A DNA stretch of 64,000 nt from Citrobacter amalonaticus. Its GTDB lineage: Bacteria > Pseudomonadota > Gammaproteobacteria > Enterobacterales > Enterobacteriaceae. Location: positions 991,458 through 1,055,457 of the forward strand of contig NZ_PQMB01000003.1 in the NCBI RefSeq assembly GCF_002918555.1, in the 5' to 3' direction. Below the pieces are notes generated by a model, which searched no databases, had not been told where the DNA came from, and worked only from the letters and a program-made list of their open reading frames with translations. A program made the position numbers and the translations under genes. Below are positions 1 to 64,000 of the stretch, piece after piece. Each line of letters opens with the position of its first letter. Positions within the stretch are counted from its first letter, which is position 1.

Positions 1-480
1 CGCCCGGGCATACTGAACCCCCAACAACCAGCCCAGCAGTACCAGATTCGCCAGTGATGCCGGCGCGCTAAGCCAGCGAATTTCCAGGAAGCGTCTCGCC
101 TGTACCAGCACAGCTTCACTGCCGCCAACAATGTGTAATGCCAGGTCAATAATCGGCGTGCGAAACAGCGCAATCAACACTCCGGCCCCTAGTGCCAGTA
201 TCAGCGGCTGCACCAGCGCCCTCGCCAGCGCCAGGGGATTTTTCGCGCCATAAGCCTGGGCCGTCAGCCCGGTTGTACTCATCCGTAAAAAAAGCAGCAG
301 CATGAAAAGAAAGCTGGTCGCCGTTGCCCCAATAGCAACCCCTCCCAGATAGACAGGACTGTCCAGATGACCAATCACCGCCGTATCCACCAGCCCCAGC
401 AAGGGAACGGTGATGTTGGAGAAAATCATGGGTAAGGCGAGACGCCAGAGAGCTTTATCTGAGGAGGCGAAAAACGGCAT
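1..480 (-). CDS. dinF: DinF MATE-family efflux protein, N-terminal ~160 aa only; gene continues past the window start, start codon at 480
   Basis: Minus-strand translation MPFFASSDKALWRLALPMIFSNITVPLLGLVDTAVIGHLDSPVYLGG... closely matches E. coli DinF N-terminus; downstream of lexA as in the lexA-dinF operon. Confidence 0.85.
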   Translation of the reverse strand, partial: MPFFASSDKALWRLALPMIFSNITVPLLGLVDTAVIGHLDSPVYLGGVAIGATATSFLFMLLLFLRMSTTGLTAQAYGAKNPLALARALVQPLILALGAGVLIALFRTPIIDLALHIVGGSEAVLVQARRFLEIRWLSAPASLANLVLLGWLLGVQYARA

Positions 481-634
481 GGGAGCGAGCCTGAGAAGGA
501 GTTAAACGTATTGGTGAATGGTTTCCAGGTCTGGTAAGCGTAGCGCCACCGGGCAGGTTGCCGGATGGCGACGCCACATGTCGCCGGACGACGGTGTAAA
601 CACCTTATCCGGCCTGGAGGAAATCAGCGGGCAA

Positions 635-1243
635 TTACAACCATTCGCCGTTGCGAATAACGCCTACCGCCAGCCCTTCAATGGTGAAGCTTTGCTCGCG
701 CAGGTCTACAATAATCGGTTTGAATTCGCTGTTTTCTGGCAGAAGTTCGACTTTATTACCCTGTTTCTTCAGGCGTTTTACCGTTACTTCGTCATCGATG
801 CGCGCGACCACCACCTGGCCATTACGCACATCCTGCGTTTTATGCACCGCCAGCAGATCGCCATCCATAATACCGATGTCTTTCATCGACATCCCGCTGA
901 CGCGCAGCAGAAAATCGGCGTTCGGTTTAAACAGGGATGGATCGACCTGATAATGACCTTCGATGTGCTGCTGCGCCAGCAGCGGCTCACCTGCCGCGAC
1001 GCGCCCAACAAGCGGCAGCCCTTCCTCTTCTTCCTGCAACAAACGAATACCACGCGATGCACCGGAAACAATTTCCAGCACGCCTTTACGCGCCAGTGCT
1101 TTCAGGTGTTCTTCAGCGGCGTTTGGGGAACGGAACCCCAAACGCTGCGCGATCTCCGCACGCGTCGGTGGCATACCTGTCTGGCTGATGTGATCCCGGA
1201 TGAGATCAAACACCTCTTGCTGCCTGGCCGTTAACGCTTTCAT
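635..1243 (-). CDS. lexA: LexA SOS repressor (202 aa)
   Basis: Near-identical to E. coli LexA over full length ([37 protein letters not shown]...); two SOS boxes immediately upstream. Confidence 0.97.
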
Positions 1244-1251
1244 TCCGCCCC

Positions 1252-1288
1252 CTGGGTGTATATACAGTTATGCTGTGAGTATATACAG
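1252..1288 (-). promoter_or_regulatory. Two tandem LexA (SOS) boxes in the lexA promoter (1252-1267 and 1273-1288)
   Basis: Minus strand reads CTGTATATACACCCAG and CTGTATATACTCACAG, i.e. CTGT-N8-ACAG, directly upstream of the lexA start. Confidence 0.85.
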
Positions 1289-1366
1289 CTAAAGGTGATT
1301 TTGGAACCATAAACTGCGCAGAAAACAGGAGTTTTATACGGTTATGGAACCTTTATCGAAAAAACC

Positions 1367-1735
1367 TTAGCGAAAATGTGACCATAACAGGATGCCCCAG
1401 GTAATCAGTGCGACGATAATAGAGAGCAGTACGGCGGCCGATCCCATGTCTTTGGCGCGCCCGGAGAGTTCGTGATAGTCAGAACCAATGCGGTCGACAA
1501 CGGCTTCAATTGCACTGTTGAGTATTTCAACAATCATGACCAACATTACAGAACCAATCAGCAGTACGCGGGTAATGGCGTCGACATCCAGCCAGCAGGC
1601 GATGGCAACGCCCAGTAGCGCAGCAACGCTTTCCTGACGGAAGGCGGCTTCGTTGATCCACGCAGCGCGAAAACCTCTCCAGGAGTAGCCAGCTGCTTTG
1701 ATAATTCGGGTGAGTCCAGTGGTATTATTGGCCAT
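1367..1735 (-). CDS. dgkA: Diacylglycerol kinase (122 aa; alternative start at 1738)
   Basis: MANNTTGLTRIIKAAGYSWRGFRAAWINEAAFRQE... matches E. coli DgkA; conserved position between lexA and plsB. Confidence 0.93.
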   Translation of the reverse strand: MANNTTGLTRIIKAAGYSWRGFRAAWINEAAFRQESVAALLGVAIACWLDVDAITRVLLIGSVMLVMIVEILNSAIEAVVDRIGSDYHELSGRAKDMGSAAVLLSIIVALITWGILLWSHFR

Positions 1736-1905
1736 CAAAAAAACCTTTCTGCATTATTAGCGTCAATGACATTATATCGTTAACTCCGTTGTTCTGAGCT
1801 ACAGCAACGCGGCGCGAAGTATGACGGGATAGTCCAGAAATTCACATGACTTTCTGATATCCTTGCAGCGCATTTGCATTATTAACCAGAGGCTTTACAT
1901 CGTTT

Positions 1906-4326
1906 ATGTCCGGCTGGCCACGAATTTACTACAAATTACTGAATTTACCATTAAGCGTACTGGTAAAAAGCAAGTCCATTCCGGCGGATCCCGCTCCGGA
2001 ATTAGGACTCGATACCTCTCGTCCAATTATGTACGTTTTACCGTACAACTCGAAAGCGGACTTGCTAACGCTGCGCGCCCAATGTCTGGCGCATGACCTT
2101 CCGGATCCCCTGGAACCACTGGAGATCGACGGCACGCTGCTGCCGCGCCATATCTTCATTCATGGGGGTCCGCGTGTCTTTACCTGGTACACGCCAAAAG
2201 AAGAGTCCATTAAGTTATTCCACAACTATCTCGACCTGCATCGCAGCAATCCGGACCTGGATGTGCAAATGGTGCCGGTATCGGTGATGTTTGGTCGCGC
2301 GCCCGGGCGCGAAAAAGGCGAGGTCAACCCTCCGCTGCGGATGCTGAATGGCATTCAGAAATTCTTTGCGGTTTCCTGGCTGGGTCGCGACAGTTTTGTG
2401 CGCTTCTCTCCCTCCGTTTCTCTGCGCCGGATGGCCGACGAACACGGAACGGATAAAACCATTGCGCAAAAACTGGCCCGCGTGGCGCGTATGCATTTCG
2501 CCCGCCAGCGTCTGGCGGCGGTCGGACCGCGCCTGCCTGCCCGTCAGGATCTGTTCAACAAGCTGCTGGCGTCCAAAGCCATTGCTCGTGCGATTGAAGA
2601 CGAAGCGCGCAGCAAGAAAATTTCCCATGAAAAAGCGCAGCAGAACGCGATTGCGCTGATGGAAGAGATTGCCGCCAACTTCTCATACGAGATGATCCGT
2701 CTGACGGACCGTATTCTTGGCTTTACCTGGAACCGGCTGTATCAGGGGATTAACGTCCATAACGCCGAGCGCGTACGCCAGCTGGCGCACGACGGGCATG
2801 AAATCGTCTATGTACCCTGCCACCGCAGTCACATGGACTACCTGCTGCTTTCTTACGTGCTGTATCATCAGGGGCTGGTGCCGCCGCATATTGCTGCGGG
2901 CATTAACCTGAACTTCTGGCCGGCAGGTCCGATATTCCGCCGCCTGGGCGCGTTCTTTATTCGTCGTACCTTCAAGGGCAATAAGCTCTACTCCACCGTT
3001 TTCCGTGAATACCTGGGCGAACTGTTCAGCCGTGGCTATTCAGTGGAATATTTCGTGGAAGGCGGTCGCTCACGTACCGGTCGTTTACTGGATCCGAAAA
3101 CCGGCACTCTCTCGATGACCATTCAGGCGATGCTGCGCGGCGGAACTCGCCCAATCACACTGGTGCCAATTTATATCGGTTACGAGCATGTGATGGAGGT
3201 CGGGACTTACGCCAAAGAGTTGCGTGGCGCGACGAAAGAGAAAGAGAGTCTGCCGCAGATGCTGCGCGGCTTAAGCAAGCTGCGTAATCTGGGTCAGGGC
3301 TACGTTAACTTTGGCGAACCGATGCCGCTGATGACGTATCTGAACCATCATGTCCCGGACTGGCGCGAATCTATCGATCCTATCGAAGCCGTGCGCCCTG
3401 CCTGGCTGACGCCGACGGTTAACGGCATGGCGACTGAGCTGATGGTGCGTATCAACAACGCCGGTGCGGCAAACGCCATGAACCTTTGCTGTACCGCGCT
3501 GCTGGCTTCGCGTCAACGTTCGCTGACCCGCGAGCAGCTGACCGAACAGCTCGACTGCTATCTGAATCTGATGCGCAATGTACCGTACTCCACCGATTCG
3601 ACTGTGCCATCGGTCAGCGCCAGCGATCTTATCGATCACGCGCTGCAGATGAATAAGTTCGAAGTCGAGAAGGACACCATCGGGGATATCATCATTCTGC
3701 CGCGCGAGCAGGCGGTGCTGATGACTTACTACCGTAACAACATCGCACATATGCTGGTGTTGCCGTCGCTGATGGCAGCCATTATTACCCAACATCGCCA
3801 CATCTCTCGTGAGGCGCTCCAGCAGCATGTTGACGTGCTCTATCCGATGCTGAAAGCCGAGCTGTTCCTGCGTTGGGAGCGCAATGACCTCGTCGACGTG
3901 CTTGACGCGCTGGCCAGCGAGATGCAGCGTCAGGGGCTGATTACGTTGCAAAACAACGAGCTGCATATTAACCCCGCACACTCCCGCACGTTGCAACTGC
4001 TGGCGGCTGGCGCGCGTGAAACGCTGCAACGCTATGCCATCACGTTCTGGCTACTGAGTGCGAACCCGTCCATCAATCGTGGCACGCTGGAGAAAGAGAG
4101 TCGTACCGTGGCGCAGCGTCTGTCGGTACTGCACGGCATCAACGCGCCTGAGTTCTTCGACAAAGCGGTATTCAGCTCTCTGGTATTAACTTTGCGCGAT
4201 GAAGGCTACATTAGCGATACTGGCGATGCCGAGCCGGAGCAGACGATGAAGGTATATCAGATGCTGGCGGAGTTGATTACGTCGGATGTACGTCTGACTA
4301 TCGAAAGCGCGACGCAGAGTGAGTAG
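1906..4326 (+). CDS. plsB: Glycerol-3-phosphate acyltransferase PlsB (806 aa)
   Basis: Full-length near-identity to E. coli PlsB ([17 protein letters not shown]...; [10 protein letters not shown] acyltransferase motif). Confidence 0.97.
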
Positions 4327-4337
4327 GTCGTAACCGA

Positions 4338-4411
4338 TCGTAGGCCGGATAAGGCGGAACGTCGCCCTCCGGCATATGTGGTGTGCCTGATGACGCTATG
4401 CTTATCAGGCA
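4338..4411. repeat. REP-like palindromic element (gtaggccggataaggcg...) followed by a 28-bp hairpin (gcctgatgacgctatgcttatcaggc), likely bidirectional terminator between plsB and ubiA
   Basis: GCCGGATAAGGCG REP signature and a perfect 9-bp-arm inverted repeat seen directly in the convergent intergenic region. Confidence 0.5.
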
Positions 4412-4430
4412 CATTATTCTGTTAAAACAT

Positions 4431-5303
4431 TCATAAGTGCCAGTAGCTCATCGCCAGCCCGATAAACAGCACCAGACCAACGTAGTTGTTGTTCATAAAC
4501 GCTTTAAAGCAGGCCTCGCGATCGCGGTGAACAATCAGTTTCTGCTGGTAGACGAACAATGCGCCAGCTATCAGCACCGCCCAGTAGTATCCCATCCCCA
4601 GCCCGTTGAGCCAGCCAACCAGCGCCATTAATGCCAGCACGCCAACCTGCAAAATACCAATAATCAGTTTGTCGTTCCGACCAAACAGGATCGCGGTCGA
4701 TTTGATACCTATTTTCAGGTCGTCATCCCGATCGACCATCGCATATTGCGTATCGTACGCCACGGCCCAGAGAATATTCGCAAGGAACATCAGCCAGCAG
4801 CTCAGCGGCACAGACTCACTGACCGCCGCAAACGCCATCGGAATCGACCAGCCAAACGCCGCGCCCAGTACAACCTGCGGCAGATGGGTATAGCGCTTCA
4901 TAAACGGATAGACCCACGCCAACCCCAGCGCCGCAATTGACAGCAGAATGGTCATCGTATTCAGAGTCAGCACCAGCAGGAAGGAAAGGACCACCAGCAC
5001 CACAAACAGCGTGCGTGCTTCTTTCTCGGTCACTGCCCCGCTCGGTAGCGGTCGGTTCGCCGTGCGCTTCACGTGACCGTCAAACTTACGGTCAGCATAA
5101 TCGTTGACGACGCATCCGGCAGCACGCATCAACCAGACACCGGCGACAAACACCGCCAGGATCCACAGCTGCGGTACGCCAGGGGTTGCCACCCACAACG
5201 CCCACAGCGTTGGCCAGAGCAGCAGTAAAGCGCCGATTGGCTTATCCGTACGCATTAAGCGGTGAAACGCCAACAGCTTATTCTGCGTCAGACTCCACTC
5301 CAT
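4431..5303 (-). CDS. ubiA: 4-hydroxybenzoate octaprenyltransferase UbiA (290 aa)
   Basis: [37 protein letters not shown]... near-identical to E. coli UbiA. Confidence 0.96.
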
Positions 5304-5316
5304 TTTATTATCCTCT

Positions 5317-5814
5317 TCAGTACAACGGTGATGCAGGCAAAAAGAGTTCAGTAAGCATCAGAGGCTTGCCGCTTAACCGCAAACGGGAACGACGTCCCCA
5401 TAGCGCTGCATCACAACCAATCTCAATAAAATCTCGGGTCAACGTCGATGATGTAAAAAGATAGCGCCCTAACGGGGTTTTCCCCAGATTTTGTAAGGCC
5501 AGTTCAGGGCCGCATAACGTTGATTCAGGCACGACGGTACGCCCGGCAAGCCAGGGTTCGCCATCCGCACAGAGTAAAATTTCACGTAGCCAGTAGCGGG
5601 ACTCTTTTGGCAATAACGCCAGCTCCTCCACCACTTCAGCTTGTTCAACAAAGGCTTCCCGAAGTAGCGTGACAGTCACCCGTTTTCCCTGCTGCTCAAA
5701 ACGTTTCGTCATGGAATCTTCCAGTAACAGCCAGTCAAGCAGGTCGGGATCCAGCGCAGGAATCTCGTCAAAATAGCGCAGCGCACGCAGTTGCGTTAAC
5801 GCGGGGTGTGACAT
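5317..5814 (-). CDS. ubiC: Chorismate pyruvate-lyase UbiC (165 aa)
   Basis: [44 protein letters not shown]... matches E. coli UbiC; 13-bp gap to ubiA (operon). Confidence 0.95.
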
Positions 5815-5924
5815 GCCTTACTCTCCGTTTCATAACGTAAAGGCATTGTATCGCAGAAAAGAGATTACGGGAGATGGAAACATAATTAAGTGATCTGTTG
5901 CGCAACAGAAACTTAACAATTCGC

Positions 5925-5952
5925 ATGGAATGCTAAAAAAAAGGTGCGCCAC
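5925..5952 (-). terminator. Rho-independent terminator of the malK-lamB-malM operon
   Basis: Minus strand GGTGCGTCTCGTGGCGCACC hairpin followed by T8, just downstream of the malM stop. Confidence 0.7.
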
Positions 5953-5994
5953 GAGACGCACCAGTTGTTGCAAATCAGCAATGTGGGGAGAGCG

Positions 5995-6942
5995 TTACCC
6001 CTTGCCTTTTACACTGCTGATAAAAGTGGAACGGGCAGATGTCGATCCCAGACGTTCAGCTTCATCAAGCAGTTTCAGCGCTTTATCGACATCGCCTTTC
6101 GCAACGGCCTCTTTAATCGCGCTGTTAAAATAGCTTTCCGTGTCGTTCAGCATCGGTTCGCTTTTCTTCGCGGGTTGTGGCGCTGGAGCAGCAACTGCTG
6201 CTGCCGGAGCCGCATAGGTCGGGGCAGGCGCGGCGGTATTGCCCACCGTGACAGGACCAGGGCCGGATGAACCAAACAGCGGTCCAACCAGCACGCTGGA
6301 GCTGCTGTTGGTTTTCACTTTCAGCTTCAGCAGACCGTCGGTGGTATGACGGGCGATCGGGTCTGGAATATCCGGAACAGCGTTACCTACGCCCTTGGCA
6401 TAGGCTTTTGCCGGATCAAGCAAGGTTGTGGTCTGCTGGAGATCTTTCTCAGTGGTAAAGACCAAAACATAGAGTTTTTGCTGACCCAGCGCTGGCGTCA
6501 GGCGCATGACGCCTTCCAGACGATCCGCGCTCATCACCCCCGGCTCCTGGTAAGTAAAATAGCTGCCGGGGAAGAACGCCGATGGCGTCATGTTTTGGTC
6601 AAGAATTAATACGTTTGGCGCAAATACGCTGGTTTGTTTATTCACTTCACTGGACAGCGTCAGCGTGAGCTCGCCAATATTCGCCGGTATGCTGTAAGCC
6701 GCTACCGGGCCGGAAATGCCCGCGACGTCAAGGCGCTGACCGCCGGTTGAGAGTTGTGTGGACTGAGTTTTGGACTGGTCGACAGGCGTCCAGGTCAACT
6801 GTTGTAAGGCGGCGCCTGGGATCACCGGCGCAGCACTGGTATTTTGCGGAACATAGTTGACCTCCGCAAGCGTAATACCCGGAGCGCTTGCCCATAATCC
6901 TGCGGATAAACAGAGGGCGACGAGAGTTTTCTTCATTTTCAT
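5995..6942 (-). CDS. malM: Maltose operon periplasmic protein MalM (start at MKMKKTLV; ORF-track start 6951 is an upstream in-frame Met)
   Basis: Strong similarity to E. coli MalM through the C-terminus (...STFISSVKGKG). Confidence 0.93.
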   Translation of the reverse strand: MKMKKTLVALCLSAGLWASAPGITLAEVNYVPQNTSAAPVIPGAALQQLTWTPVDQSKTQSTQLSTGGQRLDVAGISGPVAAYSIPANIGELTLTLSSEVNKQTSVFAPNVLILDQNMTPSAFFPGSYFTYQEPGVMSADRLEGVMRLTPALGQQKLYVLVFTTEKDLQQTTTLLDPAKAYAKGVGNAVPDIPDPIARHTTDGLLKLKVKTNSSSSVLVGPLFGSSGPGPVTVGNTAAPAPTYAAPAAAVAAPAPQPAKKSEPMLNDTESYFNSAIKEAVAKGDVDKALKLLDEAERLGSTSARSTFISSVKGKG

Positions 6943-7047
6943 TGTTATCACCTCAGATAGCGTGGGTTCAGCGGTGGCCAGGCAATAGCGCGCTAAACCA
7001 GAAATAAGAGGGGCTTGCGCCCCTCGTCACATCAGGTTACTGCCGTA

Positions 7048-8400
<1,353 letters not shown>

Positions 8401-8506
8401 TTAAACGCGTCCCCCTTCGGACTGCCTCTTTGTTGGCTGCATTCTTTCACCTGCCGCCGCGATGCTGCCTCGAATGGTTTTGCGTTTTGTTTTTTTAATG
8501 GGGACC

Positions 8507-9616
8507 TTAAACACCCGGCTCCTGATGCAGTCGACGACATGCGGTGCCATCCTCACGAAACAGATGGCAACGCTCTGGCGGCAGGCCGATAGCGAATGTG
8601 GCACCCTCTTCTACCAACACCACGTCGTTCTGGCGGTACACCAGGTTCTGACGGATGGCGGGGATCTGGATATGAATCTGTGTTTCGTGACCGAGCTGTT
8701 CGACGACCTGAACTTCACCTTCCAGGGTGACATCGGCGATGTCGCTGGGCAGCAGATGTTCAGGGCGAATACCTAATGACATGTTGGCGCCCACCTGAAC
8801 ATCACGGCTCTCAACCGGCAGCCAGACGTTCTGGCGGTTCGGCAGTTCAACCTGCACCTGGTCGATAGCGGTCGCGGTGACTTTCACCGGCAGGAAGTTC
8901 ATCTTCGGCGAGCCAATGAACCCCGCCACAAAGCGATCCGCCGGGTAGTGATACAGCTCCAGCGGTTTACCCACCTGTGCAACGCGGCCTGCGTCCAGCA
9001 CCACGATTTTGTCAGCCAGCGTCATCGCTTCGACCTGATCGTGAGTGACGTAAATCATCGTGCGGCCAAGACGTTTATGCAGGCGGGAGATTTCGATACG
9101 CATCTGAACGCGCAGCGCGGCATCAAGGTTAGAAAGGGGTTCATCAAGCAGGAACACGCGCGGTTCCGCCACCAGCGTACGGCCAATGGCCACACGCTGA
9201 CGCTGCCCGCCGGAGAGCGCTTTCGGTTTACGATCCAGCAGGTGCGCCAGTTGAAGGACTTCCGCCACCTGATTGACGCGCTGGTTCATCACCTCTTTCT
9301 TCGCGCCCGCCAGCTTGAGGCCAAAGGACATATTTTCAGCAACAGACAGATGGGGGTAGAGCGCGTAGGACTGGAAAACCATGCCCACGCCGCGTTCAGC
9401 GGGCGGGATATCGTTCATCCGGGTTTCACCAATAAACAGATCGCCGCTGGTGATGGTCTCAAGCCCGGCGATCATACGCAGTAACGTTGATTTACCGCAG
9501 CCTGACGGTCCCACAAACACCACGAACTCTCCTTCGTGAATGTCGAGATTGATATCTTTCGATACCACCACGTCACCCCAGGCTTTCGTTACATTTCGCA
9601 GCTGTACGCTCGCCAT
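8507..9616 (-). CDS. malK: Maltose ABC transporter ATPase MalK (369 aa)
   Basis: [53 protein letters not shown]...; Walker A, LSGGQ signature, C-terminal regulatory domain. Confidence 0.96.
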
Positions 9617-11166
<1,550 letters not shown>

Positions 11167-11217
11167 TACGGTTTCCCTTATTTCTTAGGGAATCAGGTTT
11201 ATTGAATACGTTGTTAC

Positions 11218-11335
11218 GCGAAATCATTCGCGCTACATCGAGGCGGCAAGGAGGCAAATCCCCAGGAGCTTACATAAGTAAGTGACTGGGGTGAGCTTCC
11301 GCAGCCAACAAAGAGGTAGTGCGCAGGATAAAGCG
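11218..11335. repeat. ERIC (IRU) element copy 1, central core conserved, in malE-malF intergenic region
   Basis: Contains ...ATCCCCAGGAGCTTACATAAGTAAGTGACTGGGGTGAGC..., which matches the ERIC1R/ERIC2 primer core of the ERIC consensus. Confidence 0.75.
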
Positions 11336-11353
11336 TAAAGAGGATTGATCCCC

Positions 11354-12898
11354 ATGGATGTCATTAAAAAGAAACACTGGTGGCAAAGCGACACGCTTAA
11401 ATGGTCAGTGATTGGTTTGCTGGGCCTGCTGGTGGGTTACCTTGTAGTTTTAATGTACGCACAAGGGGAGTACCTGTTTGCCATCATGACGCTGATTTTA
11501 AGCTCTGCTGGCCTGTATATTTTCGCCAATCGTAAGACCTACGCCTGGCGCTATGTTTACCCTGGCATGGCCGGGATGGGACTGTTTGTCCTGTTCCCGC
11601 TGATCTGCACCATCGCTATTGCCTTTACCAACTACAGTAGTACCAACCAGCTCACCTTCGAACGTGCGCAGCAGGTACTCATGGACCGTTCTTACCAGGC
11701 GGGCAAAACTTACAACTTCGGGCTTTATCCGGCGGGTGAAGAGTGGCAGCTGGCCCTCACCGACGGGGAAACCGGCAAGAATTATCTCTCTGACGCCTTT
11801 AAATTTGGCGGCGAGCAGAAGCTACAGCTGAAAGAGACTGACGCCCTGCCGGGCGGCGAACGCGCCACTTTGCGCATCATTACTCAGAATCGCCAGGCGC
11901 TGAATCAGTTAACCGCCATTCTGCCAGACGAAAGTAAAGTCATTATGAGTTCGCTGCGTCAGTTCTCCGGCACGCAGCCGCTGTACACGCTTGCGGATGA
12001 CGGCACGCTGACCAACAACCAGAGCGGCGTGAAATATCGCGCGAATAACGACATTGGTTACTGGCAGTCGATCAACGCTGAGGGGAACTGGGGCGATGAC
12101 AAACTGAGCCCAGGCTATACCGTTACCATCGGCTGGGACAATTTCACCCGCGTCTTTACCGATGAGGGGATCCAGAAACCGTTCTTCGCCATCTTCGTCT
12201 GGACCGTGGTGTTCTCGGTGCTTACCGTCGCGTTAACCGTTGCCGTGGGCATGGTGCTGGCGTGCCTGGTGCAGTGGGAATCCCTTAAAGGTAAAGCGAT
12301 TTATCGCGTGCTGTTGATTCTGCCGTACGCCGTACCGTCGTTCATCTCGATTCTGATTTTCAAGGGGTTGTTTAACCAGAGCTTTGGTGAAATCAACATG
12401 ATGCTGAGCGCGCTGTTTGGCATCAAACCGGCCTGGTTCAGTGACCCAACCACCGCGCGTTCGATGATCATCATCGTTAACACCTGGCTTGGTTATCCCT
12501 ACATGATGATCCTGTGCATGGGGCTGTTAAAAGCGATTCCGGACGATCTGTATGAAGCGTCAGCGATGGACGGCGCAGGCCCGTTCCAGAACTTCTTTAA
12601 GATTACGCTGCCGCTGCTGATTAAGCCGCTAACGCCGCTGATGATCGCCAGCTTTGCGTTTAACTTTAACAACTTCGTTCTGATTCAGCTGTTGACCAAC
12701 GGCGGTCCTGACCGTCTCGGCACCACCACACCTGCCGGTTATACCGACCTGCTCGTGAGCTATACCTGGCGAATCGCCTTTGAAGGCGGCGGCGGTCAGG
12801 ACTTTGGCCTGGCGGCCGCTATCGCCACGCTGATCTTCCTGTTGGTGGGCGCGCTGGCGATAGTGAACCTGAAAGCCACACGAATGAAGTTTGATTAA
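11354..12898 (+). CDS. malF: Maltose ABC transporter permease MalF (start [10 protein letters not shown])
   Basis: Near-identity to E. coli MalF including the EAA loop region. Confidence 0.96.
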
Positions 12899-12912
12899 GG
12901 GAGATAACGAAC

Positions 12913-13803
12913 ATGGCTATGGTACAACCCAAATCTCAGAAACTGCGTCTCTTCACGACGCACCTTCTGCTGTTGATTTTCATTGCGGCGATCATGTTCC
13001 CGCTGCTGATGGTTATCGCCATCTCCCTGCGTGAAGGCAACTTTGCCACCGGGAGCCTGATCCCGGAACAGATCTCCTGGGAGCACTGGCGGCTGGCGCT
13101 GGGCTTCAGCGTTGAACATGCTGATGGGCGTGTTACGCCGCCGCCTTTCCCGGTTCTGTTGTGGTTGTGGAACTCGGTGAAAATCGCCGGTATTACCGCG
13201 ACTGGCATTGTCGCGCTCTCCACCACCTGCGCCTACGCGTTTGCCCGTATGCGTTTTCCGGGGAAAGCAACGCTGCTTAAAGGGATGCTGATTTTCCAGA
13301 TGTTCCCGGCAGTACTCTCACTGGTGGCATTGTATGCCCTGTTCGACCGCCTCGGTCAGTACATTCCCTTCATCGGCCTGAATACTCACGGTGGGGTTAT
13401 CTTCGCCTATCTTGGCGGCATCGCACTGCACGTCTGGACCATCAAAGGGTATTTTGAAACCATCGACGGCTCGCTGGAAGAAGCCGCCGCGCTGGATGGT
13501 GCCACCCCGTGGCAGGCTTTCCGCCTCGTGCTGCTGCCGCTCTCGGTGCCGATTCTGGCGGTAGTCTTTATTCTGTCGTTTATTGCCGCCATTACCGAAG
13601 TTCCGGTCGCTTCGCTATTACTGCGCGATGTGAACAGCTACACCCTGGCGGTGGGGATGCAGCAATACCTCAACCCACAAAACTACCTGTGGGGCGACTT
13701 TGCCGCTGCCGCTGTCTTGTCCGCCATTCCTATCACCCTGGTGTTCCTGCTGGCCCAGCGCTGGCTGGTTAACGGCCTCACGGCGGGTGGTGTGAAAGGT
13801 TAG
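12913..13803 (+). CDS. malG: Maltose ABC transporter permease MalG (296 aa)
   Basis: [59 protein letters not shown]... matches E. coli MalG. Confidence 0.96.
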
Positions 13804-13880
13804 TTTTGAAGTACCCGCCCGGAAACGGGCAATGCCACTGCACCCTCAACTTATGTTATCCCAACTTGTGACTGTTATTT

Positions 13881-13907
13881 GGCGCTCCCTGGAGCGCCCT
13901 TTTTTTA
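13881..13907 (+). terminator. Rho-independent terminator downstream of malG
   Basis: GGCGCTCC-ctg-GAGCGCC hairpin followed by TTTTTTT. Confidence 0.75.
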
Positions 13908-14160
13908 TGTTATTTCATAATGCAGTTACGATTATTTTCTTTCGTGCTCTCCATCACTACAATTCTATTTACTGCCGGGTTTTCGACAAATTAAACAGAA
14001 TTAAGATCACAGAAAAGACAAATCGTAACAGCATTGTTAAAAATGATAATTGCCTTCATCACGTGACAATTTCACCATCATCAGCTCTGATAAAAAGAGC
14101 CGTATCTTCACCTCTGAAAGATACTGTTGAACAGTCACCTGGTGTCAAAGGCAGGTCTGA

Positions 14161-15636
14161 ATGAATACCCAGTATAATTCCAGCTATATTTTTTCGATTA
14201 CTTTAGTCGCAACATTAGGAGGGTTATTATTTGGCTACGATACCGCCGTTATCTCCGGCACCGTCGAGTCACTGAATACCATTTTTGTTGCCCCACAAAA
14301 TTTAAGTGAATCCGCCGCCAACTCCCTGCTGGGGTTCTGCGTCGCCAGCGCGCTGATTGGCTGTATCATTGGTGGCGCGATCGGCGGATACTGTAGTAAC
14401 CGGTTTGGTCGCCGGGATTCGCTTAAAATCGCTGCCCTGTTATTTTTTATTTCTGGCGTGGGTTCCGCGTGGCCGGAATCAGGATTCACCACAATTAATC
14501 CGGATAATACTGTTCCTCTCTATTTAGCCGGATATGTCCCTGAATTTGTTATTTATCGTATTATTGGTGGTATCGGCGTTGGTTTAGCGTCGATGCTTTC
14601 GCCAATGTATATTGCCGAACTGGCACCCGCCCACATTCGTGGAAAACTGGTTTCATTTAATCAGTTCGCCATTATTTTTGGTCAGTTACTGGTGTACTGC
14701 GTCAATTATTTCATTGCGAAATCCGGCGACGCCAGCTGGCTGAATACTCACGGTTGGCGTTACATGTTTGCGTCAGAATGTATTCCGGCGCTGCTATTTT
14801 TGCTGCTGCTGTATACCGTACCGGAAAGCCCGCGCTGGCTGATGGCACGCGGTAAACAGGAACAGGCCGAAGGGATCCTGCGCAAGATTATGGGCGCGTC
14901 GCTTGCAACCCAGGCGATACAGGAGATTAACCAGTCTCTGGAACATGGTCGCAAAACTGGCGGTCGTCTGCTGATGTTCGGCGCAGGGGTGGTGGTTATC
15001 GGCGTGATGCTGTCCGTATTTCAGCAGTTTGTCGGTATCAACGTGGTGCTCTACTACGCGCCGGAGGTCTTTAAAACGCTGGGCGCCAGCACCGATGTGG
15101 CGCTGTTGCAGACCATCATTGTTGGCGTAATTAACCTGAGCTTTACCGTGCTGGCGATCATGACGGTGGACAAATTTGGCCGCAAACCGCTGCAAATTAT
15201 CGGCGCACTCGGTATGGCAATAGGTATGTTCAGCCTCGGCACCGCGTTTTATACGCAGGCACCGGGGATCGTCGCGTTGCTGTCGATGCTGTTCTACGTC
15301 GCCGCGTTCGCGATGTCCTGGGGACCGGTTTGCTGGGTATTGCTGGCAGAAATCTTTCCCAATGCGATTCGTGGAAAGGCGCTCGCGATAGCCGTTGCCG
15401 CCCAGTGGCTGGCAAACTACTTTGTCTCCTGGACCTTCCCGATGATGGATAAGAATTCGTGGCTGGTTTCCCATTTCCATAACGGCTTCTCCTACTGGAT
15501 CTACGGCTGCATGGGCGTTCTGGCGGCGCTGTTCATGTGGAAATTCGTACCGGAAACCAAAGGCAGAACGCTGGAGGAACTGGAAGAGCTGTGGGTACCC
15601 GCGAAGGAAAAAGCATCTGAAGCTGAAGCACTGTAA
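14161..15636 (+). CDS. xylE: D-xylose:H+ symporter XylE (MFS, 491 aa)
   Basis: MNTQYNSSYIFSITLVATLGGLLFGYDTAVISGTVESLNT... near-identical to E. coli XylE. Confidence 0.93.
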   Translation: MNTQYNSSYIFSITLVATLGGLLFGYDTAVISGTVESLNTIFVAPQNLSESAANSLLGFCVASALIGCIIGGAIGGYCSNRFGRRDSLKIAALLFFISGVGSAWPESGFTTINPDNTVPLYLAGYVPEFVIYRIIGGIGVGLASMLSPMYIAELAPAHIRGKLVSFNQFAIIFGQLLVYCVNYFIAKSGDASWLNTHGWRYMFASECIPALLFLLLLYTVPESPRWLMARGKQEQAEGILRKIMGASLATQAIQEINQSLEHGRKTGGRLLMFGAGVVVIGVMLSVFQQFVGINVVLYYAPEVFKTLGASTDVALLQTIIVGVINLSFTVLAIMTVDKFGRKPLQIIGALGMAIGMFSLGTAFYTQAPGIVALLSMLFYVAAFAMSWGPVCWVLLAEIFPNAIRGKALAIAVAAQWLANYFVSWTFPMMDKNSWLVSHFHNGFSYWIYGCMGVLAALFMWKFVPETKGRTLEELEELWVPAKEKASEAEAL

Positions 15637-15645
15637 TCGCTTAGT

Positions 15646-15663
15646 GGTGGCCGACAGGCCACC
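15646..15663. terminator. Hairpin (GGTGGCC-gaca-GGCCACC) between convergent xylE and GntR-regulator genes
   Basis: Perfect 7-bp-arm inverted repeat in a 41-bp convergent intergenic gap. Confidence 0.45.
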
Positions 15664-15677
15664 TGTTCATATCGACA

Positions 15678-16382
15678 CTACACGCGGACAAAATCGGTTT
15701 CAAAATTAAACGAGTGCCAGAGATGACGGGCGCAGGAGTATTCAAACAGCCTGCCATTATCAAGAAACGCCGTCTGTTCTACCTGAATCAGTACCGCAGG
15801 TTCCGCCAACGCCAGCCACTGACGCTCCTGTTCGCTGGCGCTGATCCCCGTCACCTTCATATGCGCGCTGTGAATGGTGAAGCCTGACTCGTGGGTAATA
15901 TAGGCATAAATGGAGTGCTGGATATGGCTCAGGTTCAGATGGGGAAACAGGGCGACCGGCATCCAGGTATGCTCAACAATCGACGGAATATCATCAATAA
16001 TACGCACCCGATGGATCTCATGAACCAGCTCGCCTTCCGGGATCTGCAATTTTTGCGCAATATCCTGATGGGCAGGGACGGCAGCATATTGCTGAACGCG
16101 CGTAGACAACGTTTGACCATAGCTGGCGCAGCGTTGCGCAGTCCCGATCAGGTGTGAGTTGCTGGCGGCGGACGCCTGACGCTTAACAAACGAACCCAGC
16201 CCACGCTTGCGTAACACCAGACCTTCCCTGACCAGCAGTTCCAGCGCCTTGGCGATGGTTAATTCGCTACAGCTAAATTCAGCGGCAAGTTTAGCGCCTT
16301 CAGGGAGTTTGTTATCCGGAGCATAGATACCCGCCACAATGCGGCGTCGCACCTCCTGGTATATATCCATATATTTAGGCAT
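15678..16382 (-). CDS. GntR/HutC-family transcriptional regulator (wHTH + UTRA effector domain), 234 aa
   Basis: N-terminal GntR HTH (...LPEGAKLAAEFSCSELTIAKALELLVREGLVLRKRGLGSFV...) plus ~150-aa C-terminal UTRA-like domain; last gene of a 4-gene minus-strand cluster. Confidence 0.8.
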   Translation of the reverse strand: MPKYMDIYQEVRRRIVAGIYAPDNKLPEGAKLAAEFSCSELTIAKALELLVREGLVLRKRGLGSFVKRQASAASNSHLIGTAQRCASYGQTLSTRVQQYAAVPAHQDIAQKLQIPEGELVHEIHRVRIIDDIPSIVEHTWMPVALFPHLNLSHIQHSIYAYITHESGFTIHSAHMKVTGISASEQERQWLALAEPAVLIQVEQTAFLDNGRLFEYSCARHLWHSFNFETDFVRV

Positions 16383-16421
16383 AAATCCTCCGCAAACGGC
16401 CCCTGACGGAGCCGGATAAAA

Positions 16422-17288
16422 TTATCGGGACAGTGATGCCGCCATACGTACCCAGGTATGCCGTCGTCCCCGAATCGCCACCGATAGCGCATTGAGCGCC
16501 TGCGGGTCGGCCATTCCCGCGACCCCCGCATCACCAAAATTGTGCATATCGCTACCGCAACGCTTACTGGCCAGGCCGATTTCGCGCACCGTAGCACAAT
16601 CCGCGCCCTCCTGACTACTGCTCAGGGTCGTCACGGCAATACCGCCATGCGCCTGTACCGCCTGCACAATCTCTCTGACAAGCGTTTCCGACGCGCCGCG
16701 ACATCCGGCTGGCGCCGGGAAGATAACCCCATCCGCCCCGGCCCTGACGTAGCTGGCGTACTCTTCCGGCAGCGTGAGTCCTGACGTATAGAATTTCGCC
16801 GCCAGAATCAGCTTATCCGTTTGCGTGCGCAGCTGAGCAATAGCCTGACGCATACGTTCGGCGGTTACCCCGGGTTTGTCGTATCCGGTGAGACAATAAA
16901 AGTCCGCGTGCTGCATCGCATGTAAATGCGCTGGCGAAAAAGCGTTGGCATGGGAAGCCTCTTCCTCTGCCAGAACCTCAAAACTGACGCCGGTTAAGCG
17001 CCCGGTCAGGCATTTAATCTGTGCGACAGGATTGTCACCAAATCGGTCATCGCTGCCGTTAAGTTCAGGTTGCAGGCAGTTGATCCCTTTCAGTAACAGC
17101 AAATCAGCGCCAAACGCGCACAGCAGTTCGGCATTCGTCACCTCAGCAAACAGCGGCGGCGTCTGCACGGCGACCTCAGCCATAATCACCCGCCCTTCAC
17201 TGGCAACGATCGCTTCGCGCAGCGCCTCACCCGTTACCGGCAGACGAAAGTCGCTGGCCCGACAATTGAGGATCCTTTTCATCACCAC
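16422..17288 (-). CDS. Hypothetical protein (288 aa), possible sugar-phosphate-metabolising enzyme; function unknown
   Basis: Intact ORF, 7-nt overlap with the upstream oxidoreductase gene (translational coupling); no family recognised by eye. Confidence 0.6.
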   Translation of the reverse strand: MVMKRILNCRASDFRLPVTGEALREAIVASEGRVIMAEVAVQTPPLFAEVTNAELLCAFGADLLLLKGINCLQPELNGSDDRFGDNPVAQIKCLTGRLTGVSFEVLAEEEASHANAFSPAHLHAMQHADFYCLTGYDKPGVTAERMRQAIAQLRTQTDKLILAAKFYTSGLTLPEEYASYVRAGADGVIFPAPAGCRGASETLVREIVQAVQAHGGIAVTTLSSSQEGADCATVREIGLASKRCGSDMHNFGDAGVAGMADPQALNALSVAIRGRRHTWVRMAASLSR

Positions 17289-18328
17289 ACCTCCCCCTTC
17301 AGAGTGACAATCGCGGGCGAAGGCTGATGAAATGCCTTATCCAGAATTTCGAGATTGGTCAGCGCCTCGCGTTCACTGACGTAGTTCGCCGTTCCCGTTG
17401 TCAGGGTTTCGTAAAGCGCATCGTAAACACGGCCATAATCACCCGCAACTGGCGGAATTTCCTCGCGTACCGACTCTCCGGCCTCATTAATATACTCGAG
17501 TACGGCCATCTGCGGATCCGCGCCAAAACTCGCTTCTCCCGGCATGATGCCGGCCTTCAGGCTGGTTTCCTGCCGATCGATACCGTAGCGAACAAACGAA
17601 CCACGCGTGCCATGAACCGTAAATCGCGGATACGGAATGCTGACCAGATGGCTGGTTTTAACAATCGCTTTTACCCTGCCATAATAGAGATGCACGTCGA
17701 ACGTATCGTCCGGATTAAGCGGATTTCGCAGCTGTCGCAGGTGATACCCAACCTGCTGCGGCCGCCCCAGCAAGGCGATGATTTGATCGACGGTATGCAC
17801 CCCCAGACCATAGAACGCACCGTTAAAATAGCTTCCGGGCTGGGTTTCCGCTTCGGGACGGAAATAGTCAAAATGGCTTTCCACCTCCACAATGTCGCCC
17901 AGCTTGCCGCTTTCAATGACCTGCTTCATGGTCAGGAAGCAGCTGTCAAACCGTCGGTTCTGAAACGGCGTCACGGTCAACCCTTTCTCGCGCGCCAGCG
18001 CAAACAGCGTTTTGGCCTCATCCAGCGTGGGGGTGAACGGTTTTTCCACCAGCACATTTTTACCGTGCTCAAGGCATAATCTGGCGTATTGATAGTGGCT
18101 GTCCGGATGGGTGCAGATAACCACCAGTTGGATCTCCCGATCGCTCAGGATATCGTCGAGCTGAGAAGTAAAGGTGATGTGTTGATATGGCGCGCTGGCT
18201 TCAATATCAGGCTTACGCGCAATATCGTAGATACGTTTCACATTATATTTATCCTTGCGCACAAGAACGTAGGGAAGATGGTAACGCGTGGCGCTTTTCC
18301 CAAAACCGATATAAGCACAATGAATCAT
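17282..18328 (-). CDS. Gfo/Idh/MocA-family NAD(P)-dependent oxidoreductase (348 aa)
   Basis: N-terminal Rossmann motif (IGFGKSATRYHLPYVL...), EKP motif (LVEKPFTPTLDEAKTL) typical of Gfo/Idh/MocA; 4-nt overlap with upstream PTS gene. Confidence 0.8.
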   Translation of the reverse strand: MIHCAYIGFGKSATRYHLPYVLVRKDKYNVKRIYDIARKPDIEASAPYQHITFTSQLDDILSDREIQLVVICTHPDSHYQYARLCLEHGKNVLVEKPFTPTLDEAKTLFALAREKGLTVTPFQNRRFDSCFLTMKQVIESGKLGDIVEVESHFDYFRPEAETQPGSYFNGAFYGLGVHTVDQIIALLGRPQQVGYHLRQLRNPLNPDDTFDVHLYYGRVKAIVKTSHLVSIPYPRFTVHGTRGSFVRYGIDRQETSLKAGIMPGEASFGADPQMAVLEYINEAGESVREEIPPVAGDYGRVYDALYETLTTGTANYVSEREALTNLEILDKAFHQPSPAIVTLKGEVW

Positions 18329-20019
18329 GATTTTTCCTTTTCAAAGAACGTCAACGCCGCCTCAATCGCCGCCTGGCCATCGAGTTTGCTGAAATGTTGG
18401 TGGTCAATCAGAGCCACAGGACAGTGGTGATTAATGTCCTGAACGATCGTTTCTTGCATATAAGCTAACTGTGGACCGAGCAGGATAAGCGAGGCTTTTT
18501 CATAATCCTCAACCAGTTTCCCGGCATTAACCGCGTAAATATTCAGGGTACAGTTCTGACTCCCGGTATATTTCCGCATCTTCGCGGCCATTAATGAAGT
18601 GGACATGCCTTCGTTGCAGGCCAGAATAATCGTTTTGCCATCCAGAATATGAATATCTGTGACTGTGGTTTTTTCTGCCTGTTCTCCCGACGCTATCTGC
18701 TCGATCACCTTTTCATTGCGGCTTTGCATTATCGAGCTTTCCCAGGCTTTTAAAAACGGCATATAGATAATCACGCCCAGCGCTAATAATCCCCCTTGCA
18801 AAACAACATTGCGAAAATCACCGCCGGACCCCAGCCATCCGGAGATAAAAGGAGGAACGGACCACGGTACATAGGCGACAATTTTCGATACCCATCCCCA
18901 GGACGTGGCGAAATAAGCGATAATAAAGTTAATTTGTGGATAGATGATAAAGGGGATCATCATCAATGGGTTATAGAGCACCGGAAAGCCAAATATCACC
19001 GGTTCGTTGATATTGAATATTCCGGGGGCGATCACCGTACGGCAAAACTTGCGGTGGCTGGATATTTTACTGCGCACAAAAATAGCTAACAATAAGGCCA
19101 GCGTGCTTCCCGTTCCTCCCATATGACCGTAGAGATCGCGAAACGGTAAAACAATAATATGCGGAGGGATCTGCCCACTGGCAAAAGCGGCCATATTTTC
19201 CTGCATCGCCACCAATAGCGGGGGTTCCAGCACAGGATTAATAATTCCTCCTGGATGAATTCCCAGTGAAAACAGCAGATTGGTCAGCGTCGTTAACACC
19301 AGAAAGCCCGGTAGATTGGTCGTCAGATGTACCAGCGGCGCCTGAATGAGCTGCTGAATCAGCGTCTGTATTTCCGTCTGCCCGACCATATTGACGGTAA
19401 AAGCAACGAGTGCAAAAACGCCGATTGTCAGCATAATCGAAAACATCGCCTGAAAGGACTGCACCACCATTGGCGGGACGTCATCGCCCAGGCGAATTTG
19501 TAATCTTTTACTTTTCGACACCCATAAAAAAAGATTGGTTGAGAGTATCGCGGTTAATATTGCCAGGAATACGCCACCGGCGTTGGTATATGCGTAGGGA
19601 ACAATGCCGGTCTGTTTTACCTCCTGAGCGTTTGCCAGCGTGATAGTTATTTCTACCGGCATCAGCACATAAAATGCCGCTAACGCGACCATCGCGGGGA
19701 TCATCGGCTCAGGGTATTTTTTCTTACTGGCGATATGATACGCAATTAATATCACTAACATCAGTGATAAAATATTCATCGTACCATTAAGGATGCGATC
19801 GCCAATATTATGTAAACGTAATAATGTTTCTGCGGAAAGAATAGTGCTGAATATGCCGCCAGGATCCAGAATGACATAATTCAGCATAATAAATAACCCT
19901 GCCAGTACAAGGAAGGGTACCGCGATAATAAAACTGTCGCGTAAGCTACGCAGATGAACCTCTGCGGCCATTTTCTGCGAGACGTCAGTTATCCGCCCCA
20001 ATAATGAGGACTGAGCCAT
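18325..20019 (-). CDS. PTS lactose/cellobiose-family EIIC-EIIB fusion permease (likely start MAQSS at 20019; ORF-track start 20055)
   Basis: Multi-TM EIIC domain followed by a C-terminal EIIB(Lac/Cel)-like domain (...KTIILACNEGMSTSLMAAKMRKY...); GGAGAG RBS before the ATG at 20019. Confidence 0.8.
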   Translation of the reverse strand: MAQSSLLGRITDVSQKMAAEVHLRSLRDSFIIAVPFLVLAGLFIMLNYVILDPGGIFSTILSAETLLRLHNIGDRILNGTMNILSLMLVILIAYHIASKKKYPEPMIPAMVALAAFYVLMPVEITITLANAQEVKQTGIVPYAYTNAGGVFLAILTAILSTNLFLWVSKSKRLQIRLGDDVPPMVVQSFQAMFSIMLTIGVFALVAFTVNMVGQTEIQTLIQQLIQAPLVHLTTNLPGFLVLTTLTNLLFSLGIHPGGIINPVLEPPLLVAMQENMAAFASGQIPPHIIVLPFRDLYGHMGGTGSTLALLLAIFVRSKISSHRKFCRTVIAPGIFNINEPVIFGFPVLYNPLMMIPFIIYPQINFIIAYFATSWGWVSKIVAYVPWSVPPFISGWLGSGGDFRNVVLQGGLLALGVIIYMPFLKAWESSIMQSRNEKVIEQIASGEQAEKTTVTDIHILDGKTIILACNEGMSTSLMAAKMRKYTGSQNCTLNIYAVNAGKLVEDYEKASLILLGPQLAYMQETIVQDINHHCPVALIDHQHFSKLDGQAAIEAALTFFEKEKS

Positions 20020-20100
20020 TTGCGCTCTCCATGAAATGTGAATGTGGACATCCACCTCTGGTGAGATCCCTCACCGCCATCAGGCTTCATGGGCAGGCAT

Positions 20101-20120
20101 TTAAAACTATATAGTTTTAA
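20101..20120. promoter_or_regulatory. Perfect 20-bp palindrome TTAAAACTATATAGTTTTAA upstream of the PTS operon; candidate operator (GntR/HutC-type TATATA core)
   Basis: Seen directly; sits in the 107-bp gap between the PTS gene start and psiE. Confidence 0.4.
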
Positions 20121-20162
20121 ATTAAATCCATATAGATCACATTTTGCGCAATGGCCTTTGTA

Positions 20163-20573
20163 TCATTCCCGTTTCAGTCGATTCGAATTACACAGCCAGA
20201 GGGTGATCACCAACAGCAGGAGCGCCGCCGAATAGATCAGCACATCCATTGGCGATTTATGATCGACGATGATCAAGCGCACAATCGCCGTGATCCCGAT
20301 ATACACAAAATAGCGCAGCGGAAAGTGAAAGCCTGACTGAAAGTACTTCACAATCAAGGCGATAAACTCGAAATAAAGGAAATAGACTACCAGTCCCTCC
20401 ACCAGCTCATACTTACTGGTTTGCTCCGGCGCGAACAGGACATCCGCGAGATGCAGCGTCTCTTTACCGAGGAATACCACCAGGATCAACCCCAGGCTCA
20501 GCAGCCCAAGATTCAGTATGGTCTGCAGGATGGTGGCAATAAATTCAAAACGTTGACGAAATGGTGACGTCAT
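20163..20573 (-). CDS. psiE: Phosphate-starvation-inducible protein PsiE (136 aa)
   Basis: [62 protein letters not shown]... matches E. coli PsiE (YjbA). Confidence 0.92.
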
Positions 20574-20713
20574 AACAACACCTTTTTTCTAATAGCGAGG
20601 TCCCTGTATAACGCAAAAATGTGACGGTGATCTACATTTTTTGTTTATGTTTTGTTCAGGAAAGGTCAGTGAGGAATGATCAACACCACGATACATACCA
20701 CAGGAAGAGAAAA

Positions 20714-21166
20714 ATGCAGCGAAAACAGGCCGCCATCCGGAACGTCACCTGCGGTGAAAATGTAGTGATTTATGAACCCGCCAACCTCTATGACTGCCAG
20801 CTCGGCGACAATGTTTTTGTCGGACCATTCGTCGAAATTCAGGGAAATACGCAAATTGGCGCAGAGACTAAAATCCAGTCGCATTCCTTCATCTGCGAAT
20901 ATGTCACCCTGGGATCCCGATGCTTTATCGGCCACGGCGTGATGTTCGCCAACGATATGTTCCGGGAAGGCAAGCCCAATGCCGACCGGAACAGCTGGGG
21001 GCGGATTACCATTGGCGATGATGTCTCCATCGGCAGTGGCGCAACCATTCTGGCGGTCAGTATTTGCGATGGCGTGGTTATCGGTGCGGGGAGCGTGGTA
21101 ACTAAATCGATAACCGAGAGAGGCGTGTATGCAGGTAATCCGGCAAGATTGCTGCGCCGCCTGTAA
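20714..21166 (+). CDS. Left-handed beta-helix (hexapeptide-repeat) acyl/acetyltransferase (~150 aa; start MQRKQAA with AGGAAG RBS)
   Basis: Repeated [LIV]G-x4 hexapeptide motifs (IGDDVSIGSGATILAVSICDGVVIGAGSVV); the ORF-track N-terminal extension from 20621 lacks an RBS. Confidence 0.7.
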   Translation: MQRKQAAIRNVTCGENVVIYEPANLYDCQLGDNVFVGPFVEIQGNTQIGAETKIQSHSFICEYVTLGSRCFIGHGVMFANDMFREGKPNADRNSWGRITIGDDVSIGSGATILAVSICDGVVIGAGSVVTKSITERGVYAGNPARLLRRL

Positions 21167-21214
21167 ATCGCCCGGTGGCGCAGACGGTTACCTGGCCTGC
21201 GACAGATGAGTCAT

Positions 21215-21250
21215 GCCCTGGCCGGATAAACGAAGCGTCATCCGGCGCAG
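21215..21250. repeat. REP-like palindromic element (GCCGGATAAACGAAGCGTCATCCGGC)
   Basis: Characteristic GCCGGATAA...ATCCGGC imperfect palindrome between convergent genes. Confidence 0.5.
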
Positions 21251-21267
21251 ATATCCCCCCTCGCAGG

Positions 21268-23364
21268 TCAACGGAAGTTTATGCTGCGATCGCTGGTCAT
21301 GTCGTACAGCTGAAACTTACGTCCAAGCTGCTGACCACCGTCACGCGTCAACGGTGTCCAGCCAATCGCTGCCCGACTGCGGGTCGGGCCTGACGAGAAG
21401 AGATCCAGCGGCACGGAAACATAGACACCTTTGGTGAAGTCCCCTTCCCCGTATTCATCCGCCGACACGTTGGTGATAGTCGCATAGCCGCCCACCACCA
21501 CACCGCTGTCGAAGCGTTTAGAAATATCCAGCGTTCCGCCTTTGTCGCCTGCCAGATATTGCCCGACGCTCGCTTTCACCAACACGTCCTGAGCGAAAGA
21601 CGGAGTCCAGTAAGCGGTCAGATGCCCGGTCTTCACGCTATAGTCGGTAAATTTCATCATGTCCTGTGCGCTGCGCCAGTCACGCTGTTTCACATAGTTC
21701 GCATCCAGGCCGAACGCCCAGTTGCTGTCCACCGGACGATACAGCACTTCCGCCCCCGCGCCGCCATACATCGTCTCAAGGTAACCCCCATAGGCCTGGC
21801 CATAGAAACCGTTGCCAAAATACTGGAAGTAGTTAGCTTGCAGGTTGTTGACGTAAACATCGTTTTGCACATACTCACGCACGCGGGTTCGCACGCGCGG
21901 CAGATGTGAGTCGTTCGGTGGGTTGGTGTAGTTAAATTTGTCGTAGTTATTGGCAAGGTTAGCAAACACGCTACCGGTGGTGAGCAGATGATCCGTCACC
22001 CACAGGTCTGCCGTCCCCATTACGCCCAGCTGGTACATGTAGAAGTTTTCCGGGCCGCCCACAGACTGGTTGAGAACCGGATCAAGGTGGAAATCAAAGC
22101 GTGATTTGTCGATATACCACCCCTGCTCGGTGATTTCCGGGACGATCGGCTCCACCCGCTTTTGCGCCAGCGGGGTCTCATGGCCCAGCGGCTCCCCTTC
22201 CAGGTGCCGTTGCAGGCTGGACACTTCCGTTTCGGTGGTGACCTGCGGCATGTTGAGGCGATTTTCGGTTACCCGGATCGTGCGGATCCCTTCCGGCAGG
22301 GCGTTCATCACGATCCGATTCGCGCGTTCGATCCCTTCCCGCGAATCACGGTATTTCACCTGCTCGCCGGTCACATACAGCGTGTCGCCTTTTACCTGGA
22401 TTTTGGGATCCGCCAGCCCGGCGTTGTATTTCAGGAGCGTCAGCTGATTAGCCACCACCGAATGTTGCAGGATGGCATCCTGCGGCTCCGGCTGGTATTT
22501 CGGTCGCGGATTGTCGCTATAGGAAGGACGCAAATCATTGAAGTTGGTGCGTAGCGTAACCCCAAACATAAAGGTATTACCGCGCTCATAGCTGAGGTTG
22601 ACGTCGGCCCAATCGGTGACGCGGTAAATGGCGCCGACGTTAAATTTGCTCTTCTGTTCCAGCTTGCCCGCAAAATCCTGCTGGTAATTATTCCCTTCAT
22701 ACTCCAGCTTCAGGCGCAGTGGCTGCCAGGGCGTCTGGTACTCAACGCCGCCAAACAGCGATGCCGGTCCGTGGAACATCTGGCTACCGTCAACAGATCC
22801 CGCCTGTTTGTAGCTGTTATCACGGTAGCAATACTTATCGCTGTATGAACAGAATGGGTTACTCACGTTGCCGCTGGTCCCCAGATAGCCCCAGCCAAGG
22901 CCAAGCGAGAAATCAAAGGGTCCCCAGGCTTTATTTGCCACAATGTATTCTGCGTCAAACAGACCGGTACCGCCGATATCGCGAGCGCCAGCGGCCACTT
23001 GTGGCATCCAGTCACTCTCTTCCCACAGCCGTAACTTCAGGTCGAAAGCCTTATCTTTGTAGGTCTGATCGCCGGAGAAGGACTCCACGCTGCTGTATTG
23101 TTTGGTTCGCACGTCGGTATAGCGCAGCGTCGTTTCCAGCCACGGAAAGAGCTGTGCAGAGGCGGAATAGTAGCGGTACTGATCGTTATCACGGTAATTC
23201 AGACTCATTTCGCCTTCCCGCGCCATTCGCGCCGTAGGCGTTTGCAACAGCCCCACGCCGCCAAAGTCAGACTGCGATGGCCCAATGGGGGCAGGATATG
23301 TTTCGGCATGACAGGCCGCGCTGATGCCCAGCGCCAGTAAGCTGAGCAGATATGTTTTTTTCAT
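21268..23364 (-). CDS. yjbH: YjbH outer-membrane beta-barrel protein of the yjbEFGH exopolysaccharide operon (698 aa)
   Basis: Length and sequence match E. coli YjbH; last gene of the yjbEFGH cluster. Confidence 0.9.
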
Positions 23365-24101
23365 TACTCGGGTATCCGCTGCGTCAGGGTATGAAGAATG
23401 TCGGCATTCAGCGCATCCGGCGTGCGACTCCAGACGGAACCGGCCAGACCAACAAAAATGATGCTGCCGGGCATCGGCTCTACGTGGCGCTTATTCCAGT
23501 AAGCGATCGGCACTTTCTGCGTGCGACCGTCGGGATATACAATCCACGCATAGCTGCGCTCCGCCCCGCTGAGCAGGCTTTGTCCTTCGAGATAACTGAA
23601 GACATCGCGTCCTGGAGTAAATAGCTGGCGGCCAGGCCGGTTTATCATCCCAAAGAGCGTCACCGTGGTCGGCTGTGGACCTACCCACAGGGTGTAATTC
23701 CCTTGCAGCGACGGATTACCGCGTTCACTCACCCGAACACTATCGGGGTCAAGATTCACCTGCTGTCTGCCAGTGACCTTCAGGGCCTGAATTTGCTGAC
23801 GCAGCGCGTTTATTGCAGCGGCATCGTCACCCCTTTCATCGGCGCTCAGCGCCACCAGACGTCCCAGCAGCGCCTGCTGCTGGCGCTGTGCCGTCGCGGT
23901 CGCCTGCTCTTCACCGATCACCGCCGCAGGCCACCAGCTGTTTGCCAGCCGTGGCTGTCCCACCAGATCGATCAGATGCTCCGCGCCGGTAAGGGTTTTC
24001 GGCTCTGGACTATCGGGCGTAAAGACGTTGACCGTGCCAACCGCAAAAACAGATGACGCGCCCAGGCTAAAAAGCAGCGCGGTAAGGGCCCGTTTCATCA
24101 T
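23364..24101 (-). CDS. yjbG: YjbG (245 aa)
   Basis: Matches E. coli YjbG (…LANSWWP…VTGRQ…NADIL.TLTQRIP); start overlaps yjbF stop (ATGA). Confidence 0.88.
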
Positions 24102-24736
24102 GATTTTGCCGCCTTAATGAGCGTGGTTTTCACCGGGAAGAAATTTGCACCGAGAGTCTGTTCGGACTGACGAATTTTCGCTTCGTTATCAATCCAGTAG
24201 CGGTTATGCCATTGCGTATGATCGGTAGTGACCTCTTCATCAAGAATGCGTACCGGCGTTACATCGTTCCCAACCTTAATGCTGTCGGTCCCCTTCCATT
24301 TGAACACCGATCGCGCGGTGGCGTAGCGCACCTGTTTATGCTCGGTCCAGCCCATGGTGCGGGTCCAGGTTGCACCATCGATAATTTGTGTGGGTTGAGC
24401 CAACGGATCGGCGGCCAGATTATTCACGTCAATCAGGTTGTCGCCGCCGAACAACGTTTTCACCAGACGGCCATGCTGCGTCACGATAGTCGCCTGATCC
24501 TGCGTCACCCATTTCTGCTGCCCGTTCTCTGCGAAAGCGAGCACCACAAACAGCTGCGGCCCGCCGTTGAGCTGCATATACTGGCTGGCATAAGGCATAT
24601 TCTGAATATCGTCATCCGTGAGCTGCACGCCTGGCGTACCGAACACACTTTCCCACAGCGAGTTGCCCAGCTCCTTTGTGGTGGCTGAGCATGCCTGTAA
24701 CAGCAGGCAAATTAGTATGAGCGCAGGTCGCTTCAC
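24098..24736 (-). CDS. yjbF: YjbF lipoprotein (probable GTG start at VKRPALILICLLLQACS)
   Basis: Lipobox LLQAC and similarity to E. coli YjbF. Confidence 0.85.
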   Translation of the reverse strand: MKRPALILICLLLQACSATTKELGNSLWESVFGTPGVQLTDDDIQNMPYASQYMQLNGGPQLFVVLAFAENGQQKWVTQDQATIVTQHGRLVKTLFGGDNLIDVNNLAADPLAQPTQIIDGATWTRTMGWTEHKQVRYATARSVFKWKGTDSIKVGNDVTPVRILDEEVTTDHTQWHNRYWIDNEAKIRQSEQTLGANFFPVKTTLIKAAKS

Positions 24737-24799
24737 GACGCTTCTCCAGAGGGGCAAAATAACCACACCGAAGTGTGGTTATGGTTAAACGTACCGGTA

Positions 24800-25042
24800 T
24801 TACTGGGTACTGGTGGTCGTGGTGGTTGTGGTCCCGGTATTGGAACCATCACCACCACCGGTAGCCGCCAGCGCGACTCCCACCGCAGAACTTACGGTGC
24901 TAACGCTGGTTGCGGAGGAACTCCCCGCCGAAACCAACGTTGCTGCCGAACCTGCCGCTTCCCCCACCTGGACGGGGGCTGACCAGGCAGAGGTCGCCGC
25001 AAGCGCAGATATGGCAAAAATGCCATACAGAACTTTTTTCAT
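24800..25042 (-). CDS. yjbE: YjbE small secreted Gly/Ser/Thr-rich protein (80 aa)
   Basis: [23 protein letters not shown]... with a poly-Thr tail as in E. coli YjbE. Confidence 0.85.
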
Positions 25043-25149
25043 AACAATTTCCCTTCATTGAATGAATGGAGATTTGCCTGAAATAGAATTCAGACGCAGT
25101 CGAGTATACACAACTAAATTGGGCGGATTACGGAGGGGAGAATAGCGGT

Positions 25150-25310
25150 TCGATTTTAGGATAATTAGCTAAAACGCCAATAAAAACCATTCATTAAAAA
25201 TAAAAAAAACTCTATATTTCAAAATGTTAATAAATTAATATACTAAAGGAAATCCTAAAAAATCATTTTTACAACGTCGGTCAAATTATATTTTTAGGAT
25301 AATCCTGAAC
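25150..25310. promoter_or_regulatory. AT-rich yjbEFGH promoter region with three TTTTAGGAT / ATCCTAAAA repeats; the third (TAGGATAATCCTGA, ~25296-25309) resembles an RcsAB box
   Basis: Repeats seen directly; yjbEFGH is Rcs-regulated in E. coli (established), box assignment is inference. Confidence 0.3.
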
Positions 25311-25410
25311 CACTCTGACCGATTTTTTCCGCCATCTCTGTACACTATGTCACGCACATCCGAAAAAGCGCGGCGGACCGTCATCGATTAAATATATTGA
25401 TAATATGCAT

Positions 25411-25548
25411 ACTCTAAATAATTCGAGTTGCAGGACAAAACGCGTAGTCGTTTTGAACAGCGCTTGCGCTGGCCCCGAAGGGGCGAGGCCCAGGGATGGG
25501 CCGGGTAACAAAGCCAACGCATCTGCAACTTGAAGTATGACGAGTATA
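25411..25548. repeat. ERIC element copy 2 (long variant with divergent/inserted centre)
   Basis: Conserved ERIC termini ACTCTAAATAATTCGAGTTGCAGGA ... GCAACTTGAAGTATGACGAGTAT. Confidence 0.75.
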
Positions 25549-25689
25549 TATTGTAAAACTGCGACCTGGCTGCTAAGCATCACGAAAAAATTGCCATATC
25601 TGTATCCATGATGTCCACGAGGAGAATGTTTTTAGCGTTGCCGCCACCTATATTTCAGGGATCATTCTATCTTTCTCTGAGGAGGCACA

Positions 25690-27117
25690 GTGAAAACATT
25701 AACCATCGGTCTTTTTGGTATTGGGCTGGAAACTTACTGGCCCCAATTTCCTGGGCTAAAAACAGAGCTGGAAGATTATCTGTCACAGGTTGATAAAAAA
25801 TTGCAACAGAATAATGAAAACATCAACATTATTAATAGCGGATTAATTGATAATAACGCGGCTATGGATCGGGCCATTACGCTTTTTTCAGCCAATAATA
25901 TTGACGCGCTGGTGCTCTATATTACGACTTATGCACTCAGTTCAACGGTACTTCCTTTAGTGCAACAGCTTAACGTTCCGGTATTAATTCTGGCGCTCCA
26001 GCCGGAACAAAGCCTGCCCTGCAACAGAATTAACCAACTGGCAGATCGCGGCACGCGAACCGGACAGTGGCTGGCCCATTGCCAGGCCTGTAGCGCGCCG
26101 GAGCTGGTTAACGTCTTCCAGCGTACCGGCGTTTCTTATAGCCTGGTACCGGGCTATCTGGAAGATGAGGATGCCTGGCAGGAGATCGATGACTGGCTGG
26201 CGGCGCTGGCGGTTGTGAACACCTTAAAAACCACCAACATTGGCGTCCTCGGTCATTATTATAACGGTATGTATGACGTCTATTCGAATATGACGAACCT
26301 GTCGGCAAAATTCGGCGTGCGGTTCAGGCTGCTGGAAGTGTGCGAGTTAGTTAACACATTAACCGCAATTACCGACGAGCAACAGGCGCAAAAACGCCAG
26401 CAGATATTTCAGTCCCTGAGTGTCGACCCCGCCTGTGAGGAATATGAATTACAACGTGCCATAAATACCGCGATTGCGCTGGATAATATGGTTGACCGCC
26501 ATCAACTGGGTGCCCTGGCCTATTATTATGAAGGCGCGTCAGGTTCGGCCCAGGAAAATATCATGACCTCCGTGATTATGGGAAATACATTGCTGACCGC
26601 AGACGGAATTCCGGTGGCGGGCGAATGTGAAATCAAGAACGTCATCGCCATGAAAATACTCAGCCTGCTGGGGGCGGGAGGATCATTCTCTGAACCTTAT
26701 GGCATTGATTTTCGTGCGCAAACCGTACAGTGGGGTCATGACGGCCCGGCACATCCGCTGATGTCCGCAGAGAAGGTCAGGCTGGTGCCCCTGCCCGTCT
26801 ATCACGGTAAACCCGGAAAAGGGGTATCCATCCAGATGAGCGTGGCACCCGGTCCGGTTACCTTTTTGTCCGTCGTCGAGCATCAGGATGGCAGCGTCAC
26901 GCTGCAATACGCCGAGGGCGAGGCGGTCGCAGGAGAAACGCTGGATATCGGCAATACCAACAGTCACTACCGGTTCCCGCTCAGCGCGAAGGCGTTTACC
27001 CGCCGCTGGTGTGAAGGTGGAGCGGCTCACCATTGCGCCATCGGGATTGGACACGTTGGCCTGAAGCTGGAAAACATCGCCAGGCAGCTTGCCATTCACA
27101 CTCACCGGATTTGCTAA
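25690..27117 (+). CDS. L-arabinose isomerase (AraA)-family sugar isomerase, orphan (475 aa; GTG start with GAGGAGG RBS)
   Basis: N-terminal [16 protein letters not shown] and C-terminal [15 protein letters not shown] resemble AraA (ILAGGAHHTVFSH); no adjacent kinase or epimerase. Confidence 0.65.
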
Positions 27118-27179
27118 AGATTGCTGACTACCTTGTGCCGTCTGTAGAGCCTCGCCCGACCGGACGAGGCCCGCGCTAA

Positions 27180-28829
27180 TTATGCACGCCAGGACTTATA
27201 GCGGTTAATCAGACCGTTGGTTGAACTGTCGTGGCTGTCGATCGCTTTGTCGTCACCCAGCTCCGGCAGAATACGGTTTGCCAGCTGTTTACCCAGCTCA
27301 ACGCCCCACTGATCGAAGGTGAAGATATTCAGGATCACACCCTGCGTAAAGATTTTATGCTCATACAGGGCAATCAGCGCGCCCAGGCTGAACGGGGTGA
27401 TTTCACGCAGCAGGATGGAGTTGGTCGGGCGGTTGCCTTCGAACACCTTGAAGGGCACCACGTGGTCCAGGGTTGCCGGATCTTTACCCTGATCGCGGTA
27501 TTCCTGCTCAACCACATCGCGGGATTTACCGAACGCCAGGGCTTCAGTCTGCGCGAAGAAGTTAGACAGCAGCTTCGGATGGTGATCCGACAGCGGATTA
27601 TGGGTGATAGCCGGGGCGATGAAATCGCACGGTACCATTTTGGTGCCCTGGTGAATCAGCTGGTAGAACGCGTGCTGGCCGTTAGTACCCGGCTCACCCC
27701 AGATGATTGGGCCGGTCTGGTAATCCACCGCGTTGCCGTTACGGTCAACGTATTTGCCGTTGGATTCCATATTGCCCTGCTGGAAGTAAGCTGCAAAACG
27801 GTGCATATACTGGTCATACGGCAGAATCGCTTCGGTTTCAGCGCCGAAGAAGTTGTTGTACCAGATACCGATCAGCGCCAGCAGCACCGGCAGGTTTTTC
27901 TCCGGGGCAGTAGTAGAAAAATGCTTATCCATCGCGTGCGCGCCGGACAGCAATTCAACAAAGTTGTCGAAGCCGACGGACAGAATGATGGACAAACCAA
28001 TGGCTGACCACAGGGAATAGCGACCGCCCACCCAGTCCCAGAATTCGAACATGTTGGCAGTATCAATACCGAATTCGCCAACCGCTTTCGCATTGGTGGA
28101 CAGCGCAGCAAAGTGCTTCGCCACGTGTTTTTCATCACCCGCAGTTTTCAGGAACCAGTCGCGCGCGCTGTGGGCGTTGGTCATGGTTTCCTGGGTGGTG
28201 AAGGTTTTGGAGGCCACCAGGAACAGGGTCGTTTCCGGGTTCACTTTCTTCAGCACTTCGGCGATGTGAGTACCATCGACGTTAGAGACAAAGTGCATAT
28301 TCAGGTGGTTTTTATATGGACGCAGCGCTTCGGTCACCATGAACGGGCCGAGGTCAGAGCCGCCGATACCAATGTTGACCACGTCGGTAATCGCCTTACC
28401 GGTATAGCCTTTCCATTGACCAGAGATAATCGCTTCAGAGAAGGCTTTCATCTTCTCCAGCACCGCGTTCACTTCCGGCATGACGTCTTTGCCGTCGACG
28501 ATAATCGGGGTATTGCTACGGTTACGCAGCGCAACGTGCAGGACGGCACGGTCTTCGGTACGGTTAATCTTCTCGCCGGAGAACATGGATTTGATGGCGT
28601 CAGCCAGGAAGGTTTCTTTTGCCAGATCCTGCAACTTTGCCAGCGTCTCTTCGGTGATGCGGTTTTTAGAGAAATCGACCAGCATCAGATCGTCGAATGT
28701 GGCGGAAAAATGAGTGAAACGGTCGCTGTCTTTCGCGAAAAGCTCCGCGATAGTAACGTCCTTCATTTCGTCGTAATGTTTTTGTAGTGCCTGCCAGGCA
28801 GATGTCTGCGTCGGATTGATGTTTTTCAT
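27180..28829 (-). CDS. pgi: Glucose-6-phosphate isomerase Pgi (549 aa; true start MKNINPTQT; the ORF-track 648-aa N-terminal extension is rejected)
   Basis: Near-identity to E. coli Pgi; the upstream in-frame extension runs through an ERIC repeat. Confidence 0.96.
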
Positions 28830-28950
28830 TAGCAATACTCTTCTGATTTGAGAATTGTGACTGAGATCGATTGTAACGCCAGCCACAGAAAAATGTGATT
28901 GTTTTAATGCCGTTGCCCCAGGCACTGTCGAATGGGGATAAAAAGTATAT

Positions 28951-29075
28951 ACCCTAAATAATTCGAGGTGCAGGAAGGCGGCAAGTGAGTGAGTCCCCGG
29001 GAGCATAGATAACGATGTAACCGGAGTGAGTTGAACGTAGCCAACACGCCCGCAACCCGAAGTATGACGGGTATC
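28951..29075. repeat. ERIC element copy 3 in the pgi-lysC divergent intergenic region
   Basis: ACCCTAAATAATTCGAGGTGCAGGAAGGCGGCAAGTGAGTGAGTCCCCGGGAGC...CCGAAGTATGACGGGTAT. Confidence 0.8.
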
Positions 29076-29136
29076 GCTGTTATAAGCCCTGTTTCTGAGT
29101 CTAAACGCAGCATAAAAAATCCGCATAATCCCGGCG

Positions 29137-29166
29137 TTGACAGTCCAGCCCGCACATTTTATTTAT
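29137..29166 (+). promoter_or_regulatory. Candidate sigma70 promoter for lysC (TTGACA-17-TATTTA), giving an ~85-nt leader
   Basis: Consensus -35 and near-consensus -10 with 17-bp spacer, seen directly. Confidence 0.45.
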
Positions 29167-29255
29167 AAATACGGAATTTGCTTTTGCGCCTGCACCGGTG
29201 TCAGTACTGCCTTTGTGCCATGGTCGCTTTTTTCACTCCCTGACACGAGGTAGTC

Positions 29256-30605
29256 ATGACCGATATTGTTGTCTCCAAATTTGGCGGTACCAGCGTGGCT
29301 GATTTTGACGCCATGAACCGCAGCGCCGACGTGGTGCTTTCCGATGCAAACGTCCGTTTAGTTGTCCTTTCGGCATCTGCCGGGATTACCAATCTGCTGG
29401 TTGCGCTGGCGGAAGGCCTGGAAGCAGCCGCACGTTTCGAAAAGCTCGACGCTATCCGTAAAATTCAGTTCGACATCCTGGAGCGTCTGCGCTATCCGAA
29501 CGTTATTCGCGAGGAGATCGAGCGCCTGCTGGATAACATCACCACGCTTGCCGAAGCCGCTTCTCTGGCCACCTCCACCGCCCTGACCGACGAGCTGGTC
29601 AGCCACGGCGAACTGATGTCGACCCTGCTGTTTGTGGAGATCCTGCGTGAACGTAACGTGCAGGCGCAGTGGTTTGATGTGCGTAAAGTGATGCGTACCA
29701 ACGATCGTTTTGGCCGTGCAGAACCCGATGTTGTCGCGCTCTCTGAACTGGCGACGCTGCAACTGGCACCGCGGCTGGAAGAAGGCCTGGTGATTACTCA
29801 GGGCTTTATCGGCAGCGAAAGCAAAGGCCGCACCACCACTCTGGGACGCGGCGGGAGCGATTACACGGCCGCTCTGCTGGCAGAAGCCCTGCACGCGACG
29901 CGAGTTGATATCTGGACGGACGTGCCGGGCATCTATACCACCGATCCTCGCGTGGTCCCTGCGGCACAACGCATCGATGAGATTGCCTTTGAAGAGGCGG
30001 CGGAGATGGCTACTTTTGGCGCCAAGGTTCTGCATCCGGCAACCCTGTTACCCGCCGTGCGTAGCGATATTCCGGTCTTCGTCGGCTCCAGCAAAGATCC
30101 GAAAGCCGGTGGCACGCTGGTGTGCAACAAAACGAACAATCCGCCGCTGTTCCGCGCGCTGGCGCTGCGTCGTAAACAGACATTGTTAACCCTGCACAGC
30201 CTGAATATGCTGCACTCTCGCGGTTTTCTCGCCGAAGTGTTCGGCATCCTGGCGCGGCATAATATCTCGGTGGATTTGATCACCACTTCGGAAGTCAGCG
30301 TGGCCTTAACCCTGGATACCACGGGGTCGACCTCAACAGGCGATACGTTGCTGACGCAGTCTCTGTTGATGGAGCTGTCTGTATTGTGTCGCGTTGAGGT
30401 GGAAGAGGGTCTGGCATTGGTTGCGCTAATTGGCAACGATCTGTCCAAAGCCTGCGGCGTGGGTAAAGAGGTGTTCGGCGTTCTGGAACCGTTCAACATC
30501 CGCATGATTTGCTACGGAGCTTCCAGCCACAACCTCTGTTTCCTGGTCCCTGGCACCGAAGCTGAGCAGGTCGTACAGAAGCTGCACCATAATCTGTTTG
30601 AGTGA
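29256..30605 (+). CDS. lysC: Lysine-sensitive aspartokinase III LysC (449 aa)
   Basis: MTDIVVSKFGGTSVADFDAMNRSADVVLSDANVRLVVLSASAGITNLLV... matches E. coli LysC. Confidence 0.96.
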   Translation: MTDIVVSKFGGTSVADFDAMNRSADVVLSDANVRLVVLSASAGITNLLVALAEGLEAAARFEKLDAIRKIQFDILERLRYPNVIREEIERLLDNITTLAEAASLATSTALTDELVSHGELMSTLLFVEILRERNVQAQWFDVRKVMRTNDRFGRAEPDVVALSELATLQLAPRLEEGLVITQGFIGSESKGRTTTLGRGGSDYTAALLAEALHATRVDIWTDVPGIYTTDPRVVPAAQRIDEIAFEEAAEMATFGAKVLHPATLLPAVRSDIPVFVGSSKDPKAGGTLVCNKTNNPPLFRALALRRKQTLLTLHSLNMLHSRGFLAEVFGILARHNISVDLITTSEVSVALTLDTTGSTSTGDTLLTQSLLMELSVLCRVEVEEGLALVALIGNDLSKACGVGKEVFGVLEPFNIRMICYGASSHNLCFLVPGTEAEQVVQKLHHNLFE

Positions 30606-30641
30606 CCGTCAATGGAATAGCCCCGCGCACATCGCGCAGGG
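30606..30641. terminator. Imperfect hairpin (AGCCCCGCGCA-catc-GCGCAGGGCT) between convergent lysC and nucleotidyltransferase genes
   Basis: Inverted repeat with one bulge seen in the 36-bp gap. Confidence 0.4.
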
Positions 30642-31436
30642 CTAGAGTGAGTTTCCCATTACCGTCTGATACAGCAGTCTGTCCAGTTCCCTGACATCTC
30701 CTTCCCGACTGTCCGGAATAACCGGCGGGATCTCGCCTCGCGCCAGTTCAGCACGGATAAACGCGTGCAGCAGTGGGCGACGTGGACCGTATTCCGCTTC
30801 TCCCGTACGTTGTTTGCGTTCAAGCAGTTCGTCTATCTCCTGACGTAGCGCGGCATCCAGTTCGCTTCCCGCCAACAGTGCGGCAAAACGCACAGGCGGC
30901 ACGCCCTTCCCTGCTTCAACCCAGCGTACGGCCAGTAACGGGCGCAGGACATAGAAGTATTTTTTTAACCGTACATCCTCACCCTGCAGATAACCGCGGA
31001 AGTTTTTTCGCGCCATCGAGTAGTAGTGCCAACGGGCGCGAAGTGGCGAAAACCATTTTGGTACGAGCGCCTTAAGCGCGGATACCGTTGCCTCATCCTG
31101 ATGATAAACCACCGGTGAACCCAGCCATTCTATCAGCGTGGGGTTAGCCCCCTTCAGTAAACCAAGTGCTTTACGCCACTCCCAGCCGCAGACGTCCAGT
31201 TCATCGTCTATTGGCAGCTCGATTACATCGCGCGGGGCTTCTACCCGCAGGTACCACTCCGGCTGATGGACATATAAAAACCGCACATCGTAATCGCTGT
31301 CTGGAGAAGCGAATCCCCAACCGCGGCTGCCGGATTCGCAGGCATACAGCACCCGAACGCCATAGCGCTGCTCCACCTCTTTCAGCTGCCACGCAACCTG
31401 TTCGCGCATGGCGGCAGTAACACCGTTATTGCTCAT
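30642..31436 (-). CDS. Pol-beta-superfamily nucleotidyltransferase (264 aa), distal gene of the RtcR-associated sigma54 operon
   Basis: GS-x10-DYD motif (ESGSRGWGFASPDSDYDVRF) typical of minimal nucleotidyltransferases; ATGA start/stop overlap with the upstream SPFH gene. Confidence 0.75.
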   Translation of the reverse strand: MSNNGVTAAMREQVAWQLKEVEQRYGVRVLYACESGSRGWGFASPDSDYDVRFLYVHQPEWYLRVEAPRDVIELPIDDELDVCGWEWRKALGLLKGANPTLIEWLGSPVVYHQDEATVSALKALVPKWFSPLRARWHYYSMARKNFRGYLQGEDVRLKKYFYVLRPLLAVRWVEAGKGVPPVRFAALLAGSELDAALRQEIDELLERKQRTGEAEYGPRRPLLHAFIRAELARGEIPPVIPDSREGDVRELDRLLYQTVMGNSL

Positions 31437-32569
31437 CGTTCTGCTCCTTTTATATTCACCAGGCCGTGCAGCACCTGATCCAGACCGCCAAAGACCGAGA
31501 TTTTATCGATACGTTCCGCCACTCTTTCGAGCGTCTCCAGCTCTTTTAAACGCAGCGCCACCGGGTTGTTTTCCATCACTTTCGCGGTGTTCAACAACGA
31601 GCGGGTCGCGGCGGTTTCTTCACGTCGACGAATCACGTTAGCCTGTGCTGACTTTTCCGCTTCCACCAGGCGGGAGAGAATAGCCTTCATATCGCCAGGC
31701 AGGACAATATCCTTCACACCAGGTGAGGCGACTTCAATGCCAAACGGCGCCATACGGGCTTTTACCTGCGCGCTGACGACTTCGTCGATGATCTGCTTAT
31801 TTTCCAGCAGTTCATCAAGGGTGCGCGTTCCCACCGCTTCTCGCAGCGCAAACTGTAACTCCCGGTACAGGTGGTCCAGCGGTTTCGTAAGCCGGGAAAA
31901 TGCCAGCAACACGTCGCTAAAGCGCCAGTTTGCCGCCAGATTCAGGCGCAGATTGACCTTATCTTTGGTCAGGATCTCCTGTCCACCGACCTCCAGCACC
32001 TGCAGACGGGTATCCACCACGTCGGCTTCAACCAGATGATTCACCTTCCAGTACGCGGTCAGACCGGGTGTCAGCAACGGCTGTGTCTCACCGTCAATTT
32101 TCAGAACGCCCACGTGCCAGGCCGGAACCTGTACTGTCAGCATCGCTTCACGTCCTTTCACCGCACCATTACGGCGTGGCTGTAACACCGCATTCATGAC
32201 GTCCGCGGGTACCAGAGCCTGGCGTGTATCCATCCGTACCTGTCTCAACGCCTCATCGGCTCGCCAGTACAGGCGGCGCGTTGACGGCGGCAGGATCTCC
32301 TGCAAAATGTCGTTCATATACAGCGCACCTGCCTCTGTGTCACTTAAATCCACCGCCAGGCAGTAGCGCTCAACCCAGCCGGGCTGGAAGCGACGCAGAT
32401 ACTCCGCCAGCGTTTCCTGCACTTCGCTGCCGTCCAGATTAATGACAAGTACCTCTGGCGTACTGAACCACGGCAGACGATGTTCACCCGCTTCCAGCAC
32501 CTGGTAGTAATCGCCCTCACGGGACAAAAGCCCTAACTGACCTTTTCGTATTGTGATTTTCTTAGCCAT
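31433..32569 (-). CDS. Cytoplasmic SPFH/band-7 (stomatin/flotillin-like) domain protein (378 aa)
   Basis: C-terminal half has SPFH-like coiled-coil segments (…IEVASPGVKDIVLPGDMKAILSRLVEAEKSAQANVIRRREETAA…); no N-terminal TM segment. Confidence 0.78.
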   Translation of the reverse strand: MAKKITIRKGQLGLLSREGDYYQVLEAGEHRLPWFSTPEVLVINLDGSEVQETLAEYLRRFQPGWVERYCLAVDLSDTEAGALYMNDILQEILPPSTRRLYWRADEALRQVRMDTRQALVPADVMNAVLQPRRNGAVKGREAMLTVQVPAWHVGVLKIDGETQPLLTPGLTAYWKVNHLVEADVVDTRLQVLEVGGQEILTKDKVNLRLNLAANWRFSDVLLAFSRLTKPLDHLYRELQFALREAVGTRTLDELLENKQIIDEVVSAQVKARMAPFGIEVASPGVKDIVLPGDMKAILSRLVEAEKSAQANVIRRREETAATRSLLNTAKVMENNPVALRLKELETLERVAERIDKISVFGGLDQVLHGLVNIKGAER

Positions 32570-32858
32570 TTCTCTGTTCCTTATAAAATCAGGTGCGGGT
32601 GCAGGGGCGAAGCCACAGGGGAATTCCCTTTTGCCTGTGGCGCGGCGCCATTACCGGCAACCTGCTGTTGGGGATTGCTAACCGCTCAACGCCCCGTTTC
32701 TATTTCTGTGATTAACAACCAGTTTCATTGGGAAAATGAATCGGGAATCGAACCCATTGTTCAGGTGTCATCTGCTGACGGAACACTCCGGGAAAACAGC
32801 CTCTGCCGTTCCTGACGTGCCGGCGGGGTTTAACCCCCTGCGTTTTCAGCGTTATTGA
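32570..32858 (-). ncRNA. ~290-nt leader of the SPFH-NTase operon carrying a tRNA T-arm-like motif (GGGTTCGATTCCC at 32744-32756 on the minus strand) and stem-loops (GGGG-ttaaa-CCCC; GCCACAGG...CCTGTGGC); possible structured cis-RNA or Y-RNA-like element
   Basis: Motif seen directly; by analogy to the tRNA-like YrlA Y RNA in the Salmonella RtcR-controlled rsr-yrlBA-rtcBA operon (inference); no full cloverleaf identified. Confidence 0.25.
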
Positions 32859-32866
32859 CCCATGTG

Positions 32867-32887
32867 TTATTGCCAGAAGCGTGCCAG
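32867..32887 (-). promoter_or_regulatory. Sigma54 (-24/-12) promoter CTGGCACgcttcTGGCAat driving the SPFH-NTase operon; AT-rich upstream region (32890-33019) may hold IHF/UAS sites
   Basis: TGGCAC-N5-TGGCA matches the TGGCAC-N5-TTGCW consensus with correct spacing, on the minus strand, divergent from rtcR-like gene. Confidence 0.6.
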
Positions 32888-33019
32888 AAAGAAAAAACGA
32901 CAAAATATTTTTTTAATTTATTGATTATTATTGTTTTTATTTTTCATGCTGGTTTTGACGATTGCCGTAACCTGCAGGATTTTTTATCTTTTAATATCGA
33001 ATATTATCTTTATGGATAA

Positions 33020-34603
33020 ATGATGAAAAAGCGGCGGGTAGTGATTGGTGTCCTGGGCACGGTGTTGGATAAACGCGGCAAGCGGGCAAACCGGTTTAAG
33101 AAATGGCGGCCCACGGTCGGCTTGTGCCAGCAGGCTGATTTCCCGATCGACAGGCTGGAACTGCTCCACCAGCCGCGAGATGAGAGCATGGCGCAACGGT
33201 TGATTGAAGATATCGCCCAGCTTTCACCCCATACCGACGTCCGCGCACAGGCGATCACAATTAACGATCCGTGGGATTTTGAGGAGGTCTACGCTGCGTT
33301 TCTCGACTTTGCCACACATTATGAATTTGATACGCAAAACGAAGAGTATCTGGTGCACATCACCACCGGCACCCACGTGGCGCAGATCTGCTGGTTTCTG
33401 CTAACGGAAGCCCGCTACCTGCCTGCCAGCCTGTTGCAAACCAGTCCGGCAACGAAAGGTTCATCAGACGAAGCTATCGCCGCTGGTGTCTGTTCGGTGA
33501 TCGATCTTGATTTAAGCCGCTATGCCACGCTCACCAGTCGCTTTCAGCGCGAGCAACAGCAGTCGGTCTCATTCCTGAAAGCCGGTATTGAAACGCGCAA
33601 TGTGACGTTCAACAAACTTATCGACCGAATTGAGCGGGTTGCGCTACGTTCAACAGATCCGATTCTGCTTACCGGCCCCACCGGTGCGGGTAAATCCTTT
33701 CTTGCAAAACGTATTTTTCAGCTTCGCCAGTCGCGTCATCTGGTGGCAGGAAAGCTGGTGGCAATAAACTGCGCCACCCTGCGCGGCGACAATGCGATGT
33801 CTACGCTGTTCGGTCACGTGAAAGGCGCTTTTACCGGGGCGCTGGCTCCACGTACCGGGCTATTACGTGAGGCCGATGGCGGCGTGCTGTTTCTCGATGA
33901 AATCGCCGAATTGGGGCTGGATGAACAGGCCATGCTGCTGAAAGCGATTGAAGAGAAAACGTTTTTTCCATTTGGCTCGGATACAGAGGTCCATAGCGAC
34001 TTTCAGCTGATTGTCGGAACCCATCGCGATATGCCGCAGTGGGTGGCGGAAGGCCGCTTTCGCGAAGATCTCTACGCGCGTATCAATATGTGGCGTTTCG
34101 CCCTGCCTGGTCTGGCGCAGCGGCGCGAAGATATCGCCCCGAACGTCGAGTATGAGCTTCAGCGTTTTTCCCGCAGTAAACAGATGCAGATCCGCTTTGA
34201 TAAAGAGGCCCGCGAGCGCTATCTGGCATTTGCCTGCTCGACGCAGGCACAGTGGCGCGGCAACTTTCGCGAGCTGAGCTCTTCCGTTGCGCGCATGGCG
34301 ACGCTTGCCGAACAGGGACGTATTACGTTAGTCCTTGCTGAAGAAGAGATTGCGCTACTGCAAGAGAACTGGCAAAGCACTGCCTCACTACCTGAGCTGG
34401 AGGGGGAGATCGACCTTTTCGACAGGCGACAGCTGGAAACGGTGCTGGAGGTATGCCGCCGCTGCGCATCGTTGTCTGAAGCCGGACGAGAACTCTTCGC
34501 CGTCTCCCGACAGAAAAAAGCCAATCCCAACGATGCCGACCGCCTGCGCAAGTACCTGGCCCGCTTTGGGCTGAGCTGGGAGAGCATCCGCTGCGGATCA
34601 TGA
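33020..34603 (+). CDS. rtcR: RtcR-family sigma54-dependent transcriptional activator (CARF-like N-domain + AAA+ sigma54-interaction domain + C-terminal HTH), 527 aa
   Basis: Walker A LLTGPTGAGKSFLAKRI, GAFTGA motif (HVKGAFTGALAPRTG), N-terminus MMKKRRVVIGVLGTVLDKRG... resembling E. coli RtcR, C-terminal HTH. Confidence 0.85.
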   Translation: MMKKRRVVIGVLGTVLDKRGKRANRFKKWRPTVGLCQQADFPIDRLELLHQPRDESMAQRLIEDIAQLSPHTDVRAQAITINDPWDFEEVYAAFLDFATHYEFDTQNEEYLVHITTGTHVAQICWFLLTEARYLPASLLQTSPATKGSSDEAIAAGVCSVIDLDLSRYATLTSRFQREQQQSVSFLKAGIETRNVTFNKLIDRIERVALRSTDPILLTGPTGAGKSFLAKRIFQLRQSRHLVAGKLVAINCATLRGDNAMSTLFGHVKGAFTGALAPRTGLLREADGGVLFLDEIAELGLDEQAMLLKAIEEKTFFPFGSDTEVHSDFQLIVGTHRDMPQWVAEGRFREDLYARINMWRFALPGLAQRREDIAPNVEYELQRFSRSKQMQIRFDKEARERYLAFACSTQAQWRGNFRELSSSVARMATLAEQGRITLVLAEEEIALLQENWQSTASLPELEGEIDLFDRRQLETVLEVCRRCASLSEAGRELFAVSRQKKANPNDADRLRKYLARFGLSWESIRCGS

Positions 34604-34714
34604 ACATAATTTATTTGAATAATATTCCCTTGCACGATAAATAATAGCTATGGTCCGGCTCGATCCTGACCGGTTAATAACAAGCAAACACAACATACGT
34701 GCAAGGAAAACAAC

Positions 34715-35656
34715 ATGCTCGCCACCTTTACAAGGCTGTTCCCATTATGGGCGCTGCTGCTCTCTGTTATTGCGTATTACACGCCATCGACCTTTGGCCC
34801 AGTCGGACCGTGGGTGCCCACGCTGCTGATGCTGATTATGTTCGGCATGGGCGTACATCTTAAAGTCGACGACTTCAGGCGCGTACTCTCCCGCCCGGCC
34901 CCGGTTGCCGCGGGTATTTTCCTGCACTATCTGGTGATGCCGCTCGCCGCCTGGCTGCTGGCGCTGGCCTTTAATATGCCGCCGGAGCTTTCTGCCGGGA
35001 TGGTGCTGGTCGGCAGCGTCGCCAGCGGCACAGCATCTAACGTGATGATTTATCTTGCAAAGGGAGACGTGGCGCTTTCAGTGACCATTTCCTCCGTTTC
35101 CACGCTGGTGGGCGTGGTGGCCACGCCGCTGCTGACGCGCCTGTATGTCGATGCGCATATCCAGGTTGATGTGATGGGTATGCTGCTCAGCATTTTGCAG
35201 ATTGTGGTGATCCCGATTGCCTTGGGTCTGGTGGTTCATCACCTGTTCCCACGTGTAGTAAAAGCAGTAGAGCCATATCTGCCCGCATTTTCAATGGTGT
35301 GTATTCTGGCAATCATCAGCGCGGTCGTCGCCGGTTCGGCTTCACATATTGCTTCCGTCGGCTTTGTGGTGATCATCGCGGTTATTCTGCACAACACCAT
35401 TGGCCTGCTTGGTGGCTACTGGGGAGGAAGGCTGTTTGGCTTTGACGAATCCACCTGCCGCACGCTGGCAATCGAGGTTGGGATGCAGAACTCCGGTCTT
35501 GCTGCCGCGCTGGGTAAAATCTACTTCGGCCCGCTTGCCGCACTGCCCGGCGCGCTGTTCTCCGTCTGGCACAATCTTTCGGGTTCGCTGCTGGCGGGTT
35601 ACTGGTCCGGCAAGCCGATTAATGAGAAGCCACAAAAGATCGTAAAAGAGAAATAG
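34715..35656 (+). CDS. Bile acid:sodium symporter (BASS/SBF) family transporter (313 aa)
   Basis: ~9 TM helices and SBF-like motifs (…[30 protein letters not shown]…). Confidence 0.8.
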
Positions 35657-35661
35657 AGAAA

Positions 35662-35690
35662 CAGGCCCGGAACATCCACCAGCCGGGCCT
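35662..35690 (+). terminator. Hairpin AGGCCCGG-(11 nt)-CCGGGCCT downstream of the BASS transporter gene
   Basis: 8-bp-arm inverted repeat immediately after the stop codon; weak T-tract. Confidence 0.4.
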
Positions 35691-35921
35691 GACCTATTTG
35701 CACGATCACTGGTTTCCCTGGCTTAATAAGCATCATCACAAGTACAACCAGGTAAATTTGTTGGTTTTCTGATTAACAACATCTGAAACCCGAGGCCGCA
35801 AGATATTTAACTTCACCGCGGCCGGTCCAGCCGCTCTTCAGGTTGCCCCTTTTGACTGAACGCACTAAAACGCCCGGGCGGATTCGTGGCCCGGGAGCAG
35901 TGCAGCGTTTTCGGCGGGAGT

Positions 35922-36488
35922 TCAATGAGTGACAGTGACACCCTCCCCGGTTTCAGCATCCAGGACAAACTCCGAGAAGATAAATTGTCTGACCTGAAGT
36001 ATCGAACTGAGGTTAAGCTTTTGCCCTATTCTGCTGGTATAGGAATAGACAGTTTTTGGCGACAGATAAATTTTCCTGGCAGCCGCCCAGGTGTCGTCAG
36101 TATCAAGCAGGGCAAAAAGTGTCTTTTTTTCCTGAACTGAAAGTATGCTGAGACTCCTGTAGCGTGCAATGTGGTTTAACGCATATTCAGGTGAATGCGT
36201 CCTGCCGTCGGTGAGTTGTTTTCGAAACTCCATAAAGCACGATTTTCTGTATATCGTTACAATCGGCTCAAGAACTCTTGAACTGACATCCTTGCCACCG
36301 ATGAAGATCAACCTATGCTTTTCAATCAGTTTATTTCTTTTCAGCAGTCTGAATATCGACCCCAGGCTTCTGAAAGATTCAATGTCAATGACGCAAACCT
36401 TCCTGCTGGCAGGAACTTGCTGAAGGATGACAGACAACGCGTTATTAAAAAAAACATCTTTAGTCAAAATTATGTGAGGCATAAACAT
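35922..36488 (-). CDS. LuxR/FixJ-family HTH regulator with degenerate receiver-like N-domain (188 aa)
   Basis: C-terminal LuxR-type HTH (LSVQEKKTLFALLDTDDTWAAARKIYLSPKTVYSYTSRIGQKLNL); AT-rich gene immediately downstream of the autotransporter. Confidence 0.6.
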   Translation of the reverse strand: MFMPHIILTKDVFFNNALSVILQQVPASRKVCVIDIESFRSLGSIFRLLKRNKLIEKHRLIFIGGKDVSSRVLEPIVTIYRKSCFMEFRKQLTDGRTHSPEYALNHIARYRSLSILSVQEKKTLFALLDTDDTWAAARKIYLSPKTVYSYTSRIGQKLNLSSILQVRQFIFSEFVLDAETGEGVTVTH

Positions 36489-36515
36489 AACCGGAAAATT
36501 TCAGAACACAATGAA

Positions 36516-36535
36516 AAGGGGCCCTGAGGCCCCTG
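36516..36535 (-). terminator. Hairpin AGGGGCC-tcag-GGCCCCT just after the autotransporter stop
   Basis: Perfect 7-bp-arm inverted repeat 9 bp past the stop codon. Confidence 0.5.
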
Positions 36536-36543
36536 ATATAACA

Positions 36544-39500
36544 TCAGAATCCGATACGGATACCGGCCACACCCTGGACCGGTGTCTCTGTGTGGCTGCC
36601 CTGACGATAATTAGCCTCGCCATATAAGGTTACGTCCCTGCCAACACTGACCGATGCGCCCAGACCATACTTGCCTGATGTCCCTTTGACGTTGTTATCG
36701 AAGCGGTTGCGTGCATTGATGGTGACCTCATTTGCGTCCGCAAACTCCTGCACGACCGCAGCCGACAAATAAGGCTTAAATTCAGTCTCACCGAGGCTGA
36801 ATTTACCGGTAAGCTTCGCGCCGGCCTCACCCGTGACCGAGCGTGGCGTGCCGGTGTTACCCTTCATGCCGTTGCTCAGCTTCACGTCCTCACTGCTCAT
36901 CTGAACATACGCCAGGCGGGCATAAGGCGTGAGACTCAGGTCGTCCCTCACATCAAACTGATAGCCCCCTTCAACGGCTGTGCTGAGACCATACTGCTTC
37001 CAGTCACCGCCGGTTTTGCCGCCATTGGTCATAACGGCGCTCAGTTTGTTGTTCAGGCGGTTACCCTTCACCACACCGTCAGCGTAGAAGCCGCTGGCAT
37101 CGAACCATGTTGCATACAGGCCGATACCGTAGCTGTCGATGTTGCTTTTTCCACCGCGGGCATGCTTAACCTGGTTGTCGCTGTAAGACATGAATGCCCC
37201 CGTGAAGAGGCTGCCGCGCGCAAAATCCGTCCGCGTGTCGGCGCCGATTTCCATGCCGCTCTGATTAAGCTGATACGCCGCGCCGTTGCTGGTATCCGTA
37301 TGGTTTTTGCTGCCGAGGTAGTGACCCCAGACGTTATTCTCCGGTCCGGTTTTATCCAGATTCGCCCGGTACATGCGCAGGCCATCAAGTTCGGAGTGAA
37401 TGACATTCAGGCCGGCATTCGACATGGCCAGGATGGCGTCCGCTGCCGGAGTGGTCATCGGCTTCTTGCCACCGCCCGGGTTTTCACCGCCACCTGGATT
37501 CTCACCGCCACCTGGATTCTCACCGCCACCCGGATTCTCACCGCCGCCAGGGTTCTCGCCACCGCCAGGGTTCTCGCCGCCACCCGGATTCTCACCACCG
37601 CCAGGGTTCTCGCCACCGCCCGGGTTCTCACCACCGCCAGGTTCTTCCGTCATCGCGCCCAGGTACCAGACGTTCCCGCCGTTCAGACCATCCTTGTTCT
37701 GCTGGCTGAACAGCGTGTACATGTAAGTCCCACCGTCAATGGCCCGGATACTGCGGCCTGACGCCGTGACCATCTCAAAATCAATATCGCCACCCTGCTC
37801 GTGAATGAGATTCACCGTCAGGTCTGTATGGTCTGATATCTCCTTACCGGAGTCGGTAACAGCGATACCGAAGTGACCCGTACCCTGTTCGATGGTGACA
37901 AAGTTGGCATTACGCTCAGCGAGAGAAGTATTGAACAGGAAGCTGCCGGTGCCGCTGAGTTCGGAGATGTTCAGCTCCGCGAAGTCACCTTCACCGTTAC
38001 GCAGGAAGGAGACATTGCCGCCGTTCATGGTGAGCTTATCGACCTGAGCCGGGGTATAACTGGTGGTGGTATCGGTAAGGTCGGCGACAGAGAGGGTCCC
38101 CCCTGTGATGCGCACGTCCGTTGCGACAGAGCCAGCGTCCATCAGCAGTTCACCACCGGCGTTCACTTTGGTTTCGCCGTCAGCCAGTGCCCCCGTCTGC
38201 AGCCACGACTGACCGCTATTGATGGTGGTGTTAATAGTCGTGCCGCCACTGGAGACCCACTGCCTGCCACCGCTATTGATAGTGGTATCAACAGCGGTGG
38301 CACTGTCGAGTAGCTGTATACCACCATTAATGGTGGTAGTGATGATGGTGGTTGCCTCGCCATCGATAACTTGTTGAATGCCACCGCTGTTAATGATGGT
38401 GTCAATGGTGGTGCCACCTGAAAAGTACTGTATGCCACCGCTGTTAATTGTGGTGTCAATGGCGGTGCCACCTGAAAGGTACTGTGTGCCACTGCTGTTA
38501 ATTGTGGTGGCAATAGCTGAACCGCCAATGTCGATGTATTGGAGACCTCCGTAGATGGTGGTGTCATTGGCAGTGCTCCCACTGGAGACGAACTGCACGC
38601 CAAAGTAGTTGATGGTGGTATCAGTGGCGATGCCGCCATCGTAGACATACTGCTGGCCACCGCTGTTGATGGTGGTATCAGTGGCGGTGCCGGCATAGAC
38701 TTTCTGCCAGCCACCGCTGTTGAGGGTGGTGTTGGTGGCAGTGCCGCGCTGGACCAACTGCTCACCGCCATTGAGGATAGTGTTCGTAGCTATACCACCG
38801 ACGAACTGAACACCATTGAAGATGGTAGTGTTTGTTGCAGAGCCGCCGCTTAAGACCGACTGCTGGCCACCGCTGTTAATGGTGGTCTCAGTGGCTGTTC
38901 CCCCTATAGTGACCCATTGCGCGCCACCGCTTTTGATGGTGGTGTTAGTGGCTGTGCCGCCACTGAAGACGTTCTGCCTGCCACCGCTGTTGATGGTGGT
39001 GTTAGTGACTGAGCCCTCACTTTGGACGCTTTGAGAACCGCCGTTAATGGTGGTGTCAGTGGCTGTGCCACCTCGCTCGACGTATTGAAAACCGCTGTTG
39101 ATTATGGTGTTTGTGGCTGTGCCCTCATTGAAGACGTCCTGATAACCACCATTAACGGTGGTGCCAATGGCTGTGCCGCCACTGGAGACGTACTGATAAC
39201 CACCACTGTTGATGGTGGTTTTTGTGGCTATGCCCTCATTGAAGACTACTTGATAACCACCATTCACAGTGGTGTCAGTGGCCGAACCTCCGCTGTAGAC
39301 GTCCTGATGACCACCATTAACGGTGGTGTCAGTGGCTGTGCCGCCGCTGGAGACGTTCTGTCCGCCCCCGCTGTTGATGGTGGTGTTTGTGGCTGTGCCG
39401 CCGTTGACGTATTGAGTGCCGCGGCTGTTAATAGTGGTGTCATTGGCCGTGCCGTCACTGGAGACGTACTGCTCGCCACCGCTGTTAATTGTAGTTTCGG

Positions 39501-40167
39501 TAGCCGTGCCGCCACTGAAAACTTTCTGCCAGCCACCTGTGTAGATGGTGGTGTCAGTGGCCGAACCGCCGCTGTAGACGTCTTGATGACCACCACCATT
39601 AATGGTGGTGACAGTGGCAGAGCCGCCACTGAAGACGCTTTGACTACCACCGTTAATGGTGGTGTCAGTGGCTGTGCCCCTATTGTAGACATTCTGACTG
39701 CCACCGCTAATAGTGGTGTCAGTGGCTGTGCCGCCGCTAACGATCTCCTGCTTGCCACCACTGTTGATGGAAGTGTCAGTGGCTGTGCCACCTAAGATGT
39801 ACTGGTCGCCACCGTTGTTGATGGTGGTCTCAGTGGCCGAGCCCCCAACGTAGACGTCCTGCATGCCCCCATAGTTGATGACGGTCTCAGTGGCTGAGCC
39901 CCCATTGTAGATGTACTGACTGCCACCGTTGATAGTAGTAGAGGTGGCCGTATCTCCTGAAGAAATAGTCTGTTCACCCGTTAGCGTCACGTCCACATAA
40001 TCCACGGCCATGACCGGCGCTGAGGGCAGCAGCATTGCCCCCAGCAGCAGTGCCAACGCGCTTTTCTTCGGCACCAGCTTCGGGCGACCGGACCCGGATG
40101 CCAGTTCAGAGGTGACCACCCACTGCTGGCGCGACTCGCACCAGACGGTGGTATATATCTTGTTCAT
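36544..40167 (-). CDS. AIDA-I/TibA/Ag43-type self-associating autotransporter adhesin (1207 aa) with ESPR signal peptide, ~19-aa imperfect passenger repeats, (PGGGEN)n linker and C-terminal beta-barrel
   Basis: N-terminus MNKIYTTVWCESRQQWVVTSELA (extended signal peptide region); >30 repeats of GGTATDTTINSGGxQxVxS; C-terminal autotransporter barrel ending ...VAGIRIGF. Confidence 0.9.
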   Translation of the reverse strand: MNKIYTTVWCESRQQWVVTSELASGSGRPKLVPKKSALALLLGAMLLPSAPVMAVDYVDVTLTGEQTISSGDTATSTTINGGSQYIYNGGSATETVINYGGMQDVYVGGSATETTINNGGDQYILGGTATDTSINSGGKQEIVSGGTATDTTISGGSQNVYNRGTATDTTINGGSQSVFSGGSATVTTINGGGHQDVYSGGSATDTTIYTGGWQKVFSGGTATETTINSGGEQYVSSDGTANDTTINSRGTQYVNGGTATNTTINSGGGQNVSSGGTATDTTVNGGHQDVYSGGSATDTTVNGGYQVVFNEGIATKTTINSGGYQYVSSGGTAIGTTVNGGYQDVFNEGTATNTIINSGFQYVERGGTATDTTINGGSQSVQSEGSVTNTTINSGGRQNVFSGGTATNTTIKSGGAQWVTIGGTATETTINSGGQQSVLSGGSATNTTIFNGVQFVGGIATNTILNGGEQLVQRGTATNTTLNSGGWQKVYAGTATDTTINSGGQQYVYDGGIATDTTINYFGVQFVSSGSTANDTTIYGGLQYIDIGGSAIATTINSSGTQYLSGGTAIDTTINSGGIQYFSGGTTIDTIINSGGIQQVIDGEATTIITTTINGGIQLLDSATAVDTTINSGGRQWVSSGGTTINTTINSGQSWLQTGALADGETKVNAGGELLMDAGSVATDVRITGGTLSVADLTDTTTSYTPAQVDKLTMNGGNVSFLRNGEGDFAELNISELSGTGSFLFNTSLAERNANFVTIEQGTGHFGIAVTDSGKEISDHTDLTVNLIHEQGGDIDFEMVTASGRSIRAIDGGTYMYTLFSQQNKDGLNGGNVWYLGAMTEEPGGGENPGGGENPGGGENPGGGENPGGGENPGGGENPGGGENPGGGENPGGGENPGGGKKPMTTPAADAILAMSNAGLNVIHSELDGLRMYRANLDKTGPENNVWGHYLGSKNHTDTSNGAAYQLNQSGMEIGADTRTDFARGSLFTGAFMSYSDNQVKHARGGKSNIDSYGIGLYATWFDASGFYADGVVKGNRLNNKLSAVMTNGGKTGGDWKQYGLSTAVEGGYQFDVRDDLSLTPYARLAYVQMSSEDVKLSNGMKGNTGTPRSVTGEAGAKLTGKFSLGETEFKPYLSAAVVQEFADANEVTINARNRFDNNVKGTSGKYGLGASVSVGRDVTLYGEANYRQGSHTETPVQGVAGIRIGF
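37470..37652. repeat. Tandem 18-bp in-frame repeat (x10) encoding (PGGGEN)10 inside the autotransporter
   Basis: Units CCGCCNCCNGGRTTCTCR repeated head-to-tail on the plus strand; encodes EEPGGGENPGGGEN...PGGGKKP. Confidence 0.9.
38100..39975. repeat. Intragenic ~57-bp (19-aa) imperfect tandem repeat array of the autotransporter passenger domain
   Basis: Repeated TINSGG.Q.V.SGGTATDT peptide units; explains the many shadow ORFs on both strands here. Confidence 0.85.
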
Positions 40168-40178
40168 AGTAACGCTCC

Positions 40179-41348
40179 TTAATTATCAACTAATCCTGCA
40201 TGCAGACGGTCCACCATCCCTGTAACCTGTCGTCCGGTTATCAGCCGCGTGCACTCATACTGTCTTGGGGTATCCCTGTGATGCGGGCACCACAAAAAAT
40301 CCTGGTGGTCAAAGTCAACCGACGTGTCATCCCAGCAGCCGTTACAGCCATGACTGCTGAACACCCGCCAGGGGGTGTAAAATTCGCTATTCGGAAGGCT
40401 GAATCCGCTGATCAACACCACAGGTATGTCAGTTGCCCAGGCAAGCCATGACAGCCCGCTGGCCAGACCGATAAAGAAACTCGCATGCATTAACAGGTCC
40501 ACCCGATCCTGAAGCGGAATGTCGCCCGTGAAGTCTTCGGCACCATAGGGGATGTGGTTCCAGACGAAGCCCTGACCGTGACGGGCCTGGCGGTCAATGC
40601 ACAGCACCCGGTACCCCAGTGATTTAAGGTGGGCAACCACCTCTGCCCAGCCATGACCGTTGTTCCAGTATTTCGCCTGGTTGGTTGACTGTGCGGCGAT
40701 ACAGACGTACGGCTCCGCAATTTTTCGCTCTGCATCCAGTTTCAGACGAGGCGGAGACTCACGGGGGTCAACCCCGAGGATGTAACCGGCATTGCGGTGA
40801 AAACCGACTTTCCTGAAATCAATGGGCTGATGAAGGGTGTCACCCTGAAAGAAAATGCCGACATACCAGGACGCGTAGGGATTCACTGTCCGGAGAGATT
40901 CTTTTGTGGAGAAGGTAATCTCAGGATATTGTGCGCTGAGCAGGTCAATGATTTCCTGCCCCATGACGCATTCAAGCTGGCACCGGTGCAGTTGACGAAA
41001 TCGCTCGGCGTAAGGGAACCAGCCAAGCATATCGCCCAGCGTCCCGGTCGGGAAAAAGATGACGACCGGCTTGTCCTTCATGTCCAGTGTTTCATCCAGG
41101 ACCGGATGCGCTTCTCCCTGGTGGAATACCTGAATACGGAAACGGACGTAATATTTTTTGGTACTGGTGACCCACCCTCCGTCAGAATCACAACTGAAAA
41201 GTATATTGCCGGATTCATCATCCATTAAAATGACATGCCATTTCCCTTCCGGAAGGTAAACGCGTGCACCGTAATTAAAGTCAAACAGAATGCCTTCCGG
41301 TCCGGCGCAGGTCGGAAACTCCGGAGGAGTTGCAAAGTTAACTGACAT
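40179..41348 (-). CDS. Autotransporter adhesin heptosyltransferase (Aah/TibC-like BAHT family), 389 aa, upstream of and co-oriented with the autotransporter
   Basis: Gene order (transferase then AIDA-like autotransporter, 11-bp gap) mirrors aah-aidA and tibC-tibA; size and Cys-rich C-terminus (CNGCWDD...CPHH) fit TibC-like enzymes; assignment by similarity is moderate. Confidence 0.65.
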   Translation of the reverse strand: MSVNFATPPEFPTCAGPEGILFDFNYGARVYLPEGKWHVILMDDESGNILFSCDSDGGWVTSTKKYYVRFRIQVFHQGEAHPVLDETLDMKDKPVVIFFPTGTLGDMLGWFPYAERFRQLHRCQLECVMGQEIIDLLSAQYPEITFSTKESLRTVNPYASWYVGIFFQGDTLHQPIDFRKVGFHRNAGYILGVDPRESPPRLKLDAERKIAEPYVCIAAQSTNQAKYWNNGHGWAEVVAHLKSLGYRVLCIDRQARHGQGFVWNHIPYGAEDFTGDIPLQDRVDLLMHASFFIGLASGLSWLAWATDIPVVLISGFSLPNSEFYTPWRVFSSHGCNGCWDDTSVDFDHQDFLWCPHHRDTPRQYECTRLITGRQVTGMVDRLHAGLVDN

Positions 41349-41552
41349 ATCTCATCTATCCTTAGTATTCATTTGCAATCGGTAATGATTTAATCAATTG
41401 CACAGGTTATTCTTCTGCAATGTTTTTTCGTGACGGGTTGTGAGCTGTTTTATATCAGGCCCATAAGCAGTTCCACATTTCACATGTTTCCCGGCTGTAA
41501 AAACGTTTAAAATTAACTTGTAGTGGATGATTAACTTTTAATTTTGCCTGGA

Positions 41553-42386
41553 CTAATGATGTTCAATCTTTTCACAAGAGTGAAGAAGTAAAATGTGTGC
41601 ACAAAACTCGCGCATACTTACAGGTCGAGAAAACAAATAGCCCTGAAAGGTATCAATCCCCTTCATTTCTAAAAGCTTAAACTGCTCATTCGTTTCAACA
41701 CCTTCAGCAATAATATGCAGATTTAACTTCTCACTAAAAGACATGATGGCGTCAATAACAGAGGAATAAATCAATTTATGGTTACAAACCATCGTTAAAC
41801 ATTTGTCAATTTTTATCGTTGAGAATCCAGCGTGTTCAATGTATTTTAAGCATGAACCACCACTGCCATAATCATCTATTGAAAAACCAACACCTGACGC
41901 AACAAGCTCCTGCATCGCATCCAGGGCAAAATCGTCAAATTCTAATGTGCCACGCTCAACAATCTCAAGAATAACCATGATGTCTTTGCCAAAATGAATA
42001 TTAAATTCTTTAACCGCTTTTACCATTCGTGATGAATTGAGCTGTTGGGCACAGATATTAAAAGAAAAATAAAAACCTTTCGGTAGAGACTCAACATGAG
42101 GAGTGAAATGTGCTTTCACTTTCTCCAGAAGTTCACAAGTAACATCGTTGCATACTTCACCGCTTTCAATAACAGAAAGATACGATTCTGGAGAATGAAG
42201 GACACCATTCTTTTTCACCCTCATAAGGACTTCGCATCCCACTAATTCTCCCGACTGGTAAACAGGTTGAATAAAAGGAACAAACTCGGCACCTGCAAGT
42301 TCGGAGGTCAATATGGATTTTCTTACTGACCGTAGCAATCTACAAATCACTTGTTCTGTTTTCCTGAGTATTCTGATATTTGTCAT
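41553..42386 (-). CDS. Stand-alone EAL-domain protein (c-di-GMP phosphodiesterase-like, possibly degenerate), 277 aa
   Basis: EVL(M)R in place of EALxR, DDYGSG (DDFGTG-like) and KIDK motifs; no GGDEF or sensor domain; AT-rich. Confidence 0.8.
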   Translation of the reverse strand: MTNIRILRKTEQVICRLLRSVRKSILTSELAGAEFVPFIQPVYQSGELVGCEVLMRVKKNGVLHSPESYLSVIESGEVCNDVTCELLEKVKAHFTPHVESLPKGFYFSFNICAQQLNSSRMVKAVKEFNIHFGKDIMVILEIVERGTLEFDDFALDAMQELVASGVGFSIDDYGSGGSCLKYIEHAGFSTIKIDKCLTMVCNHKLIYSSVIDAIMSFSEKLNLHIIAEGVETNEQFKLLEMKGIDTFQGYLFSRPVSMREFCAHILLLHSCEKIEHH

Positions 42387-42720
42387 CGTCAGGGCCCCTT
42401 ACTCGTGTGCTCACAATCCTGCAGGAGATACCGTTCGCTAATCATCTGATGCAATCGGTAACTCATGTATTAACGGCCAACAGGCCAGTTCACTTTTGAC
42501 GGGGAAATTTTATCTCCCTCATGCTGTAATCAACAACATGTATCTTAAATTTCAAAAATACCAGACTTATATTTTTAAATACATTGACTATACGAACGTT
42601 TATTCTGGTACGGGCGTCATCACGGCTGGGTATGATATGCTAATGAGAAGGTCACAGAGGGGTTAATGAAACAAGGACTGCTGTCTTTCGTCAGTCTGCA
42701 GCCAGGTTTCGTGGAGAGTC

Positions 42721-43527
42721 TTGATGGAGTATTTAATCAATTCACAGGTAAGGTATCGTACAGATGACGGTGCAATATGGCCTGTACGGGATGATGAATC
42801 GGTCATTATTCTGACCATAACAATGAACAGGCTGCTAGTCTATCTTCTGGAAAGACAGGGGCAGGTTGTTAAGCGGGATGAACTGCTAAATAATGTCTGG
42901 GACTTACATGGCCTGCGATCGTCCAGCCATACCCTGAATAAATACATTTCCGAAATCAGAAAACACTTTATGAGAGCTGGCATTCATCATGAGTGTATTA
43001 CGACGATTCCAAGGGTCGGGTTTGTTTTTAACAGTGATGTCGAGGTTATAGCAATTGATAATGCGGAAAATAATATACATTCGGATACTATAAATGCTGC
43101 TGTCGGGACGGTTCTTACTCATTCAATACAACCCTTAAGATACAAAGCATGGTATGCAGCAATAACCCTTTTTATCATCATATGTAGCACCGCCCTTATA
43201 ATCTCTGGCAATCGCCTAAAATCTAAAACAAACGTCAAATTACAAGACGCTCCTGTTTATTTTCTTTTCAATTATCAAACCTGTCCAGTTTATACGACGC
43301 AAAAAAACTCCGCATCGTTTCTCGAACAAAAAAAGAAAGTTTTTCTTGATCTTGTGAACGTCAATAAAATTGAGTGTCTGAACGGCACCTCGTTTCTGTA
43401 TCAGGCATCCGACTCCTATATGTATGGTAGTAAAGGACGTATATTTATCAGCAGATGCACATCTAAAAAAAATAAATATCTTTCCTGCCTAAATAATTAC
43501 TGGACTGGTTATGAACAAAATCAATAA
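42721..43527 (+). CDS. ToxR/CadC/PsaE-like membrane-anchored transcriptional activator: N-terminal OmpR-type winged helix, one TM helix, periplasmic C-domain (268 aa)
   Basis: wHTH segment RLLVYLLERQGQVVKRDELLNNVWDLHGLRSSSHTLNKYISEIRKHF; TM AWYAAITLFIIICSTALIISG; AT-rich. Confidence 0.7.
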   Translation: MMEYLINSQVRYRTDDGAIWPVRDDESVIILTITMNRLLVYLLERQGQVVKRDELLNNVWDLHGLRSSSHTLNKYISEIRKHFMRAGIHHECITTIPRVGFVFNSDVEVIAIDNAENNIHSDTINAAVGTVLTHSIQPLRYKAWYAAITLFIIICSTALIISGNRLKSKTNVKLQDAPVYFLFNYQTCPVYTTQKNSASFLEQKKKVFLDLVNVNKIECLNGTSFLYQASDSYMYGSKGRIFISRCTSKKNKYLSCLNNYWTGYEQNQ

Positions 43528-44002
43528 TATACAAAGATGGCTCGCTGCTATTTTAATCCTAATTCTGACTTTATCCCTCTGGTTCTATCTACATGCACGT
43601 CAGCAACAAAAGGGTATGGATGTTAACTGTGCGGCAAGCTTACGTTATAATCAGCGTGATCCTGATTTTATAGCCACGTTCGACATGATTTTCCGGCTGA
43701 ACAAAAGTTTTTATGGCCAGGTATTCCTGTTCGGTAATATTCACTCTGAACGTGGAGTAGAAGTTATCTCCCGGACTATTCAGTTTAATTATGAGGTTTA
43801 CAGACCGGGAGAGATTTCGGTGACGAACATGCATTATGCAAAAAATATCAGTGATACAGCTAATGATGAGCTTTTCAAACAGAGATTTTTCTACGTCCCT
43901 GAAAATTCTTCACGTGTGCTCAGGCTTAATCCGTCAGGCAATAGCTGGTTAATTGAAAACCTTCAATCCCCTTTCGCGCTTTGCGTGAATAAAGACGGAT
44001 AG
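43511..44002 (+). CDS. ToxS/PsaF-like partner: N-terminally membrane-anchored periplasmic protein (163 aa), 17-nt overlap with the upstream regulator gene
   Basis: Single N-terminal TM (WLAAILILILTLSLWFYL), size and operon arrangement as for ToxS/PsaF/VtrC partners; sequence similarity itself not verifiable by eye. Confidence 0.5.
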   Translation: MNKINNIQRWLAAILILILTLSLWFYLHARQQQKGMDVNCAASLRYNQRDPDFIATFDMIFRLNKSFYGQVFLFGNIHSERGVEVISRTIQFNYEVYRPGEISVTNMHYAKNISDTANDELFKQRFFYVPENSSRVLRLNPSGNSWLIENLQSPFALCVNKDG

Positions 44003-44046
44003 GCTACACTTTAACTTCTTCGTATTACCAGGACAGATTCTGCTAT

Positions 44047-44072
44047 CTCTTAACCGACGGTTCGGTTAAGAG
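44047..44072. other. Perfect 11-bp-arm inverted repeat CTCTTAACCGA-cggt-TCGGTTAAGAG at the right edge of the lysC-yjbD island
   Basis: Seen directly 45 bp downstream of the ToxS-like gene stop; no following T-tract. Confidence 0.5.
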
Positions 44073-44325
44073 TAACGGCGACATAAGATCTTAGTTATCT
44101 ATCAGGATTTACCATACCCCCTCCTATACCATTCACGTTCTTAGAGTTTCAACGGATAAAGAGAAGCCGTGTATATCGCGCAATTTCTCGCTGGCAATGC
44201 AGGTCCAAAATCAGCGTAACGGTCTTTGAGAAGTGATATTAAGCTGCATATTGCTGACTAAGCGCCTGGTCGCCCGTTCAGTAATACCGTACACTCAAAC
44301 GATCGGCTAACTGAGGGCACCCCCT

Positions 44326-44598
44326 ATGGCACTCCCCCGCATTACCCAAAAAGAGATGACGGAACGCGAGCAGCGCGAACTGAAAACGTTGCTCGACCGC
44401 GCCCGCATCGCGCACGGTCGTCCGCTGACCAATTCTGAAACCAACAGCGTAAAAAAAGAGTACATCGATAAACTGATGGTCCAGCGCGAAGCAGAGGCGA
44501 AAAAAGCCCGCCAGTTGAAGAAAAAGCAGGCATATAAACCGGATGCTGAGGCGTCATTTTCCTGGTCAGCGAATACGCCAACGCGCGGCAGACGTTAA
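44326..44598 (+). CDS. yjbD: YjbD (DUF3811) small protein (90 aa)
   Basis: Conserved neighbour of rluF and lysC in E. coli; basic coiled-coil-like sequence [35 protein letters not shown]... Confidence 0.8.
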
Positions 44599-45464
44599 CG
44601 CCCTTTCTTCTTACGCCCCGGCGAGGTAAAGCGTTTACCGTTCGATGCCGGGCGTGCTTTCTCACTGGTTTTTTCGATTGCCACGACCGGACGCTTAATA
44701 CCTGCGGTCTTCGGCTTCGCTTTTGCTTTCGGTTTGGCTTCGGAAGAGGAATTCTCAATCAGCCTGAACAGCTCGATCAGTTCATCATCGGTCAGGTCGC
44801 GCCACTCGCCCGGCGGGATCCCGGTAAGGCTGACGTTCATAATGCGCGTGCGCTCCAGCTTCGTCACTTCATAACCAAAGTGTTCGCACATCCGACGGAT
44901 CTGACGGTTTAAGCCCTGCACCAGGGTGATGCGAAAGACAAACGGCGCCTCTTTCTTCACCTTGCATTTTTTGGTGACGGTACCAAGAATCGGCACACCT
45001 GCGCCCATACCGCGGATAAATTCGTCGGTGACCGGTTTATCAACCGTGACCAGATACTCTTTTTCGTGATCGTTTCCGGCACGCAGGATTTTATTCACCA
45101 GGTCGCCGTGGTTGGTCAGAAAAATTAGCCCCTGCGAATCTTTATCCAGACGACCAATCGGGAAGATACGTTTACTGTGGTTCACGAAATCGACGATATT
45201 GTCACGCTCACCGTCTTCAGTCGTGCTGACAATACCAACCGGCTTATTCAGGGCAATCAGCACTAAATCATCGGCTTCTCGCGGCTCAATCAACCGTCCG
45301 TTGACCTTCACAACGTCGCCTGGCTTAACCTGATCGCCAATAGTGGCGCGTTTGCCGTTGATAAAAACGTTGCCTTGTTCGATAAAGCGGTCCGCTTCGC
45401 GGCGCGAGCAGATTCCGCTTTCGCTGATGTATTTATTTAATCGGGTGGATGAGTCGGTCAGCAT
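44595..45464 (-). CDS. rluF: 23S rRNA pseudouridine(2604) synthase RluF (289 aa)
   Basis: S4 domain and RluA-type core (…[18 protein letters not shown]…) matching E. coli RluF (YjbC). Confidence 0.93.
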
Positions 45465-46028
45465 AGTTTCTCCTTAGACAGCGAAATATACCTCACCTTG
45501 CAGATGATAAAAAATAATCGTGAATATTCGTCATACTTCAGGTTGCTGGCTTGCTTGCCCGTCCCTGGGACTCGCATAACGTTCTTTGCAACAGCCTGCT
45601 TTGCAATGGTCGTTCTGTCCCACTGATGAGTCTTCAAAAAACAGAATAATGAATCAACAGACATCGCTTTTCTGGATGCACTCTCTGACGCCATTTCTCC
45701 ACAGACCCGCGTTGTTATTGTCACTGATGCAGGTTTCCAGAGTACGTGGTTTCGTCATGTCAAATCACGGAGACGGGATTTTATTGCCCGAATCAGAGGG
45801 ACAGTAAACTTCAGACTTCACATTGACAGTGCAAGCCATCACCATCAGGTACACCAGTTTGACGAGATTAATCCAGTGCAGATCCCTTCATGAGCCTTTT
45901 ATGCGCACTGATAACGGGCGCATAAGCATGATGGTATCGATAAAACGAAGCGCAAGCATTACAGGAAGATGAGGACAGGCACAGTGATTACTCATCACAT
46001 CATGCCAGTCTCCTTTTGTGGGAATGTC

Positions 46029-47315
46029 TCAGGGCATGTCAAAGGTAAGGGTAGCCATTGCCTCATAGTTCCCAGCACCAGTCGGTGCCTTACTGGCATT
46101 GGCAGCCGTTGGATAAGCGTAGAATTTCGCTGTAGCCGTTTTACCTGAAGCCTCAGCTTGTACGGTTTGCGTACCATCAACTTTAACCAGGTTCTTACCC
46201 GCAGCATCGCTGGTGATCTTAACCCCCAGGTCGTTTATCCCCGTTCCCTTCGCCAGCAGTATTCCTTGTTGCGCTGCCCCGGCAGATAAACTGTCACCAA
46301 CCCCAGTCATTGACCAGACAACCCCTTTAGTAAATGAGGAGTTAATATCACCGGAGCAATTCAACGCAATTTTGGTCTCTTTCGGTGTAAAACCATCAGG
46401 GATGCCGCCTTGCCCCTTGCCCACCAGTTTTCCTACCGATGTTGTCGCAAGATCGATGGTCTTTGTCGTTTCTGCCACGCTACAGGTCGTTCTGAACGTC
46501 ACTGTCCCCTGGATATAGTAGTCAATAAGAGGCGTTGTCGAGGCACCTTTGGTACATATTTTGGCGGCCTCATAGTCCGCATCATTGGATCCGTAATCAA
46601 TACACATGTGGTGTATTGATGATTGGCCCACCTTCATTGAAGGGATCGTGATAGTGGAATACGGTGTCCTGGGCATATAAAAAGACACTTGAATGTTGCG
46701 GTTATTATATTGATTACCCAAGGTAAAAGTAATGTATGACGTATCACATGCAACGTTCGCGGCGTAGTTTCCCTCTGCCTTTGTGCAGCCAGAAAGTGCA
46801 GTCGTTTTACCCCAACTAGACCAATTAGTATTAAATTCGTACCATCCCAGACCATCGTTACTCGTTCCCCTGAAATACAGGTCTAGTAGGTCGACATATT
46901 CATATCGGTCAATGTTAGGCAGCCACATTTGCTGTGCTAACCGTATATACACAGGAATATTTGTCCCCGTGATGTTTTTCAACCGATAATACTTTTTGCC
47001 ACTCACGTTTATCGTATCGCCAGTATTCACATTAGCAGTATCATACCTCCCCTCAATCACCGGGGAACTACTTGTCCAGCGGCCATTACGCTTGTCAAAA
47101 TCACGGGCGGGTGCACGAAACTTCGTCTCTCCTGAGGGCAGTGTCAGATTTGAGATCACTAAAAGCGCGCCTCCTTTGTTCGTGACATCTTCCGCAATAG
47201 TGAAATTGGCTCGGCTTGATGTATTACCTGTTCGTGGCATTACCACCGTCTGCGCCGCATAAGCACTACCGACACAAATGAAAAGCAGATTAAGAAGAAA
47301 AATGTTGAGTTTCAT
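46029..47315 (-). CDS. Fimbrial tip adhesin (two-domain lectin + pilin), 428 aa
   Basis: Signal peptide MKLNIFLLNLLFICVGSAYA; last gene of the chaperone-usher operon; C-terminal pilin-like domain ending ...ATLTFDMP. Confidence 0.72.
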   Translation of the reverse strand: MKLNIFLLNLLFICVGSAYAAQTVVMPRTGNTSSRANFTIAEDVTNKGGALLVISNLTLPSGETKFRAPARDFDKRNGRWTSSSPVIEGRYDTANVNTGDTINVSGKKYYRLKNITGTNIPVYIRLAQQMWLPNIDRYEYVDLLDLYFRGTSNDGLGWYEFNTNWSSWGKTTALSGCTKAEGNYAANVACDTSYITFTLGNQYNNRNIQVSFYMPRTPYSTITIPSMKVGQSSIHHMCIDYGSNDADYEAAKICTKGASTTPLIDYYIQGTVTFRTTCSVAETTKTIDLATTSVGKLVGKGQGGIPDGFTPKETKIALNCSGDINSSFTKGVVWSMTGVGDSLSAGAAQQGILLAKGTGINDLGVKITSDAAGKNLVKVDGTQTVQAEASGKTATAKFYAYPTAANASKAPTGAGNYEAMATLTFDMP

Positions 47316-47384
47316 CTCGCTTCCTTCTTACTAATGAAAAAAGACACAGCGTTTTTGAGAAAATTATGATTTTTGAAAACTGAA

Positions 47385-47990
47385 TTAATCATACGATGCA
47401 CTCACCATCAATGTTGCCGTCACCTGCCCTGCGGTGATTGCGGTTCCCGTCTGCATGTATCTGACATAATAATCACGCGGCGTCGCCAGCGGAGCCTGAG
47501 GGGTAATCGGATACGTCAGAAGGCGGCTCTTGCCTGTATTATCTAACACGTTCTGATTATCCCGCTGGTCAAATACTGCAAAGCCCACGCCGTTATCAAT
47601 GCGTTGACCAGAACCGTCGATGGCCTGATTGATGAATATGCCAGGCGCGGCTTTACCATTACTCGGCAGCGCATCGAAGCTAATTCGGATCTTCGACGCG
47701 GTTATCGTAGACAGTATGCAGTTTTCAACTATCAACGAAAAATTTTTCCTCAGGGAAGAGAGCCGTTGTTCTGAAAACTCACCTACGCCGATGGGTGATA
47801 AAAACAACACATCACTATTGAAACGGACATCGCAGGTTGTTTGTATCAGCTCACCACCAAAATTAATACCATAGCCACTACCATCAGAGATAATCTCTCC
47901 CGCCGCGATAGCATTACCGGGCATAAAGCAAGGCGTCATCAGAAAGGCTAATGAAATAATTCCCTTTCGTTTCATTATCAACTCACTCAC
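47385..47990 (-). CDS. Fimbrial minor subunit (201 aa)
   Basis: Signal peptide, pilin-like size, C-terminal ...TATLMVSASYD typical beta-strand end of type 1-like pilins. Confidence 0.7.
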   Translation of the reverse strand: MSELIMKRKGIISLAFLMTPCFMPGNAIAAGEIISDGSGYGINFGGELIQTTCDVRFNSDVLFLSPIGVGEFSEQRLSSLRKNFSLIVENCILSTITASKIRISFDALPSNGKAAPGIFINQAIDGSGQRIDNGVGFAVFDQRDNQNVLDNTGKSRLLTYPITPQAPLATPRDYYVRYMQTGTAITAGQVTATLMVSASYD

Positions 47991-48036
47991 CGTAAACGCT
48001 CCAGAATATTCATATCAGATTAAAAAGAGCACGGTA

Positions 48037-48648
48037 TTACTCGTAAGCAATATTCACAAAAGCCTTAGCCTGAAGATCTTTACCCGCACTATTGGCATTT
48101 ACAGCAACAGAATCAGCCATTAATCCACCTCTGGCCACAACCATTTTGGCATACAGCGGCCATGTATAATCGTTGCCCGTTTTGGTCAAGGAAGCCAGTG
48201 GCAAAACGGTCGGTTCGCCCGCTTTATCCGCACTGACATACACCGCATCAGTCTCTGAAGTAGACGCGGTATTTTTGAACAATGCGAACCCCAGGCCAGA
48301 CTCCCTGTCATTTGCATCAAGGAAGTTTACCGCTTTACGTATAAAGCCCGCGCCAGAGGTGGATGCACCGACAAAATTGACTTTAATATTAGTGATACTA
48401 TTACAGCCCGAAAACTTCAGAGACACGTTTTTAACCGGAGCAGCTGGAATAATCGTCCCTTGCGCTTTCCCCACAATATCAGATGCATTGAGGCTGCCAA
48501 ACGCAATATCCGTACCATTAGAACCCACAAAAGAAGCCGTACAGGTTGGTGCAGTAAGGGTTCCTTTAAATGTTAAATTCACCGTTGCGTCTGCTGCCAG
48601 AGCGGAAAGTGGAGCGCAGAGTAACATAGCAGAAATAATTTTTTTCAT
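48037..48648 (-). CDS. Fimbrial subunit (203 aa)
   Basis: MKKIISAMLLCAPLSALAADATVNLTFKGTL...; Cys pair; C-terminal ...AFVNIAYE pilin motif. Confidence 0.75.
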   Translation of the reverse strand: MKKIISAMLLCAPLSALAADATVNLTFKGTLTAPTCTASFVGSNGTDIAFGSLNASDIVGKAQGTIIPAAPVKNVSLKFSGCNSITNIKVNFVGASTSGAGFIRKAVNFLDANDRESGLGFALFKNTASTSETDAVYVSADKAGEPTVLPLASLTKTGNDYTWPLYAKMVVARGGLMADSVAVNANSAGKDLQAKAFVNIAYE

Positions 48649-48664
48649 TTGTCGGCTCCCTTTC

Positions 48665-49231
48665 TTAAAGATAAGTAATATTTACAACAGCGGTTGAATT
48701 CAGTGAACCTGAAACCATCTTTGAATAAGCATCAACGGTCGGAACAATAGTCGTCTTAATATAGACACTCCATTCCGGTGAAAATTTCTCTGTGCCAGTA
48801 TTCATCGTTTTGTTATCAGCCTGCAGCGAATAATATGTACCCGTTGCACCATTTTTCACTTCGGTCCTGAACGCCACGCCTGTCGCGCCACCGGTGGCCG
48901 GTACAACCCATTTTCCCTGATAAGCACCGGAAGCGATATCAGCAGTACTGGTGGAACTCAGAGAAAGAGACATATTATTGACAGCAACACAGTTATTCAG
49001 TTTGAATGACTGCTCAACGTTCTTTGTCCCGGCAAATGCCTCAACAGGGGTCACATTGCCAAACTCATATGTCAGCCCGTCAGACCCCGAACTCAGGGTA
49101 CAGGTACCACGGTTAATGTGGGTACTTGCCGTAAAATCGACTTTCTCAGCCAGTGCGGAACCGCTCAACATCACCGCACACAGGGAACCCGTAATGAATA
49201 CTGATTTCCCTTTTAAATTGAATTTATTCAC
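48665..49231 (-). CDS. Fimbrial subunit (188 aa)
   Basis: Signal peptide and pilin-like C-terminus ...STAVVNITYL. Confidence 0.75.
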   Translation of the reverse strand: MNKFNLKGKSVFITGSLCAVMLSGSALAEKVDFTASTHINRGTCTLSSGSDGLTYEFGNVTPVEAFAGTKNVEQSFKLNNCVAVNNMSLSLSSTSTADIASGAYQGKWVVPATGGATGVAFRTEVKNGATGTYYSLQADNKTMNTGTEKFSPEWSVYIKTTIVPTVDAYSKMVSGSLNSTAVVNITYL

Positions 49232-49294
49232 TAAAAACTCCTTTTTTAATCAAAAACATTCATACTAAAGATGATTCGCTTGATGGTGATGTTA

Positions 49295-51961
49295 TTAGTC
49301 ACAGATAACATTGCCGATGGACAACGTTTTACTGTTGATATCTTCCTGAGACGTTTCAGGTAACTGGTAATTAAACCGACATTGTTCTTCAGTTTTATCA
49401 CCCCAGATAACAGATAACGTCCCGGACTGATCTATTCCACGGGTAAAGGCACGCCCACTTTGCCCTACCGTCCCCACCGCTTCATTATTTTCATTAAATA
49501 TCTCGGCGCCCAGAGGAATATTTTTGCCATTTTTCATGCTTAGACGGAAAAATACCGAACGACGAGCGTCCGTGGCAAACGGTACATAAACAATGGCCCC
49601 TGCACGCGGCACAACTTTGGTCGATGTCTCTTTTAATTCAGTATCCTGTTCCATTTTCGATGGATCGATACTCACATCGTTAAAACGGTAAGGCGACAGG
49701 TTAGAGACATAGGCATACCCGGCACTGTTAATTCGCGCGGCGCTATCGCCCATCGCCAGCGAGCCCTTCGCCCCTTTCGCCTCAATCAATGCAACAGGCG
49801 TGTCACCATTAATGGTACGTCCGAGGGTCACGCCGCCCTTGTGGATCAAAATCCCACCGCTGCCGCTCACAGACATCTGATGGCTGTTTTCTAAATCGGC
49901 AGACATGTTCGCCCCCCAGCTACCGTAACGGGTATCCCACGAGGCATTCGCGCCGATATTCTTTATTTTGTTATCGTCGTAGCCGTTCTGGCGATAACTT
50001 ACGTTGACGCCATAGTTCAGGCCTGCCTCTTGGTTATAACCCGAGGTAGACGTCGATAAACTGCTGTCTCCCTTACTGCTGCGGGTATAACTGGTGTTCA
50101 GGTAATCAAACAGTGGCGCTTTATCACCGGAGCGATCGCCAAGCGGTACAGAAAACGACAGATAAACCTGATCGTCTTTCTTATTATCATCGGTGTAATA
50201 GCGGTTAACGGAAACGCTATAACTGACCCGCCCCAAAGAGTTGCTGTACCCCAGTTGATAGCTTTTCTCTTTACGCCCTGAACGCCAGTACTCTGAAAGC
50301 ATCGCAGAAGAATAAAACGATCCCCATCCCTCATTGAGGTTCTGACTCACGTTGATCTGCACCTGAGACTTAAGACGATCTTCCATATTCTGCCAGTCGG
50401 TATTCGACAGATAATCCGCTGCTTCGCCCAATGTGTAAAAATCTTTTGTCGAATAACGGTAAGCCGCGATGTTAAAGCTGGTATTCGTCGGAGTAATAAA
50501 GCTGTTGTATTTAACCCCGACGCTCAGCCCTTTCCTGGTGCCTTCTTCTGCTGTCAAATTCGAATGGGTCAAGTCGACAGAGATGGCCCCCACTGGCGCA
50601 TTCAGCGCCATCCCGCCAATCACGGAGTAGAAGTCCGACATATATTCAGCACCAGAATATAAAGACAGATAGTTATTCAGGCCGTATTGCCAGGTTGCCT
50701 GGCCAACAACGGGTTTCTCTGCTCCACTCGTGCCGTCGTATTCACCCACCGCCAGCGTATAAAGGCTGACACCCGGGTAAAGCAGTTGCCCCCCTCCGTT
50801 GTACGGGATAATCAACTGACGCGTCCGACCGTCTGCTTCCTGAATCGTGACGTCAAGCTGTTCGCTGGAGCTGACCGGATTATAATCATCGATCGAAAAC
50901 GCCCCTGGCGGCACGGTCGTTTCTAATATTTTAGTGCCTGCCTGGCTGACAATAATTTTCGCGTTCGACTCCGCGACTCCACGAATAACCGGGCGGAAGG
51001 TATTCAGAGAGTCTGGCAACATTCGCGTGTCGCTACTCAGCGTCACACCGCGTAATGGAAACGCATCAAAAAAAGTGCTGCTGCTGTAAATTTCACCGAT
51101 CCGCAATCGGGACTTCAGCGGTGCGACATCATGCTCCACGTACAGGTTCGAACTGTCGAACGTCGTGCCACTCTCTTTCGAGTAGTTCGCATCGCCACGG
51201 ACACGGACACGCCAGCCCAGTAAATTCAGGCCGCCATCCATGCCAACCCAACCGCTGTCAGAGTCAATGCTGCTATAGCTCGAACGGTAATAGCTTGTGT
51301 TATAACTGAGAAATGCCGCGTTGACGCCGTGATCCCAGAGAGTATCCGGCACTTCGTCAGGACGTTTCATTAGTACCATCGCCTGTGGAATATTCAGGAT
51401 AAAACGCTGCTCGTTAATATCCATTTTCCAGCTAGCCTGGGGTATCAGGGTTTTCAGCGAAATGCAGCTTTCCGCGGCAGAAACATTAATGGCACCGAGA
51501 TCAACTCCAAAATTCGCCAGATCTTTCAGGCTAAGGCAAGGAATTGCGCGTAACGGATCTTTCGGGTTTTCATCAAATTGAATTTCAAACTTACCCATTT
51601 CGCGCTCGTTAAGTACAACTGTTGCGTGATACTTCCCGGCGGTGACAGGGTTTCCCCTGGAAAAACGGCTAACATCTATTGGCTGATTAGATAAAAAGAT
51701 ATTACTAAACTCTACCTCTTCATCTTCATCTTCATCTTCATCTTCAGTGCCGATTTCCTCACTTTCTTTATCTTCCTCTTTTCCCTGCACATTAGAATTT
51801 TCTACTAATGATGCAGGCGAAAGACTATTTTGTGCAGGAGTTTCCGTCTCAGCAGCACTTGCTGCCCCGACAACATTCAATAAAATAAATGAGCTAGCGA
51901 TACGCGACAAACGAAAACGAACGCTAATTAACATATCCATAGAAAGACCCGAACGTTCCAT
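49295..51961 (-). CDS. Fimbrial usher (outer-membrane PapC/FimD family) with an unusual acidic low-complexity insert (EDEDEDEDEEVE) near the N-terminus; start may be internal (MDMLISVRF...)
   Basis: Length ~880 aa, usher-type N-terminal plug/barrel motifs and C-terminal ...LSIGNVICD; 12-bp overlap-free spacing to the chaperone gene. Confidence 0.9.
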   Translation of the reverse strand: MERSGLSMDMLISVRFRLSRIASSFILLNVVGAASAAETETPAQNSLSPASLVENSNVQGKEEDKESEEIGTEDEDEDEDEEVEFSNIFLSNQPIDVSRFSRGNPVTAGKYHATVVLNEREMGKFEIQFDENPKDPLRAIPCLSLKDLANFGVDLGAINVSAAESCISLKTLIPQASWKMDINEQRFILNIPQAMVLMKRPDEVPDTLWDHGVNAAFLSYNTSYYRSSYSSIDSDSGWVGMDGGLNLLGWRVRVRGDANYSKESGTTFDSSNLYVEHDVAPLKSRLRIGEIYSSSTFFDAFPLRGVTLSSDTRMLPDSLNTFRPVIRGVAESNAKIIVSQAGTKILETTVPPGAFSIDDYNPVSSSEQLDVTIQEADGRTRQLIIPYNGGGQLLYPGVSLYTLAVGEYDGTSGAEKPVVGQATWQYGLNNYLSLYSGAEYMSDFYSVIGGMALNAPVGAISVDLTHSNLTAEEGTRKGLSVGVKYNSFITPTNTSFNIAAYRYSTKDFYTLGEAADYLSNTDWQNMEDRLKSQVQINVSQNLNEGWGSFYSSAMLSEYWRSGRKEKSYQLGYSNSLGRVSYSVSVNRYYTDDNKKDDQVYLSFSVPLGDRSGDKAPLFDYLNTSYTRSSKGDSSLSTSTSGYNQEAGLNYGVNVSYRQNGYDDNKIKNIGANASWDTRYGSWGANMSADLENSHQMSVSGSGGILIHKGGVTLGRTINGDTPVALIEAKGAKGSLAMGDSAARINSAGYAYVSNLSPYRFNDVSIDPSKMEQDTELKETSTKVVPRAGAIVYVPFATDARRSVFFRLSMKNGKNIPLGAEIFNENNEAVGTVGQSGRAFTRGIDQSGTLSVIWGDKTEEQCRFNYQLPETSQEDINSKTLSIGNVICD

Positions 51962-51973
51962 CGTGGAAAAATG

Positions 51974-52681
51974 TTATTTGATAACAGCGGTACCCTCTAC
52001 ATCGTTACCATAATCAGAAATATAACTGTAGGTAAGACTCGCTCCTGCGGACGGTTTAAACGCCTTGTTATCAAATGCGAATGTTTCTGTTGCAAAAGGT
52101 GCAACCATTCCTGATTTAGCTCCGTTATTACCCACTTTCATCATGTTGAATGTCAGATAATAAGGAGAATTATTTTTTGCAACTAACGCACCATTTTCAG
52201 CGCGCCATTCAACTTTACCCGCTGCATCCTGGGGTTTTACGGTTAAAGCCGTTGGACGATAAAACATCTTGATACGGGTACGGAATGCCAGCTGTAATTT
52301 ATTATTACCCGCATTCTGATCTTTTGCTTTTGGTGGAACCTCCAGCACGTTCAGGTAGTAGATGCTTTCACGGTCTTTTGGCAAACTGGCATCCATTTTT
52401 GAAATACGCAGCGTCTGACCTTTCTTCGCATCAATGCGAGATACCGGCGGGGAGATCATAAATGGCAGATCAATATTCTCCGGTGATTCCGTTGCACGAC
52501 CATCGTCCAGCCATGACTGCACCAGCAGCGGACGCTTACCTTCGTTGGTCAGACGGACGTTAACTTCTTTCGCTGATTCTTTATAGACCACGCGAGTGGT
52601 ATTAATGACCACATCTGCCCATACGGAAGAGCTGGCGGCCAACGTCGCAGCCATAATTGCAGATAAATATTTAACTGACAT
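51974..52681 (-). CDS. Periplasmic fimbrial chaperone (PapD/FimC family), 235 aa
   Basis: MSVKYLSAIMAATLAASSSVWADVVINTTRVVYKESAKEVNVRLTNEGKRPLLVQSW... classic PapD-like N-domain. Confidence 0.9.
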   Translation of the reverse strand: MSVKYLSAIMAATLAASSSVWADVVINTTRVVYKESAKEVNVRLTNEGKRPLLVQSWLDDGRATESPENIDLPFMISPPVSRIDAKKGQTLRISKMDASLPKDRESIYYLNVLEVPPKAKDQNAGNNKLQLAFRTRIKMFYRPTALTVKPQDAAGKVEWRAENGALVAKNNSPYYLTFNMMKVGNNGAKSGMVAPFATETFAFDNKAFKPSAGASLTYSYISDYGNDVEGTAVIK

Positions 52682-52746
52682 TTATGTATTGCTCTCTGAA
52701 AAAATAAGGCGGTTATAAGCGTTACCGCCTTTGGTTTAGTAAAAAT

Positions 52747-53358
52747 TTACATGTAGACGACGCTGAAGGTGGCTACCGTTTCTATACCACCGGCAGTGAC
52801 ATCAGCAGGTTGAGCAGCTGTCTGAACATAACGGGTTTCAAAACTGTAGGTCTGCGCACCCGTTTTAGGGTCTTTATAATCCGCGTCCGCCAGGGCGTTC
52901 AGGTCCATCAGCAAATCGCTCCCCCCCACCTTGGTGAAGCCCATCTGGATGCCCTTAGCAGCAATATCCATGGTATTCACAGACTGCAGCAGGCTGTTGG
53001 TATAGGTGCTGGTACCCGCATCAGCGTAACCAGTAGAGTCAAAGCTGACCGCCAATCTGGTCTTACCTGATGGCAACGTGCAACCATCCAGAGTAATATT
53101 TACGGTACGCATATCGCGAGACGCTTTCAGGGAAGTGCCTTTCGCGGACTTCACCTCTTTAGTCAGATCAACAGCTGCAACCGGATCGATATTCAGCAGA
53201 ATAGAAGATGGCGCACCGTTAATTGCTACAGCACAGGTTTTATTGATTACTTCACCGTTGATACGAATCTGGCCATCTGCCGCCATTGCGTTCATTGCAA
53301 TAAAACCGCCCGCAACCAGCACAGCAACCTGAGAAATTTTACGAACTGAATAATGCAT
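52747..53358 (-). CDS. Major fimbrial subunit (type 1/gamma-like pilin), 203 aa
   Basis: First gene of the operon; signal peptide, Cys pair (CAVAING...DGCTLP), C-terminal ...TFSVVYM. Confidence 0.85.
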   Translation of the reverse strand: MHYSVRKISQVAVLVAGGFIAMNAMAADGQIRINGEVINKTCAVAINGAPSSILLNIDPVAAVDLTKEVKSAKGTSLKASRDMRTVNITLDGCTLPSGKTRLAVSFDSTGYADAGTSTYTNSLLQSVNTMDIAAKGIQMGFTKVGGSDLLMDLNALADADYKDPKTGAQTYSFETRYVQTAAQPADVTAGGIETVATFSVVYM

Positions 53359-54060
53359 AATTTATAACTCCATTTACAAATAAATTTAATAAAAAACCAC
53401 GCTTCTTTCCGTGCATTATGTCGGTTTAAACAAATGCATAACGCTTCACAATAGTTAATATTTAATTCTAACTTTTGAGTCGTATTATTGCCGGAAGAAA
53501 ACGAAATTGCAATACAGGAACACCGTATAAGAATCGTGCGTTATCATTCAAAAAATATATTTATCATTTATTTTCATAATAAAAATAAACACATACAGAA
53601 AAAAATAAATCACTTTAAATACATGATGTTAAAAAAACAATCAAGATTACCTATCACTGTGATAAGAAAAACAAATCACATTTCTCAGATTACACTCATG
53701 GAAACATCATTTTAATTGATGCATTCATAAATCAGATAATTAAAAAAATCAATAGATTTAAAAAATAGCAAACCTACTAATAAATTTGGTTATTAATCTC
53801 TAATATCCACTTTTACTTCAAACCACATCCACATCATGTGAAAATATATTTCACATTACTGCGACAATATTCTTATTTAAAACATCAAATTACATTTTGC
53901 TTGCCTGGGATACTTATTGGCTTATGTTACTTAGCGCCTGCTGGCAAGATTCGTTACTTCCGGCAAAAAGAGAGTATTCAAGAGGGTAACTGACTTATAT
54001 TGCTCCTGATAAGTAAAAGAAAGTCGCCATGCAAAAAGTGTTATTTAAATAACGTGACAA
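53359..54060. promoter_or_regulatory. ~700-bp extremely AT-rich region upstream of the fimbrial operon (probable H-NS-silenced promoter/regulatory region)
   Basis: Long A/T tracts (aaaaataaacacatacagaaaaaaataaatcactttaaatacatgatg...) seen directly; no convincing ORF. Confidence 0.5.
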
Positions 54061-54324
54061 AAGTGATATTACTCATCTTCGACCAGAATCATCAGGAACA
54101 CAGGCCTTCATGAGCACATTAACCATTTTTTCCGACAAAGACGCCAGCAAGTATCAGTGACGCAGCACCGACGCCGCTCAACAGTATTTATGTCACACGC
54201 CAGGGAGATTTAAGCTGATTAAGCGCGACGCCCACTCTGTCATGACAGACCATTGAGCGATTTGTGATGGACACAGTCATGAGCCACGTCAGTAAGCCGC
54301 TACACTGACGGTGGTAACATGACC

Positions 54325-54385
54325 CTCTAAATAATTCGGGTTGCAGGGAGCCAACGCACCAGCAACCTGAACCATGACGAGTAGG
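54325..54385. repeat. ERIC element copy 4 (short, centre-deleted form) upstream of pepE
   Basis: CTCTAAATAATTCGGGTTGCAGGGAGCCAACGCACCAGCAACCTGAACCATGACGAGTAG retains both ERIC termini. Confidence 0.65.
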
Positions 54386-54411
54386 TAATTTTCTGATTAC
54401 ACGGAGAAATA

Positions 54412-55101
54412 ATGGAACTGCTTTTATTGAGTAACTCTACGCTGCCGGGCAAAGTCTGGATGGAACACGCCCTGCCGTTAATTGCTGACCAGTTGAATGG
54501 TCGCCGTACTGCGGTGTTTATCCCTTTTGCTGGCGTCACGCAAACCTGGGACGAATACACGGAAAAAACGGCTGCAATCTTTGCGCCAATGGGCGTCAAG
54601 GTTACGGGCATTCACACGGCGGCCGATCCGGTTGCAGCCATTGAAAATGCGGATGTGGTGATTGTCGGCGGTGGCAATACCTTCCAGTTACTGAAAGAGA
54701 GCCGGGTGCGCGGCCTGCTGGCTCCGATTGTCGATGTGGTAAAACGCGGAGCGCTGTACATCGGCTGGAGCGCAGGTTCCAACCTCGCCTGCCCGACCAT
54801 CCGTACCACCAACGACATGCCGATTGTCGATCCTCAGGGCTTTGATGCGCTGGGCCTGTTCCCGCTGCAAATTAACCCGCACTTCACCAACGCGCTGCCG
54901 GAAGGCCACAAAGGCGAAACCCGCGAGCAGCGTATTCGCGAGCTGCTGGTTGTCGCGCCGGAATTAACGGTGATTGGTCTGCCGGAAGGTAACTGGATCA
55001 AAGTGAGCCAGGATCGGGCGGTTCTCGGCGGCCCGAACACCACTTATGTGTTCAAGGCCGGTGAAGAAGCGGTAGCCCTGGAAGCGGGTCACTGCTTCTA
55101 A
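54412..55101 (+). CDS. pepE: Dipeptidase E (alpha-aspartyl dipeptidase) PepE, 229 aa
   Basis: [41 protein letters not shown]... matches E. coli PepE. Confidence 0.93.
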
Positions 55102-55149
55102 CCGATCTGACCGGATGACGGCGTGTACGCCATCCGGTCTTACCGCCTG

Positions 55150-56778
55150 TCAGTACTCCCGCTCGTCGTCTTCATCCGGCTGCTCCAGCACGCTGTATGC
55201 CACCGAACAGAACAGCGAGTTCAGACGCTGCATATCCCCCAACAGCCCCAGATGCAGAGAACTGGTTTCAATGCTCTGTACGTTCTGCTGATGCAGGCGA
55301 TCAACATGCGCGTGTGAATAGCGGCGATTAAGGATGCGGAAACGATGCTTACTGCGGCGCAGACGGCGGGCGCTGGCCACGTCACCCGAGAAGAAAACCG
55401 ACATCGCCAGCTGCAGGTTGCTCAGAAGCTGATCGAATAGCGCATCCAGCTCCTTTAGCCCTTCAACAGAGAACGCCCGACGCGCGGCCAGCGATTTATC
55501 TGCAATCTCGCTCCCCATTCGCTCAACGATATCCGAAGCCTGTTCAAGGTTGAGCGACATCTCAATAATTTCCGCCCAGCGCCGGGACTCCTCTTCCGCC
55601 AGCTCCTCTTTCGGCATCCGCGCCAGATAGAGTTTTATTGCGGTGTAGAGCACGTTGATATCGTCCGCCAGCTTGCGCAGTTCTTTTTCTTCGCGCGGTT
55701 CGCCGTGCATCACCTTCTTCAGCCCTTCCATCATCTGCTCCATCGCATCGCCGATGCGCAGCGCTTCGCGGGCGGCGTTGGCCAGCGCCAGCGTTGGCGT
55801 ATCCAGCGCGCTGACGTCCAGATGCTTTGGCTTCAGATGCGCATCCAGCTCCGGTTCATCACGAATGATGCGCTTGCAAAAGCGCGCCATCGGCTCGGCG
55901 AACGGCACCATTGCCAGACAACGCACGAGGTTGTAGAAAACGTGAAAGTAGATCACCAGCTCCGATTTTGGCAGCGGCAGTTTACCCATGGTGTCAGCCA
56001 AAATATGCACAAACGGCAGGATAATCAGGCTCCCCACCAGCTTAAACAGCAAACTTCCGAGCGCCACGCGGCGCGCGGCGGCGTTGGCGGCGCTGTTGTT
56101 GAGCATCGCCAGCAGGCCAGACCCGAGGTTGGCGCCAATCACCAGGCATAAGGCGACCGGAAAGGAAATCACCCCGGCGGCGGTCAGCGTTGCCGTCAGC
56201 AGCACCGCCGCGAGGCTGGAGTAGCTGACAATCGCAAACATCGCGCCAATTAACGCATCCAGCATAATGTCGCCGGTCAGCGAGGAAAAAATGACCTGCA
56301 CCCCGTTGGCCTGGGTGATCGGCGTTACCGCCTGCACAATCAGCTCCAGCGCCAGCAGAATTAAACCAAGGCCAATCCCCACTCGTCCAAGCTGTCCCGC
56401 CCGCGACTGCTTGCGTCCAAGAAAGAAAATCACGCCGATAAAAATCAGCAGCGGCGACAGCCACGACAAGTCAAAAGTGAGGATTCGCGCCATCAGCGCG
56501 GTACCCACATCGGCTCCCAGCACAATCACCAGCGCCGGTGTCAGCGCCACCAGGTCCTGGGCGACAAACGAGGTCACCAGCATGGTGGTGGCGTTACTGC
56601 TTTGTACCAGTGCAGTAACGCCAATCCCCGCGCAGAAGGCGAGCGGTTTCTTTTCAACGCTGCGACTGAGAACGGTACGCAGGCGAGCGCCGAACACGCG
56701 CATCACGCCGGTACGTACAATGTGGGTGCCCCATACCAGTAGAGCAACTGCGGAAAGCAGGTGTAGCAGAGTTAGCAC
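55150..56778 (-). CDS. yjbB: YjbB Na/Pi-cotransporter-family membrane protein with PhoU-like C-domain (542 aa)
   Basis: MLTLLHLLSAVALLVWGTHIVRTGVMRVFGARLRTVLSRSVEKKPLAFCAGIGVTALVQSSNATT... matches E. coli YjbB. Confidence 0.9.
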   Translation of the reverse strand: MLTLLHLLSAVALLVWGTHIVRTGVMRVFGARLRTVLSRSVEKKPLAFCAGIGVTALVQSSNATTMLVTSFVAQDLVALTPALVIVLGADVGTALMARILTFDLSWLSPLLIFIGVIFFLGRKQSRAGQLGRVGIGLGLILLALELIVQAVTPITQANGVQVIFSSLTGDIMLDALIGAMFAIVSYSSLAAVLLTATLTAAGVISFPVALCLVIGANLGSGLLAMLNNSAANAAARRVALGSLLFKLVGSLIILPFVHILADTMGKLPLPKSELVIYFHVFYNLVRCLAMVPFAEPMARFCKRIIRDEPELDAHLKPKHLDVSALDTPTLALANAAREALRIGDAMEQMMEGLKKVMHGEPREEKELRKLADDINVLYTAIKLYLARMPKEELAEEESRRWAEIIEMSLNLEQASDIVERMGSEIADKSLAARRAFSVEGLKELDALFDQLLSNLQLAMSVFFSGDVASARRLRRSKHRFRILNRRYSHAHVDRLHQQNVQSIETSSLHLGLLGDMQRLNSLFCSVAYSVLEQPDEDDEREY

Positions 56779-57035
56779 AGAATCAGGTTCTCCTTATCTT
56801 TATCGGTTCCTGAGGCTCATTACGTTGGCACCGTGCCTGATGGCACCGTGCTTGTCAGACCTACAAAATCTCCCGTAGGCCGGAGAAGGCGTTTACGCCG
56901 CCATCCGGCAAGCAGCCCCCGTGAACCTTCTTCCAGTATAAGGGTTTACTATCAATAAAGAGACAAGGCGCTGAAAGAGCGCCCTGTTTGTTGTAAGGAA
57001 AGATGACAGTCTGATGACTTTCCGCTGGCTATTCC

Positions 57036-57491
57036 TTATGCCGCCACGCGTTTGTGATACCACCACAGCGAACCCACTTTGCAGCATTCAGATAAGAGGA
57101 ACCCCGACAACGCCAGAACCGCTGAATGGCTACCCGTCAGATTTAAAAGTAAAGGAAGCAGTGAAACAGAGCTGGTCAACGATGCAAAGCGCAGTACTTC
57201 CTGAATCCCCAACAGGATAAAATTTAATTTATCTTTAAAAAGAAACAGATACGCAGAGTACACAAGCGATATCTTCATCAGCAAACCGACGAAGAAAAAG
57301 ATCTGGATGGCTGCGCCAGGGCCTTCACTCGCACCAAAGGCTGAAAATGTTTGATAAAAATCAACCACATCCGCATAAAAGGGAATGTTGCCGCGAAGCG
57401 CGGAAGACCAGAAATAAAGGGCCAGCGCCAGCAAATCCATCAGTCCCCAGAAAACGAGAATTTTATTTCTCGTTTTGAACAGGTTGAGCAT
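57036..57491 (-). CDS. Hypothetical small inner-membrane protein (151 aa, ~4 predicted TM helices)
   Basis: Intact ORF between yjbB and metH with a downstream hairpin (AGGCGCTGAAAGAGCGCC, 56958-56980); not part of the E. coli K-12 synteny as I recall it. Confidence 0.45.
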   Translation of the reverse strand: MLNLFKTRNKILVFWGLMDLLALALYFWSSALRGNIPFYADVVDFYQTFSAFGASEGPGAAIQIFFFVGLLMKISLVYSAYLFLFKDKLNFILLGIQEVLRFASLTSSVSLLPLLLNLTGSHSAVLALSGFLLSECCKVGSLWWYHKRVAA

Positions 57492-57565
57492 GTTATATGG
57501 CCTCCGTTGCCACAGTGTTATCGGCCAGCGCCAACCGCAAGACGGCGCTGGCTGATTGCTCCAGA

Positions 57566-60500
57566 TCAGTCCGCGTCGTAACCAAGATTCGGCGCTAACC
57601 AGCGTTCAACTTCCGCCACGCTCATCCCTTTACGGAAGGCGTAATCCTCCACCTGATCGCGCTGAATCTGCGCTACCGCATAGTACTTGCTGTCCGGATG
57701 ACTGAAATACCAGCCGGATACCGACGCCCCTGGCCACATCGCAAAGGACTCGGTGAGCTTCATCCCGGTATGCTTTTCCACATCCAGCAGCTGCCAGATG
57801 GTCCCCTTCTCGGTGTGCTCCGGGCAGGCCGGATAGCCCGGCGCCGGACGAATGCCCTGATAGTTCTCGCGGATCAGCTCCTCATTGCTGAGGTTTTCAT
57901 TCGCTGCATACCCCCAGTAGACTTTACGCACCCGCTCATGCAGATATTCCGCAAAGGCTTCCGCCAGACGGTCGGCAATCGCTTTCACCATGATCTTGTT
58001 GTAATCATCGTGCTGCGCTTCAAACGCATCTGCCAGCGCATCTTCTTCCAGTCCACCGGTGACCGCAAAAGCCCCGATATAGTCCGCTTTGCCGCTTAGC
58101 TTCGGCGCAACAAAATCAGACAGGCAGTAGTTGGCAAAACCCACCTTTTCCGTCTGCTGGCGCAGATGATGGCTGACCGTGAGCACATGGGTGCGCGTTT
58201 CGTCACGATAGATTTCGATGTCATCGCCCACCCGGTTCGCCGGGAACAGACCTACCACGCCGCGCGGATTCAGCGCTTTTTCAGCGCTCAGTTTATCCAG
58301 CATCTCGTTAGCATCTGCGAACAGGCGCCTGGCCTCTTCACCCACCACGTCATCTTCGAGGATGCGCGGATATTTCCCCGCCAGCGACCAGGTCATAAAG
58401 AACGGCGTCCAGTCGATGTAGTTGCGCAGGGTTTCGATGCTTGCTTCCACTTCCTGCACGCCCGGACGATGCGCCACCGGCGGCGTATAGCTTGCCCAGT
58501 CAAACGCCAGATCGTTATCGCGTGCCGCGGCCAGCGTTACCGGCGGGGTACGCGGTTTTTTGCGGGCGTGCTGGATACGCACGGTTTCATATTCTTTGCG
58601 GGTGCGGGCGACAAAGTCATCATGCTGGGTATCAGACAGCAATGCAGCCACCACGCCAACCGTGCGCGAGGCGTTCTGCACGTAAACCGTCGGGCCGCTG
58701 TAGTTCTGCTCGATTTTCACCGCCGTATGCGCTTTTGAGGTGGTCGCCCCGCCAATCAGCAGCGGAATGGTAAAGCCCTGACGCTCCATCTCCTTCGCAA
58801 CAAAGACCATCTCGTCCAGCGACGGGGTGATAAGCCCGGAAAGCCCAATCAGATCCGCATTCACCTCTCTGGCGGTTTTGAGAATTTTCTCCGCCGGAAC
58901 CATCACGCCAAGATCGACAATCTCATAGTTATTACACTGCAACACCACCCCGACGATATTTTTGCCGATGTCGTGTACGTCGCCCTTCACGGTGGCGATC
59001 ACCATTTTACCGTTGCTGGAACCTTTCTCTTTGCTGGCTTCGATAAACGGTTCCAGGTAAGCCACCGCCTGTTTCATGACGCGAGCGGATTTCACCACCT
59101 GCGGCAGGAACATTTTGCCCTCGCCAAACAGGTCGCCAACCACGTTCATGCCGTCCATCAGCGGCCCTTCAATCACCTCAATCGGACGGGCCGCCTGCTG
59201 GCGCGCCTCTTCGGTGTCCTGCTCGATAAATTCCGTAATACCTTTAACCAGAGAATATTCGAGGCGTTTTTTGACTTCCCAGCTGCGCCATTCCGCCTGC
59301 CGGGCATTGGCGGTGTCATCGGTTTTACTGCCGCGATACTTTTCGGCCAGATCCAGCAGGCGCTCGGTACCGTCGTCGCGGCGGTTAAGGATCACATCCT
59401 CCACCGCATCACGCAGTTCCGCGGGCAGATCGTCGTAGATCGCCAGCTGGCCCGCGTTGACGATCCCCATGTCCATGCCGTTACGAATGGCGTAGTAGAG
59501 GAACACCGCGTGGATCGCCTCACGCACCAGGTCGTTGCCACGGAACGAGAACGACACGTTGGAGACGCCGCCGGAGATCAGCGCATGCGGCAGCTCGCGT
59601 TTAATGTCTTCACAGGCGCCGATAAAGTCCTGCGCATAGTTGTTATGCTCGTCAATACCGGTCGCCACGGCAAAAATATTCGGGTCGAAGATAATGTCTT
59701 CCGGCGGGAATCCTACCTCTTCGGTAAGAATTTTGTACGCCCGACGGCAAATCTCAATTTTACGCGCGCGGGTATCGGCCTGCCCCTGCTCGTCAAAGGC
59801 CATCACCACCACCGCCGCGCCGTAGCGACGCAGCAGCTTCGCATGGTGGATAAACGTCCCGACGCCCTCTTTCATCGAGATGGAGTTCACGATGCCTTTA
59901 CCCTGAATACACTTCAGCCCTTTTTCGATGACATCCCATTTGGAGGAGTCGATCATAATCGGCACGCGAGCGATGTCCGGCTCACCGGCTATCAGGCTGA
60001 GGAAGCGCACCATCGCCGCTTCTGCGTCGAGCATCCCCTCATCCATGTTGATATCGATAATCTGCGCTCCGCTCTCCACCTGCTGGCGGGCGACGTCCAG
60101 CGCTTCGCTGTACTTCTCTTCTTTAATCAGACGCTTAAATTTCGCGGAGCCGGTAACGTTGGTACGTTCACCGACGTTAACGAACAGGCTGTCATCGCCG
60201 ATATTCAGTGGTTCCAGGCCAGAGAGACGGCAGGCAACCGGGATTTCCGACAGCTTGCGCGGCAGCAGCCCCTCCACCGCGCGGCACATTGCGGCAATGT
60301 GTTCCGGCGTGGTGCCGCAGCAGCCGCCAACGATGTTCAGGAAACCGGCTTGCGCCCATTCACGGATCTGCTTTGCCATCGTATCGGCGTCGAGATCGTA
60401 TTCGCCAAAGGCGTTTGGCAGACCGGCGTTCGGGTGCGCGGTGACATAACATTCGGCGATCCGCGACAGCTCCTGCACATACTGACGCAGCTCATCCGGT

Positions 60501-61264
60501 CCCAGCGCACAGTTCAGACCAAAGGTGAGCGCTTCGGCATGACGCAGGGAGTTATAAAATGCTTCGGTCGTCTGACCGGAGAGCGTACGACCGGAAGCGT
60601 CGGTGATGGTGCCGGAAATCATGATCGGCAGATCCACGCCCAGCGCCTCAAGTTCCTCTTTCACCGCGAAGATCGCCGCTTTGGCGTTCAGGGTATCGAA
60701 GACCGTCTCAATCAGGATCAGATCGCTGCCCCCCTCCACCAGCGCTTTGGTCGATTCGCGATAAGCCGCCACCAGCTGATCGAAGGTGATGTTACGGAAT
60801 GCCGGGTCGTTAACGTCGGGTGAGATAGAGGCCGTGCGGTTGGTTGGGCCAAGGACGCCCGCCACATAGCGCGGCTTGTCTGGCGTGCGGGCCGTCCACT
60901 CATCGGCACAGGCGCGCGCCATCTTAGCCGCTTGAAAGTTGATTTCCGCCGACAGGGATTCCATCTGGTAATCCGCCATCGCAATCGTCGTGGAGTTGAA
61001 AGTGTTGGTTTCGATGATATCCGCACCCGCCTCAAAGTAGGCGTGATGAATTGCGGCTATCACCTCCGGTTTACTGAGCACCAGCAGGTCATTGTTACCT
61101 TTCAGATCGCAGGGCCAGTCGGCAAAGCGTTTACCCCGAAAATCGTCTTCACTTAAACGGTAACTCTGGATCATGGTACCCATACCGCCGTCCAGCACCA
61201 GAATACGTTCATTTAACTGCGCACGCAGTTGTTTCACTTTGCTGCTCACACTTGCTCCCGACAA
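57566..61264 (-). CDS. metH: Cobalamin-dependent methionine synthase MetH (1232 aa)
   Basis: Near-identity to E. coli MetH along the full length (Hcy-binding, pterin-binding, B12 cap/binding [11 protein letters not shown], AdoMet domain). Confidence 0.97.
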
Positions 61265-61444
61265 CGCTCAACCAGACCGAAAAAAACTCAACAAAGCATA
61301 CTGGCATAAACATGGCTGGCGTAAAAGCAAACAACAAGCAACATGAGACATGTTCAGCTTCACTCCTCCGATCAGTTCAGGAACTCTTGCATTATAATTG
61401 AATAAAACGAAAATGATTTCCACGATACAGAAAAGGAGTCTGCC

Positions 61445-62269
61445 ATGGTTGCCCCCGTTCCCGCGAAACGCGGTAGAAAACCCGCCGCTACCACTGCGCC
61501 CGCAACCGGGCAGGTTCAGTCGTTAACCCGTGGCCTGAAGCTCCTGGAATGGATTGCCGAATCTAACGGCAGCGTGGCGCTGACCGAGCTGGCACAACAG
61601 GCGGGCCTGCCGAATTCCACCACTCACCGTTTACTGACCACCATGCAACAGCAGGGCTTTGTGCGTCAGGTAGGAGATCTGGGGCATTGGGCCGTCGGCG
61701 CTCATGCGTTTATCGTGGGCAGCAGCTTTTTGCAAAGCCGCAACCTGCTGGCGATCGTCCACCCCATTCTGCGCAAGCTGATGGAAGATTCCGGTGAAAC
61801 GGTTAATCTGGCGGTGCTGGACCAGAGCGATCATCAGGCGATAATTATTGACCAGGTACAGTGTACCCAGTTGATGCGCATGTCTGCGCCCATCGGCGGC
61901 AAGCTACCAATGCATGCCTCTGGTGCGGGAAAGGCGTTCCTGGCACAGATCAGCGAAGAACAGGTCACTGGTTTGCTGCATCGCAAAGGGCTGCACGCTT
62001 ATACCCACGCCACCCTGGTGTCGCCAGTACATCTGAAAGATGACCTTGCCCAGACGCGTAAACGTGGCTACTCCTTTGATGATGAAGAACACGCGCTCGG
62101 CCTGCGCTGCGTGGCATCGTGCATTTACGATGAACATCGCGAGCCATTTGCCGCCATCTCCATCTCCGGGCCGGTTTCGCGCATTACCGACGATCGCGTC
62201 ACCGAGTTTGGCGCCATGGTGATCAAAGCGGCGAAAGAGGTCACGCTGGCGTACGGTGGGATTCGCTGA
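61445..62269 (+). CDS. iclR: Glyoxylate-bypass operon repressor IclR (274 aa)
   Basis: MVAPVPAKRGRKPAATTAPATGQVQSLTRGLKLLEWIAESNGSVALTELAQQAGLPNSTTHRLL... matches E. coli IclR. Confidence 0.95.
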   Translation: MVAPVPAKRGRKPAATTAPATGQVQSLTRGLKLLEWIAESNGSVALTELAQQAGLPNSTTHRLLTTMQQQGFVRQVGDLGHWAVGAHAFIVGSSFLQSRNLLAIVHPILRKLMEDSGETVNLAVLDQSDHQAIIIDQVQCTQLMRMSAPIGGKLPMHASGAGKAFLAQISEEQVTGLLHRKGLHAYTHATLVSPVHLKDDLAQTRKRGYSFDDEEHALGLRCVASCIYDEHREPFAAISISGPVSRITDDRVTEFGAMVIKAAKEVTLAYGGIR

Positions 62270-62312
62270 AATTTAGCCCTGCGCAATTGTCGGCCTGAGA
62301 AGCGCAGCGCCA

Positions 62313-64000
<1,688 letters not shown>

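Follow-up and report, generated by a model that had tools for sequence, protein, structure and literature searches.

A stretch of 64 kb from Citrobacter amalonaticus, referred to here as the window, carries a trio of rtcR, a Band-7 gene, and a gene for the nucleotidyltransferase RlaP that is probably a reduced derivative of the "Band-7 type" Rtc RNA-repair operon, lacking the ligase and the cyclase. The trio is set between lysC (29256-30605) and yjbD (44326-44595), as the initial annotation had placed it, and all of the features that annotation named at the locus were found in their positions. RtcR, a sigma54-dependent activator of 527 aa, is encoded on the plus strand (33020-34603). Behind a divergent promoter, the minus strand encodes a soluble, stomatin-like ("slipin") Band-7/SPFH protein of 378 aa (31433-32569) and the 264-aa RlaP, a member of the Pol-beta superfamily (30642-31436). 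The stop codon of the Band-7 gene and the start codon of the RlaP gene are joined in an ATGA overlap, indicative of translational coupling, and the earlier description of these as two overlapping genes holds. No RtcB or RtcA was encoded in the window, the whole of which was searched.

The regulator is a genuine RtcR. It scored 815 bits over residues 4-524 against NCBIfam NF038308, the equivalog model "RNA repair transcriptional activator RtcR" (cut-off 650), and 860 bits against the PADLOC model RtcR--CARF_AAA_HTH. Pfam RtcR (PF06956) was matched by residues 4-189 (2.9e-81), and Sigma54_activat (PF00158) was matched at 1.6e-46. These models group the protein with RtcR, including the CARF-type N-domain that had been proposed for it; an AAA+ core, with GAFTGA present in the translation, and a C-terminal HTH complete the protein. 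Over its full length, it shares 62% identity with E. coli RtcR, and the dN/dS of rtcR is 0.05-0.11.

A near-consensus promoter of the form TGGCAC-N5-TGGCA (-24/-12; TGGCACGCTTCTGGCA, 32871-32886, minus strand) faces away from rtcR. This is the sole match to TGGCAC-N5-TKGCA in the 64 kb, where 0.12 would be expected by chance, and the element recurs in the same position in 22 of 25 RtcR-linked loci, at approximately 130-150 nt from the start codon of rtcR. The earlier reading of the divergent promoter as a sigma54 promoter is supported. Transcription probably starts near 32860, and the leader would therefore be approximately 291 nt long. A putative upstream activating sequence (UAS; 32983-33019), consisting of TTATC-N7-GATAA and further CGATA/GATAA repeats, adjoins the rtcR start codon and may be bound by RtcR; its motif is conserved across 11 aligned rtcR-promoter intergenic regions (alignment A4), one of which is the canonical E. 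coli rtcR-rtcB region. A likely IHF-like site (AATCAATAAATTA, WATCAA-N4-TTR; 32914-32926, minus strand) precedes the -24 element by approximately 30-40 nt, and its core, CAAT..TTA, is kept in most of the same 11 regions. A UAS and an IHF site have been reported for the E. coli rtcBA promoter (PMC9650030).

In Pfam, the transferase falls within PF10127, RlaP ("RNA repair pathway DNA polymerase beta family"; 1.1e-94), whose name reflects an association with RNA ligases and which has been characterised biochemically (PMC12776372). Residues G36-S37, D48, D50, and D81 are almost invariant across 20 homologues, with no more than 1 exception, the dN/dS is 0.04-0.18, and the protein shares 55-60% identity with RlaPs from full rtc operons in Pseudomonas, Chitiniphilus, and Burkholderia. 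Membership in this family supports the earlier suggestion of a transferase that would act on RNA 3' ends. PfRlaP and PaRlaP (PF10127; PMC12776372) share with it the family, the GS motif, and the three catalytic Asp residues, and it is 57-58% identical to RlaPs in Pseudomonas rtc operons; unlike for PfRlaP and PaRlaP, no RNA ligase gene adjoins it and its activity is predicted. A match to PHROG 14344 (1.6e-113) indicates that close relatives of RlaP are present in phages. The comparison with MenT/AbiEii toxins made in the initial annotation found no support: no nucleotidyltransferase Pfam family other than RlaP was matched at E<=0.01, and PADLOC gave no hits for the Band-7 protein or RlaP.

The Band-7 protein matched Pfam Band_7 (3.7e-26). 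An N-terminal beta-rich double repeat of approximately 145 aa precedes its SPFH domain, which is followed by long C-terminal helices. Hydrophobic segments are absent (the highest Kyte-Doolittle mean over 19 residues is 0.86), as is any transmembrane or hairpin anchor, in agreement with the cytoplasmic SPFH protein of the initial annotation. The gene is found across many Citrobacter species. Stomatin-type SPFH ring and cage assemblies were counted among the closest known systems, together with the major vault protein as a looser likeness.

The leader RNA has a conserved structure with 60 base pairs, 28 of which have compensatory changes. This structure was overlooked in the initial annotation. 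Domain 1 (32774-32850, minus strand) is a three-way junction: it is closed by a stem GCUGA/UCAGC, and its two hairpins are P1 (32825-32838) and P2 (32780-32821), the latter long and bulged. In a MAFFT alignment (A5), 93.5% of its cells were paired and 8 pairs were changed on both sides, and none of 500 shuffles was as high; on alignment A6, 92% were paired compared to 72% when shuffled, with compensatory changes in 20 of 24 pairs. A covariance model (R1) scored 98 bits at domain 1 in the window, matched the equivalent spot ahead of Band-7 at 16 further loci (E<0.01), and also placed domain 1 there in betaproteobacterial operons. Domain 2 (32591-32693, minus strand) consists of a hairpin (32671-32693) and a long irregular stem (32591-32662), ending approximately 10 nt ahead of the Shine-Dalgarno sequence AAGGAA (32577-32582). 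Its helices 5-7 were 78-94% paired, and 16 of 32 pairs were changed on both sides (RNAalifold and pair counts, alignment A3).

Between the domains is a tRNA T-arm mimic (UGGGUUCGAUUCCCG, 32742-32756, minus strand) with stem covariation and a conserved GGTTCGATTCC that was kept in every enterobacterial leader compared. The T-arm part (13 nt) gave the sole match of Rfam models to the leader, no family being matched by the leader as a whole, and ARAGORN found no full tRNA in the leader, which has no cloverleaf. Immediately 3' of the T-arm is a hairpin, AUUCAUU-loop-AAUGAA (32724-32741, minus strand), that is acceptor-stem-like but loop-closed, and the two together have a minihelix-like shape. The hairpin stem is kept with differing sequences in Klebsiella, Superficieibacter, and Lonsdalea, as judged by eye on alignment A3, the MAFFT alignment being poor there. 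The Rfam YrlA model did not match the leader of the window and matched a Pseudomonas leader only partially (33 bits).

We tabulated the architecture of 80 related loci. The full form, RtcR / tRNA-like RNA / Band-7 / RtcB / RlaP / RtcA, was present in Chitiniphilus, Pseudomonas, Delftia, Acidovorax, and others (L012, L013, L019, L022, L027, L030, L035), and the reduced form, RtcR / Band-7 / RlaP without RtcB and RtcA, in the window and in L004, L005, L006, L007, and L043. The genera that carry the reduced form are Citrobacter, Klebsiella, Superficieibacter, Mangrovibacter, and Lonsdalea. Since the homologous loci have the order RtcR / Band-7 / RtcB / RlaP / RtcA, the Citrobacter set corresponds to this operon without RtcB and RtcA. 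These two genes are missing in one enterobacterial lineage, and the remaining parts are all under purifying selection; the trio genes have a dN/dS of 0.04-0.18, with ORFs intact and full length in six genera. In almost all of the non-enterobacterial loci, Band-7 is preceded at 240-550 nt by a gene for a tRNA-like RNA, and in the reduced-form lineage the canonical tRNA-like gene is reduced to the T-arm. The link of Band-7 with tRNA genes, RtcB, and RlaP persists across phyla. An E. coli strain with a Band-7-RlaP pair keeps canonical rtcR-rtcBA, and rtcR itself is gone from its Band-7-RlaP locus. One Band-7-RlaP pair (L002) adjoins prophage and defence-type genes, and another adjoins a zeta toxin.

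Compared to the full operons of Pseudomonas, Burkholderiales, and relatives, the window proteins are 57-65% (RtcR), 52-62% (Band-7), and 51-60% (RlaP) identical, and the divergent sigma54 promoter at an equal distance, the UAS and IHF motifs, the gene order, leader domain 1, and the T-loop element are held in common. The window differs in the absence of RtcB and RtcA, in having the T-arm alone in place of a tRNA-like gene detectable by ARAGORN, and in the direct ATGA coupling of Band-7 to RlaP. RtcR, the UAS/IHF/sigma54 promoter, the leader RNA, Band-7, and RlaP are each orthologous to parts of the full operon. Canonical E. coli rtcR-rtcBA shares the regulator family, a divergent sigma54 promoter, and similar UAS and IHF motifs; however, it is at malT rather than lysC-yjbD, its cargo is RtcB and RtcA alone behind a short leader, and it has no Band-7, RlaP, or structured RNA. 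Salmonella rsr-yrlBA-rtcBA follows the same logic, in that RtcR governs RNA-end enzymes, a non-coding RNA that mimics tRNA, and a protein with a putative scaffold role (PMC7790460; bioRxiv 10.1101/312249), but its scaffold is Ro60/TROVE instead of Band-7, its RNAs are Y RNAs, and a ligase is present.

The Band-7 type Rtc operon was described in silico by Burroughs and Aravind in 2016 (NAR 44:8525), who, as relayed in bioRxiv 10.1101/312249, linked RtcB operons with RlaP, Band-7 proteins, and a "band-7-associated tRNA". One example of this operon type, the rtc locus of P. aeruginosa, contains a Band-7 protein, PaFlo8 (PMC13086221). The initial annotation was correct that the cargo lacks rtcBA, but not that the effectors are completely different or that the SPFH partner is outside the known Rtc systems. 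Because the gene pair is part of a named system that has already been characterised and the transferase is RlaP, the claim of an undescribed module is largely refuted.

From work on relatives, RNA damage would produce tRNA fragments with 2',3'-cyclic phosphate ends (the RtcR ligand; PMC7790460), RtcR would oligomerise and switch on the sigma54 promoter, and the transcript would supply a structured RNA of approximately 290 nt and the Band-7 and RlaP proteins. We propose that Band-7 may form a soluble ring or cage that, with the leader RNA, would be a scaffold for damaged tRNA, and that sealing, if any, would be by a ligase encoded elsewhere, such as canonical RtcB. Several points argue against a reduced repair operon. 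An operon without RtcB in cis cannot finish "repair" by itself, and the 3'-OH product of RlaP is not ligatable by RtcB, a problem raised by the authors of that work themselves (PMC12776372). In E. coli, RtcR is activated only when its CARF domain has bound RtcA and RtcB (PMC9650030), and both of these proteins are missing at the locus. The leader has no cloverleaf, and its expression, processing, and binding by Band-7 are predicted. In addition, deletion of paFlo8 in P. aeruginosa had no phenotype in standard assays.

Alternatively, the trio could be self-sufficient ("healing without sealing"), with RlaP on the Band-7/leader RNA scaffold rebuilding or tagging RNA 3' ends independently of a ligase; candidate ends are truncated tRNA 3' termini or ends needing protection from exonucleases, and loss of RtcB and RtcA would be a change of function, not reliance on a ligase elsewhere. 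We consider this rather unlikely. The ligase-less form occurs in at least 5 genera under strong purifying selection, RlaP labels full-length tRNAs and rRNAs in addition to fragments, its product is ill-suited to RtcB (PMC12776372), and the leader has its minihelix-like element. However, RlaP in vitro favours an anticodon-loop nick over the tRNA 3' end (PMC12776372), most taxa pair these three parts with RtcB, and the E. coli strain retains rtcBA. It is very unlikely that the locus is a toxin or abortive-infection module that poisons tRNA in the manner of MenT/AbiEii once RtcR senses RNA damage caused by phages or toxins: the phage relatives of RlaP and the pairs beside prophage/defence-type genes and zeta toxin would fit, but the Pfam and PADLOC results do not, no antitoxin-like partner is at the locus, RlaP treatment before ligation partly restored aminoacylation in vitro of a tRNA minus one nucleotide (PMC12776372), and in most taxa the genes sit inside ligase and cyclase operons. 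A decaying rtc remnant without current function, already disfavoured, is extremely unlikely; the losses of RtcB, RtcA, and the canonical tRNA-like gene, and of rtcR at the E. coli locus, would fit, but the ORFs are intact at low dN/dS, the promoter and UAS persist, the RNA helices are maintained through compensatory changes, and many Citrobacter species carry the Band-7 gene. There is almost no likelihood that Band-7 is an ordinary membrane-microdomain or protease-modulating SPFH protein (HflK/C- or QmcA-like) with incidental neighbours, for although its SPFH domain resembles stomatin, HflK, and QmcA, it has no membrane anchor, scores far below the NCBIfam HflK/HflC cut-offs, has no NfeD partner gene in the operon, and is coupled translationally to RlaP and linked to tRNA genes and RtcB across phyla.

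For the reduced Band-7 type Rtc operon that we favour, RlaP and the link of Band-7 and tRNA-like RNA to RtcB operons were already known, and what differs here is the form without RtcB and RtcA. The locus offers a workable enterobacterial system for the Band-7/RNA/RlaP module without a ligase.

Three open reading frames (ORFs) were found between lysC and yjbD/rluF where the initial annotation had placed an island, and in the ORF list of the window they were the only genes between lysC and the SBF-family transporter gene. The rtcR gene (33020-34603, plus strand) encodes 527 amino acids, while the Band-7 gene (31433-32569) and the RlaP gene (30642-31436), both on the minus strand, encode 378 and 264 amino acids, respectively. 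The stop codon of the Band-7 gene and the start codon of the RlaP gene overlap as ATGA, in keeping with the translational coupling that had been proposed. The description of the regulator as an RtcR-type protein with a CARF-like domain and a sigma54 core was also upheld. The NCBIfam equivalog NF038308 matched residues 4-524 at 815 bits (cut-off 650), the N-terminus matched the Pfam RtcR family PF06956, a CARF-type domain (2.9e-81), and the AAA+ core matched Sigma54_activat PF00158 (1.6e-46), with GAFTGA present in the translation. The PADLOC model RtcR--CARF_AAA_HTH scored 860 bits, and the protein was 62% identical to E. coli RtcR from end to end. RtcR of Salmonella is activated by tRNA fragments with 2',3'-cyclic phosphate ends (PMC7790460), and activation of RtcR in E. 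coli requires RtcA and RtcB (PMC9650030). In E. coli and Salmonella, RtcR governs rtcBA; in the window, neither rtcB nor rtcA neighbors rtcR.

A near-consensus sigma54 promoter divergent from rtcR had been claimed, and TGGCACGCTTCTGGCA (32871-32886, minus strand) was the sole match to the pattern TGGCAC-N5-TKGCA in the 64-kb window, compared to 0.12 matches expected by chance. With the -12 element at 32872, transcription is predicted to start near 32860, which would give a leader of approximately 291 nt. Under the strict pattern, a sigma54 element was located 130-150 nt from the rtcR ATG in 22 of 25 RtcR-linked loci. Alignment of 11 intergenic regions (A4) showed conserved TTATC-N7-GATAA / CGATA repeats adjoining rtcR, which are candidate upstream activating sequences (UAS), and a conserved IHF-like ATCAA-N4-TTA upstream of the -24 element. 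The canonical E. coli rtcR-rtcB region in the same alignment also had UAS-like repeats and an IHF-like site, and a UAS and an IHF site have been reported for that region (PMC9650030). Because the promoter, UAS-like, and IHF-like elements are conserved and are also seen in the E. coli rtcR-rtcB region, dependence of the window operon on RtcR and sigma54 is well supported at the level of sequence.

The only Pfam match of the 264-residue protein at E<=0.01 was PF10127 ("RlaP, RNA repair pathway DNA polymerase beta family"), with 317 bits (1.1e-94; cut-off, 23). The protein has kept both the GS motif of Pol-beta enzymes and the three catalytic carboxylates, with G36, S37, D48, D50, and D81 near-invariant among 20 sequences, and it was 51-60% identical to RlaPs from operons that also encode RtcB and RtcA. 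A PDB sequence search with the window RlaP returned no relative. The name, RNA ligase-associating Pol-beta, is traced to Burroughs and Aravind 2016 in PMC12776372. That December 2025 preprint reports that two Pseudomonas RlaPs (PfRlaP and PaRlaP), whose genes lie between rtcB and rtcA, add 1-2 NMP onto RNA 3'-OH ends, favor Mn2+ and the 5' half of nicked tRNA, and can restore aminoacylation to a tRNA lacking one nucleotide (PMC12776372). RlaP is already biochemically characterized. The 3'-OH product is not a substrate of RtcB (PMC12776372), and for this reason the place of RlaP in the pathway is uncertain.

We annotated 80 related loci carrying a Band-7 family gene (L handles), taken from a one-genome-per-species scan, by tblastn with RtcR, Band-7, RlaP, RtcB, and RtcA. 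The full form, with RtcR divergent from Band-7, RtcB, RlaP, and RtcA, was present in Chitiniphilus, Pseudomonas, Delftia, Acidovorax, and others (L012, L013, L019, L022, L027, L030, L035). Burkholderia (L010) had Band-7, RtcB, and RlaP without RtcA, and Providencia and Gilliamella (L008, L017) had RtcR, Band-7, and RtcB. In the reduced form, RtcR is divergent from Band-7 and RlaP only; this form was found in the window, Klebsiella oxytoca, Klebsiella sp., Superficieibacter, Lonsdalea, and Mangrovibacter (L004-L007, L043). A tblastn search detected neither RtcB nor RtcA anywhere in the 64-kb window, nor at a distance of up to 8 kb in L004-L006 and L043; the Lonsdalea contig (L007) stops approximately 3.4 kb past Band-7. 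The lysC...yjbD site was common to the Citrobacter, Klebsiella, and E. coli copies. The operon of the Band-7 type RNA-repair system described by Burroughs and Aravind in 2016 includes a gene for an RNA ligase of the RtcB or ATP-grasp type, whereas the window operon has none; the soluble Band-7 protein of about 375 amino acids and RlaP are both present.

That system also has a tRNA-like RNA directly upstream of Band-7. Nearly all non-enterobacterial loci had 1-2 tRNA or tRNA-like genes at 240-550 nt upstream of Band-7 and on its strand, many had entire tRNA arrays there, and the leaders usually had two T-loops approximately 70 nt apart. Enterobacterial leaders had one T-loop (GGTTCGATTCC) and no cloverleaf, and ARAGORN at default settings called no tRNA in the window leader. 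Searches of Rfam matched a 13-nt T-arm alone in the leader and nothing in the whole window at gathering scores. The YrlA model RF02553 had no match in the window leader even at E<=10, and the three-gene content from lysC to the transporter gene leaves no room for rsr (Ro60) in the operon. One Pseudomonas leader had a tRNA at 50.8 bits together with a partial YrlA at 33 bits.

Folding of the single leader sequence was uninformative (z = -0.22), and its structure was revealed by comparative analysis only. Seven enterobacterial leaders were aligned with MAFFT (A3) and folded with RNAalifold, and the result was cleaned to a 60-pair structure. Of the cells in this structure, 92.4% pair, compared to 84% in shuffled alignments and at most 49% when partners were slid by 1-3 columns; 28 pairs were changed on both sides, compared to 11 +/- 2.5 in shuffles. 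On the minus strand, the structure consists of domain 1, a three-way junction (32774-32850), a T-arm (32742-32756), a hairpin after the T-arm (32724-32741), and domain 2 (32591-32693), whose end lies immediately ahead of the Shine-Dalgarno sequence. For domain 1, a covariance model (R1) recovered all enterobacterial copies at 72-98 bits and, at E<0.01, matched the corresponding position of 10 loci from beta- or other proteobacteria. In the R1-fitted alignment, which includes some weak matches, 20 of 24 domain-1 pairs had compensatory changes, and an independent MAFFT alignment (A5) gave the same answer. The leader thus has a T-arm and structured domains at the position homologous to the tRNA-like RNA, and it looks like a band-7-associated tRNA region in which the canonical tRNA-like gene has been reduced or lost. 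It matched no Rfam 15 family and is a candidate RNA motif.

Two other candidates in this region were set aside. ARAGORN calls at relaxed thresholds occurred in all enterobacterial leaders, but were low-scoring, inconsistent, and on both strands, and were treated as noise. A 63-aa TTG-initiated ORF (32712-32903, minus strand) lies over the sigma54 promoter and domain 1; a coding role is very unlikely, given that this ORF begins ahead of the promoter and that the region is conserved as base-pair covariation. Separately, in most loci the Band-7 family gene directly followed tRNA genes, which often formed entire same-strand arrays of 10-25 tRNAs, including at loci with no RtcR/RtcB nearby (among L009-L083; for example, L065 3530-7667, L036 3527-7580, L021 1332-3294, and L068 51-1990).

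The best-supported reading of the trio is a damage-induced RNA-end-healing module descended from a Band-7 type Rtc operon. By analogy with Salmonella (PMC7790460), RtcR would sense damaged tRNA and fire the sigma54 promoter. The transcript would then supply the structured RNA, a Band-7 scaffold, and RlaP to extend 3'-OH ends, and sealing would either be carried out by a ligase encoded elsewhere or be unneeded. Alternatively, the trio could rebuild or tag RNA ends autonomously. Band-7, the leader of approximately 290 nt, and RlaP would form a damage-induced ribonucleoprotein in which a stomatin- or vault-like cage captures broken tRNAs via the cognate RNA and RlaP rebuilds their 3' ends with no need for RtcB. 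The ligase-less operon and the structured leader are consistent with this scenario, which we nevertheless consider unlikely. If it were true, the enterobacterial operon would be a minimal functional core and no leftover, and the leader would be a new class of non-coding RNA, combining a three-way junction with a T-arm minihelix and a long stem.

A role as a toxin or in defense was raised by the likeness of the nucleotidyltransferase to MenT/AbiEii-type toxins proposed in the initial annotation. That likeness was not borne out, as PF10127 was the sole family matched, PADLOC defense models matched neither Band-7 nor RlaP, and there was no small partner ORF. The operon could also be a decaying remnant of the full form, as the missing ligase and cyclase genes might indicate. 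However, all ORFs of the reduced operon were full length and pairwise dN/dS was 0.04-0.18 for all three genes; the sequences therefore indicate an operon that is not decaying and is under purifying selection. A membrane role of the kind known for SPFH proteins, suggested by the Band-7 domain itself, is the weakest of these alternatives, since the protein has no N-terminal anchor, the operon has no NfeD-like gene, and the HflK/HflC NCBIfam models scored only 18-31 bits against cut-offs of 134-660.

The Band-7 protein had been called cytoplasmic, and this agrees with the lack of a hydrophobic segment (maximum Kyte-Doolittle 19-residue mean, 0.86). It aligned over its full length with 31 homologues (A2) of a family of about 375 amino acids, which shares an N-terminal extension and comprises 529 clusters at E<=1e-30; orthologues adjoin RtcB in more than 25 loci. 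In the AF2 model, which is confident (pLDDT 87), two beta-rich repeats span residues 1-145 and are followed by an SPFH domain and long helices. We conclude that the protein is soluble, stomatin-like, and probably ring-forming; a resemblance to vault is only a lead. Homologues of the Pseudomonas aeruginosa SPFH protein PaFlo8 have been said to be absent from Enterobacterales (PMC13086221). We observed them there in many Citrobacter species, the Klebsiella oxytoca-group, Superficieibacter, Mangrovibacter, Lonsdalea, Providencia, and a few E. coli. The window protein itself was matched at 100% in Citrobacter amalonaticus, which identifies the source of the window.

Among 5426 complete E. coli genomes, 3 had Band-7-RlaP at lysC-yjbD; these kept the leader and its sigma54 promoter but had no adjacent rtcR. 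A zeta-toxin gene was beside RlaP in the E. coli copies (L001, strain PapRG-06-5, 7027-10241; L085, 15328-19371). The one strain checked, PapRG-06-5, still had canonical rtcR-rtcBA at its malT locus. This suggests that the E. coli copies are controlled in trans by canonical RtcR. An IMG/VR contig classed as viral (L002, 169-9260) had Band-7-RlaP at its edge, 83-87% identical to the window pair, with tail-fibre, integrase, SNF2, and TIR (CAP12/Pycsar-type) genes as neighbors. The lysC-adjacent site may be a hotspot for integration and defense.

Other features of the window were also noted. From the SBF-family transporter gene (34715-35656) to yjbD, the stretch 35922-44300 contained extra genes that were absent at the corresponding Klebsiella position, including a LuxR-type regulator (35922-36488) and a 1207-aa ORF (36544-40167) with GGENP repeats, which by eye is an autotransporter candidate. 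The lysC leader (pgi-lysC intergenic region, 28830-29255) had no match to the Rfam lysine riboswitch RF00168, whereas the orthologous E. coli leader matched at 99.5 bits, and only the last 80 nt or so before the ATG aligned between the two. The upstream part (GTGAGTCCCCGGGAGCATAGATAAC...), which we take to resemble an ERIC/IRU-type intergenic repeat, had weak Ysr49 and V_AS5 matches. This strain may have a displaced or destroyed lysine aptamer.

The 2016 abstract of Burroughs and Aravind is said to count among RNA-repair components a novel nucleotidyltransferase as well as SPFH/Band-7 modules accompanied by a novel tRNA-like RNA. The suggestion that the cargo was undescribed did not stand. The transferase is RlaP, an earlier preprint notes that in some bacteria the neighbors of RtcB include a Band-7 protein together with a predicted "band 7-associated tRNA" (bioRxiv 10.1101/312249), and PaFlo8 sits within the P. 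aeruginosa rtcR/rtcB/rtcA locus, where its deletion has no known phenotype (PMC13086221). The parts and their association are thus already known, with Band-7 and the tRNA-like RNA known from prediction alone; our literature search found no experimental test of their roles in bacterial RNA repair, which have been predicted since 2016. Within the literature searched, the conserved ligase-less and cyclase-less architecture in Enterobacterales, the evidence of selection on the reduced operon, and the covariation-supported leader structure, including a domain common to betaproteobacteria, appear to be new.

Surprise to specialists would be limited, and the value of the finding is a clean, tractable system for the function of Band-7, RNA, and RlaP. 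In genetically tractable hosts (Citrobacter, Klebsiella, and a few E. coli strains), the reduced operon sets the Band-7/RNA/RlaP sub-module apart from the ligase and cyclase while retaining a single RtcR/sigma54 switch. It makes testable the role of the sub-module itself, the need for a ligase encoded elsewhere, and the activation of RtcR without RtcA and RtcB. The same operon also offers a candidate RNA motif in its leader, above all in the domain-1 three-way junction, which occurs in betaproteobacteria as well.

Follow-up and report, generated by a model that had tools for sequence, protein, structure and literature searches.

A close prior prediction exists for the kind of RNA described here. 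According to Wang et al. (bioRxiv 10.1101/312249), Burroughs and Aravind (2016) predicted a ‘Band-7-associated tRNA’, abbreviated b7a-tRNA, as an RNA cofactor for the SPFH scaffold, working with RNA-repair proteins; the same text describes it as experimentally unvalidated, and I found nothing newer in the literature. A related RNA, YrlA (RF02553), is made in Salmonella from an RtcR-controlled RNA-repair operon (Chen et al., 2014). Cleavage by RNase P in the loop of its acceptor-like stem (AS) has been documented for one member, from M. smegmatis, and Chen et al. saw this cleavage only with a 7-bp AS. Stress-induced tRNA arrays (L-arrays) are co-regulated with RtcB (Santamaria-Gomez, 2021), and in Anabaena a slipin gene belongs, as do the L-arrays, to the TrcR regulon (Commun Biol 2023; PMC10272220). 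Finally, enzymes of the RlaP family add one or two NMPs to the 3′-OH of damaged RNA, and repair the 3′ ends of damaged tRNA halves (PMC12776372). The original prediction for the present locus had invoked the Salmonella operon with its YrlA, and the activation of RtcR by tRNA-derived fragments; both are in the literature as it gave them.

The locus lies in a 64-kb stretch of Citrobacter amalonaticus DNA, hereafter the window, and consists of genes for RtcR, an SPFH protein and RlaP. The rtcR gene (33020–34603, plus strand) encodes a CARF-type RtcR N-domain and a sigma54 AAA+ activator (Pfam PF06956 RtcR at 2.9e-81 and PF00158 at 1.6e-46), and is divergent from the leader; most RtcR-type loci likewise combine the SPFH gene with a divergent RtcR homologue. 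All other features described below are on the minus strand. A sigma54 (−24/−12) promoter, TGGCACGCTTCTGGCA, can be read from the sequence at 32871–32886, with the GG/GC spacing of TGGCAC-N5-TTGCW and one mismatch, and an equivalent element is found 300–600 nt 5′ of the SPFH gene in ∼50 RtcR-carrying loci. With this promoter adjoining a divergent rtcR of confirmed domain content, the transcript is predicted to be under RtcR control. Transcription would start near 32860, giving a leader of ∼291 nt up to the ATG at 32569, as in the original estimate of ∼290 nt.

The genes located 3′ of the leader are only two, as judged with Pfam. One encodes an SPFH/Band-7 (‘slipin’) protein of 378 aa (31433–32569; PF01145 at 3.7e-26), whose Citrobacter homologues are named ‘slipin family protein’. 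It has no predicted transmembrane segment, the highest 19-residue Kyte-Doolittle mean being 0.86. The other encodes the RlaP nucleotidyltransferase (30642–31436; PF10127 at 1.1e-94), and its start overlaps the SPFH stop (ATGA). Neither the operon nor the rest of the 64-kb window contains RtcB. It is found between SPFH and RlaP in a sister strain and in most relatives, is present in the operon of L022, and has been lost from the operon in this strain. RtcA is additionally present in the loci of Betaproteobacteria.

The original prediction was built on a match to the tRNA T-stem-loop on the minus strand. The 11-mer concerned, GGTTCGATTCC (32754–32744), has its sole match in the window at this place; with 0.07 matches expected per window by chance, and at least one match in 5 of 100 shuffles, a lone occurrence is therefore not significant by itself. 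It is contained in AUGGGUUCGAUUCCCGA (32757–32741), which forms a T arm (32741–32757) with the stem AUGGG/CCCGA and the T-loop UUCGAUU (U54 = 32752, U60 = 32746). This 7-nt loop is closed by G32753–C32745 and has the expected U54-U55-C56-R57-A58 pattern. The consensus GGTTCRANTCC is not missing from orthologous leaders, as it should have been for a chance match: of 80 homologous loci, ranging from Enterobacterales to Betaproteobacteria, 77 carry it 5′ of the SPFH gene. In 46 of 47 loci GGUUCGA and C61 do not vary, while the flanks diverge to ∼56% column identity. Across 47 loci, 88% of cells in the 5-bp T stem are paired; double-change cells number 29, as compared with 9.7 ± 2.5 in shuffled alignments (0 of 500 shuffles reach 29), and slid controls are 19–66% paired. 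In the Citrobacter leader the stem is effectively 3–4 bp long, and its two outer pairs are mostly unpaired in the WIN-type subgroup, to which this leader belongs; in one Providencia (L027) the T-loop consensus is lost. Conservation and covariation support the view that this motif is a true tRNA T arm under selection, within a transcript predicted to be controlled by RtcR/sigma54.

Directly 3′ of the T arm is a closed acceptor-like hairpin, the AS of this leader (32724–32740), composed of UUCAUU, the loop UUCCC and AAUGAA. Over 15 WIN-type leaders 91% of its cells are paired, and two of the pairs show UA↔CG compensations. The helix is A-U rich and has 6 bp here, and 7 bp in E. coli relatives. 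Pairing of UUCAUU, which corresponds to the acceptor 3′ strand, with the upstream AGAUGA was also considered, and was discarded as no better than shuffles in the WIN-type subgroup. The AS hairpin is followed by the invariant, single-stranded and GG-containing ACUGGUUGUU (32714–32723), which resembles a D-loop; its UGGUUGU columns are invariant in 15 of 15 WIN-type leaders. In unpermuted relatives, a GGUUA-type motif has the acceptor 5′ strand on one side and the T arm on the other. ACUGGUUGUU would have a tertiary role as a D-loop-like strand, and may also pair weakly with GAUGACA (32771–32765) as the 3′ side of a closing helix. This helix, GAUGACA/UGUUAAUC, would enclose the T and AS elements; because it is only 69.5% paired, it is left as possible. 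The tRNA-like segment contains no D stem-loop and no anticodon arm, and folds no better than shuffles (z +0.37).

ARAGORN detects no tRNA in the window, and the leader element does not have the four arms recognised by tRNA finders. The Rfam comparison that had been proposed for the leader was also negative, with no match to the tRNA and YrlA models at E ≤ 10 on 321 nt. Broader Rfam searches (E ≤ 10 on 6 kb plus the 321 nt; gathering thresholds on the 64 kb) returned only a trivial 13-nt T-arm match to a tmRNA model, and noise. Because Rfam lacks it and tRNA finders do not see it, the RNA routinely goes unannotated.

The comparison with YrlA is apt. Both have a canonical T-loop and the order of a permuted tRNA (T-AS-D), where the T arm leads into a closed acceptor-like stem and then a D-type element. 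The leader has both the T arm and the AS hairpin, each with covariation, and only the invariant strand ACUGGUUGU, 3′ of the AS hairpin, where YrlA has its D stem-loop. The leader is below the YrlA gathering threshold (69 bits), and two relatives (L052 and L039) reach 32.7 and 27.4 bits across the equivalent region. The proposal of a tRNA-like or Y-RNA-like leader holds for the YrlA order, T arm then closed ‘acceptor’ hairpin, and not for membership of the Rfam YrlA and tRNA families. Other differences from YrlA are that there is no Ro60/Rsr gene in the operon, no GNCGAAN0-1G Rsr-binding motif in the leader, and no long stem for Ro binding in which the two ends of the RNA pair. Moreover, the leader element is at the 5′ end of an mRNA, whereas YrlA lies between genes.

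Among the relatives of the element, the unpermuted ones (L006 type, L049, L042) resemble a tRNA minihelix or the tRNA-like domain of tmRNA. They consist of an acceptor stem, a D-loop that contains GG but has no stem, a T arm and an (N)CCA that is encoded, that is, the top half of a tRNA without the anticodon arm. They differ from tmRNA in lacking an mRNA-like module and the G3-U70 identity of alanine. In the leader element the acceptor is closed by a loop, and there is therefore no free CCA end. The L-arrays are similar in uniting tRNA genes with RtcB and a slipin/SPFH gene in a single translational-stress module; however, they consist of full-length, apparently decodable tRNAs under a repressor, in contrast to the single vestigial element under RtcR/sigma54 found here.

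Homologous SPFH loci point to the origin of this element. In Neisseria, Gilliamella, Accumulibacter and Burkholderiales, the same position holds tRNAs recognised by ARAGORN and Rfam, with non-conserved, hypervariable anticodons in these cloverleaf copies. Just 5′ of those tRNAs is a mini-tRNA whose acceptor stem has 7 bp and whose NCCA is encoded. Of 31 loci, 18 have an acceptor helix at a fixed geometry (Fisher p ∼1e-7, with loci that are not independent). In loci without RtcR, the SPFH gene is directly after, or inside, arrays of 8–25 real tRNA genes, and Burkholderiales MAGs carry an SPFH homologue within tRNA arrays. The D and anticodon arms are progressively lost from Betaproteobacteria to Enterobacterales, with the T arm kept at the equivalent position throughout the 77 of 80 loci noted above, and the 5′ domain that precedes it is common to Accumulibacter, Xenorhabdus and Hafnia. 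In L012 and L019/L020, the acceptor 3′ strand has one complement upstream and another downstream; judged by their sequences, these loci are a link between the unpermuted and permuted forms.

The b7a-tRNA is said to have been described by Burroughs and Aravind as ‘strongly resembling an authentic tRNA’. The leader element is like it in being tRNA-derived and in adjoining a Band-7/SPFH gene of an RtcB/RlaP-type RNA-repair operon. It differs in that the authentic-tRNA look, with a cloverleaf, is found only in non-enteric homologous loci, and here only the T arm and the closed hairpin remain. On this second-hand knowledge of the b7a-tRNA, the leader element matches it as a degenerate variant.

The 5′ domain of the leader (32774–32850) is a three-way junction composed of P1 (GCUGA 32850–32846 with UCAGC 32778–32774; 96% paired), the hairpin PB (GCAGGGG-loop-CCCCGC, 32841–32823; 95% paired, with the core GGGG-UUAAA-CCCC at 32838–32825) and the long imperfect hairpin PC (32821–32782; 81% paired). 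These helices come from RNAalifold together with pair counts over 25 leaders of Enterobacterales, and compensatory pairs occur in each. In isolation the minimum free energy (MFE) structure of this domain gives the consensus fold (z −1.84), and a covariance model of it (R1) matches RtcR loci of E. coli, Hafnia, Xenorhabdus and Accumulibacter. Between the tRNA-like core and the 3′ domain is hairpin G (32670–32695; GGGG and CCCC around the conserved loop GYnGUYAGC), for which relatives show compensatory stem changes (GGAGC/GCUCC, GCCGUC/GAUGGC). Its fold is reproduced by the MFE structure, and only 61% of its cells are paired on the MAFFT alignment because of misalignment.

The 3′ domain (32591–32662) is a long irregular hairpin whose helices are 94–98% paired, with changes on both sides at 16 of 20 pairs; the MFE structure agrees with the consensus fold (z −1.98). 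Its outer helix is GG.UGC.GGU/ACC.GCA.CC, its inner helix pairs GCCACAGG (32641–32634) with CCUGUGGC (32619–32612) over a 14-nt spacer, and its internal loops, GUAAnGnnGCCG and CUUCGCnCCUGC, are conserved. An alternative RNAalifold helix, GGAACG/CGUUCC, was rejected, as it involves nearly invariant columns and the competing long-hairpin model has covarying outer pairs. A region equivalent to the 3′ domain, GGCRAA...UUCCCC, is found by eye in all SPFH locus types, and this 3′ region, not the tRNA-like part, appears to be the most universally conserved part of SPFH leaders. The two stem-loops of the original prediction, PB and the inner helix of the 3′ domain, both exist and show compensatory changes; the spacer of the second had been given as 15 nt.

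The MFE of the whole leader is no better than that of shuffles (z +0.33), and the structural evidence therefore had to rest on covariation. Compensatory changes are found in the T stem, the AS and the 5′ and 3′ domains. The whole-leader model has 61 pairs, which are 87.1% paired against 78.8 ± 0.5 in shuffled alignments, with 135 double-change cells against 43 ± 6; slid controls are 38–48% paired. That the entire leader is a conserved multi-domain RNA, and that the b7a-tRNA is a close precedent, had escaped the original prediction.

No support was obtained for the suggested sequestration of the RBS. The Shine-Dalgarno AAGGAA (32582–32577) and the SPFH ATG (32569–32567), together spanning 32567–32582, are in no conserved helix. 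The Shine-Dalgarno, covered by no conserved pairing, lies 9 nt beyond the conserved 3′ hairpin, whose end is at 32591. The CCUGUGGC arm does precede the RBS, as predicted, and ends 30 nt before AAGGAA; the wording ‘next to the RBS’ is therefore loose. A search of the transcribed strand for intrinsic terminators gave none. A riboswitch or attenuator-type leader was discarded on the grounds that there is no terminator, no helix sequestering the Shine-Dalgarno and no match to an Rfam cis-regulatory family. Two other origins were considered and rejected: a genomic-island att-site remnant, given the fixed place of the motif between promoter and SPFH in many genomic contexts, and a phage origin, for which there is one weak viral-contig match only.

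Taken together, the leader is very probably a conserved, multi-domain structured RNA made from an RtcR/sigma54 promoter, whose core (32757–32714) is a mini-tRNA, degenerate and circularly permuted, in which a canonical T-loop on a short stem is followed by a closed acceptor-like hairpin and an invariant GG-containing D-loop-like strand. I hold with the same high confidence, as part of the same claim, that this core descends from the tRNA or tRNA-like genes which precede SPFH genes in other Proteobacteria, and it would therefore be a reduced b7a-tRNA variant with the topology of YrlA. Its putative role is most likely that of an RNA partner or decoy in tRNA repair, and it is possibly cut by RNase P.

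A mechanism can be proposed only tentatively, and I consider it somewhat more doubtful than not. The first ∼270 nt of the transcript would fold into the 5′ three-way junction, a mimic of the tRNA top half and elbow, hairpin G and the long 3′ hairpin, folds that are shown by covariation. The mimic would be recognised by tRNA-handling enzymes such as T-loop modifiers and possibly RNase P, which might cut in the AS loop (32734–32730) as in the M. smegmatis YrlA. The leader RNA could then act as the partner of a soluble SPFH scaffold, so that damaged tRNAs meet RlaP, and also RtcB where the latter is present; such a partnership would parallel that of Y RNA with Ro60. Identity and mechanism together are the best overall explanation, which could equally well prove right or wrong. 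Several observations were counted against it: the T stem of 3–4 bp, the A-U-rich AS and the poor folding of the tRNA-like segment; the lack of a D stem-loop and anticodon arm, and the failure of ARAGORN and of the tRNA and YrlA covariance models to find the element; an AS of 6 bp, when RNase P cleavage was seen with 7 bp (Chen et al.); the absence from operon and window of RtcB, the presumed ligase partner; and the apparently higher conservation of the 3′ region, which would also fit a purely cis-acting 5′ UTR.

Such a cis-acting role is the basis of one rival explanation, in which the element is a processing or stability signal (‘tRNA punctuation’): a cut by RNase P or RNase Z frees the SPFH-RlaP mRNA, the 3′ hairpin serves as its 5′ UTR, and there is no function in trans. 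In loci without RtcR the SPFH mRNA must indeed be freed from the 8–25-tRNA arrays by tRNA processing, every type of locus has the 3′ structured region together with SPFH, one YrlA is cut by RNase P in the AS loop, and the AS of E. coli relatives has the 7 bp. However, the AS is only 6 bp here, a processing signal does not need the strongly conserved 5′ three-way junction, and the invariant T-loop and ACUGGUUGU strand would be superfluous once the acceptor is a closed hairpin; I regard this explanation as rather unlikely. It is still less probable that the RNA is a nuclease decoy or sponge, an induced tRNA mimic competing with tRNAs for the tRNA-targeting nuclease, or other tRNA-binding toxin, that triggers RtcR. 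With no anticodon arm in the element, only proteins reading the elbow or top half could be decoyed, and one copy per mRNA makes a poor stoichiometric sponge. Yet the idea has been proposed both for YrlA and for stress-induced operonic tRNAs co-regulated with rtcB, a slipin gene is in the same regulon as the latter, and hypervariable anticodons in the relatives' cloverleaf copies are expected under an arms race or a non-decoding role.

The stepwise loss of the D and anticodon arms, together with the degenerate outer T-stem pairs of the WIN-type subgroup and the lost T-loop consensus of the Providencia locus, could also be read as the decay of a tRNA pseudogene, a relic of ancestral tRNA genes without present function. 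This was already disfavoured, and is very improbable when GGUUCGA..C has remained invariant amid diverging flanks, the stems are maintained by compensatory changes, and the position of the element is kept in the E. coli genomes that carry the module. The chance of a random 11-mer, or of a leader that encodes a small peptide instead of an RNA structure, is negligible. The expectation of 0.07 matches per window leaves some room for the former, and a 19-codon ORF (32771–32712) that spans the T-loop motif stays open in several close relatives. On the other hand, small ORFs in the leader have no Shine-Dalgarno and no conserved frame (that of the 19-codon ORF is broken in L007 and different in L006-type leaders), and neither possibility accounts for the presence of the motif in nearly all loci, for the stem covariation, or for distant homologues that are tRNAs.

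To return to the preferred reading of a tRNA-derived RNA partner, the locus is relevant to the question of what tRNA-like RNAs do in RtcR operons (YrlA, b7a-tRNA), and offers a compact, genetically tractable system with one promoter, one structured RNA and two proteins. SPFH proteins are not known to have a role in RNA metabolism. The comparative series also joins stress-induced tRNA arrays, Band-7-associated tRNA-like RNAs and Y-RNA-type tRNA mimics, so far discussed apart. By analogy with Ro60 and Y RNA, and as a speculation unlikely to hold in full, the ∼270-nt leader might be the RNA subunit of a previously unseen RNP with a soluble SPFH/Band-7 cage or scaffold, split by RNase P in the closed acceptor loop and presenting damaged tRNAs to RlaP and RtcB. 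The same speculation would place the origin of YrlA-type permuted tRNA mimics in the locus series, which runs from tRNA array to tandem mini-tRNA and cloverleaf to permuted T-AS-D element. If true, such mimics would arise through the fusion of consecutive tRNAs, the first contributing its T arm and 3′ acceptor strand and the second its 5′ acceptor strand and D region.

In E. coli, Megablast with the leader gave no match, and the module came up only in the ‘distant’ search mode. RefSeq annotation is empty across the equivalent 529-nt gap between yjbD and the slipin gene. Carriers of the module include IAI39, CE10, O111:H8 and O26 H19. The module is present in ∼30% of complete E. coli genomes, with the position of the tRNA-like element kept, and the sigma54 element is also found in E. 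coli IAI39.

The SPFH/Band-7 'slipin' gene (32569–31433, minus strand) is followed by a gene for an RlaP nucleotidyltransferase (PF10127; 31436–30642, minus strand), whose start overlaps the SPFH stop, and then by lysC and pgi. Upstream lies rtcR (33020–34603, plus strand), encoding a protein that joins a CARF-type RtcR domain to a sigma54 AAA+ domain; these assignments are from Pfam. Between rtcR and the SPFH gene, the sequence reads as a −24/−12 sigma54 promoter of canonical spacing, TGGCACGCTTCTGGCA (32886–32871, minus strand), which predicts a transcription start near 32860 and a leader of ∼291 nt. The chromosome is C. amalonaticus-like, and a C. amalonaticus entry matches the SPFH protein at 100% identity. 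A sister strain, C. amalonaticus ku-bf3 (5134–6360 of its locus), and most relatives have RtcB encoded between SPFH and RlaP, and RtcA is additionally present in betaproteobacterial operons; neither was detected in the whole 64-kb window. An operon of two genes, with SPFH directly followed by RlaP, is shared by the window strain and several Citrobacter, Klebsiella, Mangrovibacter, Brenneria, Lonsdalea and Hafnia. Unlike typical slipins, which possess a transmembrane segment, the SPFH protein showed no transmembrane or hydrophobic segment. Its 146-residue N-terminal region and ∼60-residue C-terminal tail, on either side of the Band-7 domain, match no Pfam family, and are candidates for an RNA-binding module.

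The original prediction had pointed to an 11-mer in the leader resembling the tRNA T-stem-loop. The motif is real: AUGGGUUCGAUUCCCGA is located at 32757–32741 (minus strand), and the 11-mer (32754–32744) is the sole match in the window. Judged on the window alone, its origin could be chance (0.07 matches are expected, and 5 of 100 shuffles contain at least one). ARAGORN identified no tRNA in the window, Rfam gave nothing real, whether run at E ≤ 10 (6 kb, and separately 321 nt) or with gathering thresholds over the entire 64 kb, and the whole leader folds no better than shuffles (z +0.33). I gathered 80 loci with SPFH homologues (46–90% identity), one genome per species, spanning Enterobacteriaceae, Morganellaceae, Orbaceae, Neisseriaceae and many Betaproteobacteria, and GGTTCRANTCC is present upstream of the SPFH gene in 77 of them. 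Two exceptions are short of sequence, one (L078) ending 48 nt upstream of the match and the other (L065) offering 524 nt of upstream sequence only. The third, Providencia sp. SKLX146130, is the sole locus with an intact leader but no T-loop consensus, and has a hairpin, UGUUC-CUUCCAA-GAACA, at the place of the T arm, about 190–170 nt upstream of the SPFH start (about 3810–3830 of that locus). Across 47 loci, which comprise 34 distinct sequences, pairing is kept in 88% of the cells of the 5-bp T stem, with 29 double-change cells versus 9.7 ± 2.5 in shuffles, a value reached in 0 of 500 shuffles, and controls with the partner slid by 1–3 columns are 19–66% paired. Only one of the 47 loci departs from GGUUCGA and C61. 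The motif is a selected T arm and not a chance 11-mer, its match to the T-stem-loop being borne out both by covariation and by its presence in homologous leaders.

The core of the leader is of tRNA ancestry. In RtcR-bearing non-enteric loci, the promoter lies 500–600 nt upstream of SPFH, and the leader contains two tRNA-like units. Unit 1 is a mini-tRNA, in which an acceptor stem, a short linker or hairpin and a T arm are often accompanied by an encoded NCCA (GGCGAUG ... CAUCGCC-A-CCA in L049, for example). Unit 2 is a full cloverleaf, identified as tRNA by ARAGORN and Rfam (41–68 bits), with a variable anticodon (CAU, AAU, AUU, CAG, AUC or UUA). Loci without RtcR from Burkholderiales and other MAGs have the SPFH gene terminating, or lying within, arrays of 8–25 tRNA genes (L050, L063, L064, L066, L068, L070, L074, L077 and L080; upstream of ∼4001, and in L077 also at 5175–6468), and RtcB is found upstream in some array-type loci (L050, L056, L058). 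These arrays finish with a tRNA-Met(CAU)-like gene that encodes its CCA, then a tRNA-like gene of odd anticodon, the two having acceptor sequences as in units 1 and 2 (GGCGAG...CUCGCC-ACCA, then UGGAUAGCUCA...). In Enterobacterales, unit 1 alone is retained. In the form exemplified by the Enterobacter locus L006, it runs from the acceptor 5′ strand, UGCGAA, through a D-loop of GGUUA type that has no stem, and the T arm, to UUCGC as the acceptor 3′ strand and ACC. Of 31 loci, 18 have the acceptor helix at this fixed geometry, formed by some ten different sequences (combined p ∼1e-7, the 31 loci not being independent).

In the subgroup that includes the window (15 sequences and E. coli), UUCAUU after the T arm pairs with a downstream AAUGAA, giving a closed acceptor-like hairpin (AS, 32740–32724) in which 91% of cells pair and two positions show compensatory UA↔CG changes; pairing of UUCAUU with an upstream strand was no better than shuffles. 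ACUGGUUGU directly follows this hairpin, and the UGGUUGU columns are invariant in 15/15 sequences. T arm, closed 'acceptor' hairpin and D-type element follow one another as in the circularly permuted tRNA that defines the bacterial Y RNA YrlA, with the invariant strand in place of a D stem-loop. In L012 (3764–3862) and the Lonsdalea loci L019 and L020 (about 3745–3830), complements to the strand 3′ of the T arm occur on both of its sides, upstream and downstream. Such loci resemble transitional forms linking the unpermuted mini-tRNA to the permuted closed hairpin, or the two pairings could alternatively serve as a conformational switch. Sub-threshold matches to the Rfam YrlA model in L052 (32.7 bits) and L039 (27.4 bits; gathering score 69) start at the unit-1 T arm and extend to the D arm of unit 2, consistent with a permuted order shared with YrlA. 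The proposed YrlA analogy is apt for a T arm followed by a closed hairpin, but does not extend to family membership: the window element is below the Rfam YrlA score, the operon has no Rsr gene, and the leader no GNCGAA motif. As outlined in a citing paper (Wang et al., bioRxiv 312249), the Band-7-associated tRNA-like RNA (b7a-tRNA) predicted by Burroughs & Aravind (2016) is sometimes interchanged with YrlA, and is unvalidated; going by that outline, the window element agrees with b7a-tRNA in context, but not in possessing a cloverleaf. On this agreement and these differences, I filed it as a reduced, permuted b7a-tRNA variant, and so of an already predicted RNA kind. A literature search found no later paper on this RNA. 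The two outer pairs of the window T stem are mismatched, no D stem is present, and the tRNA-like segment is thermodynamically weak, which is why every detector misses the element.

Conservation extends beyond this tRNA-like core to a larger RNA that contains it. A 61-pair model of the leader, tested on 25 Enterobacterales leaders, has 87.1% of cells paired versus 78.8 ± 0.5 in shuffles, and 135 double-change cells versus 43 ± 6, with slid controls at 38–48%. On the minus strand, it consists of a 5′ three-way junction of helices P1 (32850–46/32778–74), PB (32841–23) and the long hairpin PC (32821–32782), a hairpin between core and 3′ domain (hairpin G, 32695–32670), and a long 3′ hairpin (32662–32591). 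Both stem-loops of the original prediction are found here. GGGG-UUAAA-CCCC (32838–32825) is real and corresponds to PB, while the second is the inner helix of the 3′ hairpin, where GCCACAGG does pair with CCUGUGGC (32641–32612), but across 14 nt rather than 15, and ending 30 nt before the Shine-Dalgarno (32582–32577). Folded in isolation, the 5′ and 3′ domains reproduce the model structures (z −1.8 and −2.0). A covariance model of the 5′ junction matches RtcR loci of Xenorhabdus (44–59 bits), Hafnia (53 bits) and Accumulibacter (37–38 bits, E ∼1e-7), as well as E. coli IAI39 (74 bits), with no match in the tRNA-array loci. Inspection by eye shows the 3′ region, with its hairpin, GCAGUAC, hairpin G and GGCRAA...UUCCCC, in every SPFH locus type. 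A terminator scan flagged GGGGTTTAACCCC with a T-rich tail on the plus strand (32825–32837); this is merely the reverse complement of the conserved PB hairpin, and no plus-strand gene ends there. Small ATG ORFs of 16–20 codons lie inside the leader (32771–32712, 32651–32589 and 32728–32678, minus strand), and all of them lack a Shine-Dalgarno. One, of 19 codons, spans the T arm and has stayed open in several close relatives; the frame is not maintained in L007 or in L006-type leaders.

According to the literature, tRNA fragments ending in a cyclic phosphate activate RtcR. The folds and how they are conserved, the descent from tRNA, the promoter and the gene content of the operon are shown by the analysis, and the steps given next are proposed. 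RtcR-driven transcription would yield an RNA with a core resembling the elbow or top half of a tRNA, and tRNA enzymes would recognise this core. RNase P cuts M. smegmatis YrlA in the AS loop, and by analogy may do so here; AS is 7 bp in that RNA, and 6 bp in the window versus 7 bp in E. coli. The leader RNA or its 5′ fragment would then work with the soluble SPFH scaffold and RlaP/RtcB on damaged tRNAs. RlaP enzymes add 1 or 2 nucleotides onto the 3′-OH of damaged RNAs, and are required to restore over-trimmed tRNA halves (2025 preprint, PMC12776372). I tentatively prefer such a cofactor role, as possible rather than probable.

Cleavage in the AS loop could also be the whole of the matter, the leader serving purely in processing or as a 5′-UTR, which seems doubtful. 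Here the Shine-Dalgarno lies outside all conserved helices, and terminator prediction gave none on the leader's transcribed strand, so that the RBS-sequestering switch raised in the original prediction is without support. In Anabaena, one repressor is common to a stress-induced tRNA array, rtcB and a slipin gene (PMC10272220; Santamaria-Gomez 2021), and the operonic tRNAs have been proposed as sponges for toxin RNases (Santamaria-Gomez 2021); a decoy role of this kind for the leader RNA is improbable. That it is a functionless relic or chance match is unlikely, the covariation of the T stem standing against it.

About 1630 of 5426 complete E. coli genomes carry the module of leader, slipin and RlaP (IAI39, CE10, O111:H8 and H19, for instance); it is absent from C43(DE3), a BL21 derivative, and from the O157:H7 and ST131 strains among those in the listed sample. 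In IAI39 (NC_011750.1, 4618938–4627435), it lies between yjbD and phage-tail genes, and RefSeq annotates nothing in the 529-nt gap upstream of the slipin gene. Since its sigma54 promoter is intact and no rtcR is adjacent, the RtcR encoded at the rtcBA locus is implied to control it in trans. Occurrence in E. coli makes the decisive experiments straightforward.

Beyond the operon, no lysine riboswitch was detectable at Rfam gathering thresholds in the window, where lysC (29256–30605, plus strand) is preceded by the pgi-lysC intergenic region (28830–29255), and C. amalonaticus ku-bf3 has no RF00168 within 559 nt upstream of lysC. RF00168 adjoins lysC in the Enterobacter (L006) and K. oxytoca (L005) loci. 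A permissive scan of 28750–29300 returned sub-threshold Ysr49/V_AS5 matches only, on a repeat at about 28947–29096 (...GAAGTATGACGGGTAT), which from its appearance I take to be ERIC/IRU-like.

Follow-up and report, generated by a model that had tools for sequence, protein, structure and literature searches.

The pair of minus-strand genes in a Citrobacter amalonaticus window (the whole 64,000-nt stretch of DNA analysed) raises the question of whether they encode a glycosylated surface adhesin, and what travels with them. The two open reading frames lie where the first-pass annotation placed them, at 40179-41348 (389 aa) and 36544-40167 (1207 aa), and its reading of them as a BAHT-like transferase followed by an AIDA/TibA-like autotransporter, arranged as in tibC-tibA and aah-aidA, is upheld by family models and by identity to TibC and Aah. 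We consider it very probable that they form a bicistronic operon for a BAHT O-heptosyltransferase and its cognate AIDA/TibA-type autotransporter. A TibC/TibA-type pair is of a well-known, automatically annotated kind; the one new point is that this pair travels in an island of ~8 kb alongside sensor and regulator genes that belong to the island.

The 389-aa protein (40179-41348, minus strand) is a TibC/Aah homologue that matched the autotransporter O-heptosyltransferase model TIGR04414, a curated equivalog model with a cut-off of 200 bits, at 604.2 bits in a profile search (E = 8.2e-182, model positions 2-373 of 374). Its N-terminal flattened β-barrel domain is recognized by PF21129 TibC_1st (111 bits vs. 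a cut-off of 27), and a GT-B/GT9-like catalytic domain by PF01075 GT9 (38.8 bits vs. 22). Alignment with the TibC crystal chain 4RAP is gap-free across TibC residues 8-392, with 74% identity (E = 2.5e-210), and Aah is 66% identical; this comparison, proposed in the first-pass annotation, rules out the alternative of a protein with no BAHT similarity.

Residue roles assigned in TibC to the catalytic base, ADP-heptose contacts, iron-binding cysteines and thumb (Yao et al. 2014, PMC4358343) could be mapped onto the protein. The catalytic base Asp110 is kept as D106, the ADP-heptose contacts Thr226, Lys230, Arg286 and Trp305 as T222, K226, R282 and W301, and the iron-finger residues Cys339/342/358/370 as C335/C338/C354/C366. 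Formation of the dodecamer requires a β-hairpin thumb that carries a pair of adjacent hydrophobic residues, Phe265-Val266, together with Phe368 (TibC numbering; PMC4358343). The first two are kept (F261/V262), and Phe368 is conservatively replaced by Y364, Tyr being the commoner residue across the family (31 BAHT loci). The catalytic Asp, the contact Lys, Arg and Trp and the four iron-binding Cys are invariant in 31/31 BAHT loci compared. An assignment that had been thought to rest on context and size more than on motifs can thus be revised, as the motifs are all recognizable: the protein is a BAHT heptosyltransferase, with predicted enzyme activity. At the position governing donor stereoselectivity, TibC has Pro300 and uses ADP-D,D-heptose only, Aah has Ser294 and uses both isomers, and the present enzyme has Ala296, in a closest clade with G, A or T. 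Because Ala296 corresponds to neither characterized state, the exact ADP-heptose isomer is not predictable.

The 1207-aa product of the second gene (36544-40167, minus strand) is a classical (type Va) autotransporter of the AIDA/TibA type, matching the Pfam ESPR, AIDA, Pertactin and Autotransporter models as well as TIGR04415 and TIGR01414. The ESPR-type extended signal peptide noted earlier is borne out by PF13018 (47 bits vs. a cut-off of 25, residues 1-47). The full signal peptide, aa 1-54 (40006-40167, minus strand), aligns with the signal region of TibA, whose mature construct begins at residue 55, and cleavage is predicted after VMA54.

The passenger contains 32 strand-loop-strand repeats (aa 70-658; 38194-39960, minus strand) with the consensus SGGTATxTTIN(S)GGxQxV. 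The repeat class had been correctly recognized in the first-pass annotation, but the strict 19-aa period given there does not hold: autocorrelation peaked at lags of 18, 19, 37 and 55, and segmentation yielded 32 units ranging from 16 to 21 aa, in which lengths of 18 and 19 aa occur 14 times each. PF16168 AIDA repeats were matched in 15 stretches (214 bits) and TIGR04415 O_hepto_targRPT in 21 (494 bits). There are 25 SGG motifs in the repeats, of which 11 are NSGG, as found around Ser-313, the mapped acceptor in TibA. The region is predicted to form a β-helix and to be the heptose acceptor region.

Three further features, all on the minus strand, complete the protein: a Pertactin-like junction/autochaperone region (aa 709-835; 37663-38043; PF03212, 54.3 bits vs. 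a cut-off of 22), a Pro/Gly-rich (ENPGGG)x10 linker (37459-37647), and a C-terminal β-barrel translocator of the 12-strand type (aa 946-1207; 36547-37332; PF03797, 172 bits; TIGR01414, 291 bits). The linker, apparent in the protein sequence, is encoded by an 18-nt tandem repeat (TRF period 18, 9.1 copies), and its copy number varies from 10 to 36 among orthologues. TibA 55-350 (4Q1Q, E = 6.6e-49) is the best match among solved relatives, which also include Ag43 (4KH3). The autotransporter missed the equivalog cut-offs for AIDA-I (393/1200 bits), Ag43 (Ag43/Cah model, 266/1200 bits) and BafA_Cterm (525/700 bits). Its architecture is evidently that of AIDA-I, TibA and Ag43, yet it belongs to a distinct lineage. 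Given these missed cut-offs and an identity to TibA of only 38%, a ligand or target is not transferable from AIDA-I, Ag43, BafA or TibA. The term SAAT, used for such proteins, is a functional label referring to self-association.

Only 11 nt separate the two genes (40168-40178, minus strand), and a Shine-Dalgarno sequence, AAGGAG, overlaps the BAHT stop codon (...TAAGGAGCGTTACTATG); co-transcription and translational coupling are predicted. An intrinsic terminator, the hairpin AGGGGCC-TCAG-GGCCCCT (36517-36534, minus strand) with a T-run after it, lies 10 nt past the autotransporter stop codon. The operon upstream region (41349-41552, minus strand) is AT-rich (35% GC). Alignment of eight islands shows its proximal ~110 nt to be conserved, and a repeat scan found a direct repeat with TGCAAT at 41366-41379 and 41408-41421. 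Neither a sigma-70 consensus or promoter-like match nor a GATC site was found within 41349-41552. In 15/19 loci of other species with a BAHT identity of at least 62%, the gene that comes after the BAHT gene encodes a passenger-like autotransporter.

The pair belongs to a six-gene island of ~8.1 kb. The two-gene cassette described in the first-pass annotation stands as a pair, within a larger unit to which an EAL gene and two MarT/FidL-type sensor genes also belong. The LuxR-type gene placed immediately downstream is indeed there, as the last gene of the island (35922-36488, minus strand), with the addition that the strong terminator sits between it and the autotransporter gene. Its 188-aa product, a small LuxR/GerE-type regulator, scores just over the PF00196 cut-off (26.6 vs. 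23.5 bits), and NCBI labels the representative of its protein cluster “LuxR C-terminal-related transcriptional regulator”. The EAL gene (41553-42386, minus strand) encodes a stand-alone EAL-domain protein of 277 aa (PF00563, 128 bits). The catalytic and metal-binding motif set of EAL domains comprises E-x-L-x-R, N, E-x-x-E, DD, K, E-G-V-E and Q-G; all motifs are present here (EVLMR52, FSFN110 (107-111), EIVE141, DDYGSG171, IKID (191), EGVE228, FQGY (247)), and the protein is predicted to be a c-di-GMP phosphodiesterase with an intact motif set.

The sensor pair is encoded on the plus strand. A MarT/ToxR-like membrane-anchored winged-helix regulator of 268 aa (42721-43527), assigned from PF00486 (53 bits), hydropathy and synteny, has a wHTH domain at residues 29-103, a TM helix at ~142-165 and periplasmic Cys residues at 188, 219, 246 and 256, and also weakly matches CadC and HilA-family models. 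Its gene overlaps by 17 nt that of a 163-aa FidL-like co-component (43511-44002) with an N-terminal TM helix and a VtrC/ToxS-like β-barrel, whose model best matches VtrC and ToxS. The FidL-like protein has the features of a co-component partner, namely an adjacent overlapping gene, a TM anchor, a lipocalin-like VtrC/ToxS fold and a conserved disulfide pair. The sensor-pair and EAL genes have a GC content of 38-40%, vs. a window average of 52%; such AT-richness is typical of silenced foreign DNA.

The gene order fidL-like, marT-like, EAL, BAHT, autotransporter, LuxR-like is common to six other chromosomal loci, in C. braakii, Hafnia (H. paralvei), Kluyvera (two) and Enterobacter (two), and a plasmid of the plant isolate Enterobacter mori carries the first five genes without the LuxR gene. 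The EAL gene keeps its place in seven other islands, being cut to 108 aa in Kluyvera L007, and a LuxR homologue occupies the same position in 6/7 orthologous islands. None of the seven shares the window's flanking genes, which differ from one locus to the next, and the island appears to move horizontally. Exactly these proteins occur in only four assemblies. Comparison with C. braakii gave a dN/dS of ~0.11 for the BAHT gene and 0.12 for the barrel (dN 0.030, dS 0.25). Strong purifying selection acts on both. The sensor-pair and EAL genes exist as alleles that diverged long ago.

From TibC/TibA and Aah/AIDA-I, we infer glycosylation, surface display and adhesion by this locus. In the cytoplasm, the transferase would assemble through its Fe-Cys4 “iron finger” and β-hairpin thumb into a ring-shaped dodecamer, and would use ADP-heptose from the LPS-core pathway to place many heptoses on loop serines of the 18/19-aa repeats. 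The glycoprotein would leave via Sec through its ESPR signal peptide, the C-terminal barrel would insert into the outer membrane, and the passenger would be displayed as a glycosylated β-helix, leading to adhesion, autoaggregation or biofilm formation. The MarT/FidL sensor, EAL phosphodiesterase and LuxR-type regulator would most likely turn the operon on, responding to an envelope or host cue and to c-di-GMP. We propose this regulatory link tentatively, at a little under even probability; its two grounds are synteny conserved across eight islands and the analogy with SPI-3.

The flavour of a diarrhoeagenic E. coli virulence determinant that the locus had been given is not established here, as islands orthologous to this one are spread over Citrobacter (C. 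braakii), Hafnia paralvei, Kluyvera, Enterobacter and the plasmid of the plant-derived E. mori. This distribution also favors a reading in which the intact cassette serves self-association and biofilm formation or surface colonization outside disease, in gut-commensal, plant or environmental settings, and not host-cell adhesion or virulence. The EAL (c-di-GMP) gene is always adjacent, which points to control within a biofilm lifestyle, and TibA, AIDA-I and Ag43 all act in aggregation and biofilm formation as well (PMC3835316; PMC7545054). However, the MarT/FidL- and VtrA/VtrC-type sensors described so far govern virulence or gut colonization factors, and the closest characterized relatives, TibA, AIDA-I and (as it is described by others) CARC, are host adhesins or colonization factors, leaving this reading a serious contender that falls somewhat short of an even chance. 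Self-association and host-adhesion roles are not mutually exclusive.

An upstream region of 35% GC, sensor-pair and EAL genes of 38-40% GC in a window of 52%, the lack of a consensus promoter in the region upstream of the BAHT gene, and exact proteins in only four assemblies would all suit a silent, horizontally acquired passenger with intact reading frames, repressed (e.g., by H-NS) and making no contribution under most conditions. We regard this as unlikely, in view of the strong purifying selection on the BAHT gene and barrel (dN/dS ~0.11), the full set of intact catalytic residues, the six-gene synteny kept across genera, and the dedicated activator-type regulators, which suggest conditional expression and not permanent silence. 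A transferase working mainly on other substrates in the genome, beside an autotransporter secreted and active without glycans, is conceivable in that BAHTs are interchangeable and able to modify autotransporters other than their own, as TibC does with AIDA-I and as happens to Ag43 in trans, and in that secretion of AIDA-I and Ag43 does not require glycosyltransferases. The coupling of the pair across only 11 nt, the repeat-bearing autotransporter gene found next to most BAHT genes, and the 494-bit match of the passenger to a curated O-heptosylation target repeat model make such a division of labor improbable. Decay of the pair into a functionless remnant is scarcely credible: neither reading frame is shortened, no domain or catalytic residue is missing, dN/dS is ~0.11, and the remnant reading has nothing specific in its favor, the shortened EAL gene of Kluyvera L007 indicating that parts of an island can decay.

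The preferred reading, an operon for a heptosyltransferase and its cognate autotransporter, may be extended to the island as a whole. It could be a self-contained mobile “sense-and-stick” island, in which a MarT/FidL sensor that may respond to lipids or bile, as VtrA/VtrC does, the EAL protein and the LuxR-type regulator time the display of the heptosylated adhesin. Its evolution would be mosaic, with glycosylation and secretion genes swapped nearly unchanged between genera (dS 0.17-0.3), sensor genes kept as old alleles that have drifted far apart (dS saturated), and repeats and linker growing and shrinking. We offer this combined proposal, sensing and mosaic evolution together, as a possibility that is open to considerable doubt.

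Among known systems, TibC-TibA of ETEC H10407 (tibDBCA) has the same order of transferase and autotransporter genes. TibC is 74% identical to the present transferase with all functional residues kept, apart from Pro300 in TibC vs. Ala here at the stereoselectivity position. TibA shares the ESPR, the 18/19-aa repeats, a Pro-rich penta-/hexapeptide linker (NPDAG x5, the analogue of (ENPGGG)x10) and the barrel (44% identical); the autotransporters are 38% identical overall and ~38-45% in the passenger, which is much longer here (32 repeats; 1207 vs. 989 aa in total). A LuxR-type gene and an EAL fragment are likewise found close to tib, but that LuxR-type gene sits on the other side of the pair and shows no sequence relationship to the one here. 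The CaiF/GrlA-type TibD of tib is absent here, the MarT/FidL-type sensor pair is absent from tib, and the present locus, unlike tib, has no flanking IS elements.

Aah-AIDA-I, plasmid-borne in diffusely adhering and porcine E. coli, has the same two-gene layout, with a 66% identical transferase (Ser294 in Aah, Ala here) and passenger repeats of the same family (38% identity over ~700 aa; partial match to NF033176). The present autotransporter misses the AIDA-I equivalog cut-off (393 vs. 1200 bits), the two barrels are only 21.5% identical, and the AIDA-I locus sits among IS remnants on plasmids. BAHT-Cr/CARC of Citrobacter rodentium, a member of the same genus likened here by its description, likewise combines a BAHT with a hyper-heptosylated autotransporter, and CARC is described as needed for colonization (Lu et al. 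2014, as cited in PMC4358343 and PMC8498110).

For the sensor genes, the comparison is with MarT/FidL-MisL of Salmonella SPI-3, ToxR/ToxS and VtrA/VtrC, in which the gene for a wHTH membrane regulator likewise overlaps a small partner gene. The FidL-like partner, too, is a small TM-anchored protein of VtrC/ToxS fold with a conserved Cys pair, and, as in SPI-3, the sensor genes lie near an autotransporter gene; the Enterobacter island adjoins mgtC, as marT-fidL-misL does in SPI-3. In Salmonella SPI-3, MarT/FidL activates the neighboring misL autotransporter gene (PMC9214523). Unlike MisL, the autotransporter here is of the AIDA/TibA type with its own glycosyltransferase, and an EAL gene is interposed. 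If the “sense-and-stick” proposal is true, it would extend the regulatory logic of SPI-3 (marT-fidL-misL) to glycosylated AIDA/TibA-type adhesins.

The first-pass annotation had read two minus-strand genes as a BAHT-type heptosyltransferase and an AIDA/TibA-like autotransporter, and both open reading frames (ORFs) lie exactly where it placed them (40179-41348, 389 aa, and 36544-40167, 1207 aa). Family models support this reading: the shorter protein scores 604 bits (cut-off 200) over the whole length of the equivalog model TIGR04414 (hepto_Aah_TibC), and the longer one matches NCBIfam TIGR04415 ("O-heptosylation target repeat") at 494 bits. PF21129, an N-terminal domain specific to TibC, is present in the transferase together with a GT9 domain. 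In the comparison with TibC and Aah that the annotation proposed, it aligned without gaps to crystallised TibC (4RAP; E 2.5e-210), with 285 of 385 residues (74%) identical, and showed 66% identity to Aah. The assignment had been thought to rest largely on context; the TIGR04414 match, PF21129 and the 4RAP alignment suffice for it. The locus belongs to a well-known kind that automatic annotation already names, and the pair alone is a routine find because the NCBI pipeline calls the enzyme an "autotransporter strand-loop-strand O-heptosyltransferase".

The residues needed for TibC function, established by Yao et al. 2014 (PMC4358343), map onto the transferase: D106 matches the catalytic base Asp110; T222, K226, R282, and W301 match the ADP-heptose contacts Thr226, Lys230, Arg286, and Trp305; and C335, C338, C354, and C366 match the four iron-finger cysteines. 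In the thumb of the dodecamer, Phe265-Val266 of TibC is retained as F261-V262, and Phe368 is replaced by Tyr, a conservative swap. The Asp, Lys, Arg, and Trp and all four cysteines are invariant in 31 BAHT loci from many genera. Donor stereochemistry depends on one position, which is Pro300 in TibC (ADP-D,D-heptose only) and Ser294 in Aah (both isomers; PMC4358343). This position is Ala in our transferase and Gly, Ala, or Thr in its closest clade; the donor isomer is therefore not predictable, and the clade provides a natural test of the stereoselectivity rule proposed from TibC and Aah.

Comparison of the transferase gene with that of C. braakii gave dN 0.020 and dS 0.17, indicating purifying selection. 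The window is Citrobacter chromosomal DNA, on contig PQLZ01000006.1 of assembly GCA_002919495.1, which carries the label C. amalonaticus. The exact proteins of the locus are present in four assemblies only. When the 5.8-kb region was run by megablast against 5,426 complete E. coli genomes, nothing matched; only a more distant search mode on the same set detected BAHT genes in 147 genomes at 66-73% nucleotide identity.

On sequence grounds, the autotransporter is a distinct lineage sharing the architecture of AIDA-I, Ag43, and TibA. Pfam assigns an extended signal peptide region (ESPR) to residues 1-47, AIDA repeats to 15 stretches, a pertactin-like junction to residues 709-835, and the barrel to residues 946-1186. 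Its best match among solved relatives is the beta-helix of glycosylated TibA 55-350 (E 6.6e-49), followed by Ag43. Autocorrelation of the sequence peaks at lags 18, 19, 37, and 55, and segmentation resolves residues 70-658 into 32 units, 14 of them 18 aa long and 14 of them 19 aa long, with the consensus SGGTATxTTIN(S)GGxQxV. The passenger contains 25 SGG motifs, 11 of which occur as NSGG, the setting of Ser-313, a mapped acceptor in TibA.

Between the junction and the barrel lies an (ENPGGG)x10 linker, coded by an 18-nt tandem repeat, and in TibA an analogous NPDAG x5 occupies the corresponding site. The autotransporter shares 38% identity with TibA overall and 44% in the barrel, and barrel identity to AIDA-I is only 21.5%. 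Among the orthologous islands described below, the autotransporters are 1006 to 1715 aa long, their linkers hold about 10 to 36 copies, and passenger identity between islands is only 50-65%. Membership in the AIDA-I, Ag43/Cah, and Bartonella BafA C-terminus families was rejected, the protein scoring below all three equivalog cut-offs.

The two genes are closely spaced and probably coupled, with an AAGGAG Shine-Dalgarno sequence overlapping the transferase stop codon 11 nt before the autotransporter ATG. Directly downstream, as the first-pass annotation had also noted, is a LuxR-type gene (188-aa ORF, 35922-36488), whose product narrowly exceeds the GerE cut-off. A GC-rich hairpin followed by a T-run at 36517-36534, 10 nt past the autotransporter stop, makes independent transcription of this gene probable. 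Upstream of the BAHT gene, the 204-nt region is 35% GC; a promoter scan found no consensus site within it, and overall counts were not above those of shuffled sequence. Its proximal ~110 nt are conserved in eight islands, and within this block the direct repeat TATTC(A/T)T(T/C)TGCAAT, at 41366-41379 and 41408-41421 (42 nt apart), is a candidate operator. An agn43-style Dam/OxyR phase switch was rejected because 41349-41700 lacks GATC.

In a single scan of a collection with one genome per species, 28 BAHT loci were recovered. All six with BAHT identity of at least 89% (C. braakii, Hafnia paralvei, two Kluyvera, and two Enterobacter) share the gene order fidL-like, marT-like, EAL, BAHT, autotransporter, LuxR-like. 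A plasmid of plant-derived Enterobacter mori carries the first five genes in this order between an integrase and an ISNCY transposase; the small gene at its LuxR position is unrelated and was rejected as a homologue. Nucleotide homology among the islands ends at about 35941 and 44002, and the window's flanking genes are common to none of the orthologous loci compared; the island therefore spans about 35.92-44.0 kb. It occupies a variable stretch between yjbD-rluF and lysC-pgi in an otherwise E. coli-like backbone. In the window, no integrase or IS element adjoins the island, and no flanking direct or inverted repeats of at least 10 nt were found around it; searches for tRNAs and Rfam families were empty. 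Exact-protein look-ups of the flanking genes for an empty insertion site returned the same four assemblies only.

The genes preceding the island differ elsewhere. In C. braakii (locus L005, 3363-6746) they are a second EAL gene, an HTH_46 regulator, and a second Trans_reg_C gene that overlaps a small ORF and may form with it another co-component pair; in Enterobacter hormaechei (locus L009, 5574-6793) they are mgtC and a MarR-type gene.

Synonymous divergence inside one island varies by an order of magnitude or more (relative to L005, L009, and a further orthologous island, L006). Relative to C. braakii, the BAHT gene has a dS of 0.17, the barrel 0.25, and the LuxR gene 0.32, but the marT-like gene reaches 1.5 and the fidL-like and EAL genes are saturated. 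GC content is 53-57% in the structural genes, 38-40% in the sensor pair and EAL gene, and 43% in the LuxR gene. The island is a mosaic, and these contrasts imply that recombination has occurred between its structural part and its sensor/EAL part. In Kluyvera sp. STS39-E (locus L007, 9515-9841), the EAL ORF is only 108 aa and probably truncated, and the BAHT and autotransporter genes are intact.

The marT-like and fidL-like genes, which overlap by 17 nt, encode a ToxR/ToxS-like pair. The 268-aa marT-like protein combines a winged HTH at residues 29-103 with a single transmembrane helix and a periplasmic tail containing Cys residues; the 163-aa fidL-like protein (43511-44002) has a transmembrane helix at its N-terminus, and its two cysteines, C40 and C158, are invariant across 18 homologues. 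A Pfam scan of the latter returned no match even at E 10, yet precomputed annotation places PF15941.12 on it and nearly all its homologues. This disagreement is a non-biological effect of Pfam library version, and the FidL-like assignment is based on the PF15941 annotation and a fold match. All catalytic motifs are retained in the 277-aa EAL protein. A single-sequence AlphaFold model of the LuxR-like protein had a pLDDT of 44.8, too low for use.

The window contains other accessory loci. A chaperone-usher fimbrial operon (46029-53358, minus strand), inserted between rluF and pepE less than 2 kb from the island, is a second accessory adhesin locus. Its usher is encoded at 49295-51961 and its chaperone at 51974-52681, along with several genes for small subunits; the 428-aa Fimbrial-domain protein at 46029-47315 is likely the tip adhesin. 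An RtcR-type sigma-54 activator gene (33020-34603, plus strand) diverges from minus-strand genes for a Band_7/slipin protein (31433-32569) and an RlaP-type nucleotidyltransferase (30642-31436), with no rtcB or rtcA near this cluster (30642-34603); in E. coli GF130, the same slipin-nucleotidyltransferase pair directly adjoins yjbD without rtcR. A further cluster (15678-20055), between xylE and yjbEFGH-like genes, includes a fused cellobiose/lactose-family PTS IIC-IIB gene (18325-20055, minus strand).

The identities, motifs, gene coupling, synteny, and selection are direct observations on the locus, and the mechanism is modelled on TibC/TibA and Aah/AIDA-I. The transferase would assemble in the cytoplasm into an iron-containing dodecameric ring and, using ADP-heptose from the LPS-core pathway, hyper-heptosylate serines in the passenger-repeat loops. 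The ESPR signal would direct Sec export, with cleavage predicted after Ala54 by alignment to TibA. Insertion of the barrel into the outer membrane would then display the glycosylated beta-helix, promoting adhesion, autoaggregation, or biofilm formation.

In ETEC, DAEC, and C. rodentium, BAHT/autotransporter pairs have an established part in colonisation and adhesion. The intact pair described here, from another Citrobacter lineage, could plausibly determine adhesion or biofilm formation and is a candidate surface glycoantigen. The presence of orthologous islands in commensal, environmental, and plant-associated Enterobacterales leaves the virulence role proposed in the first-pass annotation unestablished. 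What the analysis adds is a conserved mobile six-gene island, moving between Citrobacter, Hafnia, Kluyvera, Enterobacter, and a plasmid, with a ToxR/ToxS-type sensor, mosaic evolution, and an uncharacterised stereoselectivity residue. The co-component sensor, EAL enzyme, and LuxR regulator offer a testable circuit for an adhesin class whose regulation is poorly known.

The ETEC tib locus likewise has a LuxR-type gene and an EAL fragment. Equivalence of our LuxR-like protein to the tib LuxR-type protein at the TibB position was rejected, as comparison showed no similarity; to our knowledge, TibB and TibD are still uncharacterised. In Salmonella, MarT/FidL activates the adjacent misL autotransporter gene (PMC9214523). 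Synteny and this SPI-3 precedent suggest, more weakly, that the MarT/FidL-like sensor, EAL enzyme, and LuxR-type regulator may control the operon. The SPI-3 neighbourhood (mgtC ... marT-fidL-misL) is itself resembled by the mgtC-flanked island of Enterobacter hormaechei.
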